Part shown: positions 1 to 32,000 of the stretch, piece after piece
Layout: the number at the start of each line of letters is the position of its first letter
Position numbering within the stretch: position 1 is the first letter of the stretch
Assembly (NCBI GenBank): GCA_964351965.1
Contig: CAYGPM010000001.1
Coordinates: forward strand, 605,912-637,911
Length of the DNA stretch: 32,000 nt
Direction of reading: 5' to 3'
DNA from: an uncultured Hyphobacterium sp.
GTDB taxonomy: Bacteria; Bacteroidota; Bacteroidia; Cytophagales; CCMP332
Notes under the pieces: model-generated
Database searches by the model: none
What the model was told of the DNA's origin: nothing
Seen by the model: only the letters and a program-made list of their open reading frames with translations
Made by a program: the position numbers and the translations under genes

Positions 1-74
1 GAAAGCATTTCCTTATTCTGAAATGACAGATAACTTACAAGACCAATAATTCCTATTAAAATATAAGTGACCAT
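1..74 (-). CDS. 5' end (24 codons) of a gene running off the window; hydrophobic N-terminus, probable membrane protein
   Basis: ATG at 74..72 (minus strand), 1 nt after the stop of the upstream polyprenyl synthase gene. Translates as MVTYILIGIIGLVSYLSFQNKEML, open to the window edge. Too short for a family call. Confidence 0.35.
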   Translation of the reverse strand, partial: MVTYILIGIIGLVSYLSFQNKEML

Positions 75-75
75 T

Positions 76-1056
76 CTAAGAATCTCTGTTCATTAAGTTT
101 ACAAGAAATGTCATTAAAGGCTGTTTACGTTCTTCAGATACCGAAAAGGCGTTAAGAAGGGTTTTTGATCTGTCAAAATAACTGTCGACAAGACCTTGTG
201 TGATCTTATCAACCTCAATTTCTTGGAATATTTGCTTTACTGCCTCCACTTTTTCTTTCTCATCAAAATCCTTAAGACCAAGCCAGTGATTAAGCTCTTT
301 CTTTTGAGAAGGATTAGCAAGCTCAAGAGCCTTTAAAAGAAGAAAGGTTTTTTTATTGGAGATGATATCTCCGCCCACCTGTTTGCCCACTTTTTCTTGA
401 TCTCCAAATACATCGAGAAGGTCATCTTTTAATTGAAAACCGAGGCCGGCGTTAATTCCAATACTTCTTAGCTGATCAATTCTTTCCTGATCTATTTTAG
501 CGATTATTCCACCTAACTCAAGACTAAAACCAAGTAAAACAGCAGTTTTTAGACGAATCATTTCCAGATATTCATCAACGGTGACGTCGTTTCTGGATTC
601 AAAATTCATATCGTATTGCTGACCCTCGCAAACTTCGAGTCCTGTACGATTAAAAGCACTCAACACTTCCGGCAGGATTTCTTTTGGTACCGAAGCAATG
701 GATTGGTAGGCTTTTACAAACATTGTATCACCTGAAAGTATTGCTATATGACTGTTCCATTTTTCATGCACAGTTGCTTTTCCGCGTCTTAGGGGCGCCT
801 CATCCATTATATCATCATGAAGAAGGGTAAAATTGTGAAATAATTCGATGCCCAAAGAAGGCTCAAAGGACTCCAGATATTCTTCGCTAAACATATAATG
901 ACTGAGTATGCAAAGAATCGGTCTAAGGCGTTTTCCTCCCAGTCCTATAAAATATCTTATGGGTTCATAAAGTTCTTCAGGATGCTTGCCGTACTCTCTT
1001 TTTGACAGGGCATCATTTATTTGATTTTGAAGAGATTTAATTTCCATTATCAGCAA
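76..1056 (-). CDS. trans-polyprenyl diphosphate synthase (IspA/IdsA-type)
   Basis: 326-aa ORF with both aspartate-rich motifs: LLHDDIMDE (FARM, DDxxD) and FQLKDDLLD (SARM). The true start may be the MEIK Met at 1047. Chain-length specificity cannot be read from the sequence. Confidence 0.88.
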   Translation of the reverse strand: MLIMEIKSLQNQINDALSKREYGKHPEELYEPIRYFIGLGGKRLRPILCILSHYMFSEEYLESFEPSLGIELFHNFTLLHDDIMDEAPLRRGKATVHEKWNSHIAILSGDTMFVKAYQSIASVPKEILPEVLSAFNRTGLEVCEGQQYDMNFESRNDVTVDEYLEMIRLKTAVLLGFSLELGGIIAKIDQERIDQLRSIGINAGLGFQLKDDLLDVFGDQEKVGKQVGGDIISNKKTFLLLKALELANPSQKKELNHWLGLKDFDEKEKVEAVKQIFQEIEVDKITQGLVDSYFDRSKTLLNAFSVSEERKQPLMTFLVNLMNRDS

Positions 1057-3214
1057 TTATAAGATCCATAGTTCTACGGTTGATATTCGTACTCTTGACC
1101 TTTACTCTGATTTTATCACCATATTTTATGATTTTCCCTGTTTTCTGACCCACTATTCTGAATTTCTCCTGTTGTAATTCAAAATAATCACTTTCTATAT
1201 CACGGATTCTGATCATGCCTTCGCATTTCGTTTCTACCAGTTCGACATAGATACCAAAGTCATTCATTCCTGAAACAATACCATCGAATTCTTCTCCGAC
1301 CATTTCCTGCATCCACTCAATTTGTTTGTATTTGATTGATGCTCTTTCAGCGTCGGCAGCAAGTTTTTCCATTGCAGAGGAATGCTCACATTTTTTTTCA
1401 AGCTCTGCTCGACTCGGGCTTTTGCCGTTATTGAGATAATTATCCAAAAGGCGATGCACCATTGCATCCGGGTACCTTCGAATAGGAGATGTGAAATGCG
1501 TATAGTTTTGAAAGCCCAAACCAAAATGCCCATTGGGAGCGGTGGTATAAACAGCCTTTGCCATAGCTCTAATTGCTAGACTTTGTAAAATATTCTGCTC
1601 CGGTAATCCTTCTACTTCTTTGGAAAGTGTATTCAGAGTTTTAGATAAATTTTTATCTTCTATATTCACATTATGTCCAAAATTCTTTGCGAAAGCAGCG
1701 AAATTCATAAGTTTTTCATGATCAGGGTTATCATGTGTTCGGTACACAAATGTGTTTTGACCCTTTGTTCCGTTAAGGTTATAAATATGCTCTGCAACAC
1801 TTTTGTTTGCCAGAAGCATAAAATCTTCGATCATTTTATGAGCTTCTTTTCGAACCTTAGTAATCAGCCCAATCGGTTTGCCGGTGTCATCTAGCTCAAA
1901 TTTTATCTCAGCTGATTCAAAGGAAATGGATCCTTCTTCAAAGCGTTTTTTTCTGAGTTTTAGTGAAAGGTCATTCAATGTGTTTACTTCGGTTGAGTAA
2001 TCACCTTTTTTGCCTTCTATTAATTCTTGAGCTTCTTCATAGCTAAACCTTCTGTCAGAATGAATGATTGCTCTACCGAACCATTTTTTATGAACCTTGG
2101 CATTTTTGTCCATTTCAAAAACAGTAGAAAAGCAAAGTCTGTCTACATTTGGTTTTAATGAACAAAGATTATTGGATAGCTTTTCGGGAAGCATTGGAAT
2201 TGTACGATCTACCAGATAAACCGATGTTGCTCTCTTATAAGCTTCTTGGTCCAAAATGCTCCCTTCCTTCAGATAATAAGAAACATCAGCAATGTGAACA
2301 CCTATTTCATAGTTCCCATTCTCGAGTGTTTTTATTGATAATGCGTCATCGAAATCTTTAGCATCAGCCGGGTCAATGGTGAAGGTTGTGACTTTTCTAA
2401 AATCTCTCCTTTTCTTGATTTCACTTTCGGGAATTGTTTCAGGAATCTGATCGGCGATCGTTAAGACTTCGCTTGTAAATTCATATGGCAAACCAAACTC
2501 GAGCATAATCGCATGCATTTCTGCATCGTTTTCTCCGACTTTACCAAGAATTTTTTTGATTCGTCCTTCAGGATTCTTTTTACCTGAAGTCGGCCACCTG
2601 GTGATTTCTGCTATCACCAGATCTTTCTCTTTCGCATCGCCTAATTTATTGCCGGGAATAAATATATCCTCATAGATTTTACGACTGTTTGGAATTACAA
2701 AGCCATACTTTTCAGATAGCTCCAAACTCCCCACGATTTCTGTATGCTTTCTTTCTATAATCTCTCTGACTTCCCCAGCTTTTCGACCATCTCTTCCTTT
2801 TGCGCCCGGAAATATTGAGATTTTCACGATATCTCCATCGATAGCTCCATTTAAGTCGGGAGTTCGGATCATTACATCATCATCATCGCCTTCAGAAGGA
2901 ATTACAAAGGCGAAATGAGCGCTTACATGATCTACTCTGCCAACCATATTTACCGAGGCCGATTTGCTTTGAAAATGCTTTCTGAATTGTTCAATTTTCC
3001 CTTGCTCTACTAACTGATTAAGAGTCAGGTCTACATTGTTTTTATCTCTTTTATTTCTTGCGTATAAATGCTGTTGGATCTGCTTGATTGTATAAGCTCT
3101 TCCCGGATGTAAATCCAGAAGATGTATTATTTGTTCCACGTACTGTGAGGCCGAGAATTTTGCCGGTTTTGAATCCGCATCGCCTTTATTGAAGTATTTT
3201 TTTCTTTTGTTCAT
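1037..3214 (-). CDS. rnr: ribonuclease R (RNB-family 3'-5' exoribonuclease)
   Basis: 725 aa. RNB catalytic motif TIDPADAKDFDDALS, N-terminal cold-shock-like region and C-terminal S1-like segment (GIVSGMNDFGIYVEL). Its 3' end overlaps the ORF-track start of the next gene by 20 nt. Confidence 0.9.
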   Translation of the reverse strand: MNKRKKYFNKGDADSKPAKFSASQYVEQIIHLLDLHPGRAYTIKQIQQHLYARNKRDKNNVDLTLNQLVEQGKIEQFRKHFQSKSASVNMVGRVDHVSAHFAFVIPSEGDDDDVMIRTPDLNGAIDGDIVKISIFPGAKGRDGRKAGEVREIIERKHTEIVGSLELSEKYGFVIPNSRKIYEDIFIPGNKLGDAKEKDLVIAEITRWPTSGKKNPEGRIKKILGKVGENDAEMHAIMLEFGLPYEFTSEVLTIADQIPETIPESEIKKRRDFRKVTTFTIDPADAKDFDDALSIKTLENGNYEIGVHIADVSYYLKEGSILDQEAYKRATSVYLVDRTIPMLPEKLSNNLCSLKPNVDRLCFSTVFEMDKNAKVHKKWFGRAIIHSDRRFSYEEAQELIEGKKGDYSTEVNTLNDLSLKLRKKRFEEGSISFESAEIKFELDDTGKPIGLITKVRKEAHKMIEDFMLLANKSVAEHIYNLNGTKGQNTFVYRTHDNPDHEKLMNFAAFAKNFGHNVNIEDKNLSKTLNTLSKEVEGLPEQNILQSLAIRAMAKAVYTTAPNGHFGLGFQNYTHFTSPIRRYPDAMVHRLLDNYLNNGKSPSRAELEKKCEHSSAMEKLAADAERASIKYKQIEWMQEMVGEEFDGIVSGMNDFGIYVELVETKCEGMIRIRDIESDYFELQQEKFRIVGQKTGKIIKYGDKIRVKVKSTNINRRTMDLIIADNGN

Positions 3215-3264
3215 GCTTATCTACAAAGCTAAGTCAATTCTTTTAAAGCAAGGTAACCAATGAA

Positions 3265-4812
3265 TTATGCATTTAAACTCTCTGATATTATTTTACCTGC
3301 CTCAATGGTGATAATTCTATCGCATAAATACTCTACCAGGTTAATGTCATGACTGATAAATAGTATAGACAAACCTTTCTGTTCGCGGAGCGAATCGAGT
3401 AAATTCAATATATCTCTTTTGATTTTGGGATCAAGAGAGGAAACAGCTTCATCACAAATTAGCACTTCAGGTTTCAATGAAAGTGCTCTAGCTATGCAAA
3501 CCCTCTGCTTTTCGCCACCTGATAACTCATCTGGAAGTCTGTTTTTATAAGAGCTATTCAGGCCAACAAGCTCCAATAATTTATCAATATTGCTTTCAAT
3601 TGACTCGTCATTTTCCAAGAGTTTAAAACTCTTAAAAGGCTCTTTTAAACTGTAGCCAATGCTCAGGCGAGGGTCTAATGAAGCCATGGGATCTTGAAAT
3701 ATAATTTGAATAGACTTTCGAATATTTCGAAGTTCATTTCTACTCAGTTGCGATAGAGGATTTCCCTTGAATGTAATTTGACCTTTGAAGTTGTCGATTA
3801 ATTGCACGATTGTTTTACCAATGCTCGTTTTTCCGCTTCCACTTCTTCCTATCAGTCCAAGAATTTCGCCGGACTTTAAGTCAAAAGACACTTTATCTAA
3901 AGCTTTGAATGTTTTCTGATTATTAAATAGAAAAGTGTTGCCTTGCTTATATTCCAGTTCAAGGTTGTTGATACTCAGAATTTCTTCATTTGATTTGAAA
4001 GGGCTGGCTTTTTTTTCATACACTGAGCTATTTATCAAGGATTTAGTATAATCCTTCGAGGGAGTTAGAAGTATTTTTTTAGTTGGGCCCGATTCCACTA
4101 TCCGACCATTTTTCAAAACAAGTATTTTATCACAGAAGTCTTTAAAAAGCGATAAATCATGTGATACGAATAAAACTGAGAGTGAAATTTTAGCTTTAAT
4201 TTCTTCCAATAAATTGAGAATTTCGTTGCTTGTGATGGCATCGAGATTGCTGGTCATTTCATCAGCAATTAGCAATTTGGGTTCATTTATTATTGCCATC
4301 GCAATGGCGACTCTTTGAAGCTGCCCTCCAGATAATTCGTGCGGATAGGAGTTAAATACTTTATCAGAATTATTAAGTCCGCAGAGTTTTAATGTTTCGA
4401 GTACTTTGTCTTTTGCAGATTTAGCAGAGTATTTCTCATGCCTTAAAATTGTTTCAAGGATTTGCTCACCACATTTTATTACAGGATTAAAAGAAGAATA
4501 GGGTTCCTGGAAAATGACCGAAATTTCATTTCCCAACATATCACTCAGTTTTTCTGATTCTATTTCAAGAAGATTTACCTCTCCGAAAAGGTCTGATTGG
4601 AAAAAGATTTCACCATCGATTTCGCAGTCTGTAAGTAAACGAGGTATAGCAAATGCAATACTGCTTTTTCCGCTACCCGATTCACCGGTAAGCGCAAAGA
4701 CCTCACTTTTTTTAATATCAAAGCTAAGGTCGATAACCGCCTGAACATTGGAATTATATCGGACACCTAAATTTCGTACTGAAAGAATTGTGTCTTGCTG
4801 GAGCATAAACAA
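3265..4812 (-). CDS. ABC transporter ATP-binding protein with two fused ATPase cassettes (Dpp/Opp/YejF-like)
   Basis: 515 aa. Walker A GESGSGKSS and GRSGSGKTS. Signature motifs LSGGQLQRV and LSGGEKQRV. Walker B LLIADE and VLICDE. No transmembrane segment. Confidence 0.85.
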   Translation of the reverse strand: MFMLQQDTILSVRNLGVRYNSNVQAVIDLSFDIKKSEVFALTGESGSGKSSIAFAIPRLLTDCEIDGEIFFQSDLFGEVNLLEIESEKLSDMLGNEISVIFQEPYSSFNPVIKCGEQILETILRHEKYSAKSAKDKVLETLKLCGLNNSDKVFNSYPHELSGGQLQRVAIAMAIINEPKLLIADEMTSNLDAITSNEILNLLEEIKAKISLSVLFVSHDLSLFKDFCDKILVLKNGRIVESGPTKKILLTPSKDYTKSLINSSVYEKKASPFKSNEEILSINNLELEYKQGNTFLFNNQKTFKALDKVSFDLKSGEILGLIGRSGSGKTSIGKTIVQLIDNFKGQITFKGNPLSQLSRNELRNIRKSIQIIFQDPMASLDPRLSIGYSLKEPFKSFKLLENDESIESNIDKLLELVGLNSSYKNRLPDELSGGEKQRVCIARALSLKPEVLICDEAVSSLDPKIKRDILNLLDSLREQKGLSILFISHDINLVEYLCDRIITIEAGKIISESLNA

Positions 4813-4817
4813 AGGTG

Positions 4818-5540
4818 CTAAAAAATGGCTGTTTCAGATATTTCTGATTTGAATTGAAATAAGTCGGACAAATGAGAAATCATTTTTTCTGTGACTTCAT
4901 CCATATTTATTTCTTTATTCAATTCTTTGGCAAGAGATGTTACTGCCTTATCATCTATACCACAAGGGATAATATTTTTAAACAAAGAAAGGTCTGTGTT
5001 GATATTGAAAGCCAGACCGTGCATTGTCACCCACCTGCTGCTTTTAATGCCGATAGCACAAATCTTTCGAGGGTTCGGATTATTGCTTTCATAATCAAGC
5101 CATGTGCCTGTTAGCCCTTCAATTCTACCTGATTTAATATTGTATTCTTTCAGTGTTAAGATTACTGCTTCCTCCAGGTTTCGCAGGTATTTGCCGAGGT
5201 CCGCTTCAAAATTTTCTAAATCAAAAATTGGATAGATTACGAGCTGGCCGGGACCGTGATAGGTAATATCACCACCGCGATTAATGGGATAATAGTCTAT
5301 ATTTTTTTCCTTTAATTCAGATGGACTTAAAAGAAGGTTATTTGGGTCTCCGCTTTTCCCTAAAGTATAAACATGCGGATGCTCAACGATCAGCAGGTAA
5401 TTAGTTGTAGGTTTATTTTCTGAATTTCTTTTATTGGAAATCTTTAATTCGACATTTTCGGCCAAAAGCTTTTCCTGAATATCCCAGGCTTTTTTGAAAT
5501 CCATCCTGCCCAGCTGTACGACTTTTACGATTTTGTTCAA
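4818..5540 (-). CDS. lipB: lipoyl(octanoyl) transferase
   Basis: 240 aa. Motifs RGGDITYHGPGQLV, KICAIGI and IIPCGI are typical of LipB. Confidence 0.9.
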   Translation of the reverse strand: MNKIVKVVQLGRMDFKKAWDIQEKLLAENVELKISNKRNSENKPTTNYLLIVEHPHVYTLGKSGDPNNLLLSPSELKEKNIDYYPINRGGDITYHGPGQLVIYPIFDLENFEADLGKYLRNLEEAVILTLKEYNIKSGRIEGLTGTWLDYESNNPNPRKICAIGIKSSRWVTMHGLAFNINTDLSLFKNIIPCGIDDKAVTSLAKELNKEINMDEVTEKMISHLSDLFQFKSEISETAIF

Positions 5541-5541
5541 A

Positions 5542-6522
5542 TTAAGGTATTTGGCTTTCCAACACTTCTATCACTGAGTCGGTTTCGAATATCAAAGAAT
5601 TAATTGAAGCCGGTATTAAAAGGGTATCGCCTATTTTCAAATCAATAGATTCGAAATTGCCACTTAGCGTTCCTTTTCCATGGACACAAATAAATATTCT
5701 AAAGCTGTCTTTTTCGGGGTATTCTATTTTGTATTGACCGTTGATTGTAAATCGACTTGTGATAAAATGTTTCGATTCAATTAATACAGTTTTTTGATTT
5801 ATTTTTCTTTCAAAGTTCTTTTTTGCTTGATCGAGAGCATTGAAATTCAAAGCCTCAGAAGCTGGTTCTAAATGCAGGTCTCTTTTTTGACCATCTGTGC
5901 CCTTTCTTTCAAAATCAAAAATTCGATAAGTAGCATCAGAACTTTGCTGAATTTCAGCCAACAAAATGCCTTTACCAATATTGTGCACTGTACCCGCAGG
6001 GATATAAAACACATCATCCACATTAACATCAACTGAGTTTAATAAATCCGTGGTATTGCTGTTTTTTGCACTTTCTAAAAAGGAATTTTTATCAACTCCC
6101 GGCTTAAAGCCTTTAAATAATGTTGCATTTTTTTCTGCCTGCAAAATGTACCACATTTCGCTCTTTCCGTATTCTTGCCCCTTTGATTTAGCCAGCGCAT
6201 CATTGGGATGTACTTGAATTGATAAGTCCTTTTGAGCATCGAGGAATTTAATCAGCAAAGGAAATTTATCACCGTATTTAGAGATCACTTTTGACCCCAG
6301 TAAATCCTCTTTATATGTGCCGATTAGTTCAGTAAGTGATTTATTTTTCAGGCTTCCATTTTTTACCACTGACACTTTATCTTCTACTTCAGAAATTTCC
6401 CAAGACTCGCCATACTCTGCCCGATCAGGTAACTCTTTCCCAAGAAAATCCTGAATTTTTCTACCCCCCCAAATTTTCTCTACGAATTGAGGAAAGAACA
6501 TCAATGGGTATAAATTATTCAC
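5542..6522 (-). CDS. manA: class I mannose-6-phosphate isomerase (short Bacillus-type)
   Basis: 326 aa. N-terminal KIWGG, ESWEIS, cupin metal motif [15 protein letters not shown] and AGTVHNIG. The start overlaps the pgi stop by 8 nt. Confidence 0.8.
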
Positions 6523-8167
6523 TTCTAAACTTTTTGAAGGTATTAATTAAACCGTTTGTGGAAGACATATGACTTTCAATTCTATCATCATTTTGAAGTT
6601 CAGGTAAAATATCCTGAGCCACTTGTTTACCCAATTGAACTCCCCATTGATCAAAGGAATAGACATTAAATAAAATTCCCTGCACAAAAATTTTATGTTC
6701 ATACATGGCAATTAGGCTTCCCAGAGTTTCAGGTGTCAATTTCTTGAAAAGCACTGAATTGGTAGGGATATTGCCGGGAAACACTTTATACGGCAAAATT
6801 TTGTCTCTTTTTACAGGCTCCATATCACGAATTTCCTCAAATGCCTCTTTTTCGGTTTTGCCTTTCATTAAGGCTTCGGTTTGAGCGAAAAAGTTAGACA
6901 AGAGTTTATTGTGATGATCAATTAAGTTGTGATGAGGAATTGAAGCAGCAATGAAATCGCAGGGAATGAGTTTTGTCCCCTGGTGAATTAATTGATAAAA
7001 TGCATGTTGACCATTGGTACCGGGCTCACCCCAAATAATAGAACCCGTTTGGTAATCGATTGAATCTCCATTTCTATCTACCCTTTTACCATTACTTTCC
7101 ATATCTCCTTGTTGGAGGTATGCTGCAAAACGATGCAAATATTGATCATAACATAAAATGGCCTGCGTTTCACTTTTGAAGAAATTATTATACCAAACCC
7201 CCAATAAAGCAAGAATTACAGGCATATTTTCTTTGAATTCAGCATTTCTAAAATGCTGATCCATTTGCTCGGCACCTCTTAATAACTTCTCGTAATTGTC
7301 ATATCCAACAGTGCAGGCAATAGATAAACCAATTGAAGACCAAAGAGAAAACCGTCCTCCAACCCAATCCCAGAATTCAAACATATTTGCCGGGTTGATG
7401 CCATATTGAGTTACAGCTTCAGTATTTGTTGATAAGGCAACAAAATGACTTTTAACAACAGAGTCTTCTCCTTTATATTTTTCAATCAACCATTTTTTCG
7501 CTGTATCAGCATTGGTCATGGTTTCCTGTGTAGTGAATGTTTTTGAAGCAATCATGAATAAACACTTTTCATGATCCAGCTTTTTTAGAGTTTCATATAT
7601 ATGTGAGCCATCGACATTACTAACATAATAGGTCTCAATTCCTTCAATCCAATATGGCTTTAGCGCTTCAGTAACCATTACAGGACCAAGGTCAGATCCA
7701 CCAATACCGATATTTACTATTTGTGTAATCTTCTTCCCACTATGACCTTTCCACTCTCCTGAATGAAGCTTTTCAGTGAAAGATTTCATTTTTTCGCGCT
7801 CCTTGCGAATCAGATTTAGAATATTTTCACCATCGTGAATAAGTTCCTTGTCGCTAAAATTTCTTAATGCAGTATGAAGCACAGCGCGCCCTTCTGTTTC
7901 ATTAATTTTCTCGCCTGTAAACATGGCTTCAATAGCGGAACTTAACTTACACTCATTCGCAAATTCAATAAGTAGGTCTACAGTCTTTTCGTTGATCCTG
8001 TTTTTGGAATAATCCAGAAGGATATCGTTTTTTAAAATTGAAAATTTTGAAAACCTATCCGGTTCTTTCGCAAACATGTCGCGCATGTGCTCAGACTTGA
8101 TAGATTCAAAATGCTCTTTCAATTTATTCCATGCATTTGTACTTACAGGACTTATGTTATTTAACAT
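6515..8167 (-). CDS. pgi: glucose-6-phosphate isomerase
   Basis: 550 aa. Motifs [30 protein letters not shown] and a C-terminal QWGVQLGK-type motif. Confidence 0.95.
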
Positions 8168-8212
8168 TATATTCTATTCTTTGAAATTCTTTACAAATCA
8201 GGCTGCAATCTA

Positions 8213-8563
8213 ATGACTTCTACAAAAAATATTGGTGATAGGGGTGAGGAATTAGCCATACAATATCTTGTAGATAAAGGCTTTAAAATTTTAGAGCAAA
8301 ATTATAGATTTAAAAGGAGTGAGATAGATATAATTGCTAAAAAGGATTCCTTTTTTGTATTCATTGAGGTCAAGACAAGAAACAATAGCTATTACGGAAA
8401 TCCGGAAGATTTTGTGGACTCAAAAAAAGCCGAAATGGTTCATCAAGCTGCAGAGGCATATTTAGAAGATAAGTCACTTGATATTCCGATACGTTTTGAT
8501 ATAATTTCTATAATAGACAAAGGAGCCTCATTTACTATTGATCATTTCGAGGATGCTTTTTAA
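8213..8563 (+). CDS. yraN: YraN-family (UPF0102) endonuclease-like protein
   Basis: 116 aa. GDRGEELAIQYL...EIDIIAKK...VFIEVKTR matches the YraN/PD-(D/E)xK-like core. Confidence 0.8.
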   Translation: MTSTKNIGDRGEELAIQYLVDKGFKILEQNYRFKRSEIDIIAKKDSFFVFIEVKTRNNSYYGNPEDFVDSKKAEMVHQAAEAYLEDKSLDIPIRFDIISIIDKGASFTIDHFEDAF

Positions 8564-9264
8564 TCTACAATTTCAATATTTCCCTCATCGATCAAACTCA
8601 ATCCGCGAAGTTTCATAAAAACTTGCGCACAAACCACAACATCTTTAATGCAATATTTTGAGATTTGCTCGAGGTCTTTTTCATTGTGATAAATACCTGA
8701 AACCATGCTTCCGTCAATATCCGACTTGCTCGAGGGAATATTGAAGATAGCAGCTAAAAGATCCAAAGAAGTATAATTTTTCCAATCGCCAAATTTCCAC
8801 ATTTCCATAGTATCCAAATGCTGAATTTCCCAAGGTTTTTTACCCGATATGTTCAATGCTTCCGGTAGGGGAATATTATTAATGAGCATTCTGCGACTTA
8901 AATAAGGAAAGTCGAATTCTTTTCCATTATGAGCTACTAATATGGTATTTCGAGGGTCCATTTTGTCAAGGATACCTGAAAATTGCTGAAGCAGCTCATC
9001 TTCTTTATCACTTGCTAAAGCCTTCACTCTTAAACCCGGATTATTATTGATGTCTCCGGTTAAAAAGCCCAGACCAATGACAATGATTTTACCAAATTCA
9101 GAATATATACCTGCCTTTTCTTCATACAGATCTTCTCCTGCGCTTTCACCTTTGCTAATTATTCGAGCTTTTTTATCCCAAAGTGATTTGAATCTATCCG
9201 GTAAATCATCAAAGGATTTATATTCAGAAACTGTCTCAATATCCAAAAAAAGGAGTTGTTCCAT
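8560..9264 (-). CDS. DEDD 3'-5' exonuclease related to the PolB exonuclease domain (RNase H-like fold)
   Basis: Exo I LFLDIET, Exo II HNGKEFDFPYL, Exo III YCIKDV. I place the start at the ATG at 9264 (MEQLLFLDIE). The ORF-track extension to 9315 adds 17 hydrophobic residues upstream of Exo I that look non-native. Confidence 0.75.
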   Translation of the reverse strand: MEQLLFLDIETVSEYKSFDDLPDRFKSLWDKKARIISKGESAGEDLYEEKAGIYSEFGKIIVIGLGFLTGDINNNPGLRVKALASDKEDELLQQFSGILDKMDPRNTILVAHNGKEFDFPYLSRRMLINNIPLPEALNISGKKPWEIQHLDTMEMWKFGDWKNYTSLDLLAAIFNIPSSKSDIDGSMVSGIYHNEKDLEQISKYCIKDVVVCAQVFMKLRGLSLIDEGNIEIVD

Positions 9265-9436
9265 ATTGGTAAATGTAAATCCTAAATATTGGAAAATAAA
9301 AAAGCCCACAACCAAAATGTATGGCTATGGGCTAATATTTTGTGAAGGCTCTTAATTAGAATGCAATACCGAAATTAATGGCAAATCCTAGGCCAATACC
9401 GGAGCTTTCACAATATGCTTTTTGTGAGATTCACGA

Positions 9437-10828
9437 TTAAACAAAAGACAAATCCAGCCCCAAAAACTTAGTTAATAGAGTGATTAAAAATATTGAGCCA
9501 AGAATAATCGGGCAGATTACTGTGATGGAAAAGTTGAGTAATTTCTGAACAATTGAGCCTTCATAGTTTGGATTGCCATGCGCAATTTCTTCAGAAAGGT
9601 TTTTAGTTTTCCATTGAAAGGCAATAAAAAGAGACATCATAAAACCACCCAGTGGTAAACCAACATTGCTGAAAATATCTTCAATAAGATCCAGAAATGA
9701 TTTATTGGAGCCTTCGTAGTATATAAAATTGGTTAAGCCATCGACAGCCCCTACGGAAAGCATACTTGGAATTCCAATGAGAAAGATTAAAAAAGCCAAA
9801 CCAAAAACTACTTTTTTTCTTGGCCAGTTTTTCTCATCCACAATGAATGCAACCGGAACCTCAAGTAATGAAATTGTAGAGGTTAATGCTGCAAAACAAA
9901 GAAGTAAAAAGAATCCCCCACCTATTAGTCTTCCCATGATTGGTCCCATTTCTTGAAAAATTCCTGGTAGTGCCACGAAAACTAATCCGGGGCCGGCTGA
10001 AGGCGCTTGCCCTTGTGAAAATACAAGTGGAAATATTAACAGCCCAGCCATAAAAGCCACTAATCCATCAACAAGAGTTACGGTGATTGCTGAGGTTATA
10101 ATATTCTCCTTTTTACTTATATAAGATCCGTAAGTGATTAAAGCACCCATACCTAATGAAAGGGAAAAGAAAGATTGCCCCATGGCTGTATAAATGGTGC
10201 GCAAGCTAATATCAGAGAAATCGGGAATGAGATAAAATTTTGCCCCTTCCATTGCCCCGGGTAGGGTAAGCGAATATATTATGAGTATGGCAAGAAGAGA
10301 TAAAAGGATTGGCATCAGGATTTGAGACGCTTTTTCGATGCCTTTTTGTACGCCTTGAATAACTACAATAGCGGTGAAAATCATAAAAATGAAGGAGTAG
10401 ATCATATTATCACTTACATCTGCCACATAGGATCCAAAGTAAGCCCCGTAATTTTCTATTTCCAGTAGATTTCCAAATATGATCTGGTAGAAATAACCAA
10501 AAGCCCAACCCGCTACAACATTGTAGAATGAGAGAATCATAACACCACTGAGAATTCCAAAAAGACCAACAATTCCCCATTTAGCATTACCTAACTGCTT
10601 ATAGCTACCATAAGGATCTTTTTGTGCAGCTCTTCCAATAGCGATTTCACCAACCATTATTGGGAAGCCGATTACGAGCATACATGCCATGTAGACAAAT
10701 AAAAATGCCGCTCCGCCATTTTCTCCTGCTTCGTAAGGGAATTTCCAAATATTTCCCAAGCCGACTGCTGATCCTGCAGCTGCCGCAATAAATCCAATTT
10801 TAGAACTAAAGCCTCCTCTATTAGCCAT
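9437..10828 (-). CDS. sodium-dependent transporter, neurotransmitter:sodium symporter (NSS/SNF) family
   Basis: 463 aa, polytopic. The N-terminal GLGNIWKFPY motif is diagnostic of NSS. Confidence 0.9.
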   Translation of the reverse strand: MANRGGFSSKIGFIAAAAGSAVGLGNIWKFPYEAGENGGAAFLFVYMACMLVIGFPIMVGEIAIGRAAQKDPYGSYKQLGNAKWGIVGLFGILSGVMILSFYNVVAGWAFGYFYQIIFGNLLEIENYGAYFGSYVADVSDNMIYSFIFMIFTAIVVIQGVQKGIEKASQILMPILLSLLAILIIYSLTLPGAMEGAKFYLIPDFSDISLRTIYTAMGQSFFSLSLGMGALITYGSYISKKENIITSAITVTLVDGLVAFMAGLLIFPLVFSQGQAPSAGPGLVFVALPGIFQEMGPIMGRLIGGGFFLLLCFAALTSTISLLEVPVAFIVDEKNWPRKKVVFGLAFLIFLIGIPSMLSVGAVDGLTNFIYYEGSNKSFLDLIEDIFSNVGLPLGGFMMSLFIAFQWKTKNLSEEIAHGNPNYEGSIVQKLLNFSITVICPIILGSIFLITLLTKFLGLDLSFV

Positions 10829-10934
10829 ATTACATCTGATTAATTTGGAAATTTATAAAATTGATGACAATTGTCAGAAAAGAAGATTTGTATTTTAATT
10901 CAGAACTTAGAAGCTAGGAAGCAGTTAAACAGAT

Positions 10935-11534
10935 ATGAGTTATTTTGATAAGATATATAAAGAAATATTCAGCAAGAAAAAGAGTCCTGAATACAATGGG
11001 AAAAAATACTTGGTTCAGGAGATGTATTCGTTAAGTGAAGCCGATAAAAAGGGGTATGAGAATTGGTTGAATAATTCAGAAAGTTCAATTCTAATCAATA
11101 ATGTTTTAAGTGGTATTAAGCATAAAAAAGCGGGATTAAGCGAGTATAATGATCGTTTTTCAATTTACGAATCGGCTCAAAGCAATGGGTTTTACGTTTT
11201 GTGTGAAAACTTTCTCGACACAAAAACGACGATATTTCTTCAGGAAGCCATCAAGGATCAGATTGTAAATATTGGCTATTACCAAAATCATAGCTCAAAG
11301 GATGTTTACGAAGAGAATTCCAACGTTAAGACAAAAATCACCTATTATTTAAAACCAAGGCTTTCAGAATACGAATTGCCTTTAGACCAAAAATATGGCA
11401 ATGTTCATATCGAATGTTTGTTTATCAATGATAAACCCGATTATATAAAATTGATGGCAAATATTTATTCAGACCGCAATTATAAAGAGGCTGAATCATT
11501 CGATGATCTGCTGACAGCACTTTCGAATTCTTAG
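10935..11534 (+). CDS. hypothetical protein, no recognisable family
   Basis: 199-aa ORF with an ATG start, in a position consistent with the flanking genes. Soluble and Lys/Asn/Tyr-rich. No signal peptide or motif that I recognise. Confidence 0.55.
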   Translation: MSYFDKIYKEIFSKKKSPEYNGKKYLVQEMYSLSEADKKGYENWLNNSESSILINNVLSGIKHKKAGLSEYNDRFSIYESAQSNGFYVLCENFLDTKTTIFLQEAIKDQIVNIGYYQNHSSKDVYEENSNVKTKITYYLKPRLSEYELPLDQKYGNVHIECLFINDKPDYIKLMANIYSDRNYKEAESFDDLLTALSNS

Positions 11535-12523
11535 ATATTGAAATTATTCAAAAGAGCTTTTAATACTTTTTGATTTGATTCCGGCTGTTTGGATAATTTT
11601 TTCTGAAGGATTTCAAATGTGAAGAGTTCTCCTAATATGAATTCTTCGAGGATAGATTTGAAGGCAGCATCCTTCGGACTCATCTCCAGCTCTTTAATTT
11701 TACCTTTCTCTAAATGGTATTTTAATTCGAAATTCTGATTTTCAAATAGCATATCCATTTCAATGGTAGTTTTTGGAGAATTGCCAAATATCCAGTCTTG
11801 TTTTGAGTATTTAGCTTTTGCTAATTTTTCAATTTCCTCTATAGCCTTTTTATTAAAACCATATTCCATTTTCCCGCTTAAAGCCTTTTGCATATACTTA
11901 ATAAAAAGAGCCAGGAATTCATCGGTGCTTTTATCAAGACCGTATTTGCGGATGTTCGTGACCGGCACTTTTTTAGACTGGATCGCTGCCGAACTGACAT
12001 TTTTAAATGAATGTCGCAAAGCCGAGCTGACATTGTCTAAATCAGCATCGAATAAGAGCGTCGCATGACTAATCAATTGATCGCCCGAAAGGTGCTGTGC
12101 ATTACCGGAAATTTTCAAATTATCAATGAGTATATCATTTCTATCATTGCTATGCGCATTGATATTATGAGATTTTAGAAAATCAATTATAGGTGCATTG
12201 AATACACTAAAGTTTGAAACCCATTCAGATCGGCGAGGAGTAAAATATGAAAAGTTGAGATTACCGAGGTCATGGTAAACAGTACCGCCACCTGACACTC
12301 TTTTATTTAGTAGTATTCCATTCTCGCGACAGAATTTGAGGTTTGCTTCCCCCCAGATGCTTTGATTTTTCCCACATACAATGGAAGTATCATTTCTGTA
12401 AATGAAAAGAATATTTGTTTTGAATGATTTTTTTTGTTGCTCTAAGAGGTATTCCTCCGATGCCAGATTAAAAAATGGATCGAAAATTTTATCCTGAAAA
12501 ATAATTTTAAAAGGGCCTTCCAA
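11531..12523 (-). CDS. lplA: lipoate-protein ligase A
   Basis: 330 aa. GGGTVYHDLGNLNFS and the lipoyl-AMP lysine motif KISGNAQ, plus the C-terminal accessory domain. Confidence 0.85.
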   Translation of the reverse strand: MEGPFKIIFQDKIFDPFFNLASEEYLLEQQKKSFKTNILFIYRNDTSIVCGKNQSIWGEANLKFCRENGILLNKRVSGGGTVYHDLGNLNFSYFTPRRSEWVSNFSVFNAPIIDFLKSHNINAHSNDRNDILIDNLKISGNAQHLSGDQLISHATLLFDADLDNVSSALRHSFKNVSSAAIQSKKVPVTNIRKYGLDKSTDEFLALFIKYMQKALSGKMEYGFNKKAIEEIEKLAKAKYSKQDWIFGNSPKTTIEMDMLFENQNFELKYHLEKGKIKELEMSPKDAAFKSILEEFILGELFTFEILQKKLSKQPESNQKVLKALLNNFNI

Positions 12524-12527
12524 GGAT

Positions 12528-13295
12528 CTAATCTCTTAAGAAAACTAGATTGTCTTCCGTACTTTCCTTTTCAGAAAAATAATATCCTTCACGATCAAAG
12601 CCCTTGATGTCTTCAACAGAATTGATTTTGTTATCAATGATGAACCTGGCCATATATCCACGAGCTTTCTTGGCGAAGAAGCTCAATATTTTATAATCGC
12701 TATTTTTGAAATCTTTGAAATCAGCCTTAATGATTTTCGCTTTCACTTTTTTAGTATCAATGGCATTAAAGTATTCATTTGAAGCCAGGTTTAGCAATTC
12801 CAAAGAACCACTTTCTTCTATAGCTTCATTAAGGTTTTTATAAAGTTTGTCTTTCCAGAATTCATAAAGATTATTTCGGCGGCCAACCTTAAGATCAGTT
12901 CCCATTTCCAGTCTGTATGGGCGAATAAGATCAAGCGGTTTCAATATTCCATGTAAGCCGGAAAGGATTCTTAAATGCTCCTGAGCAAAATCGAAATCCT
13001 TTTGATTTAAAGTATCAGCATCCAGTCCTAAATAGACATCACCTTTAAAAGCCAAAAGAGCTTGTTTGGAATTGTCAGTATCAAATTCCGGTTCCCAGTC
13101 CTGATATCTATCGTAGTTCAACTCCACCAGATTTTTACTGATGTCCATTAAAGAGCCTATCTGCTTTTTGGACGTCTTTTTCAGCTTGGCCATTATTTTG
13201 CCAGACTCATCTACAAAGTCCGGTTGGGTATAAGCATTTGTATTAGCAGGGCTTTCAAAATCAAGAGTTTTTGCAGGAGAAATAACGCTAATCAT
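12528..13295 (-). CDS. yaaA: YaaA-family peroxide stress protein (UPF0246)
   Basis: 255 aa. The N-terminus MISVISPAKTLDF and a length of about 255 aa are typical of YaaA. Confidence 0.85.
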   Translation of the reverse strand: MISVISPAKTLDFESPANTNAYTQPDFVDESGKIMAKLKKTSKKQIGSLMDISKNLVELNYDRYQDWEPEFDTDNSKQALLAFKGDVYLGLDADTLNQKDFDFAQEHLRILSGLHGILKPLDLIRPYRLEMGTDLKVGRRNNLYEFWKDKLYKNLNEAIEESGSLELLNLASNEYFNAIDTKKVKAKIIKADFKDFKNSDYKILSFFAKKARGYMARFIIDNKINSVEDIKGFDREGYYFSEKESTEDNLVFLRD

Positions 13296-13367
13296 AAATT
13301 CTATATTTTTTGATATTATTAGAAGAGTAATTGTTTGCTAAATTAACAGTCTAAATTAAAATTTGAT

Positions 13368-14456
13368 TTGTCCTACCATTATATAGATTCATTTGAATCT
13401 TTAGACAACGTACTGCCGAGAATTTCAAAGAGTCCGGAAATAGCTTTGGATCTCGAATTCGACAGAAATTCCTTTGGTTATGGCTTTGTTCTTTGTCTGA
13501 TTCAAATATCAACAGAAAAAGAGATTTTTTTAATAGACCCCTTTGGCATTGATGATTTGGATGGACTATGGAAAATATTTGAAGATCCTGATATTGTAAA
13601 AGTCATTCATAATGCATCGGAAGATCTGCTCTTACTCAAGATAAACAATTGCAACCCGAAGAATATTTGGGATACCGAAAAAGCTTCCATGATATTGAAT
13701 CATTTAAAAACAGGCTTGAGTAGCCTTTTAGAGGAGTATTTTCAGGAAGGTCTCAATAAAAAAGCACAAAGAACTGATTGGAGAAGAAGGCCTTTAAGTG
13801 AGGAACAGTTAAATTATGCGATGGAAGATGTCAGGCTTTTACTTCCTTTAAAACACGAATTAGAGAAAGGACTGAAGAGGGCGAAACGCGAGCATTGGGT
13901 TTTGGAAGAGGGAAAGCTATTAGAACAGCTCGAACAGAAAGAAAATGATACACCCTATTTAAGATACAGGGATGTTAAAACTCTCGATAAGGAACAAAAG
14001 GACAGACTCAGAAATTTTTATTTTATACGAGAAAAATGGGCTGAAAGCATGGACAAACCTCCGTATCAGGTTATGGCTAATGATTTACTCGTAAAACACA
14101 GCGAATCAAAAATTAATGATTTAAAAGAGTGGATCAATTTGAAAGGCTTGAATCCGCATTTGAAAAACAAGAGTGCATATCAGGAGTATCTTTCCTCAAT
14201 TGATTCCAGGCCAAAAGAAATTTCCACTAAAAGAGAGGCCAACCGGAGAAATAAGGATGCAGAGCTGGAAAAAGCACTTAAAAGCGTAAGAGATAAGATC
14301 AAGGAAGATTTTGGAGAGCAAAGTGCAAAATTGATAATCAGCCAGACAGTGATCAATGATATATCAGAAGAAGGATCAGTCAAAGGCATAAAGGATTATG
14401 CAAAAAAAATTATTTTAGAATACGCCGATAATATTGGGCTTCAGTTAAAGAATTAA
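13368..14456 (+). CDS. rnd: RNase D-like DEDDy 3'-5' exonuclease with HRDC domain
   Basis: 362 aa. Exo I ALDLEFD, Exo II HNASEDLLLL, Exo III YAMEDV, then an HRDC-like segment (FYFIREKWAESMDKPPYQVMAN). It needs the TTG start at 13368. Confidence 0.75.
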   Translation: MSYHYIDSFESLDNVLPRISKSPEIALDLEFDRNSFGYGFVLCLIQISTEKEIFLIDPFGIDDLDGLWKIFEDPDIVKVIHNASEDLLLLKINNCNPKNIWDTEKASMILNHLKTGLSSLLEEYFQEGLNKKAQRTDWRRRPLSEEQLNYAMEDVRLLLPLKHELEKGLKRAKREHWVLEEGKLLEQLEQKENDTPYLRYRDVKTLDKEQKDRLRNFYFIREKWAESMDKPPYQVMANDLLVKHSESKINDLKEWINLKGLNPHLKNKSAYQEYLSSIDSRPKEISTKREANRRNKDAELEKALKSVRDKIKEDFGEQSAKLIISQTVINDISEEGSVKGIKDYAKKIILEYADNIGLQLKN

Positions 14457-14458
14457 TT

Positions 14459-15208
14459 ATGTGCCTTGTAGTTTTTTCATATCAAAAAGGCGGTTCATTT
14501 ACCTTGGCGGGGAACAGAGACGAATTTTATAATCGCCAAACCGGCAAGGCCGGATTTTGGGAAGATATACCAGGTCTTATAGCAGGGAGAGATTTAAAAG
14601 CAGGAGGCACCTGGCTTGGTATGGATGATAAAGGAAACATTGCTTTTCTAACAAATTTTCGTGATACCAAATATTTCAAAGAAGCGGAAAAGTCGCGGGG
14701 AGAGTTATTGATTAAATTCTTTGAAAACCCTGATGAAATTGAGTCCTTCTCAGATTTTCTTCGGCCAAATGCCAGGGCATATAATGGCTATAATTTGATT
14801 TTCGGAAACCCAAGAAAGGATATTTACTATTTCTCGAACGTCAGTGAAGAGCTTCAAAAGTTGGATTATGGAATTTACGGTCTGAGTAATGCATATTTAG
14901 ACACCTCCTGGCCCAAGCTCGACAAAACCAAAATCCGCTTTGAAAAGGCATTGGAAGGAATTGATGCTAACAAAGCATTTGATATTTTATCAGATACCGA
15001 ATTAGCGAAAGAGAAGGATCTTCCTGATACGGGAATTGATAAAGAAATGGAAAAACAACTCTCAGCTCCATTTATAAAAATGGATGGATATGGAACACGC
15101 TGTTCAACATTCATTCAAATAAATAAAGGAGAAGCCCAATTTGTAGAACGCAATTATGATAACAGTCCTGAAAACTTTGAAGACCGATATTTCAGTTTTC
15201 TACTCTGA
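14459..15208 (+). CDS. NRDE-family protein (DUF833, TANGO2-like)
   Basis: 249 aa. N-terminal MCLVVF (Cys2) and the eponymous GNRDEFYNR motif. Starts 2 nt after the rnd stop. Confidence 0.8.
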   Translation: MCLVVFSYQKGGSFTLAGNRDEFYNRQTGKAGFWEDIPGLIAGRDLKAGGTWLGMDDKGNIAFLTNFRDTKYFKEAEKSRGELLIKFFENPDEIESFSDFLRPNARAYNGYNLIFGNPRKDIYYFSNVSEELQKLDYGIYGLSNAYLDTSWPKLDKTKIRFEKALEGIDANKAFDILSDTELAKEKDLPDTGIDKEMEKQLSAPFIKMDGYGTRCSTFIQINKGEAQFVERNYDNSPENFEDRYFSFLL

Positions 15209-16795
15209 TTCCTTCTCTTTCTGATCCAACTCAAAACGTCCATCAATATTGGCGATTTCCCATGTTGTGTAATAGATCAGACGAGCTCGTTTTTCCATTA
15301 TGTCGAATCTAATTTTATCAACTGTATCCGTTGTTTGGTGATAGTCATCGTGTGTTCCGTTGAAATAGAAAACAACAGGAATATCGTTTTTAGCGAAGTT
15401 GTAATGATCTGAACGTTTGTAGAAATTATTTGGATCATCAAGCTTATCAAACTCAAAATCTAGCTCAAGCTTCTCTGTCTTTTTATTCACATTTTCATGA
15501 AGCTCTTTGAGTTGAGATGATAGTCTGCCCGAGCCAATTGAATAGACATAATTCTCGTTGTCTTTATGATCATCATCGACTCTTCCTACCATATCGATAT
15601 TGACATTGCACACAATGTCTTTCAAAGGAATGACAGGATCAAAATCAGTAAAATATTTTGAACCCAAAAGGCCTTTCTCTTCTCCTGTTACAGTCATGAA
15701 AAGGATATTCTTTTTTGGCAAAACACCCGCATCGCGCGCTTTGGCAAAAGATTCGGCAATTTCCAATACAGAGACAGTCCCGGAGCCATCATCGTCGGCC
15801 CCATTATATATTCCCTCATCATCAAAGCCGACATGGTCGTAATGTGCAGTAATGACAACTGTTCCGGATGCAGAATCAGAGCCTTTAAGAAAGCCAAGAA
15901 CATTAGATGCTAATACATCTTCCATTTTATAGGAAGTTTTAATTTTTACTTCTGTTTTTGACTCGATAGGGAGAATATTATTATTGAGGATTTCCTTTTT
16001 ATATTCTTTAAGTTTCGATGAGGCATTATTCGTTAAATTCTCAAATAGTGATTCTCTCATAAATATGGCACCATAAGTGGAGCCCTCATTAAGGTTTCTG
16101 TTATCCGGTAATAATAGCTTTTGAGAAAAGACGTAATCTCTTTTTTCGATAATATATTTTTCGATCAAGGAGTCTGGAAGAAGAAAAATGACTTCAGTGG
16201 CCCCACGTTTTTTAGCCACTCTGGATTTTTTTAATCTGCTATAATTGCCACTCCATGCGCTTGGATTTTCATCACCGGAAATTAGATAGTTGTTATTTTT
16301 ATCAACAGGTTCTCCCCAAAGGATAATAGCAGCCTTACCTTCCAGGTCTTTATCAGAGTATTCATTAATAGTTTCGCTTTCAATGCCGTAGCCAACAAAT
16401 TCTGTTTCAAGGTTTATTCCGCTATCTCTATATAAAGAGTAGCAGTAGAAGTCTTGCATAAAAGCAGCATCAAATTCTCCGAAGGAAAGATCGACATTAT
16501 TCAGAGTAGCCTTTTCCAAATCCACTTTCTGATAATAGCTTTTACCAATAGGGCTTTCGACTATTTTAGAAAGTCCCAGATTTCGGAAATGGTTAGAAAT
16601 ATATTCGGCAGCCATTTGTTGACCTTGAGAGCCGGTATTTCTTCCTTTTAAATCATCCGATGCAATTATTTTTAAATGAATATTTAGATCGGAAGCGGAA
16701 ATTTCTTTTCCGAAATCATAGCCCTTTGGATTGTTAGAGGCCTTTGAAACAAAAAAAATGGCAACTAAAGCCATTATTATTACGTAAACTCGCAT
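15200..16795 (-). CDS. secreted M28-family aminopeptidase with PA-like insert
   Basis: Zn-ligand motifs AHYDHVG, GADDDGSG, GEEKGLLGS, NIDMVG and SDHYNF. I prefer the ATG at 16795, which gives the signal peptide MRVYVIIMALVAIFFVSKA, over the ORF-track TTG at 16819. Confidence 0.85.
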   Translation of the reverse strand: MRVYVIIMALVAIFFVSKASNNPKGYDFGKEISASDLNIHLKIIASDDLKGRNTGSQGQQMAAEYISNHFRNLGLSKIVESPIGKSYYQKVDLEKATLNNVDLSFGEFDAAFMQDFYCYSLYRDSGINLETEFVGYGIESETINEYSDKDLEGKAAIILWGEPVDKNNNYLISGDENPSAWSGNYSRLKKSRVAKKRGATEVIFLLPDSLIEKYIIEKRDYVFSQKLLLPDNRNLNEGSTYGAIFMRESLFENLTNNASSKLKEYKKEILNNNILPIESKTEVKIKTSYKMEDVLASNVLGFLKGSDSASGTVVITAHYDHVGFDDEGIYNGADDDGSGTVSVLEIAESFAKARDAGVLPKKNILFMTVTGEEKGLLGSKYFTDFDPVIPLKDIVCNVNIDMVGRVDDDHKDNENYVYSIGSGRLSSQLKELHENVNKKTEKLELDFEFDKLDDPNNFYKRSDHYNFAKNDIPVVFYFNGTHDDYHQTTDTVDKIRFDIMEKRARLIYYTTWEIANIDGRFELDQKEKESE

Positions 16796-16825
16796 AAAAA
16801 AAACATATTTGAACTTCAAATATCA

Positions 16826-16833
16826 TTATTTTT
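16826..16833 (+). promoter_or_regulatory. candidate Bacteroidota sigma-A -7 box (TAnnTTTG) upstream of the giant gene
   Basis: TATTTTTG matches TAnnTTTG exactly and lies about 100 nt upstream of the ATG at 16933. The nearest upstream TTTG (16807-16810) gives a 15-nt spacer, shorter than the usual ~19-21 nt. This is a motif match only. Confidence 0.25.
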
Positions 16834-16932
16834 GGTGATTGAAAGATTACCTTTTGAATAATTGATGTATTAAAGTATGGAATGTGTAGATGTGTGTTGG
16901 TCAGAGAAAACATCTCTTTACTTAGAAACTAT

Positions 16933-17004
16933 ATGCTAAAAAGGCTTTACTTACTTTTTTTATTAGTTGTTGGAATATCTGTTGGGCAGGCGGTTTATGG
17001 GCAG
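16933..17004 (+). other. Sec signal peptide of the giant protein
   Basis: MLKRLYLLFLLVVGISVGQAVYGQ has a basic n-region (KR), a hydrophobic core and a small-residue cleavage region. The exact cleavage site is not determinable by eye. Confidence 0.7.
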
Positions 17005-20000
17005 TGTTCACTTCTTTCAGGAAATACAACCGAGGATTTTCAAACATCTGGAGTTTGTGGACCAACGACGGTAACTTGGACAATTACTTATGATTTTATT
17101 GCACCTGTTGATCCTAGTTTAACATATATTCGGTTTAATTGGAACGACCCAGGTACAAATAGAACAACTCTTTTAGCCACACCTTCGGCAGGAAACACAA
17201 AATTTACAGCTACTGCTTCATTTACCTATCCAGTAGGTGGAAATTGTATATATGAACCAATAGTAGTTCTAAGTTATGATCAGGACATGGATGGAAATTT
17301 GAATAATAGTACGTGCTTTTCATCTGCAATTCAAAAAACAGTTTCTTCTTGGCAGGATGACAATTCCAATGGAGGTATTTTAGCCATAAACCCTTTGAAT
17401 CAACCAGTATGTTATGAAGATTCTACTGTTGCTTTTCAGTTTCAAGATGCAACATTTCCGAACTGTGATGTTTCTGTTGAGCCAGACAGGCCAAATCAAT
17501 TAACAAGATGGGTTCAGTTTATTTATGGAACAGGTGCTGGCCCTCACATTCCAAATATTTCTATTGATACTGGTGGGGGAACAGTGATTTTAACTGATGC
17601 AGTAGGAAACCTAACTGCAGCAGCTCCCTTTGCGGGCCCGATTATTGAAATTCCACCCATAGTTTTACAAGCGAACCTTAATGAGTTAACATATCCAATT
17701 GACCATCCGGTCGCAGGAGTTGGAAACATAGGTGATGTTTTTGAAATTACACTACGGAATTGGAATACATGTAACCCTTATGACACATTACTATTTGATG
17801 CTTTACCTCCAACCGATCCTGTAAATGGAGACTTTCCTTCAATTACAACTACTGCACAACTAGAAATAATCGGCCCAACAGTCCCTACCGCTGGTCCAGA
17901 CCAAGGGGTGTGTGGTAATTCAACAAATTTAGCTGGAAATGTTATCGCCAATGGCGTCGGTCAATGGAATCAAATAGGTGGAACTCTTGGAGGTATTAAT
18001 ATTACGAACCCGATTAATCCAACCACTGCTGTAAACGTTGTTGGTTCAAATTTTGGCACTTATTTACTTGAATGGAGCTCTACCTTGGGAGCGTGTGCTT
18101 CCGGAAGAGATACTGTTGAAATTACTTTTTTCGAGCCACCTTCAGCATCAAATGCCGGGCCGCCACAAACTATATGCGGAAATTCCACGACTTTGGCAGG
18201 TAATAATCCTGCTGTTGGAACGGGAGAATGGTTTTTTGTAAGTGGTCCGGCAGGATTCACAATTTCCAACCCATTAAGCAGAACTTCTGCATTTTCCTCA
18301 ACAGCCTTTGGTACTTATGTTTTAGAATGGAGAATTGAAAACGGGGTATGCCCTGATGAAGTGGACCAGGTTACAATTGTTTTTGAAGAGGCGGCCAATG
18401 CTGCTGATGCCGGACTAGATGATACCACTGCCTGCAATTTCTTGTCATATACTTTGCAAGGAAATGCAGCAACTACACCTGGGACTACAGGTACCTGGTC
18501 ATTGGTGAATGGACCTGGGACAATTGTAAGTTTTGCTCCTAATGCAAACGATCCAAATGCAGTTGTTACATTTTCGAATTACACAACCGGAACACAGAGA
18601 TATCGATTGAGATGGAGAATTTCATCTGGGACGGGAATCTGTCCAAATGAAGATGACTTTGTAAACATTAGAGCATTTGAAACACCCACAACAGCTACCA
18701 CAGGAGGTCCTATTACCCTTTGCGGTTTGACTACTACATTAAATGGTAATGCAGCGGCTGTGGGCCAAGGAACTTGGTCACAAACGAGTGGTCCCGGCAC
18801 AAGTGTATTCGTCAATGAAAATAACCCTACAACCGATGTGACTGTAAGCGTTGCAGGTACTTATGATTTTGAATGGTCGATTGAAAATGGAAATTGTCCT
18901 CCCTCAACTGCAACAACGACTGTAACATTTGCTCCACCTCCTACAACACCTGACGCAGGTGCTGATGATTCAGTTTGTGCCGTTGCGACTTATAATCTTT
19001 CCGGTAACACTATTACTTTAGGAACCGGTACCTGGCAACAAATTGGTGGCCCTGCCATTGTTGGTGGGTTTACTCCGAATGCAAATGATCCAAATGCACA
19101 ATTTACTTTTTCAACAGAAGGTATTTATATTTTTGAATGGAGCTCTTTCCTTAATGCTTCATGCCCTACTTTAAGAGATACTGTTGAAATTACCTTATTT
19201 AACTCTCCTACAAATGCGGTGGTTGATTTACCAAACCCAATCACAACTTGTGCTTTGAACAATATTCCAATTAGCGCCAACACTGGTGCTAATGTGATTA
19301 CAAGTGGATTTGGAAGATGGTTTCAATCTTCAGGTCCAGCAACGCTAACAATAACAGACTCCTTAGATAATACAACGACAGTTACAGCTCCTGTATCAGG
19401 CGTTTACACTATAACTTGGGAAGTTTCGAACGGCCCATGTTCTCCTCCATCTACAGATGTTTTGACTTTAAATCTTTCTTCACCAAGCCCATCCATCCCT
19501 GGAGCTGATGATACAGTTTGTGCTGATAATTATACACTAAGTGCTAATACTCCTGCAATTGGAACCGGCGCATGGTCTGTTGGAACGCAACCTCCCGGTG
19601 GTACATTCACCATATTACCTGCCGGAGACCCGAATGCTACATTTACAATTACAAATGGTATTTATGGTGCTTATACTTTGATTTGGACAATCTCAAATCC
19701 CGGCTGTCCTGATGAGGTAGATAGCTTAACAATTAGATTAGATGAAAACCCAAGCCCGGCAAGCGTTATTCCTGATTTTCAAATATGTGCGGATACCGCT
19801 ACTTTGGGAGCTGTAACACCAACAGTGGGAAGTGGTCAATGGCAGCTAATTTCCGGAGCCGGTCCTGTAAGTTTCAATCCAAATTCAGCTAATCCGAATG
19901 CAGTTGTTACTATACCTCCGGTTTCAAACACAGCTGTGTATGATTTTGAATGGACTACATCAAATGGCGTTTGTCCGGATTTATCTGATGTTCTTCAAGT

Positions 20001-23000
20001 TACGTTTCATGAAATTTCAACAACGCCTGCTGCAGGTGGAGATTTTGAAGTTTGTAATACCTCTACAAATTTGGCAGGAAATGCTATTACAGTAGGTACA
20101 GGACAGTGGAACCCATTACCTTTATTAAGCACAGGTCCTATTACCATAACAACACCAAGTTCGCCAACGACTAATGTCACTATCCCTGGTTTTGTAAATG
20201 ATTCCGATACCTTCTTCCTTGAATGGACGTCTCAAAATGGCAATTGCGTCACGCTTAGAGATACTGTTAGAGTAATTTTCCATGACGACCCAACTGTTTC
20301 AGCTGCGGGTTCTGATATTGATATCTGTGCCGATACTGCACAATTAAATGCAAATATTCCGGTGGTAGGAAATGGACAATGGATTATTGCTTCAGGTTCT
20401 GCAACATTAGATAATAACACTGATCCTACTACTATTGTTAGAGCTAATCCGTTTGGAGGCGATTCATCGATTGTAGTTTTAACTTGGAGAATTAGCAATG
20501 GCAATTGTGCACCATCTAACAATAATGTTCAGGTCGTATTCTATAAAGATCCTACAGTAGCAGCTGCCGGCGCTGATGATTCTGTTTGTGCTTTAACTTA
20601 TACTTTAGATGGAAATTTTGATGCAATCGGAAAGGGAGATTGGAATCAAGTCTCCGGACCGGGAACTTCTGCATTTGTAAATCAAACACTGTTTAATACT
20701 GATGTAACGGTTACACAATACGGAACTTATTTATTTGAATGGACCAATGCGAATGGCGCTTGTCAAACCACAAGAGATACTGTTCAAATCAGATTTGATG
20801 AGTTCCCTTCATCAGCTTTTGCTGGAGTAGATGACACAGTTTGTGATGTCACTACAATATTAGCTGGTAATAATCCTGCAGTAGGAAATGGTGTTTGGAC
20901 TGTTACTTCTGCACCTTCCGGAACTGCAGTGGCTACTTTTGTTGATAGTTCTTTATTTAATACAAGTGTTACAGTAAACGAGGTTGGAGCATACACTTTC
21001 CAATGGACTATTTCAAATGGTACCTGTGCAGACTCAAGTGATCAAGTGATAATCATATTTGCATCTTCAAATTCAAATACAGGAATCGCCGGGGATACCT
21101 CACTTTGTGTGAACGAGAATAATAAAGTATATACTGTACCATTTGTTGCGGGAACGACTTACGAATGGTTTATACCTGCTGGTATAACTGTACAGTTTGG
21201 AGGAGGAATAAATGACAATTTTGTAGTCCTTACCTACCCAACTGCCGGACCATTTGAATTAAAAGTATTACCAACAAACAGTTTTGGTTGTGCTTCAGAT
21301 ACTCAAACTACTGATGTTGTTGTTTATGACTTTCCAACGAGAGACGCCGGGCCTGACTGGGCAATATGTAGCGGTGATACAGCATTTTTGGGTGGAACTC
21401 CTACAGCTACAGGAGGTTCAGGATTTTATAATTATTCTTGGTCGCCGACTAGCGGATTGGACGATGCAAGCATTGCTAATCCAATAGCAACACCGATCTT
21501 CTCTAGAACATATTTCTTAACTGTTACTGATTCGCTTGCGGGCTGTGCTTCTATTATCGATACGGTCAATGTCACTGTTAATCCTAGTCCATCTTCTAAT
21601 TTGCTTGGACTTACACCTTTTATTTGTGAGGAGGACACAGGAATTTTACAAATATTCTTCAATACAGGTACAGGACCGTTTTCCGTAGGAATAAGCAACG
21701 GTGTTGATACCACCATTTATCCTAGCTTGACTACAGGAGATAGTATTCTTGTAACGCCGGATTCTACTCTTACCTATCGCGTTGTTTATTTACTTGACTC
21801 TGCTACCCTGTGTACAGGAACATCATTTTCAGGAGCTCCAATTATTAATGTAAGACCACTTCCAAATGCAGTTTTGACCAGTCTTGATACTGTCATTTGC
21901 GAAGGCGATGCGGCTAATCTTAACTTAAATATTTCCGGACCTACTCCACAAATTTATACGGTAGAATATGCCATAAATGGGAGAGATACAACGATAGTCA
22001 ATCTTTCAGGATCATCAACAGTTATTACAGTTTTCCCAGACAGCTCTTCAGAATATACTTTGATTTCCGTAACGGATAATTTTAGAGGCTGCCGTGTTGA
22101 TGCACCTTCGGTGAGATTTACGGACAGTGTATTTATTCAAGTTGATTCATTACCTAGAGCAAATCTGGTAGGTGCCGATACAATTTGCGTTGGAGATTCT
22201 GCTGCGTTAGTTGTGAATTTACCAACCGGAGACGGGCCATTTGATTTAACAATCCAAGGATTGGGCGTCGTAAATAATTATAATAGTGGTGATACCATTT
22301 GGGTAAAACCAACAAGTACCAGAAACTATATAATTACTCAGGCTGCTGATACAAATGGATGTACTACAACATCGACTACACTATTAACTGGAAATGCTCT
22401 TATAGTTGTAAATCCTCTTCCTGTAGCAAACCTAATTGGAACAAATACAATTTGTATTGGCGATAGTACACCACTTCAAATAAATGTTACCACAGGAACT
22501 AGTCCATTTGAAGTTGTATTAAGCAATGGAGATACTATTAATCCATATAATAATGGAGATCAGTATTTTGTGAGCCCATTAGTTACAACTACATATTCTT
22601 TGGTTTCAGTTCTTGACACAAATGGCTGTTATACTTCAGCACCTTCATCCAGTTTAACGGGAACTCCACAAGTTACTGTTAATCCTTTGCCTACTGCTCA
22701 GGTAGCTTCAGATGACACAATATGTTTTGGAGATAATGTCATTCTCACCTTCAGTTTTACAGGAGCAGCTCCTTATACTTTTACCTTCAGAGATAACTCA
22801 AGAAATGTCGATAGCACTTTGACAACTACTGGTGCTTTGACCTCAAGAAATGTAACGGTGAGCCCGGATACAACAACCCTTTATACCTTAGTAAGTGTTC
22901 AGGGAGCGAATGGATGTATTGACAGCATCAATAATCCAAATAGCCCAACCTTCGGAGATACCGTAGAAATTGTAGTCGACAGTTTACCGGTAGCCACAAT

Positions 23001-26000
23001 CGTAGCAGATCTTCCAACAGATACGATTTGCAATGGAGACTTGGCTTATTTATTTGTGAATGTATCTACGGGTCCAGGTCCTTATACGATTACAGTCAAT
23101 AATGGCGTAGGAACGATCAACAATTACAACAGCGGAGATACCATCACAGTATCACCATCAGTAACTACAGAATATCAGATCACAAGTTTATTGGATCAAA
23201 ATGGATGTAGCGTGAGCTTCGGTCATCCGAATATCAATGACACAGCAAGAATTGTTGTTAATCCATTACCGGTTGCGAACTTAACAGGAACGGCGACGAT
23301 CTGTCTTGGCGATACCACACCTTTAAGTGTAGCTATTGCTCCTGGAACGGGACCATTTAGTGTAGTTATAAATGATGGAACTACTAATGATACTATTAAT
23401 AGCTATGTAAGCGGAACCAATATTCCGGTAGCCCCAATTGTAACAACGACCTATAGTTTGGTTTCTGTTCTGGATAGCTTCGGATGTTATACGACTATTC
23501 CAAGTGCGAACTTAACGGGTACACCTCAGGTAACTGTTAACCCATTACCAACAGCACAAATCACACAGGATGATACAATCTGTTTCGGAGATAATGTAAC
23601 ACTGAACTTCAGCTTTACAGGAACAGCTCCATTCATAGTTATTTACAAAGACAATAGCACAGGCATAAATGATACAGTTACTACAACTGGATTATCAACA
23701 TCTGCAACAGCAGTAGTAAGTCCTGACACAACAACGCTTTACAGTTTAGTAAGTGTGCAAGGTGCTAATGGTTGTATTGATAGCATTAACAATCCTATTA
23801 ATCCAACTTTCGGAGATACGGTTGAAATCGTAGTAGACAGTTTACCGGTAGCAACGATTGTAGCAGATCTTCCAACAGATACGATTTGCAATGGAGACTT
23901 GGCTTATTTATTTGTGAATGTATCTACGGGTCCAGGTCCTTATACGATTACAGTCAATAATGGCGTAGGAACGATCAACAATTACAACAGCGGAGATACC
24001 ATCACAGTATCACCATCAGTAACTACAGAATATCAGATCACAAGTTTATTGGATCAAAATGGATGTAGCGTGAGCTTCGGTCATCCGAATATCAATGACA
24101 CAGCAAGAATTGTTGTTAATCCATTACCGGTTGCGAACTTAACAGGAACGGCGACGATCTGTCTTGGCGATACCACACCTTTAAGTGTAGCTATTGCTCC
24201 TGGAACGGGACCATTTAGTGTAGTTATAAATGATGGAACTACTAATGATACTATTAATAGCTATGTAAGCGGAACCAATATTCCGGTAGCCCCAATTGTA
24301 ACAACGACCTATAGTTTGGTTTCTGTTCTGGATAGCTTCGGATGTTATACGACTATTCCAAGTGCGAACTTAACGGGTACACCTCAGGTAACTGTTAACC
24401 CATTACCAACAGCACAAATCACACAGGATGATACAATCTGTTTCGGAGATAATGTAACACTGAACTTCAGCTTTACAGGAACAGCTCCATTCATAGCTAT
24501 TTACAAAGACAATACAACAGGCATAAATGATACAGTAACTACAACTGGATTATCAACATCTGCAACGGCAGTAGTAAGTCCTGATACAACGACGCTTTAC
24601 AGTCTAGTAAGTGTGCAAGGTGCTAACGGTTGTATCGATAGTGTCAATAATCCTATTAATATCACTTTCGGAGATACAGTTGAAATTGTAGTCGACAGTT
24701 TACCTGTAGCCACAATCGTAGCAGATCTTCCAACAGATACGATTTGTAATGGAGACTTGGCTTATTTATTTGTGAATGTATCTACGGGTCCTGGTCCTTA
24801 TACCATTACAGTCAATAATGGCGTAGGAACGATCAACAATTACAACAGCGGAGATACCATCACAGTATCACCATCAGTAACTACAGAATATCAGATCACA
24901 AGTTTATTGGATCAAAATGGATGTAGCGTGAGCTTCGGTCATCCGAATATCAATGACACAGCAAGAATTGTTGTTAATCCATTACCGGTTGCGAACTTAA
25001 CAGGAACGGCGACGATCTGTCTTGGCGATACCACACCTTTAAGTGTAGCTATTGCTCCTGGAACGGGACCATTTAGTGTAGTTATAAATGATGGAACTAC
25101 TAATGATACTATTAATAGCTATGTAAGCGGAACCAATATTCCGGTAGCCCCAATTGTAACAACGACCTATAGTTTGGTTTCTGTTCTGGATAGCTTCGGA
25201 TGTTATACGACTATTCCAAGTGCGAACTTAACGGGTACACCTCAGGTAACTGTTAACCCATTACCAACAGCACAAATCACACAGGATGATACAATCTGTT
25301 TCGGAGATAATGTAACACTGAACTTCAGCTTTACAGGAACAGCTCCATTCATAGTTATTTACAAAGACAATAGCACAGGCATAAATGATACAGTTACTAC
25401 AACTGGATTATCAACATCTGCAACAGCAGTAGTAAGTCCTGACACAACAACGCTTTACAGTTTAGTAAGTGTGCAAGGTGCTAATGGTTGTATTGATAGC
25501 ATTAACAATCCTATTAATCCAACTTTCGGAGATACGGTTGAAATCGTAGTAGACAGTTTACCGGTAGCAACGATTGTAGCAGATCTTCCAACAGACACAA
25601 TTTGTAATGGGGATTTGGCTTATCTATTTGTGAATGTTTCAACAGGCCCCGGACCTTATGATATAACCATAAATAATGGAGTTGGTACAATAAACAATTA
25701 TGTCAGCGGAGATACAATTACAGTATCGCCATCCGTAACTACTGCATATCAAATCACTAGCTTATTAGATCAAAATGGATGTAGCGTGAGCTTCGGTCAT
25801 CCGAATATTGATGATACAGCAACTATAGTTGTTAATCCATTACCAAGTGTTACTTTAAGCATCGATACTAACAGAATTTGTTTTGGTGATACGACTAACC
25901 TTCGAGTTGCACTTAATGTAGGAACAGGACCGCTAGAGTTTGTAGTGAACCCGAATGTAAATGACACAATCAGAAACTTTGATCCTTTAACTGATTTTGT

Positions 26001-29000
26001 ACCGGTTTCACCAAATGCGACTACTACTTATAGTATAAACTATGTCATTGACGCAAATGGATGCCAATCTGTAGCGCCAAGTGCCAATATTACAGGTAAT
26101 CCTCAGTTGAATATCAACCCACTACCTACTTTGCAAATTTCTGATTCGACTACAATTTGTTTAGAGGATCAAGTTGTCTTGACATTTAGCATGTCCGGCT
26201 CAGCACCTTATACATTTACGTATCGCGACGAATTAACTGGAACAGATTCTACTATTACTACTGTCGGTGGGCTAACTACGAGAACAGTTACAGAATTTCC
26301 ATTGGACACAACCATGTATACTTTAGTAAGCATCACCGATGCGCAAGGTTGTACTGATAGTATTAATAACGCTCCAATAAATCCAAACTTTGGAGACACT
26401 ATTGTAGTGAATGTTAACCCTCTTCCAATTACAACTTTAACAGTAGTTGAGCCTACTGATACAATTTGCTTTGGTGACAATGCTTTATTTATCGTAGATG
26501 TTACCAATCTTGGAGATGCTCCCGGTCCTTATAATTTAGAGATTAGCGGTGGGGTAGGTATAATAAATAATTATACCAGCGGCGACACAATTGTGTTTGC
26601 ACCGAATACCACAAGCAATTACAATATTGTTTCATTGACAGATGCAAATGGTTGTTCAGTTCTGGCCGGTCATCCAAATTTACCTGATACTGTGCGAGTT
26701 GTTGTTAAACCACTTCCTGTAGTTGAGTTGCTATTGGACGATAATGAAATTTGTCTTGGAGATTCTGCAAGATTGTACTGGAGAGTACCAGTTGGAAGTC
26801 CTCGATTTGACTTTGTTCTAAACACTGATCCAAATGATACCATCCAATCTGTTACTGTTGGAGATTCTATTTGGGTAAGCCCAACGGATACTACTACCTA
26901 TAGTATTATTTACTTCAGCGATTCATTTGGTTGTACTGTTACAGCACCAAGCTCAAATATTTCAGGAACACCAACGCTAATTGTAAATCCTTTACCGGAT
27001 GCAAGCATTTCAATAAATAAGGATACGGTTTGTTTTGGAGAGTTGACAACAATTACTTTCAACTTAACCGGACCGAATAGTCCTTATACATATCAAATTG
27101 ATACTACCGGAAATATTCTAACAGGATTTAATACTATTGATGGTTCTACAAGATCATTTGTACTTGGTATTGGAGATCATGATTTTAAATTAATAGAAGC
27201 AATTGATGCCAAGGGTTGTGTGGCTAATATCGCTCCTGCCGATTCCTTGGTTGAAGTATTTGTTCATGAATTACCAACCGCCTCAATTAGTGGAGACACT
27301 AGCGTATGTGATCTTGAACCATTCGTATTGAATTTCAACTTAACCGGAAATGATCCGCTGAATGTTTATTTCACAGATGGTACAAATAATTATGTGAGAC
27401 AATTAACTGCACCAACCGATACTGCAATAATTTCATTACCGGCTTCAGTGAATCCTTACTTCTTCCAGATTGACTCTGTTGTGGATAGCAATTCACCTGA
27501 AAGCTGTAGAGCTACAGATATCACAGGATTAGTAACTGTTCAGGTATTTGACAGACCACAAATTGAGATTAACTCCTTTGACACGACAATCTGTGATGGT
27601 GACCAAGCAATATTATCATTTGATATTTCAGGAGGAAGAGCGCCATTTGAAGTAGATCTTTCCGTGGACGGAACAACAGTCGATACAACTTTATTAAATA
27701 TCGCTGATGGATCTATTTATCTGGTAAGGCCAAATGACACCACTACTTACACAATTTTAGAAATAAGAGAATCTGTTACAACAGAAGCATGTGTTGGTAC
27801 AATTGGAATAAAATCGAGTTTCACTGTAAATGTAAATCCATTGCCAACGGCTAACTTGACTCTTGTGGGTCAAGATACCAAGTGTTTTGGTGATAGTATT
27901 ACAGTCAACATCCAATTCACCGGACAAGCACCTTATAATTTATCATTATTGACAAATTATGCAGGTCCTATTACTATGAACGGAATTCAAACAAACGATA
28001 CAACATTTAACGTATCGAGCAGTTTCCCTGGTTTTGGTAATACAATTTCTCTATTTACTTTAAGTGATGGTCATACACCGACTTGTTCTGTAATTCAAGG
28101 TGATCCACAACTTACGGGAGGTGTAACATTCAACCTTAATGATTTACCTACGGCCAGTTTAAATCCGCTTGGATTGACATCTATTTGTAGAGGTGATTCA
28201 GCAAATCTATTAGTTGTAGTCTCACAAGGTGATTTACCATATACTGTATATATTTCTGACGGAAGTACAAACTATGTAGACTCTCTACTTATTACCACGG
28301 GTAATACGGGTACTATTGCTGTAGGACCTCAAAATACAAGTACTTTCCAAATTGACTCTGTAAGAGACGGTAGCTTACCAGATAACTGTAGAGCACAAAG
28401 TATAAATGGTTCGGTACAAATTTCTGTTGAAGATAGACCTACAGTAAGTATTTCAGGAATAGATACAATTTGCTCCTTTCAAAACAGTCAATTCCAGATT
28501 CAAACTGGCGGAACCGGTCCTTGGTTAGTAACTTATACTAATGGTACAGATACTCTACCAACATTTGTATCGAGTAGCCCGCAAACGGTAACGTTATTTA
28601 ATCCACCGGTTGGCTTGAATGTCTATTCAATCGTTTCTATTTCAGATAATGGAACAGTGCCTTCTTGTCCTGCAGACTCTTTGACTTCAGATACAGCATA
28701 TGTATTTGTTAACGACTTACCGACGGCAAATCTTACAGGTGATACCACGATTTGTAATGGTGATCCTTTACCGGTTTATCTAAACTTTGGTGTAACCAGT
28801 GGACCATTTGATGTTACCATTACCGATGGAACCAATAACTATAATTTCACAGGATTAAGTCAACAGGATACAGTATTGATTCCATATCCGGGACCAGGGT
28901 TCTTCATATACAGGTTCGCAACAGTAAGAGATGATAATACGAATTGTGAGCCTTTAGTGACCACCGGACAAGCGATAGTTCAGGTAAGAGAAATACCAAC

Positions 29001-31737
29001 AGTTACACTTTCTGTTGTTGGAAACAATATCATATGCGGAAAAGACACTTTAGGTAAATTCTTGCAATTTAATTTTGATGTACCAAATATCTATGATGTC
29101 ATTCTGCAAAAGGGTGGTGTAGATGTGGATACATTATTCGGAATAGGAAACGGAACCATACTTCAGGCTCCAGACTTGCAGGTTGGTAATAATGTTTATA
29201 CCGTTGCTTCTGCTACTTATTCTCTTGATCCGAAATGTGGTCTCAATGTGGTTAACAATGCGAATATTTTTGTCAACGCAGACCCAACCATTACCATTCA
29301 GGATAATGATACAATTTGCGTAGGCAACACTGTTACTCTTACCCTCAATGCTACAGGCTTACCAAATTATACAGTACAGTATATTGGAAATGCTGGAATA
29401 CAACCGACTACTTCAGCTAATAATACTTGGACAATCACTGCAAGTCCTACAACAACTACCTCGTTTAGAGTATTGAGTATTACTGATGGTAATGGTTGTT
29501 CTACAAATAACATCCTTCCTTCTGATTCTACAGAGGCTACTATTGTTGTGAATCAATTGCCAACGGCATCATTAAAAGTTGATGGATTCTTCTCGAATAG
29601 TGTAACATTCTGTGAGGAAGATACTATAGCTCTTCAGTATAATCTTACTGGTAATGGGCCATTTGATGTTATTGTGAATGATAATCTCGGTAATTCCTAT
29701 GTAAGAAATAATGTGAGTAATCTGGATACATTGTTATTAATTAATCCAATTCCTCCTGTAGGTTCTACAACTCAGTATTTCCTAACTCAGGTAAATGATA
29801 ATAACAATCCGGCATGCGCCCCAACAAGTTTGGGTAACCCGGTAAATATTACTGTTGATTCACTGCCTACTGCAAATATTTCAGGCAACACCACTATTTG
29901 TAGCGGTAACACTGCAACGTTGACATTTACTTTCACCGGTACAGGTCCTTGGACGTTCAGATATTTTGATGGCACACTCGTTTCAGCAACACAAGCATCT
30001 AATGTTTCTACGTATACGTTGAATGTATTACCAAGTGTAACTACGACTTATACAATATTTGATGTGGTAGATCAAGGTACGACGAATCAATGTGCGATAG
30101 ATTCGACGCATCCAAATGTAACGGGAAGCGTGACAGTTGTCGTTGAGCCACCTGTAATTGCGGATTTCACTTTTAACTCTGACGATGCTTGTGGCGATCC
30201 TACGGTAACATTTACGGATCAAACAACGCCGGCTGCCATTTATTCATATGATTGGGATTTTGGAGATGGAAATAATTCAACAATTCAAAGCCCAACACAT
30301 CAATATGCAAATACAGGCTTGAATGTTATAGATTTCACAGTCAATATGGTGGTTACCTCACCTCTTGGGTGTGTTGATTCAATTGATAAAGTAGTTCAGG
30401 TAAAACCAGATATTACAGCGGTCGCTACTGCGGATGTTCAGGTGGGTTGTTCGCCTTTAGAAGTTAACTTCTCATCAAGCACGAATGCTTCGAGTTTCCA
30501 ATGGTTCTATAATAATAATGGCACACTGGAATCCTTAAGTCCAATTGCAGCTGTAAGAGAAACTTTTGAGAATAATGGGCTAACCACTCAAATATTCAAT
30601 GTTACTTTAGTCACCACAAATCAGTTTGCTTGTACTGATACATTAATAATACCGATAACGGTGCATCCAAAGCCTCAACCTACGTTTACGGCTAATCCGG
30701 TTCAACAGAACTGGCCACCAAGCCCTGTTACATTTACAAATGGTACGCCTAGTTTGAATGACAATACTTATTTCTGGAACTTTGGAGATACTGCAAATGG
30801 AACAAGCACACAAGTTAGCCCGACATACGATTTTGGTACATTCGGTAATTTCACTGTGACTTTAATTGCAACCACACAAAATGGTTGTATAGATTCTACA
30901 ACGAGATTAGTGACTATTTTCCCAAGTCTGCCTGTAGCTGATTTTGTAGGCACAACTGAAGGCTGTGTTCCGTTTGAGTTTACATTTAGGAATGCTTCTC
31001 AATTTGGATTAAGTTATAAATGGGAATTCAGTGATGGCAGCGAGTACTTCAGTGAAAATGTCACAAAAACATTCTTTGATCCGGGAGTATATGATGTCAA
31101 ACTTATTACAACAGGCATCAATGGATTTAAAGATTCAATCGAACGCTTTGCAGTTGTAACAGGATATCCAAATCCAAGTGCCAACTTCTTCTCTAGAGAT
31201 ACGGTATTTGTAGGATTGAATGAGCTCAACTTCTCAAATGAATCAAGAAATGCTTCTGAGTATTTCTGGGACTTTGGAGATGGAACAACTTCTGACGAAA
31301 GATCACCAACGAAAAACTATAGATTCGAAGGGCTATATGATGTAACTATGGTTGCATTCAATGTAGTTAACGATAGTATCTCGTGTACAGATACTGCTTC
31401 GAAAGTAATTTACGTATTACCTGTTGGAGATATCATTGTGCCGAATGCCTTTACGCCTGGTGAAGGTGGTCCGACCGGTGGTTCAGTAAATCCTTTTGAC
31501 AGATTCAATAATACCGTCTTCTATCCAGTAATTAGAAAAGAATTTGTAGCATTGAAATTTGAAGTATTTAACCGTTGGGGAGAGCCTATATTCCAGTCTA
31601 ATACAGTAAATGTAGGATGGGATGGCTATGTAAACGGAACGCCGGCCCCTCAAGGTGTATATATTTACAGAGTACAGGTTGAGTTTGCTGATGGTACTAA
31701 AGAAACCAAAGTTGGAGATGTTACTCTGCTTAGATAA
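16933..31737 (+). CDS. giant (~4,934 aa) T9SS-secreted cell-surface repeat protein / putative SprB-like adhesin with type-B CTD
   Basis: A single 14.8-kb open frame in AT-rich DNA. The Met at 16933 gives the signal peptide MLKRLYLLFLLVVGISVGQAVYGQ; the ORF-track start at 16882 adds 17 non-signal residues. Modular repeat architecture, detailed in the sub-features below. The C-terminus matches the gliding-motility-associated / T9SS type-B sorting domain. Confidence 0.92.
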   Translation: MLKRLYLLFLLVVGISVGQAVYGQCSLLSGNTTEDFQTSGVCGPTTVTWTITYDFIAPVDPSLTYIRFNWNDPGTNRTTLLATPSAGNTKFTATASFTYPVGGNCIYEPIVVLSYDQDMDGNLNNSTCFSSAIQKTVSSWQDDNSNGGILAINPLNQPVCYEDSTVAFQFQDATFPNCDVSVEPDRPNQLTRWVQFIYGTGAGPHIPNISIDTGGGTVILTDAVGNLTAAAPFAGPIIEIPPIVLQANLNELTYPIDHPVAGVGNIGDVFEITLRNWNTCNPYDTLLFDALPPTDPVNGDFPSITTTAQLEIIGPTVPTAGPDQGVCGNSTNLAGNVIANGVGQWNQIGGTLGGINITNPINPTTAVNVVGSNFGTYLLEWSSTLGACASGRDTVEITFFEPPSASNAGPPQTICGNSTTLAGNNPAVGTGEWFFVSGPAGFTISNPLSRTSAFSSTAFGTYVLEWRIENGVCPDEVDQVTIVFEEAANAADAGLDDTTACNFLSYTLQGNAATTPGTTGTWSLVNGPGTIVSFAPNANDPNAVVTFSNYTTGTQRYRLRWRISSGTGICPNEDDFVNIRAFETPTTATTGGPITLCGLTTTLNGNAAAVGQGTWSQTSGPGTSVFVNENNPTTDVTVSVAGTYDFEWSIENGNCPPSTATTTVTFAPPPTTPDAGADDSVCAVATYNLSGNTITLGTGTWQQIGGPAIVGGFTPNANDPNAQFTFSTEGIYIFEWSSFLNASCPTLRDTVEITLFNSPTNAVVDLPNPITTCALNNIPISANTGANVITSGFGRWFQSSGPATLTITDSLDNTTTVTAPVSGVYTITWEVSNGPCSPPSTDVLTLNLSSPSPSIPGADDTVCADNYTLSANTPAIGTGAWSVGTQPPGGTFTILPAGDPNATFTITNGIYGAYTLIWTISNPGCPDEVDSLTIRLDENPSPASVIPDFQICADTATLGAVTPTVGSGQWQLISGAGPVSFNPNSANPNAVVTIPPVSNTAVYDFEWTTSNGVCPDLSDVLQVTFHEISTTPAAGGDFEVCNTSTNLAGNAITVGTGQWNPLPLLSTGPITITTPSSPTTNVTIPGFVNDSDTFFLEWTSQNGNCVTLRDTVRVIFHDDPTVSAAGSDIDICADTAQLNANIPVVGNGQWIIASGSATLDNNTDPTTIVRANPFGGDSSIVVLTWRISNGNCAPSNNNVQVVFYKDPTVAAAGADDSVCALTYTLDGNFDAIGKGDWNQVSGPGTSAFVNQTLFNTDVTVTQYGTYLFEWTNANGACQTTRDTVQIRFDEFPSSAFAGVDDTVCDVTTILAGNNPAVGNGVWTVTSAPSGTAVATFVDSSLFNTSVTVNEVGAYTFQWTISNGTCADSSDQVIIIFASSNSNTGIAGDTSLCVNENNKVYTVPFVAGTTYEWFIPAGITVQFGGGINDNFVVLTYPTAGPFELKVLPTNSFGCASDTQTTDVVVYDFPTRDAGPDWAICSGDTAFLGGTPTATGGSGFYNYSWSPTSGLDDASIANPIATPIFSRTYFLTVTDSLAGCASIIDTVNVTVNPSPSSNLLGLTPFICEEDTGILQIFFNTGTGPFSVGISNGVDTTIYPSLTTGDSILVTPDSTLTYRVVYLLDSATLCTGTSFSGAPIINVRPLPNAVLTSLDTVICEGDAANLNLNISGPTPQIYTVEYAINGRDTTIVNLSGSSTVITVFPDSSSEYTLISVTDNFRGCRVDAPSVRFTDSVFIQVDSLPRANLVGADTICVGDSAALVVNLPTGDGPFDLTIQGLGVVNNYNSGDTIWVKPTSTRNYIITQAADTNGCTTTSTTLLTGNALIVVNPLPVANLIGTNTICIGDSTPLQINVTTGTSPFEVVLSNGDTINPYNNGDQYFVSPLVTTTYSLVSVLDTNGCYTSAPSSSLTGTPQVTVNPLPTAQVASDDTICFGDNVILTFSFTGAAPYTFTFRDNSRNVDSTLTTTGALTSRNVTVSPDTTTLYTLVSVQGANGCIDSINNPNSPTFGDTVEIVVDSLPVATIVADLPTDTICNGDLAYLFVNVSTGPGPYTITVNNGVGTINNYNSGDTITVSPSVTTEYQITSLLDQNGCSVSFGHPNINDTARIVVNPLPVANLTGTATICLGDTTPLSVAIAPGTGPFSVVINDGTTNDTINSYVSGTNIPVAPIVTTTYSLVSVLDSFGCYTTIPSANLTGTPQVTVNPLPTAQITQDDTICFGDNVTLNFSFTGTAPFIVIYKDNSTGINDTVTTTGLSTSATAVVSPDTTTLYSLVSVQGANGCIDSINNPINPTFGDTVEIVVDSLPVATIVADLPTDTICNGDLAYLFVNVSTGPGPYTITVNNGVGTINNYNSGDTITVSPSVTTEYQITSLLDQNGCSVSFGHPNINDTARIVVNPLPVANLTGTATICLGDTTPLSVAIAPGTGPFSVVINDGTTNDTINSYVSGTNIPVAPIVTTTYSLVSVLDSFGCYTTIPSANLTGTPQVTVNPLPTAQITQDDTICFGDNVTLNFSFTGTAPFIAIYKDNTTGINDTVTTTGLSTSATAVVSPDTTTLYSLVSVQGANGCIDSVNNPINITFGDTVEIVVDSLPVATIVADLPTDTICNGDLAYLFVNVSTGPGPYTITVNNGVGTINNYNSGDTITVSPSVTTEYQITSLLDQNGCSVSFGHPNINDTARIVVNPLPVANLTGTATICLGDTTPLSVAIAPGTGPFSVVINDGTTNDTINSYVSGTNIPVAPIVTTTYSLVSVLDSFGCYTTIPSANLTGTPQVTVNPLPTAQITQDDTICFGDNVTLNFSFTGTAPFIVIYKDNSTGINDTVTTTGLSTSATAVVSPDTTTLYSLVSVQGANGCIDSINNPINPTFGDTVEIVVDSLPVATIVADLPTDTICNGDLAYLFVNVSTGPGPYDITINNGVGTINNYVSGDTITVSPSVTTAYQITSLLDQNGCSVSFGHPNIDDTATIVVNPLPSVTLSIDTNRICFGDTTNLRVALNVGTGPLEFVVNPNVNDTIRNFDPLTDFVPVSPNATTTYSINYVIDANGCQSVAPSANITGNPQLNINPLPTLQISDSTTICLEDQVVLTFSMSGSAPYTFTYRDELTGTDSTITTVGGLTTRTVTEFPLDTTMYTLVSITDAQGCTDSINNAPINPNFGDTIVVNVNPLPITTLTVVEPTDTICFGDNALFIVDVTNLGDAPGPYNLEISGGVGIINNYTSGDTIVFAPNTTSNYNIVSLTDANGCSVLAGHPNLPDTVRVVVKPLPVVELLLDDNEICLGDSARLYWRVPVGSPRFDFVLNTDPNDTIQSVTVGDSIWVSPTDTTTYSIIYFSDSFGCTVTAPSSNISGTPTLIVNPLPDASISINKDTVCFGELTTITFNLTGPNSPYTYQIDTTGNILTGFNTIDGSTRSFVLGIGDHDFKLIEAIDAKGCVANIAPADSLVEVFVHELPTASISGDTSVCDLEPFVLNFNLTGNDPLNVYFTDGTNNYVRQLTAPTDTAIISLPASVNPYFFQIDSVVDSNSPESCRATDITGLVTVQVFDRPQIEINSFDTTICDGDQAILSFDISGGRAPFEVDLSVDGTTVDTTLLNIADGSIYLVRPNDTTTYTILEIRESVTTEACVGTIGIKSSFTVNVNPLPTANLTLVGQDTKCFGDSITVNIQFTGQAPYNLSLLTNYAGPITMNGIQTNDTTFNVSSSFPGFGNTISLFTLSDGHTPTCSVIQGDPQLTGGVTFNLNDLPTASLNPLGLTSICRGDSANLLVVVSQGDLPYTVYISDGSTNYVDSLLITTGNTGTIAVGPQNTSTFQIDSVRDGSLPDNCRAQSINGSVQISVEDRPTVSISGIDTICSFQNSQFQIQTGGTGPWLVTYTNGTDTLPTFVSSSPQTVTLFNPPVGLNVYSIVSISDNGTVPSCPADSLTSDTAYVFVNDLPTANLTGDTTICNGDPLPVYLNFGVTSGPFDVTITDGTNNYNFTGLSQQDTVLIPYPGPGFFIYRFATVRDDNTNCEPLVTTGQAIVQVREIPTVTLSVVGNNIICGKDTLGKFLQFNFDVPNIYDVILQKGGVDVDTLFGIGNGTILQAPDLQVGNNVYTVASATYSLDPKCGLNVVNNANIFVNADPTITIQDNDTICVGNTVTLTLNATGLPNYTVQYIGNAGIQPTTSANNTWTITASPTTTTSFRVLSITDGNGCSTNNILPSDSTEATIVVNQLPTASLKVDGFFSNSVTFCEEDTIALQYNLTGNGPFDVIVNDNLGNSYVRNNVSNLDTLLLINPIPPVGSTTQYFLTQVNDNNNPACAPTSLGNPVNITVDSLPTANISGNTTICSGNTATLTFTFTGTGPWTFRYFDGTLVSATQASNVSTYTLNVLPSVTTTYTIFDVVDQGTTNQCAIDSTHPNVTGSVTVVVEPPVIADFTFNSDDACGDPTVTFTDQTTPAAIYSYDWDFGDGNNSTIQSPTHQYANTGLNVIDFTVNMVVTSPLGCVDSIDKVVQVKPDITAVATADVQVGCSPLEVNFSSSTNASSFQWFYNNNGTLESLSPIAAVRETFENNGLTTQIFNVTLVTTNQFACTDTLIIPITVHPKPQPTFTANPVQQNWPPSPVTFTNGTPSLNDNTYFWNFGDTANGTSTQVSPTYDFGTFGNFTVTLIATTQNGCIDSTTRLVTIFPSLPVADFVGTTEGCVPFEFTFRNASQFGLSYKWEFSDGSEYFSENVTKTFFDPGVYDVKLITTGINGFKDSIERFAVVTGYPNPSANFFSRDTVFVGLNELNFSNESRNASEYFWDFGDGTTSDERSPTKNYRFEGLYDVTMVAFNVVNDSISCTDTASKVIYVLPVGDIIVPNAFTPGEGGPTGGSVNPFDRFNNTVFYPVIRKEFVALKFEVFNRWGEPIFQSNTVNVGWDGYVNGTPAPQGVYIYRVQVEFADGTKETKVGDVTLLR
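17875..21069 (+). repeat. 12 tandem class-A domains (~85-95 aa each)
   Basis: Recurrent pattern AGxDxxVC..(L/Y)xLxGN.P..GxGxW....GP......P.N.P...V.....GxYxFxW(T/S)I.NG.C....DxVxIxF. Counted by eye on the translation. The copies are diverged at DNA level. Confidence 0.8.
21070..21336 (+). other. singleton PKD-like domain
   Basis: GDTSLCVNENNKVYTVPFVAGTTYEWFIPAGITVQ...FELKVLPTNSFGCASDTQTTDVVV. This fits the C..x..YxV....YxWxxPxG....GCxS pattern common in T9SS cargo. Confidence 0.55.
21337..21579 (+). other. singleton Ig-like domain with GGxGxYxYxWxP motif
   Basis: AGPDWAICSGDTAFLGGTPTATGGSGFYNYSWSPTSGLDDASIANPIATPIFSRTYFLTVTDSLAGCASIIDTVNVTV. This domain type is frequent in gliding-motility CTD proteins. 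Confidence 0.55.
21580..30150 (+). repeat. 30 tandem class-B domains (~92-102 aa each)
   Basis: Recurrent pattern (P/S/D)LPxAxLxG.DTIC.GDxxxLxxxx.G.GP(F/Y)xxxx..G......(Y/F).SGDxIxVxPxxTTxYxLxSVxDxNGCxxx......G...(V/I)xVN. Counted by eye: B1 starts at 21580 and B30 ends at 30150. Confidence 0.8.
22981..25554 (+). repeat. three near-identical, in-frame 858-bp tandem units (each 286 aa, three class-B domains)
   Basis: The anchor AGTTTACC(G/T)GTAGC recurs at 22981, 23839, 24697 and 25555, an exact 858-nt spacing. Units 1 and 2 show no differences over 23002-23638. Units 1 and 3 differ at 4 synonymous sites, all near the 5' end. Confidence 0.9.
30151..31422 (+). repeat. five PKD domains
   Basis: ADFTF...YDWDFGDGNNS...H.Y...G...V, with further copies carrying FWNFGD, YKWEFSDG and YFWDFGDGTTS. 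The second copy is degenerate (FQWFYNNNG). Confidence 0.8.
31423..31734 (+). other. T9SS type-B C-terminal sorting domain (gliding-motility-associated CTD, CHU_C-like)
   Basis: VGDIIVPNAFTPGEGG...N..F...........FEVFNRWGEPIFQS......WDGY.NG..APQGVYIYRVQVEFADG.....GDVTLLR. This has the type-B hallmarks PNAFTP, FNRWGE, WDG and GVY.Y. The type-A KxxxK-like ending is absent. Confidence 0.85.
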
Positions 31738-31748
31738 GAATTATTAAT

Positions 31749-32000
31749 ATGAGAAAAAGAATATATCATATTGCCTTTTTAATCTTGATCTTAAGTGGTT
31801 TTACTAAAGCCCAGGATTATCAATTCACGCAGTTTTACGCGGCACCATTATATTTAAATCCGGCATTTGCGGGATCTTCAGAATGGGCTAGAGCCAGTGT
31901 GCTTTACAGATCACAATGGCCTGCGGCTGCTGCAAAGTTTACCACGATGTATGCCAGCTTTGATCAGAATTTACCTGGGATAAGAAGTGGCGCGGGAATT
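31749..32000 (+). CDS. PorP/SprF-family type IX secretion system membrane protein (5' part, runs off the window)
   Basis: Not in the ORF track because no stop lies within the window. ATG at 31749, 11 nt after the giant gene's stop. Translates as MRKRIYHIAFLILILSGFTKAQDYQFTQFYAAPLYLNPAFAGSSEWARASVLYRSQWPAAAAKF..., i.e. a signal peptide followed by the PorP/SprF N-terminal signature Q(F/Y)....P..(L/V)NPA(F/Y)AG ... YR.QW. Confidence 0.8.
   Translation, partial: MRKRIYHIAFLILILSGFTKAQDYQFTQFYAAPLYLNPAFAGSSEWARASVLYRSQWPAAAAKFTTMYASFDQNLPGIRSGAGI

What the first reader, a model, noticed from the sequence alone, without database searches (positions are those of the whole stretch)
16933..32000. 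SprB/SprF-style two-gene module: a giant type-B-CTD surface protein with a dedicated PorP/SprF-family partner 11 nt downstream
Seen in sequence: a 4,934-aa secreted repeat protein ends in a type-B T9SS sorting domain. A PorP/SprF-family gene starts 11 nt after its stop on the same strand, so co-transcription is likely. Established knowledge: in Flavobacterium johnsoniae, the motile adhesin SprB (type-B CTD) needs the adjacent SprF. Type-B-CTD cargo in general tends to depend on a cognate PorP/SprF-like protein encoded next to it. Inference: this is a cargo/adaptor pair for a very long cell-surface filament, with a possible role in adhesion or gliding. It differs from the sprCDBF arrangement because nothing SprC/SprD-like lies upstream; the upstream neighbour is a divergent M28 peptidase. 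Its domain composition (class A, class B, PKD) is not the SprB repeat as I remember it. This is the only candidate system in the window, and its specific function is unknown.
Basis: partly seen in the sequence, partly recalled or inferred. Interest (0 to 1): 0.7.

Follow-up and report, generated by a model that had tools for sequence, protein, structure and literature searches.

The report
Giant T9SS surface filament with carrier
A 4,934-residue cell-surface filament protein of a Bacteroidota bacterium sits directly upstream of the outer-membrane carrier that most likely exports and anchors it, a well-known gene arrangement, so this is a new example and not a new kind of system.

Summary
An intact ORF (16933-31737, 4,934 aa) has a signal peptide. 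Its last 105 aa pass the T9SS type-B sorting-domain models and fall below the type-A cut-off. After 11 nt, a PorP/SprF-family gene starts at 31749 and is cut by the window end after 84 codons.

Related loci confirm the pair. A colinear ortholog in the same gene neighbourhood (L088: 4,930 aa, 52% identity end to end) is followed by a 350-aa PorP/SprF gene. Three more full-length proteins with the same N-terminal head (L049, L089, L090) also have a PorP/SprF gene directly downstream on the same strand. A fifth (L091) has one gene in between, and the partial contig L085 also shows the pair.

It is not SprB/SprF itself. There are no SprB repeats and no sprC/sprD. Orthologs of the carrier are 23-25% identical to SprF and have one C-terminal cysteine (…PCPKF), not SprF's Cys-Pro-Cys.

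The best reading is a type-B cargo and its cognate carrier, building a fibril that would be roughly 200 nm if extended, probably an adhesin. Whether it rides the gliding track cannot be decided. This arrangement is established in Flavobacterium johnsoniae, so I rate it a new member of a known kind, interest about 0.3.

Side observations: three near-identical 858-nt units inside the gene, mirrored in the ortholog, and a lone conserved cysteine in the carrier tail.

The parts
16933..17004 (+). Signal peptide of the giant protein (aa 1-24, MLKRLYLLFLLVVGISVGQAVYG, then Q at +1)
   Evidence: Read directly from the translation. The start is supported by orthologs whose head domain begins at residues 25-27. 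No signal-peptide predictor was run.
17005..17937 (+). N-terminal 'head' domain (aa 25-335), all-beta, no Pfam or NCBIfam model; probable distal, ligand-binding end
   Evidence: No family hit in this region. AlphaFold2 model with mean pLDDT 85 and pTM 0.69. Only generic beta-sandwich matches in the PDB, TM <= 0.29.
17953..30216 (+). Array of 44 tandem Ig-like domains of about 90 aa (aa 341-4428): 13 'class A' (341-1398) and 31 'class B' (1468-4387), each with conserved cysteines
   Evidence: Self-profile search. Pfam calls them Ig-like_POM152, K319L-like_PKD and PKD_6. The ortholog L088 also has 44.
23071..25644 (+). Three near-identical 858-nt units (U1-U3), each encoding three Ig-like domains (286 aa)
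   Evidence: Units are 96.0-98.7% identical in DNA; U1 and U3 are identical in protein; the longest exact repeat is 791 nt. A short-read contig of the same organism breaks exactly at aa 2046, the start of U1.
30220..31419 (+). PKD-domain region (aa about 4429-4829; four PKD_4/PKD stretches)
   Evidence: Pfam PF18911 121.8 bits with 4 stretches and PF00801 with 4 stretches. The same layout is precomputed for the ortholog fragment L085. Boundaries are approximate.
31420..31734 (+). T9SS type-B C-terminal sorting domain (aa 4830-4934), ending ...GDVTLLR
   Evidence: TIGR04131 37.3 bits (cut-off 35), PF13585 44.2 bits (cut-off 27), type-A model below its cut-off. Alignable at 29-35% identity to the C-terminal end of the protein encoded upstream of SprF orthologs.
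31735..31748 (+). Stop codon TAA (31735-31737) plus 11-nt spacer (31738-31748); no room for a terminator
   Evidence: Sequence read directly. Orthologous junctions: 16 nt (L085), overlapping TAATG (L088), 10 nt (L089), 41 nt (L049), 73 nt (L090).
31749..32000 (+). 5' part (84 codons) of a PorP/SprF-family outer-membrane carrier gene, with signal peptide MRKRIYHIAFLILILSGFTKA|QD; cut by the window end
   Evidence: PF11751 62.5 bits (cut-off 22.3) and TIGR03519 72.6 bits. It is 73% identical to the N-terminus of the 347-aa L085 protein, which scores 236.8 bits on TIGR03519.

Best explanation
This is a two-gene unit encoding a type IX secretion (T9SS) type-B substrate and its dedicated PorP/SprF-family carrier.

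Proposed mechanism. The 4,934-aa protein crosses the inner membrane by Sec. Its C-terminal type-B domain then takes it through the T9SS translocon. There the CTD is captured by the beta-barrel carrier encoded 11 nt downstream. The carrier pulls the substrate out of the translocon and stays bound to it as its outer-membrane anchor. Tight linkage on one transcript keeps cargo and carrier roughly stoichiometric.

The product would be a fibril of about 50 beta-sandwich domains: head, 44 Ig-like domains, 4 PKD domains. Fully extended it would be on the order of 200 nm. A conserved, unannotated head domain sits at the distal tip, and the most likely function is adhesion.

Shown here: gene structure, family memberships, conservation of the pair and its independence from neighbouring genes. 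Inferred from work in F. johnsoniae and P. gingivalis: the export and anchoring mechanism. Inferred from architecture alone: adhesion and fibril length. Not decided: whether the fibril is static or is carried along the gliding track.
For: Type-B CTD passes its cut-offs and type A falls below its cut-off. The downstream gene is PorP/SprF family; a 73%-identical relative is full length and scores 236.8 bits on TIGR03519 against a cut-off of 90.55.

The pair is conserved. L088 is colinear (52% identity over 4,930 aa, 44 Ig-like domains) and syntenic (lplA, yaaA, rnd, TANGO2, M28). Its carrier start overlaps the cargo stop, and the next gene is convergent. L085 has a 16-nt gap and a hairpin plus T-run four bases after the carrier stop. 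L089, L090, L049 and L091 carry the same head domain and a type-B CTD in unrelated neighbourhoods, and each has a PorP_SprF gene downstream on the same strand.

Of 149 representatives of the head family, 51 end in a CTD like the window's; this covers most of those in the first 45 listed that do not look truncated. The carrier orthologs group with PorP-like proteins that neighbour TIGR04131 cargo.

Literature. Type-B substrates need the cognate PorP/SprF protein encoded immediately downstream and appear to be made stoichiometrically with it (PMC12618676). Type-B proteins stay bound to PorP-like proteins at the surface (PMC9143113).
Against: Only 84 of about 350 codons of the carrier are in the window, so its barrel and tail are known only from relatives that are 57-73% identical. 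No T9SS core gene (sprA, gldK-N, porV) lies in the 32 kb, so a T9SS in this organism is inferred. Nothing here tests secretion, binding or adhesion. The head domain has no informative structural match. In the wider carrier clade the cargo gene is often divergent, not upstream, so co-transcription is not a universal rule.
Confidence: 0.82

Rival explanations
1. A track-coupled, mobile gliding adhesin, functionally a second SprB. The carrier's periplasmic C-tail cysteine forms a disulfide with GldK of the gliding track, so the fibril is driven along the cell surface. This refines the cargo/carrier reading; it is not an alternative to it.
For: In all five carriers of the head family the tail cysteine (…PCP[KSV]F-COOH, or VCPKFLR in L091) is the only cysteine of the mature protein. 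SprF's tail is …ISN-Cys324-Pro-Cys326…, read from the mutagenesis primers and conserved in 103 metagenome contigs. The disulfide from SprF Cys326 to GldK Cys343 attaches SprB to the track, and P. gingivalis PorG makes the same kind of link with a single cysteine (PMC12635249). At least one non-SprB type-B substrate, Fjoh_4750, moves helically (PMC12618676). The estimated fibril length is similar to the ~200 nm quoted for SprB.
Against: The twin-cysteine motif that defines SprF is absent. The carrier orthologs are only 23-25% identical to SprF. No sprC/sprD is present. The CPxF ending occurs in 73 of 77 PorP-like proteins sampled, including those next to porU and those from contigs labelled Bacteroidales (several from rumen samples), so it may serve something other than motility. 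Some type-B substrates are static (Fjoh_3952). The tail of the window's own carrier is not in the window.
Confidence: 0.28
2. A static surface fibril for cell-cell, cell-substrate or particle adhesion, anchored by its carrier but not coupled to the gliding machinery, like Fjoh_3952/Fjoh_3951.
For: [quoted passage not shown] There are no SprB repeats, no sprC/sprD and no CxC motif. The head-domain family spans lengths from about 850 to 4,930 aa, which looks like a general adhesin family.
Against: A lone, strictly conserved periplasmic cysteine in the carrier tail needs some explanation. No experiment bears on mobility in this family.
Confidence: 0.5
3. An assembly artefact or decaying gene: the giant ORF is inflated or chimeric because of mis-assembled repeats, and the adjacency is incidental.
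For: The gene contains exact repeats of 637-791 nt. Short-read assemblies of the same organism break at the first repeat unit. The exact 4,934-aa product is not on record in the collection.
Against: The reading frame is open for 14.8 kb. An independent ortholog on a 3.2-Mb contig is colinear over its full length, has the same 44 Ig-like domains and a length within 4 residues (4,930 aa), and has three repeat copies at a similar position. Only the exact copy number in the window depends on the assembly.
Confidence: 0.04

Closest known systems
F. johnsoniae type-B substrate / cognate PorP-SprF-like shuttle pairs (e.g. Fjoh_3952/Fjoh_3951; Kulkarni 2019 as cited in PMC12618676; Paillat 2025)
   Same: A large repetitive putative adhesin with a TIGR04131 CTD. 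A PorP/SprF-family gene lies immediately downstream on the same strand. The pair recurs without other linked T9SS genes.
   Different: The body and head domains are unrelated to any characterised substrate, as far as could be tested. The size (4,934 aa) is at the top of its own family. No experimental data exist for this family.
SprB/SprF of the sprCDBF operon (F. johnsoniae gliding adhesin and its carrier)
   Same: A giant fibrillar type-B substrate followed directly by its PorP-family carrier. The CTD is alignable at 29-35% identity over about 123 aa. The expected length is similar. A cysteine next to a proline sits in the carrier's C-tail.
   Different: No SprB repeats and no sprC/sprD. The carrier orthologs are only 23-25% identical to SprF. 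The tail is …PCPKF-COOH with one cysteine, against …ISNCPCTQSPVHD with two.
P. gingivalis PG1035 / PorP / PorE complex (PMC9143113)
   Same: A type-B CTD protein held at the cell surface by binding a PorP-family beta-barrel.
   Different: In P. gingivalis, PorP is described as a component of the T9SS and forms a complex with PorE and PG1035 (PMC9143113). Here the carrier is a dedicated paralog encoded with its cargo. No PorE-like gene lies nearby.

Membership tests
T9SS type-B CTD substrate (TIGR04131 / PF13585 CHU_C) | C-terminal domain scores at or above the curated model cut-offs | tested here: met
   TIGR04131 37.3 bits against 35; PF13585 44.2 bits against 27 for the last 105 aa. On the whole protein TIGR04131 gives 29.4 bits, so the margin is narrow. 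The L085 ortholog fragment gives 36.8 bits.
T9SS type-B CTD substrate (TIGR04131 / PF13585 CHU_C) | Not a type-A CTD (TIGR04183) | tested here: met
   TIGR04183 scores 21.7 bits, below its cut-off of 23 and well below the type-B score.
T9SS type-B CTD substrate (TIGR04131 / PF13585 CHU_C) | N-terminal Sec signal peptide, with the domain at the extreme C-terminus | tested here: met
   The hydrophobic leader MLKRLYLLFLLVVGISVGQAVYG|Q and a CTD ending at the last residue were read directly. Orthologs have equivalent leaders. No dedicated predictor was run.
T9SS type-B CTD substrate (TIGR04131 / PF13585 CHU_C) | Secretion depends on the T9SS and on the cognate carrier | not testable with these tools
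   Needs genetics or proteomics. T9SS core genes are not in the window.
PorP/SprF family outer-membrane carrier (TIGR03519 / PF11751) | Matches the family model above its cut-off | tested here: met
   PF11751 62.5 bits against 22.3 for the 84-aa fragment. TIGR03519 72.6 bits against 90.55, with only model positions 2-84 of 292 available. The 73%-identical full-length relative scores 236.8 bits.
PorP/SprF family outer-membrane carrier (TIGR03519 / PF11751) | Full-length protein of about 320-350 aa with a signal peptide | tested here: inconclusive
   The signal peptide is present. The rest lies beyond the window end. Orthologs are 331-350 aa.
PorP/SprF family outer-membrane carrier (TIGR03519 / PF11751) | Encoded next to a type-B CTD gene | tested here: met
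   11-nt gap in the window. The same holds in L085, L088, L089, L090 and L049, and in L091 with one gene in between.
SprB/SprF gliding adhesin system (sprCDBF) | Cargo built of SprB repeats (PF13573) | tested here: not met
   PF13573 is absent from the Pfam hits at E <= 0.01. Only the last ~123 aa align to proteins encoded upstream of SprF orthologs.
SprB/SprF gliding adhesin system (sprCDBF) | sprC and sprD upstream in the same operon | tested here: not met
   The upstream neighbour is a divergent M28 peptidase. The other 14 upstream genes are housekeeping or unannotated.
SprB/SprF gliding adhesin system (sprCDBF) | Carrier has the invariant Cys-Xaa-Cys motif in its periplasmic C-tail (PMC12635249) | tested here: not met
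   Not readable in the window. Relatives L085, L088, L089, L090 and L091 have a single cysteine (…PCPxF or VCPKFLR). All 103 SprF-type tails recovered read ISNCPCTQ[ST]PV…, and all 79 full-length SprF orthologs have exactly two cysteines in the mature protein.
SprB/SprF gliding adhesin system (sprCDBF) | Carrier orthologous to SprF | tested here: not met
   23-25% identity over the full length, E 1e-8 to 1e-11: a distant paralog.
SprB/SprF gliding adhesin system (sprCDBF) | Helical movement on the cell surface; required for gliding | not testable with these tools
   Needs live-cell tracking and mutants.

The most novel reading that the evidence does not exclude
The lone, conserved C-terminal cysteine of the carrier (…PCPxF-COOH) is a one-cysteine counterpart of SprF's Cys-Pro-Cys. 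It would link the carrier by a disulfide to GldK/PorK. The head-domain family would then be a second, SprB-independent family of track-driven adhesins. More broadly, most PorP-family proteins (73 of 77 sampled end in CPxF, including those beside porU) would be covalently coupled to the T9SS/gliding track. That would extend the disulfide mechanism shown so far only for SprF and PorG.
Probability: 0.22. Interest if true: 0.6.

Novelty: new member of a known kind. Interest (0 to 1): 0.3.

Why it matters
On its own it matters little. It is one more type-B substrate with its cognate PorP/SprF carrier, the arrangement already worked out in Flavobacterium johnsoniae.

Its value is as a catalogue entry and a test case in three ways.

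1. It defines an unannotated but widespread family of T9SS surface proteins: at least 150 clusters at 50% identity. The family shares an N-terminal head domain with no Pfam model. In the members examined here it is paired with its own carrier.

2. Carriers of this family have a single tail cysteine where SprF has a twin-cysteine motif. That gives a natural experiment on whether disulfide coupling to the GldK track is general among type-B carriers. It also bears on whether the tail predicts mobile or static behaviour.

3. The central three-domain units are kept identical within each species while diverging between species. This is a clean example of concerted evolution in a giant adhesin gene. 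It is also a practical warning that short-read assemblies break such genes.

Tried and rejected
1. My first neighbourhood statistic was wrong and is withdrawn. A CTD profile iterated from the window's CTD reported a 'type-B' ORF next to about 58 of 80 PorP-like genes. An NCBIfam scan of those C-termini showed the profile had drifted. 45 are PorU sortases with a type-A-like CTD, and only 17 are TIGR04131.

2. Recovering the window's own carrier failed.
- The exact giant protein, tried from two start codons, and the M28 protein are not on record.
- A homology search with the 84-aa fragment returned only fragments at 49-61% identity.
- The genome scan gave at best 59% identity.
- An exact 28-mer is absent from the JGI metagenomes.
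- The source organism is represented only by broken Logan contigs and by an NCBI contig I could not fetch.

3. Tandem Repeats Finder found nothing because the repeat period (858 nt) exceeds its 500-nt limit. Offset-identity scans replaced it.

5. There is no PDB sequence relative of the carrier.

6. The sigma-70 promoter scan upstream of the gene found nothing, which is uninformative for Bacteroidota.

7. There is no tRNA gene and no Rfam match in the window.

8. I could not establish the taxonomy of the source organism beyond Bacteroidota.
Full report
**Observation.** The window holds one very long ORF, 16882..31737 on the plus strand. The ATG at 16933 gives 4,934 aa starting MLKRLYLLFLLVVGISVGQAVYG|QC, a Sec-type leader. 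This start fits relatives whose conserved head domain begins at residues 25-27. The stop codon is TAA at 31735-31737. Eleven bases later, an ATG at 31749 opens a second ORF that runs off the window after 84 codons.

The last 105 aa of the giant protein score 37.3 bits on TIGR04131, the type-B sorting domain (cut-off 35). They score 44.2 bits on PF13585 CHU_C (cut-off 27). The type-A model reaches 21.7 bits, under its cut-off of 23. The 84-aa fragment scores 62.5 bits on PF11751 PorP_SprF (cut-off 22.3). It scores 72.6 bits on TIGR03519, matching model positions 2-84 of 292.

**Anatomy of the giant protein.** A profile built from one repeat and iterated on the protein itself finds 44 tandem Ig-like domains of about 90 aa between residues 341 and 4428. 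A profile from a 'class B' copy finds 31 of them (1468-4387). The profile seeded on a 'class A' copy grows to cover all of them, so the two classes are homologous.

Pfam labels these domains Ig-like_POM152, K319L-like_PKD and PKD_6. It finds four PKD_4/PKD stretches between the array and the CTD, and no SprB repeat. The protein is rich in Thr, Val, Asn, Gly and Ser and has 102 cysteines.

Residues 25-335 match no Pfam or NCBIfam model.

**The head domain.** A word-indexed search found only six fragmentary relatives. An exhaustive HMMER search of 1.84 billion representatives filled its 150-hit list at E <= 0.001, with 95 hits at E <= 1e-10. The match lies at the N-terminus of most of them, and the proteins reach up to 4,930 aa. 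Of 149 representatives, 51 end in a CTD like the window's (…GDVTLLR); this includes most of the long proteins among the first 45 listed.

The window's protein is thus the longest-class member of a recurrent, unannotated family: head, then a variable number of Ig/PKD domains, then a type-B CTD.

An AlphaFold2 model of the head built from 22 family sequences is confident (mean pLDDT 85, pTM 0.69) and all-beta. Foldseek against the PDB returns only generic tandem beta-sandwich proteins with TM <= 0.29. The fold gives no specific functional lead.

**Is the pair real?** The window's own carrier could not be completed. Related loci settle the question.

- **L085.** The C-terminal 375 aa of a cargo (85% identical to the window) are followed after 16 nt by a 347-aa protein. 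That protein is 73% identical to the window's 84 aa and scores 236.8 bits on TIGR03519 (cut-off 90.55). A 9-bp hairpin with a T-run starts four bases after its stop.
- **L088.** This locus lies on a 3.2-Mb contig and is an ortholog in the same neighbourhood: lplA, yaaA, rnd, TANGO2-like, then a divergent M28 peptidase. Its giant protein has 4,930 aa, aligns in one piece at 52% identity and also has 44 Ig-like domains. A 350-aa PorP_SprF gene follows, with its ATG overlapping the stop (TAATG). The next gene is convergent.
- **L089, L090, L049 and L091.** Four more head-family members (2,592, 1,920, about 1,826 and 2,158 aa) sit among unrelated genes. Each has a PorP_SprF gene downstream on the same strand. 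The gaps are 10, 73 and 41 nt in the first three. In L091 a 532-aa PD40-like gene lies in between.

The conserved unit is therefore the pair itself.

**A correction to my own work.** I first reported that most of 80 PorP-like loci from the genome scan had a type-B ORF next door. Checking the C-termini against NCBIfam showed that my iterated profile had drifted. 45 of the neighbours are PorU sortases, and only 17 carry TIGR04131.

The PorP-like proteins fall into two groups. One lies head-to-head with porU. The other lies beside type-B cargo, often divergently. The L085 carrier is closest to the second group, at 40-42% identity.

**Relation to SprB/SprF.** Upstream genes in the window are housekeeping: idsA-like, rnr, an ABC ATPase, lipB, manA, pgi, yraN, an SNF-type transporter, lplA, yaaA, rnd, TANGO2-like and M28. 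Nothing resembles sprC or sprD.

To compare with SprF, I took its tail sequence from the mutagenesis primers of Liu et al. (PMC12635249, supplementary data 7). It reads …QSISN-Cys324-Pro-Cys326-TQSPV. A degenerate DNA pattern for that peptide recovered 103 contigs encoding SprF orthologs, all ending ISNCPCTQ[ST]PV[HR]x.

The carrier orthologs L085 and L088 are only 23-25% identical to these. The giant protein shares only its last ~123 aa, at 29-35% identity, with the proteins encoded upstream of them. So the window's module belongs to the same two families as SprB/SprF at the CTD and carrier level. It is not the sprCDBF system.

**Mechanism.** Published work supports the following.

- Type-B substrates each use a dedicated PorP/SprF-family protein, usually encoded immediately downstream. 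It is needed for secretion, appears to be made stoichiometrically with the substrate and is not recycled (PMC12618676).
- The substrate stays bound to it at the surface (PMC9143113; PMC12635249).

Applied here, the route is Sec export, passage through the translocon, capture of the CTD by the co-encoded barrel, then lateral release with the barrel as the anchor. With about 50 beta-sandwich domains the fibril would be on the order of 200 nm if extended. This is an inference from domain count, and ~200 nm is the length quoted for SprB. The conserved head would sit at the far end, which suggests adhesion.

**Mobile or static?** Liu et al. showed that SprF's tail cysteines are dispensable for export. 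They attach the adhesin to the gliding track through a disulfide to GldK Cys343. P. gingivalis PorG makes the equivalent bond with a single cysteine. Paillat et al. showed that some type-B substrates move helically (SprB, Fjoh_4750) and others are static (Fjoh_3952).

The five carriers of the head family have one cysteine in the mature protein. In four it is four residues from the C-terminus, in …PCP[KSV]F; in L091 it is in VCPKFLR. 73 of 77 PorP-like proteins sampled end in CPxF.

A lone conserved periplasmic cysteine next to a proline recalls SprF's CPC and invites the idea of a disulfide to GldK/PorK. Three points argue for caution. The motif is not the twin-cysteine motif. It also occurs in carriers beside porU and in contigs labelled Bacteroidales. 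And the window does not contain this part of its own gene. I found no mention of this tail in the papers read. I rate track coupling at roughly one in four.

**Repeats.** Three 858-nt units, each encoding three Ig-like domains, at 23071-25644 are 96.0-98.7% identical. Exact runs reach 791 nt, and units 1 and 3 encode identical protein.

The L088 ortholog has three perfect copies of an 852-nt unit at a similar position: an exact 1,767-nt match at offset 852. The two proteins are only 52% identical to each other. This points to continuing homogenisation of the units within each lineage, not to two coincidental recent triplications.

A short-read contig of the window's organism ends at residue 2046, exactly where unit 1 begins. 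The copy number in the window therefore rests on the quality of its assembly.

**Verdict.** It is also an ordinary instance of a known arrangement: a new member of a known kind, interest about 0.3. The most novel reading not excluded is that the single tail cysteine couples this carrier, and perhaps most PorP-family proteins, to the GldK/PorK track.

Noticed in passing
window 23071-25644; L088 about 12556-15174: Three near-identical 858-nt units (three Ig-like domains each) in the window's gene. Three perfectly identical 852-nt units lie at a similar position in the 52%-identical ortholog, and total length and domain count (44) are conserved. This looks like concerted evolution (gene conversion or unequal crossing-over) inside a giant adhesin gene.
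   Followed up: partly
L081 (Logan ERR3534989 contig), end of contig = window about 23070: A short-read assembly of the same organism truncates the giant gene at residue 2046, exactly at the start of the first near-identical unit. Genes of this family are mostly fragmented in public short-read data, which is probably why the word-indexed search found only six fragments.
   Followed up: yes
L001-L080 (e.g. L001 3063-7115 minus strand, with the PorP-like gene from 7106 plus strand): In about 45-50 of the 80 genomes whose PorP-like protein best matches the window's 84 aa, that gene lies head-to-head with porU, the T9SS sortase (NF033707). It is not next to a type-B cargo. These proteins have a distinct tail with two cysteines about 12 residues apart (…C…CPSF).
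   Followed up: partly
C-termini of PorP-like proteins in L001-L091 (e.g. L085 2238-2255, L088 21825-21842): 73 of 77 full-length PorP/SprF-like proteins end in Cys-Pro-x-Phe-COOH, after a basic linker that follows the last predicted strand. In the carriers of the head-domain family this is the only cysteine of the mature protein. I found no description of this motif in the T9SS papers I read.
   Followed up: partly
L092-L194 (metagenome contigs): The SprF C-tail peptide ISNCPCTQ[ST]PV[HR]x is conserved almost to the residue in 103 contigs. All 79 full-length SprF orthologs have exactly two cysteines in the mature protein, both in this motif.
   Followed up: yes
L091 9949-11547; L063 and L068 about 8410-9988: In some relatives an extra gene of about 525-532 aa (weak PD40 hit in L091) sits between the type-B cargo gene and the PorP/SprF gene. 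It may be a third component of some modules. The window has no room for it.
   Followed up: no
window 16933-17010 and 31749-31815: Both proteins have glutamine as the first residue after the predicted signal-peptide cleavage site (…VYG|QC and …TKA|QD). From my own knowledge, this fits the tendency of Bacteroidota exported proteins to start with a cyclisable Gln.
   Followed up: no
window 8560-9315 (minus strand) and 14459-15208 (plus strand): Two upstream genes have no NCBIfam hit. Precomputed Pfam on the identical Logan genes gives DNA_pol_B_exo1/RNase_H_2-like for the first (called at 234 aa) and TANGO2 for the second. They are unrelated to the finding.
   Followed up: no

What the first reader, a model, noticed from the sequence alone, without database searches (positions are those of the whole stretch)
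22981..25595. Near-perfect 858-bp in-frame tandem units with a hidden 1,716-bp (two-unit) periodicity
Seen in sequence: unit boundaries fall at 22981, 23839, 24697 and 25555, exactly 858 nt (286 codons) apart. Unit 1 versus unit 2 has 3 synonymous differences in the first 21 nt and none over 23002-23638 (637 nt). The last ~200 nt then carry about 20 differences, including 4 amino-acid changes (V>A, S>T, I>V, P>I). Unit 1 versus unit 3 has only 4 differences (22989, 23031, 23076, 23088), all synonymous. The two are then identical over 23089-23879 versus 24805-25595 (791 nt), which runs across the next unit boundary. The junction sequences alternate. GAAATTGTAGTCGACAGTTTACC(G/T)GTAGCCACAATCGTA occurs at the junctions entering units 1 and 3. 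GAAATCGTAGTAGACAGTTTACCGGTAGCAACGATTGTA occurs at those entering units 2 and 4. Inference: the latest expansion duplicated a two-unit 1,716-bp block, or gene conversion acts in that register. Such long perfect repeats are substrates for RecA-mediated expansion and contraction, which would vary the length of a surface fibre between strains. They also exceed short-read length, so the assembled copy number may be wrong.
Basis: partly seen in the sequence, partly recalled or inferred. Interest (0 to 1): 0.7.

Follow-up and report, generated by a model that had tools for sequence, protein, structure and literature searches.

The report
Three-domain repeat array in giant adhesin
The near-perfect 858-base repeats are real: each encodes three antibody-like domains in the stalk of a giant secreted surface protein of an uncultured Cytophagales bacterium, and recombination keeps the copies alike while their number differs between related species (3, 4 and 1), a known way for bacteria to vary surface-fibre length.

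Summary
The array lies in one 4,934-aa gene (16933-31737). The protein has a signal peptide, about 30 Ig-like domains, PKD domains and a type IX secretion type-B C-terminal domain. A porP/sprF-like anchor gene follows 11 nt downstream. Each 858-nt unit encodes three different Ig-like domains (A-B-C, 38-40% identical to each other).

Two related Cytophagales MAGs carry the orthologous gene. All three share diverged flanking units. The middle unit is present 3 times here, 4 times (99.7-100% identical) in a complete-chromosome MAG, and once in the third. Copies cluster within each genome, not across genomes, so they expanded or were homogenised separately in each lineage.

A plain 1,716-bp block duplication is not supported, because lag-1716 identity covers only about 914 nt. 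The alternation reduces to one diverged ~308-nt patch across the U2|U3 junction (tail dS ≈ 0.35). Independent short-read assemblies break exactly at both array edges, so unit number and order here remain unverified.

Verdict: a real, ordinary new member of the variable-length "Periscope"-type surface proteins.

The parts
16933..31737 (+). Giant surface-protein gene (4,934 aa from M18; the ORF opens at ATG 16882)
   Evidence: ORF list and translation. Orthologues L004 and L005 have in-frame stops before M18, and the Logan gene call starts at the position equivalent to 16933. Pfam finds Pom152-type Ig-like domains, PKD and CHU_C.
16933..17004 (+). Probable Sec signal peptide MLKRLYLLFLLVVGISVGQAVYGQ
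   Evidence: Read directly from the translation. No predictor was run.
21577..30141 (+). Stalk of about 30 tandem ~95-aa Ig-like domains, each with two conserved Cys
   Evidence: An HMM built from the unit's domains finds 29 back-to-back domains over aa 1566-4420.
22141..22974 (+). U0: diverged A-B-C unit (834 nt) to the left of the array, orthologous in all three species
   Evidence: 62% DNA identity to U1-U3, and 75% and 72% to U0 of L004 and L005.
22975..23832 (+).
23833..24690 (+). U2, near-perfect unit whose last ~200 nt are the divergent tail
24691..25548 (+). U3, near-perfect unit (4 synonymous differences from U1)
23089..23638 (+). 550-nt core identical in U1, U2 and U3 (other copies at 23947-24496 and 24805-25354)
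   Evidence: Difference positions and repeated 31-mer intervals.
24497..24804 (+). Divergent ~308-nt patch across the U2|U3 junction. It carries 27 differences from the U1|U2 and U3|U4 junction type, which accounts for all variation inside the array except the three head sites at 22995/22998/23001, where U1 matches U3.
   Evidence: Variable-column table. The tail is 90% identical to the other tails and equally distant from L004. Tail dS = 0.35 and dN = 0.04.
25549..26412 (+). U4: diverged A-B-C unit (864 nt) to the right. Its first 46 nt are identical to U2 and its A domain is 94% aa identical to the amplified unit's A domain.
   Evidence: It is orthologous to L004 U5 and L005 U2.
26413..27261 (+). 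U5: an older, more diverged A-B-C triplet
   Evidence: Domain typing gives A 53%, B 45%, C 32%.
30142..31500 (+). Four PKD domains (approximate limits)
   Evidence: Pfam PKD_4 and PKD, 4 stretches each.
31501..31722 (+). T9SS type-B C-terminal sorting domain (CHU_C)
   Evidence: Pfam PF13585 scores 36.5 bits against a cut-off of 27. NCBIfam TIGR04131 scores 33.8 against a cut-off of 35.
31749..32000 (+). 5' part of a porP/sprF-family gene, starting 11 nt after the giant gene's stop and running off the window
   Evidence: Logan contigs L013 and L014 are 100% identical to window 25779-32000 and carry the whole 347-aa gene. TIGR03519 scores 236.7 bits against a cut-off of 90.55.

Best explanation

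The unit of repetition is a 286-aa cassette of three different Ig-like domains (A-B-C). An old series of such cassettes (U0, Um, Ut, U5) is shared by related species. In this lineage the middle cassette Um is present three times.

The copies are kept almost identical by unequal homologous exchange and gene conversion between misaligned cassettes. These events have sharp tract boundaries:
- a 550-nt core identical in all three copies;
- a 791-nt tract shared at lag 1716;
- one ~308-nt patch across the U2|U3 junction that escaped the latest homogenisation, or was imported from a diverged allele.

The same cassette was expanded or homogenised separately in a sister species (4 copies) and is single in a third. 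Cassette number therefore changes over evolutionary time in 858-nt (about three Ig domains) steps.

Inferred consequence: the stalk length changes, and with it the reach of the variable N-terminal part of the protein from the outer membrane, where the C-terminal domain is held by the adjacent PorP/SprF-like protein.

Because each cassette holds three dissimilar domains, identical domains are never neighbours. This would avoid the misfolding cost of identical adjacent domains (inference).

The apparent two-unit periodicity is a by-product of this mosaic, not a separate mechanism.
For: Shown:
- The repeat numbers and tracts are as stated.
- All 23 U1/U2 differences avoid the core, P about 3e-14.
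- The cassette is an A-B-C triplet. A, B and C are 38-40% identical to each other, and U0, U4 and U5 have the same order.
- The AlphaFold model of one cassette has mean pLDDT 89.5 and is all-beta. Its best PDB matches are tandem-Ig rods: the 1.5-MDa Marinomonas ice-binding adhesin 5irb and titin Ig triplets. Sequence matches are to Pom152 Ig-like domains.
- Surface export is indicated by CHU_C/type-B CTD and a PorP/SprF gene 11 nt downstream. PorP-like proteins anchor their cognate type-B cargo (PMC9143113).

Comparative evidence:
- The orthologous genes lie next to the same M28 peptidase gene in two Cytophagales MAGs.
- U0 and Ut are orthologous across species (68-75% DNA identity).
- Um copies are 97-99.5% identical within this genome and 99.7-100% within L004, but only 76% between the two.
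- Copy numbers are 3, 4 and 1.
- Between species the synonymous sites of Um are saturated (pS 0.78) while the protein is 92% identical. The cassette is therefore under purifying selection.
- The U2 tail differs from the U1 and U3 tails at dS 0.35, against dS 0 in the core. Both tails are equally far from L004. So at least two copies, or two alleles, are much older than the last homogenisation.
- Homogenised tracts spill into the flanking units in both species.

The class of variable-length repeat stalks and its recombination mechanism are described in PMC8201768 and PMC9704523.
Against: - No within-species copy-number variation could be examined. The variation seen is between species that are about 23% diverged in the neighbouring protein.
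- The single copy in L005 comes from a short-read (k141) assembly and could in principle be a collapse. However, that contig runs unbroken through U0-Um-Ut.
- The sequencing technology behind the window and behind OZ254083.1 is unknown to me.
- Surface location, rod shape and any effect of length on function are inferred. pTM is only 0.68 and inter-domain geometry was not assessed.
- Independent amplification and long-standing concerted evolution cannot be fully separated for L004.
Confidence: 0.8

Rival explanations
1. One reading: the most recent event was a tandem duplication of a two-unit 1,716-bp block, giving a true two-unit period.
For: - U1 and U3 differ at 4 sites, while U2 differs from either at 23-27 sites.
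- The 791-nt identical tract crosses a unit boundary at lag 1716.
- The two junction types alternate.
Against: - A 1,716-bp tandem duplication predicts 1,716 nt of near-identity at lag 1716. Only about 914 nt are seen (22966-23879). Past 23879 the lag-1716 partner (U4) falls to 77-90% and then about 66%, and on the left U0 vs U2 is 62%.
- There are three near-perfect units, not four.
- U0 is 834 nt, so U0+Um (1,692 nt) cannot be the duplicated block.
- The U0|U1 and U2|U3 junctions share only 65 nt, with one mismatch.
- The sister species' 4-unit array has no two-unit pattern.
- By hand I could not derive the arrangement from a one- or two-unit ancestor with fewer than three exchanges unless a conversion patch is allowed (inference).
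Confidence: 0.1
2. The array is real, but the number or order of units in this assembly is wrong, so the alternation is partly an assembler's choice. The order h1-core-tY | h2-core-tX | h3-core-tY (the window) and the order h1-core-tX | h3-core-tY | h2-core-tY contain exactly the same k-mers at the same multiplicities. Three is also the smallest unit number that uses every observed junction.
For: - Independent Logan short-read assemblies of the same organism are 100% identical to the window on both sides. They stop at 23019 and restart at 25779, exactly where unique 31-mers end and resume.
- The core shared by all three units is 550 nt, longer than a typical read.
- The full-length protein is not on record in any assembly of the collection.
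Against: - The window is contiguous across the array, which suggests long reads or pairs that bridged it.
- A related species assembled as a single 3.5-Mb chromosome has an even longer array of the same kind, so such arrays are not artefacts in themselves.
- The break points confirm that the junction variants (for example G/T at 22989/24705) exist in the reads.
Confidence: 0.25
3. Chimeric metagenome assembly: two co-existing strains, each with two units (one with the tX-h3 junction, one with tY-h2), were threaded in series into a three-unit array.
For: The set of junctions in the window could be produced by two 2-unit haplotypes (inference). The organism is known only from metagenomes.
Against: - The flanks are 100% identical over 13.5 kb and 6.2 kb in several samples. 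The population therefore looks clonal, and a strain difference of dS 0.35 confined to 308 nt would itself require recombination.
- The sister species shows multi-copy arrays within one chromosome.
Confidence: 0.05
4. The identity between units is kept for the sake of the protein, for example several identical binding sites or a fixed register along the fibre, rather than for length variation. Copy-number change would then be incidental.
For: Um is the most conserved part of the protein between species: 92% aa identity, against 74% for the N-terminal 1,736 aa, with dN/dS far below 1.
Against: - Selection on the protein does not explain identity at synonymous sites (0 differences in 550 nt, against saturated synonymous divergence between species). 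That needs recombination.
- Copy number differs between species.
- This rival is compatible with the main explanation as an added role.
Confidence: 0.15

Closest known systems
Periscope Proteins (variable-length repeat stalks, e.g. SasG/Aap, Rib, Sgo_0707 SHIRT, Esp, CdrA; PMC8201768, PMC9704523)
   Same: - A single-chain surface protein.
- Tandem repeats longer than 50 residues that are nearly identical at the DNA level.
- Repeats that encode folded beta-sandwich domains.
- Repeat number that differs between relatives, with homologous recombination as the proposed mechanism.
- Short reads that fail to assemble the array.
   Different: - The repeated unit is a three-domain cassette whose domains are only 38-40% identical to each other. 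Identical domains are therefore not adjacent, whereas classic Periscope arrays break the low-adjacent-identity rule. SasG's alternating G5-E unit is the nearest parallel (own knowledge).
- There are only 3-4 copies, embedded in about 30 diverged domains.
- The host is an environmental Cytophagales bacterium with T9SS export and a C-terminal anchor.
- Variation is shown here between species, not between strains.
T9SS type-B CTD cargo with a cognate PorP/SprF-like protein (e.g. Flavobacterium johnsoniae SprB-SprF; PMC9143113)
   Same: - A giant repetitive protein.
- A C-terminal type-B (CHU_C) sorting domain.
- A porP/sprF-family gene immediately downstream.
- No porE-like gene next to it in the 3 kb seen, as for sprB-sprF.
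   Different: No SprB-repeat (PF13573) match appeared at E <= 0.01, so this is not an SprB orthologue. The stalk is built of Pom152-type Ig-like domains. A role in gliding is untested.
Giant RTX-type ice-binding adhesin MpIBP of Marinomonas primoryensis (PDB 5irb) and titin Ig tandems
   Same: These are the best structural matches to the modelled cassette: strings of Ig-like beta-sandwiches acting as an extender. From my own knowledge, MpIBP also has a long run of near-identical repeats.
   Different: Only the fold is similar (12-15% sequence identity). MpIBP uses a different secretion route (type I) and is anchored at its N-terminus. Titin super-repeats are eukaryotic and are not homogenised at the DNA level.
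Concerted evolution of tandem gene or domain arrays by unequal crossing-over and gene conversion (a general mechanism; own knowledge)
   Same: Copies cluster by genome rather than by position. Identity tracts are sharply bounded. Homogenisation spills into the flanking diverged units. The outermost units escape it.
   Different: Nothing unusual. This is a textbook-like case inside a single coding sequence.

Membership tests
Periscope Proteins | Tandem repeats of more than 50 residues with very high identity, at the DNA level too | tested here: met
   There are three 286-aa units. They are 96.9-99.5% identical in DNA, with a 550-nt core identical in all three.
Periscope Proteins | Single-chain protein attached to the cell surface | tested here: met
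   This rests on sequence evidence only: a signal-peptide-like N-terminus, a CHU_C type-B CTD above Pfam's cut-off, and a cognate PorP/SprF gene. There is no experimental localisation.
Periscope Proteins | Repeats fold as independent globular domains that form an elongated rod | tested here: inconclusive
   The AlphaFold model shows three beta-sandwich domains (pLDDT 89.5) and matches tandem-Ig rods. pTM is 0.68, and inter-domain rigidity and anisotropy were not measured.
Periscope Proteins | Repeat number varies between close relatives or within a population | tested here: inconclusive
   Copy numbers are 3, 4 and 1 in three related species. No second genome of the same species spans the array, and the same-species contigs break at its edges.
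T9SS type-B CTD cargo with cognate PorP/SprF | C-terminal type-B sorting domain | tested here: met
   PF13585 CHU_C scores 36.5 bits against a cut-off of 27. TIGR04131 is just under its cut-off, at 33.8 against 35.
T9SS type-B CTD cargo with cognate PorP/SprF | Adjacent porP/sprF-family gene | tested here: met
   A 347-aa ORF starts 11 nt after the stop codon. TIGR03519 scores 236.7 bits against a cut-off of 90.55.
T9SS type-B CTD cargo with cognate PorP/SprF | N-terminal Sec signal peptide | tested here: met
   Read directly: MLKRLYLLFLLVVGISVGQAVYGQ. The start at M18 is supported by the orthologues. No signal-peptide predictor was available.
T9SS type-B CTD cargo with cognate PorP/SprF | T9SS core machinery present in the genome | not testable with these tools
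   Only 32 kb of the genome is available, and no T9SS core genes lie in the window.
SprB gliding adhesin family | SprB repeats (PF13573) making up the body of the protein | tested here: not met
   The Pfam scan at E <= 0.01 lists Pom152-type Ig, PKD and CHU_C only.
Two-unit (1,716-bp) block tandem duplication | Near-identity at lag 1716 across a full 1,716 nt (four units in an ABAB pattern) | tested here: not met
   Lag-1716 near-identity covers about 914 nt. U2 vs U4 is 66% identical and U0 vs U2 is 62%.

The most novel reading that the evidence does not exclude
The three-domain cassette is an evolved design. It would let a Bacteroidota T9SS adhesin carry long, perfectly repeated DNA, and hence a recombination-driven adjustable stalk, without placing identical domains side by side. 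The same cassette position (Um) would be a selected hot spot for length tuning, expanded independently in separate Cytophagales lineages to set how far the fast-evolving N-terminal region projects from the outer membrane.
Probability: 0.25. Interest if true: 0.5.

Novelty: new member of a known kind. Interest (0 to 1): 0.3.

Why it matters
- It extends the variable-length repeat-stalk idea, so far documented mainly in pathogens with long-read genomes, to a giant type IX secretion adhesin of an uncultured environmental Cytophagales lineage.
- It gives a clean natural example of concerted evolution inside one gene, with orthologous flanks and 3, 4 and 1 copies of the same cassette.
- It illustrates a way round the cost of identical neighbouring domains, because the homogenised unit is three dissimilar domains long.
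- Practically, it warns that this gene's length and internal order cannot be trusted in short-read MAGs. Independent assemblies break exactly at the array edges.

Tried and rejected
- Tandem Repeats Finder found nothing, because the period exceeds its 500-nt limit. I used lag-identity scans instead.
- Exact look-ups of the M28 peptidase from its TTG start and of the full-length giant protein from M18 found nothing. Only truncated Logan contigs of the same organism exist.
- Protein database searches with the unit and with the N-terminal region gave no close relative (best 40% and 68% partial), so no full-length orthologue lengths could be collected.
- The metagenome scan found only relatives at 44-46% identity.
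This did not matter for the array, which ends inside the locus.
- I tested whether the divergent U2 tail was copied from another paralogous domain. It was not: its closest relative is the U1/U3 tail at 90%, and all others are 76% or less.
- I asked whether the L005 contig ends in a repeat of itself. There is no shared word of 20 nt or more.
- Literature searches for the run and accession numbers found nothing.
- SprB membership was rejected because no SprB repeats were detected.

Full report
OBSERVATION

The finding is accurate in every number.
- Units starting at 22981, 23839 and 24697 are exactly 858 nt apart.
- U1 vs U2 differ at 23 sites: three at 22995/22998/23001, none across 23002-23638, and 20 in 23639-23835.
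- U1 vs U3 differ at 4 sites (22989, 23031, 23076, 23088). U2 vs U3 differ at 27.
- The U1/U3 differences and the U1/U2 head differences are synonymous. The tail carries the four replacements V>A, S>T, I>V and P>I.
- The 637-nt and 791-nt identical runs come out as repeated 31-mer intervals.
- The two junction 39-mers alternate at 22966, 23824, 24682 and 25540.
- Lags of 858 and 1716 are the only in-frame lags with raised identity in the ORF.
- Near-identity runs from about 22966 to about 25595, with partial identity on both sides.
- TRF missed the array only because its longest period is 500.

WHAT THE SEQUENCE ENCODES

The array lies in a single ORF, 16882-31737. The real start is most likely ATG 16933. 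Both orthologues have stop codons before that methionine, and an independent gene call starts there.

From that start the protein has 4,934 aa and the following parts:
- a signal-peptide-like N-terminus;
- a long repetitive N-terminal half;
- about 30 consecutive ~95-aa Ig-like domains (aa 1566-4420), each with two conserved cysteines;
- four PKD domains;
- a CHU_C / type-B type IX secretion sorting domain (Pfam 36.5 bits against a cut-off of 27; NCBIfam TIGR04131 33.8 against 35).

Eleven nucleotides after the stop, at 31749, a porP/sprF-family gene begins and runs off the window. It is complete in Logan contigs that match the window 100% over 25779-32000 (TIGR03519, 236.7 bits). PorP-like proteins bind and anchor their neighbouring type-B cargo, as SprF does for SprB (PMC9143113). 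This is therefore a giant type IX-secreted surface protein. It is not an SprB orthologue, because no SprB repeats were detected.

ANATOMY OF THE UNIT

Each 858-nt unit encodes three different Ig-like domains, A (94 aa), B (93 aa) and C (99 aa). They are only 38-40% identical to one another.
- The same A-B-C order recurs in the diverged neighbours U0 (22141-22974), U4 (25549-26412) and U5 (26413-27261). The 858-nt repeat is therefore the youngest layer of an old three-domain super-repeat.
- An AlphaFold model of one unit is confident (mean pLDDT 89.5) and all-beta. Its best PDB matches are strings of Ig domains: the extender of the 1.5-MDa Marinomonas ice-binding adhesin and titin triplets.
- By sequence, the only solved relatives are Pom152 Ig-like domains.

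COMPARATIVE EVIDENCE

A scan of GTDB species representatives with the neighbouring M28 peptidase found two Cytophagales MAGs (77% and 76% aa identity) with the same gene order and an orthologous giant gene. The units compare as follows.

| Unit | Window | L004 (OZ254083.1, 3.5-Mb single chromosome) | L005 (MEGAHIT contig) |
|---|---|---|---|
| U0 (left flank) | 1 copy | 1 copy, 75% DNA identity to the window's U0 | 1 copy, 72% |
| Um (middle) | 3 copies, 96.9-99.5% identical to each other | 4 copies, 99.7-100% identical to each other | 1 copy |
| Ut (right flank) | U4 | U5, 71% identical to window U4 | U2, 67.5% |

- Between genomes Um is only 69-76% identical in DNA, so copies group by genome and not by position.
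- Synonymous sites between species are saturated (pS about 0.78), yet Um is 92% identical in protein to L004. That makes it the most conserved stretch of the whole protein; the N-terminal 1,736 aa are 74% identical.
- Hence the cassette is under purifying selection. The within-genome identity at silent sites must come from recombination, either lineage-specific amplification or continuing homogenisation.
- In L004 the homogenised tract runs 84 nt into U0 and 215 nt into U5. In the window, U4's A domain is 94% identical to Um's A domain while its B and C domains are about 50% identical. Conversion tracts are expected to spill over in this way.

THE TWO-UNIT PERIODICITY

The alternation is real in the assembled sequence, but it rests on a single repeat of the pattern. 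All variation among U1-U3 falls into two places:
- three head sites at the left edge of the array (22995/22998/23001), where U1 matches U3;
- one contiguous ~308-nt patch across the U2|U3 junction (24497-24804), with 27 differences from the junction type found at U1|U2 and U3|U4.

The tail part of the patch is 90% identical to the other tails (dS 0.35, dN 0.04), whereas the core has dS 0. Both tail types are equally far (76-77%) from the L004 tail. The patch is therefore an old allele of the same segment. It either escaped the last homogenisation or came in from a diverged relative. It was not copied from another paralogue in the gene.

A simple 1,716-bp block duplication is contradicted:
- It would leave 1,716 nt of lag-1716 identity and four units. 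There are about 914 nt and three units.
- U2 vs U4 is 66% identical and U0 vs U2 is 62%.
- U0 is 834 nt long, so U0+Um cannot be the block.
- The U0|U1 and U2|U3 junctions share only 65 nt, with one mismatch.
- The four-unit array of L004 has three variable sites in an A-B-B'-A pattern, with no two-unit period.

The data show sharply bounded tracts, and the probability that all U1/U2 differences avoid the 637-nt core by chance is about 3e-14.

ASSEMBLY CAVEAT

This could be tested as far as the tools allowed. Logan (k=31) assemblies of several ERR35349xx runs contain the same organism.
- One contig matches window 9515-23019 without a mismatch. It ends at the last 31-mer that is unique before the repeat (22989-23019).
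- From the window's repeated 31-mers I predicted that the next contig should begin at 25779. Looking up the protein fragment 25780-31737 returned contigs from several samples that start exactly there and are identical to the window's end.

The array's edges and junction variants are therefore independently confirmed. Short reads do not resolve its interior.

The window's order (h1-core-tY | h2-core-tX | h3-core-tY) and the alternative order (h1-core-tX | h3-core-tY | h2-core-tY) have identical k-mer content. They differ only in linkage across the 550-nt core that is identical in all three units. The alternative order has no alternation. Three is also the smallest unit number that uses all the junctions. 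I do not know how the window was sequenced, so copy number and order remain unverified.

MECHANISM

Shown:
- the mosaic of identity tracts;
- clustering of copies by genome;
- different copy numbers in related species;
- purifying selection on the cassette;
- the sequence features of a secreted surface protein.

Inferred:
- Misaligned pairing of cassettes during replication or repair gives unequal exchange (plus or minus 858 nt) and gene conversion. For repeats of this length both RecA-dependent and RecA-independent sister-strand routes are known in E. coli (own knowledge). I cannot say which acts here.
- Each step adds or removes three Ig domains from the stalk. This changes how far the variable N-terminal part reaches from the outer membrane, where the C-terminus is held by the PorP/SprF-like protein.
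- Because the cassette contains three dissimilar domains, neighbouring domains stay below about 40% identity. That is the level seen between natural adjacent domains and is thought to limit misfolding (PMC9704523).

COMPARISON WITH KNOWN SYSTEMS, AND NOVELTY

This works like a Periscope Protein (PMC8201768, PMC9704523).
- It meets the repeat and surface-protein criteria.
- Rod shape is only modelled.
- Variation is shown between species, not between strains.
- It differs in having a three-domain cassette, few copies, and T9SS type-B export in an environmental Cytophagales bacterium.

It is a new member of a known kind. The phenomenon itself is well known, so interest is modest.

Noticed in passing
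window 16882-16935: The ORF opens at ATG 16882, but both orthologues have in-frame stops between that position and the methionine at 16933, and an independent gene call starts at 16933. The true start is probably 16933, giving a 4,934-aa protein with a typical signal peptide.
   Followed up: partly
window 31749-32000 (complete in L013 5971-7014): A porP/sprF-family outer-membrane protein gene starts 11 nt after the giant gene's stop and runs off the window. A SpoIIE-domain gene follows, and no porE-like gene is seen within 3 kb.
   Followed up: yes
window 21577-30141: Every one of the ~30 Ig-like domains has exactly two cysteines at conserved positions (about residues 16-19 and 77-85 of each domain). 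This suggests one disulfide per domain.
   Followed up: no
window 23803-23805 vs 24661-24663: The Pro>Ile replacement in U2 changes all three bases of the codon (CCA>ATC). The orthologous residue is Pro in U0 and in both other species.
   Followed up: no
window 25549-25830: Domain A of the flanking unit U4 is 94% aa identical to domain A of the amplified unit, while its B and C domains are about 50% identical. This is partial homogenisation spilling over the array edge. In L004 the spill is 84 nt on the left and 215 nt on the right.
   Followed up: partly
L005 1-80 (JAVJQT010000008.1 contig end): The short-read contig of the third species ends 75 nt into the cassette after Ut, with no internal repeat of 20 nt or more to explain the break. 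A different cassette may be amplified in that species.
   Followed up: partly
window 16933-20000 (aa 18-1000): The N-terminal ~1,000 aa are the least conserved part of the protein between species (55-80% aa identity per 95-aa window), against 84-94% for the stalk. This fits a distal, fast-evolving interaction region. No known adhesive domain was recognised there.
   Followed up: partly
window 1-16819: The upstream genes are ordinary housekeeping genes. By similarity read from the translations and Pfam tags they include a polyprenyl synthase, RNase R, an ABC ATPase, LipB, mannose-6-P isomerase, Pgi, a Na+ symporter, LplA, YaaA, an RNase D-like protein, a TANGO2-family protein and an M28 peptidase. 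Nothing suggests a mobile element around the giant gene.
   Followed up: no
protein databases: The cassette and the N-terminal region have no relative above about 46% identity (or 68% over a fragment) in 5.8 billion proteins or in JGI metagenomes. This lineage is very poorly sampled, and giant orthologues appear to be absent from the protein collection.
   Followed up: partly
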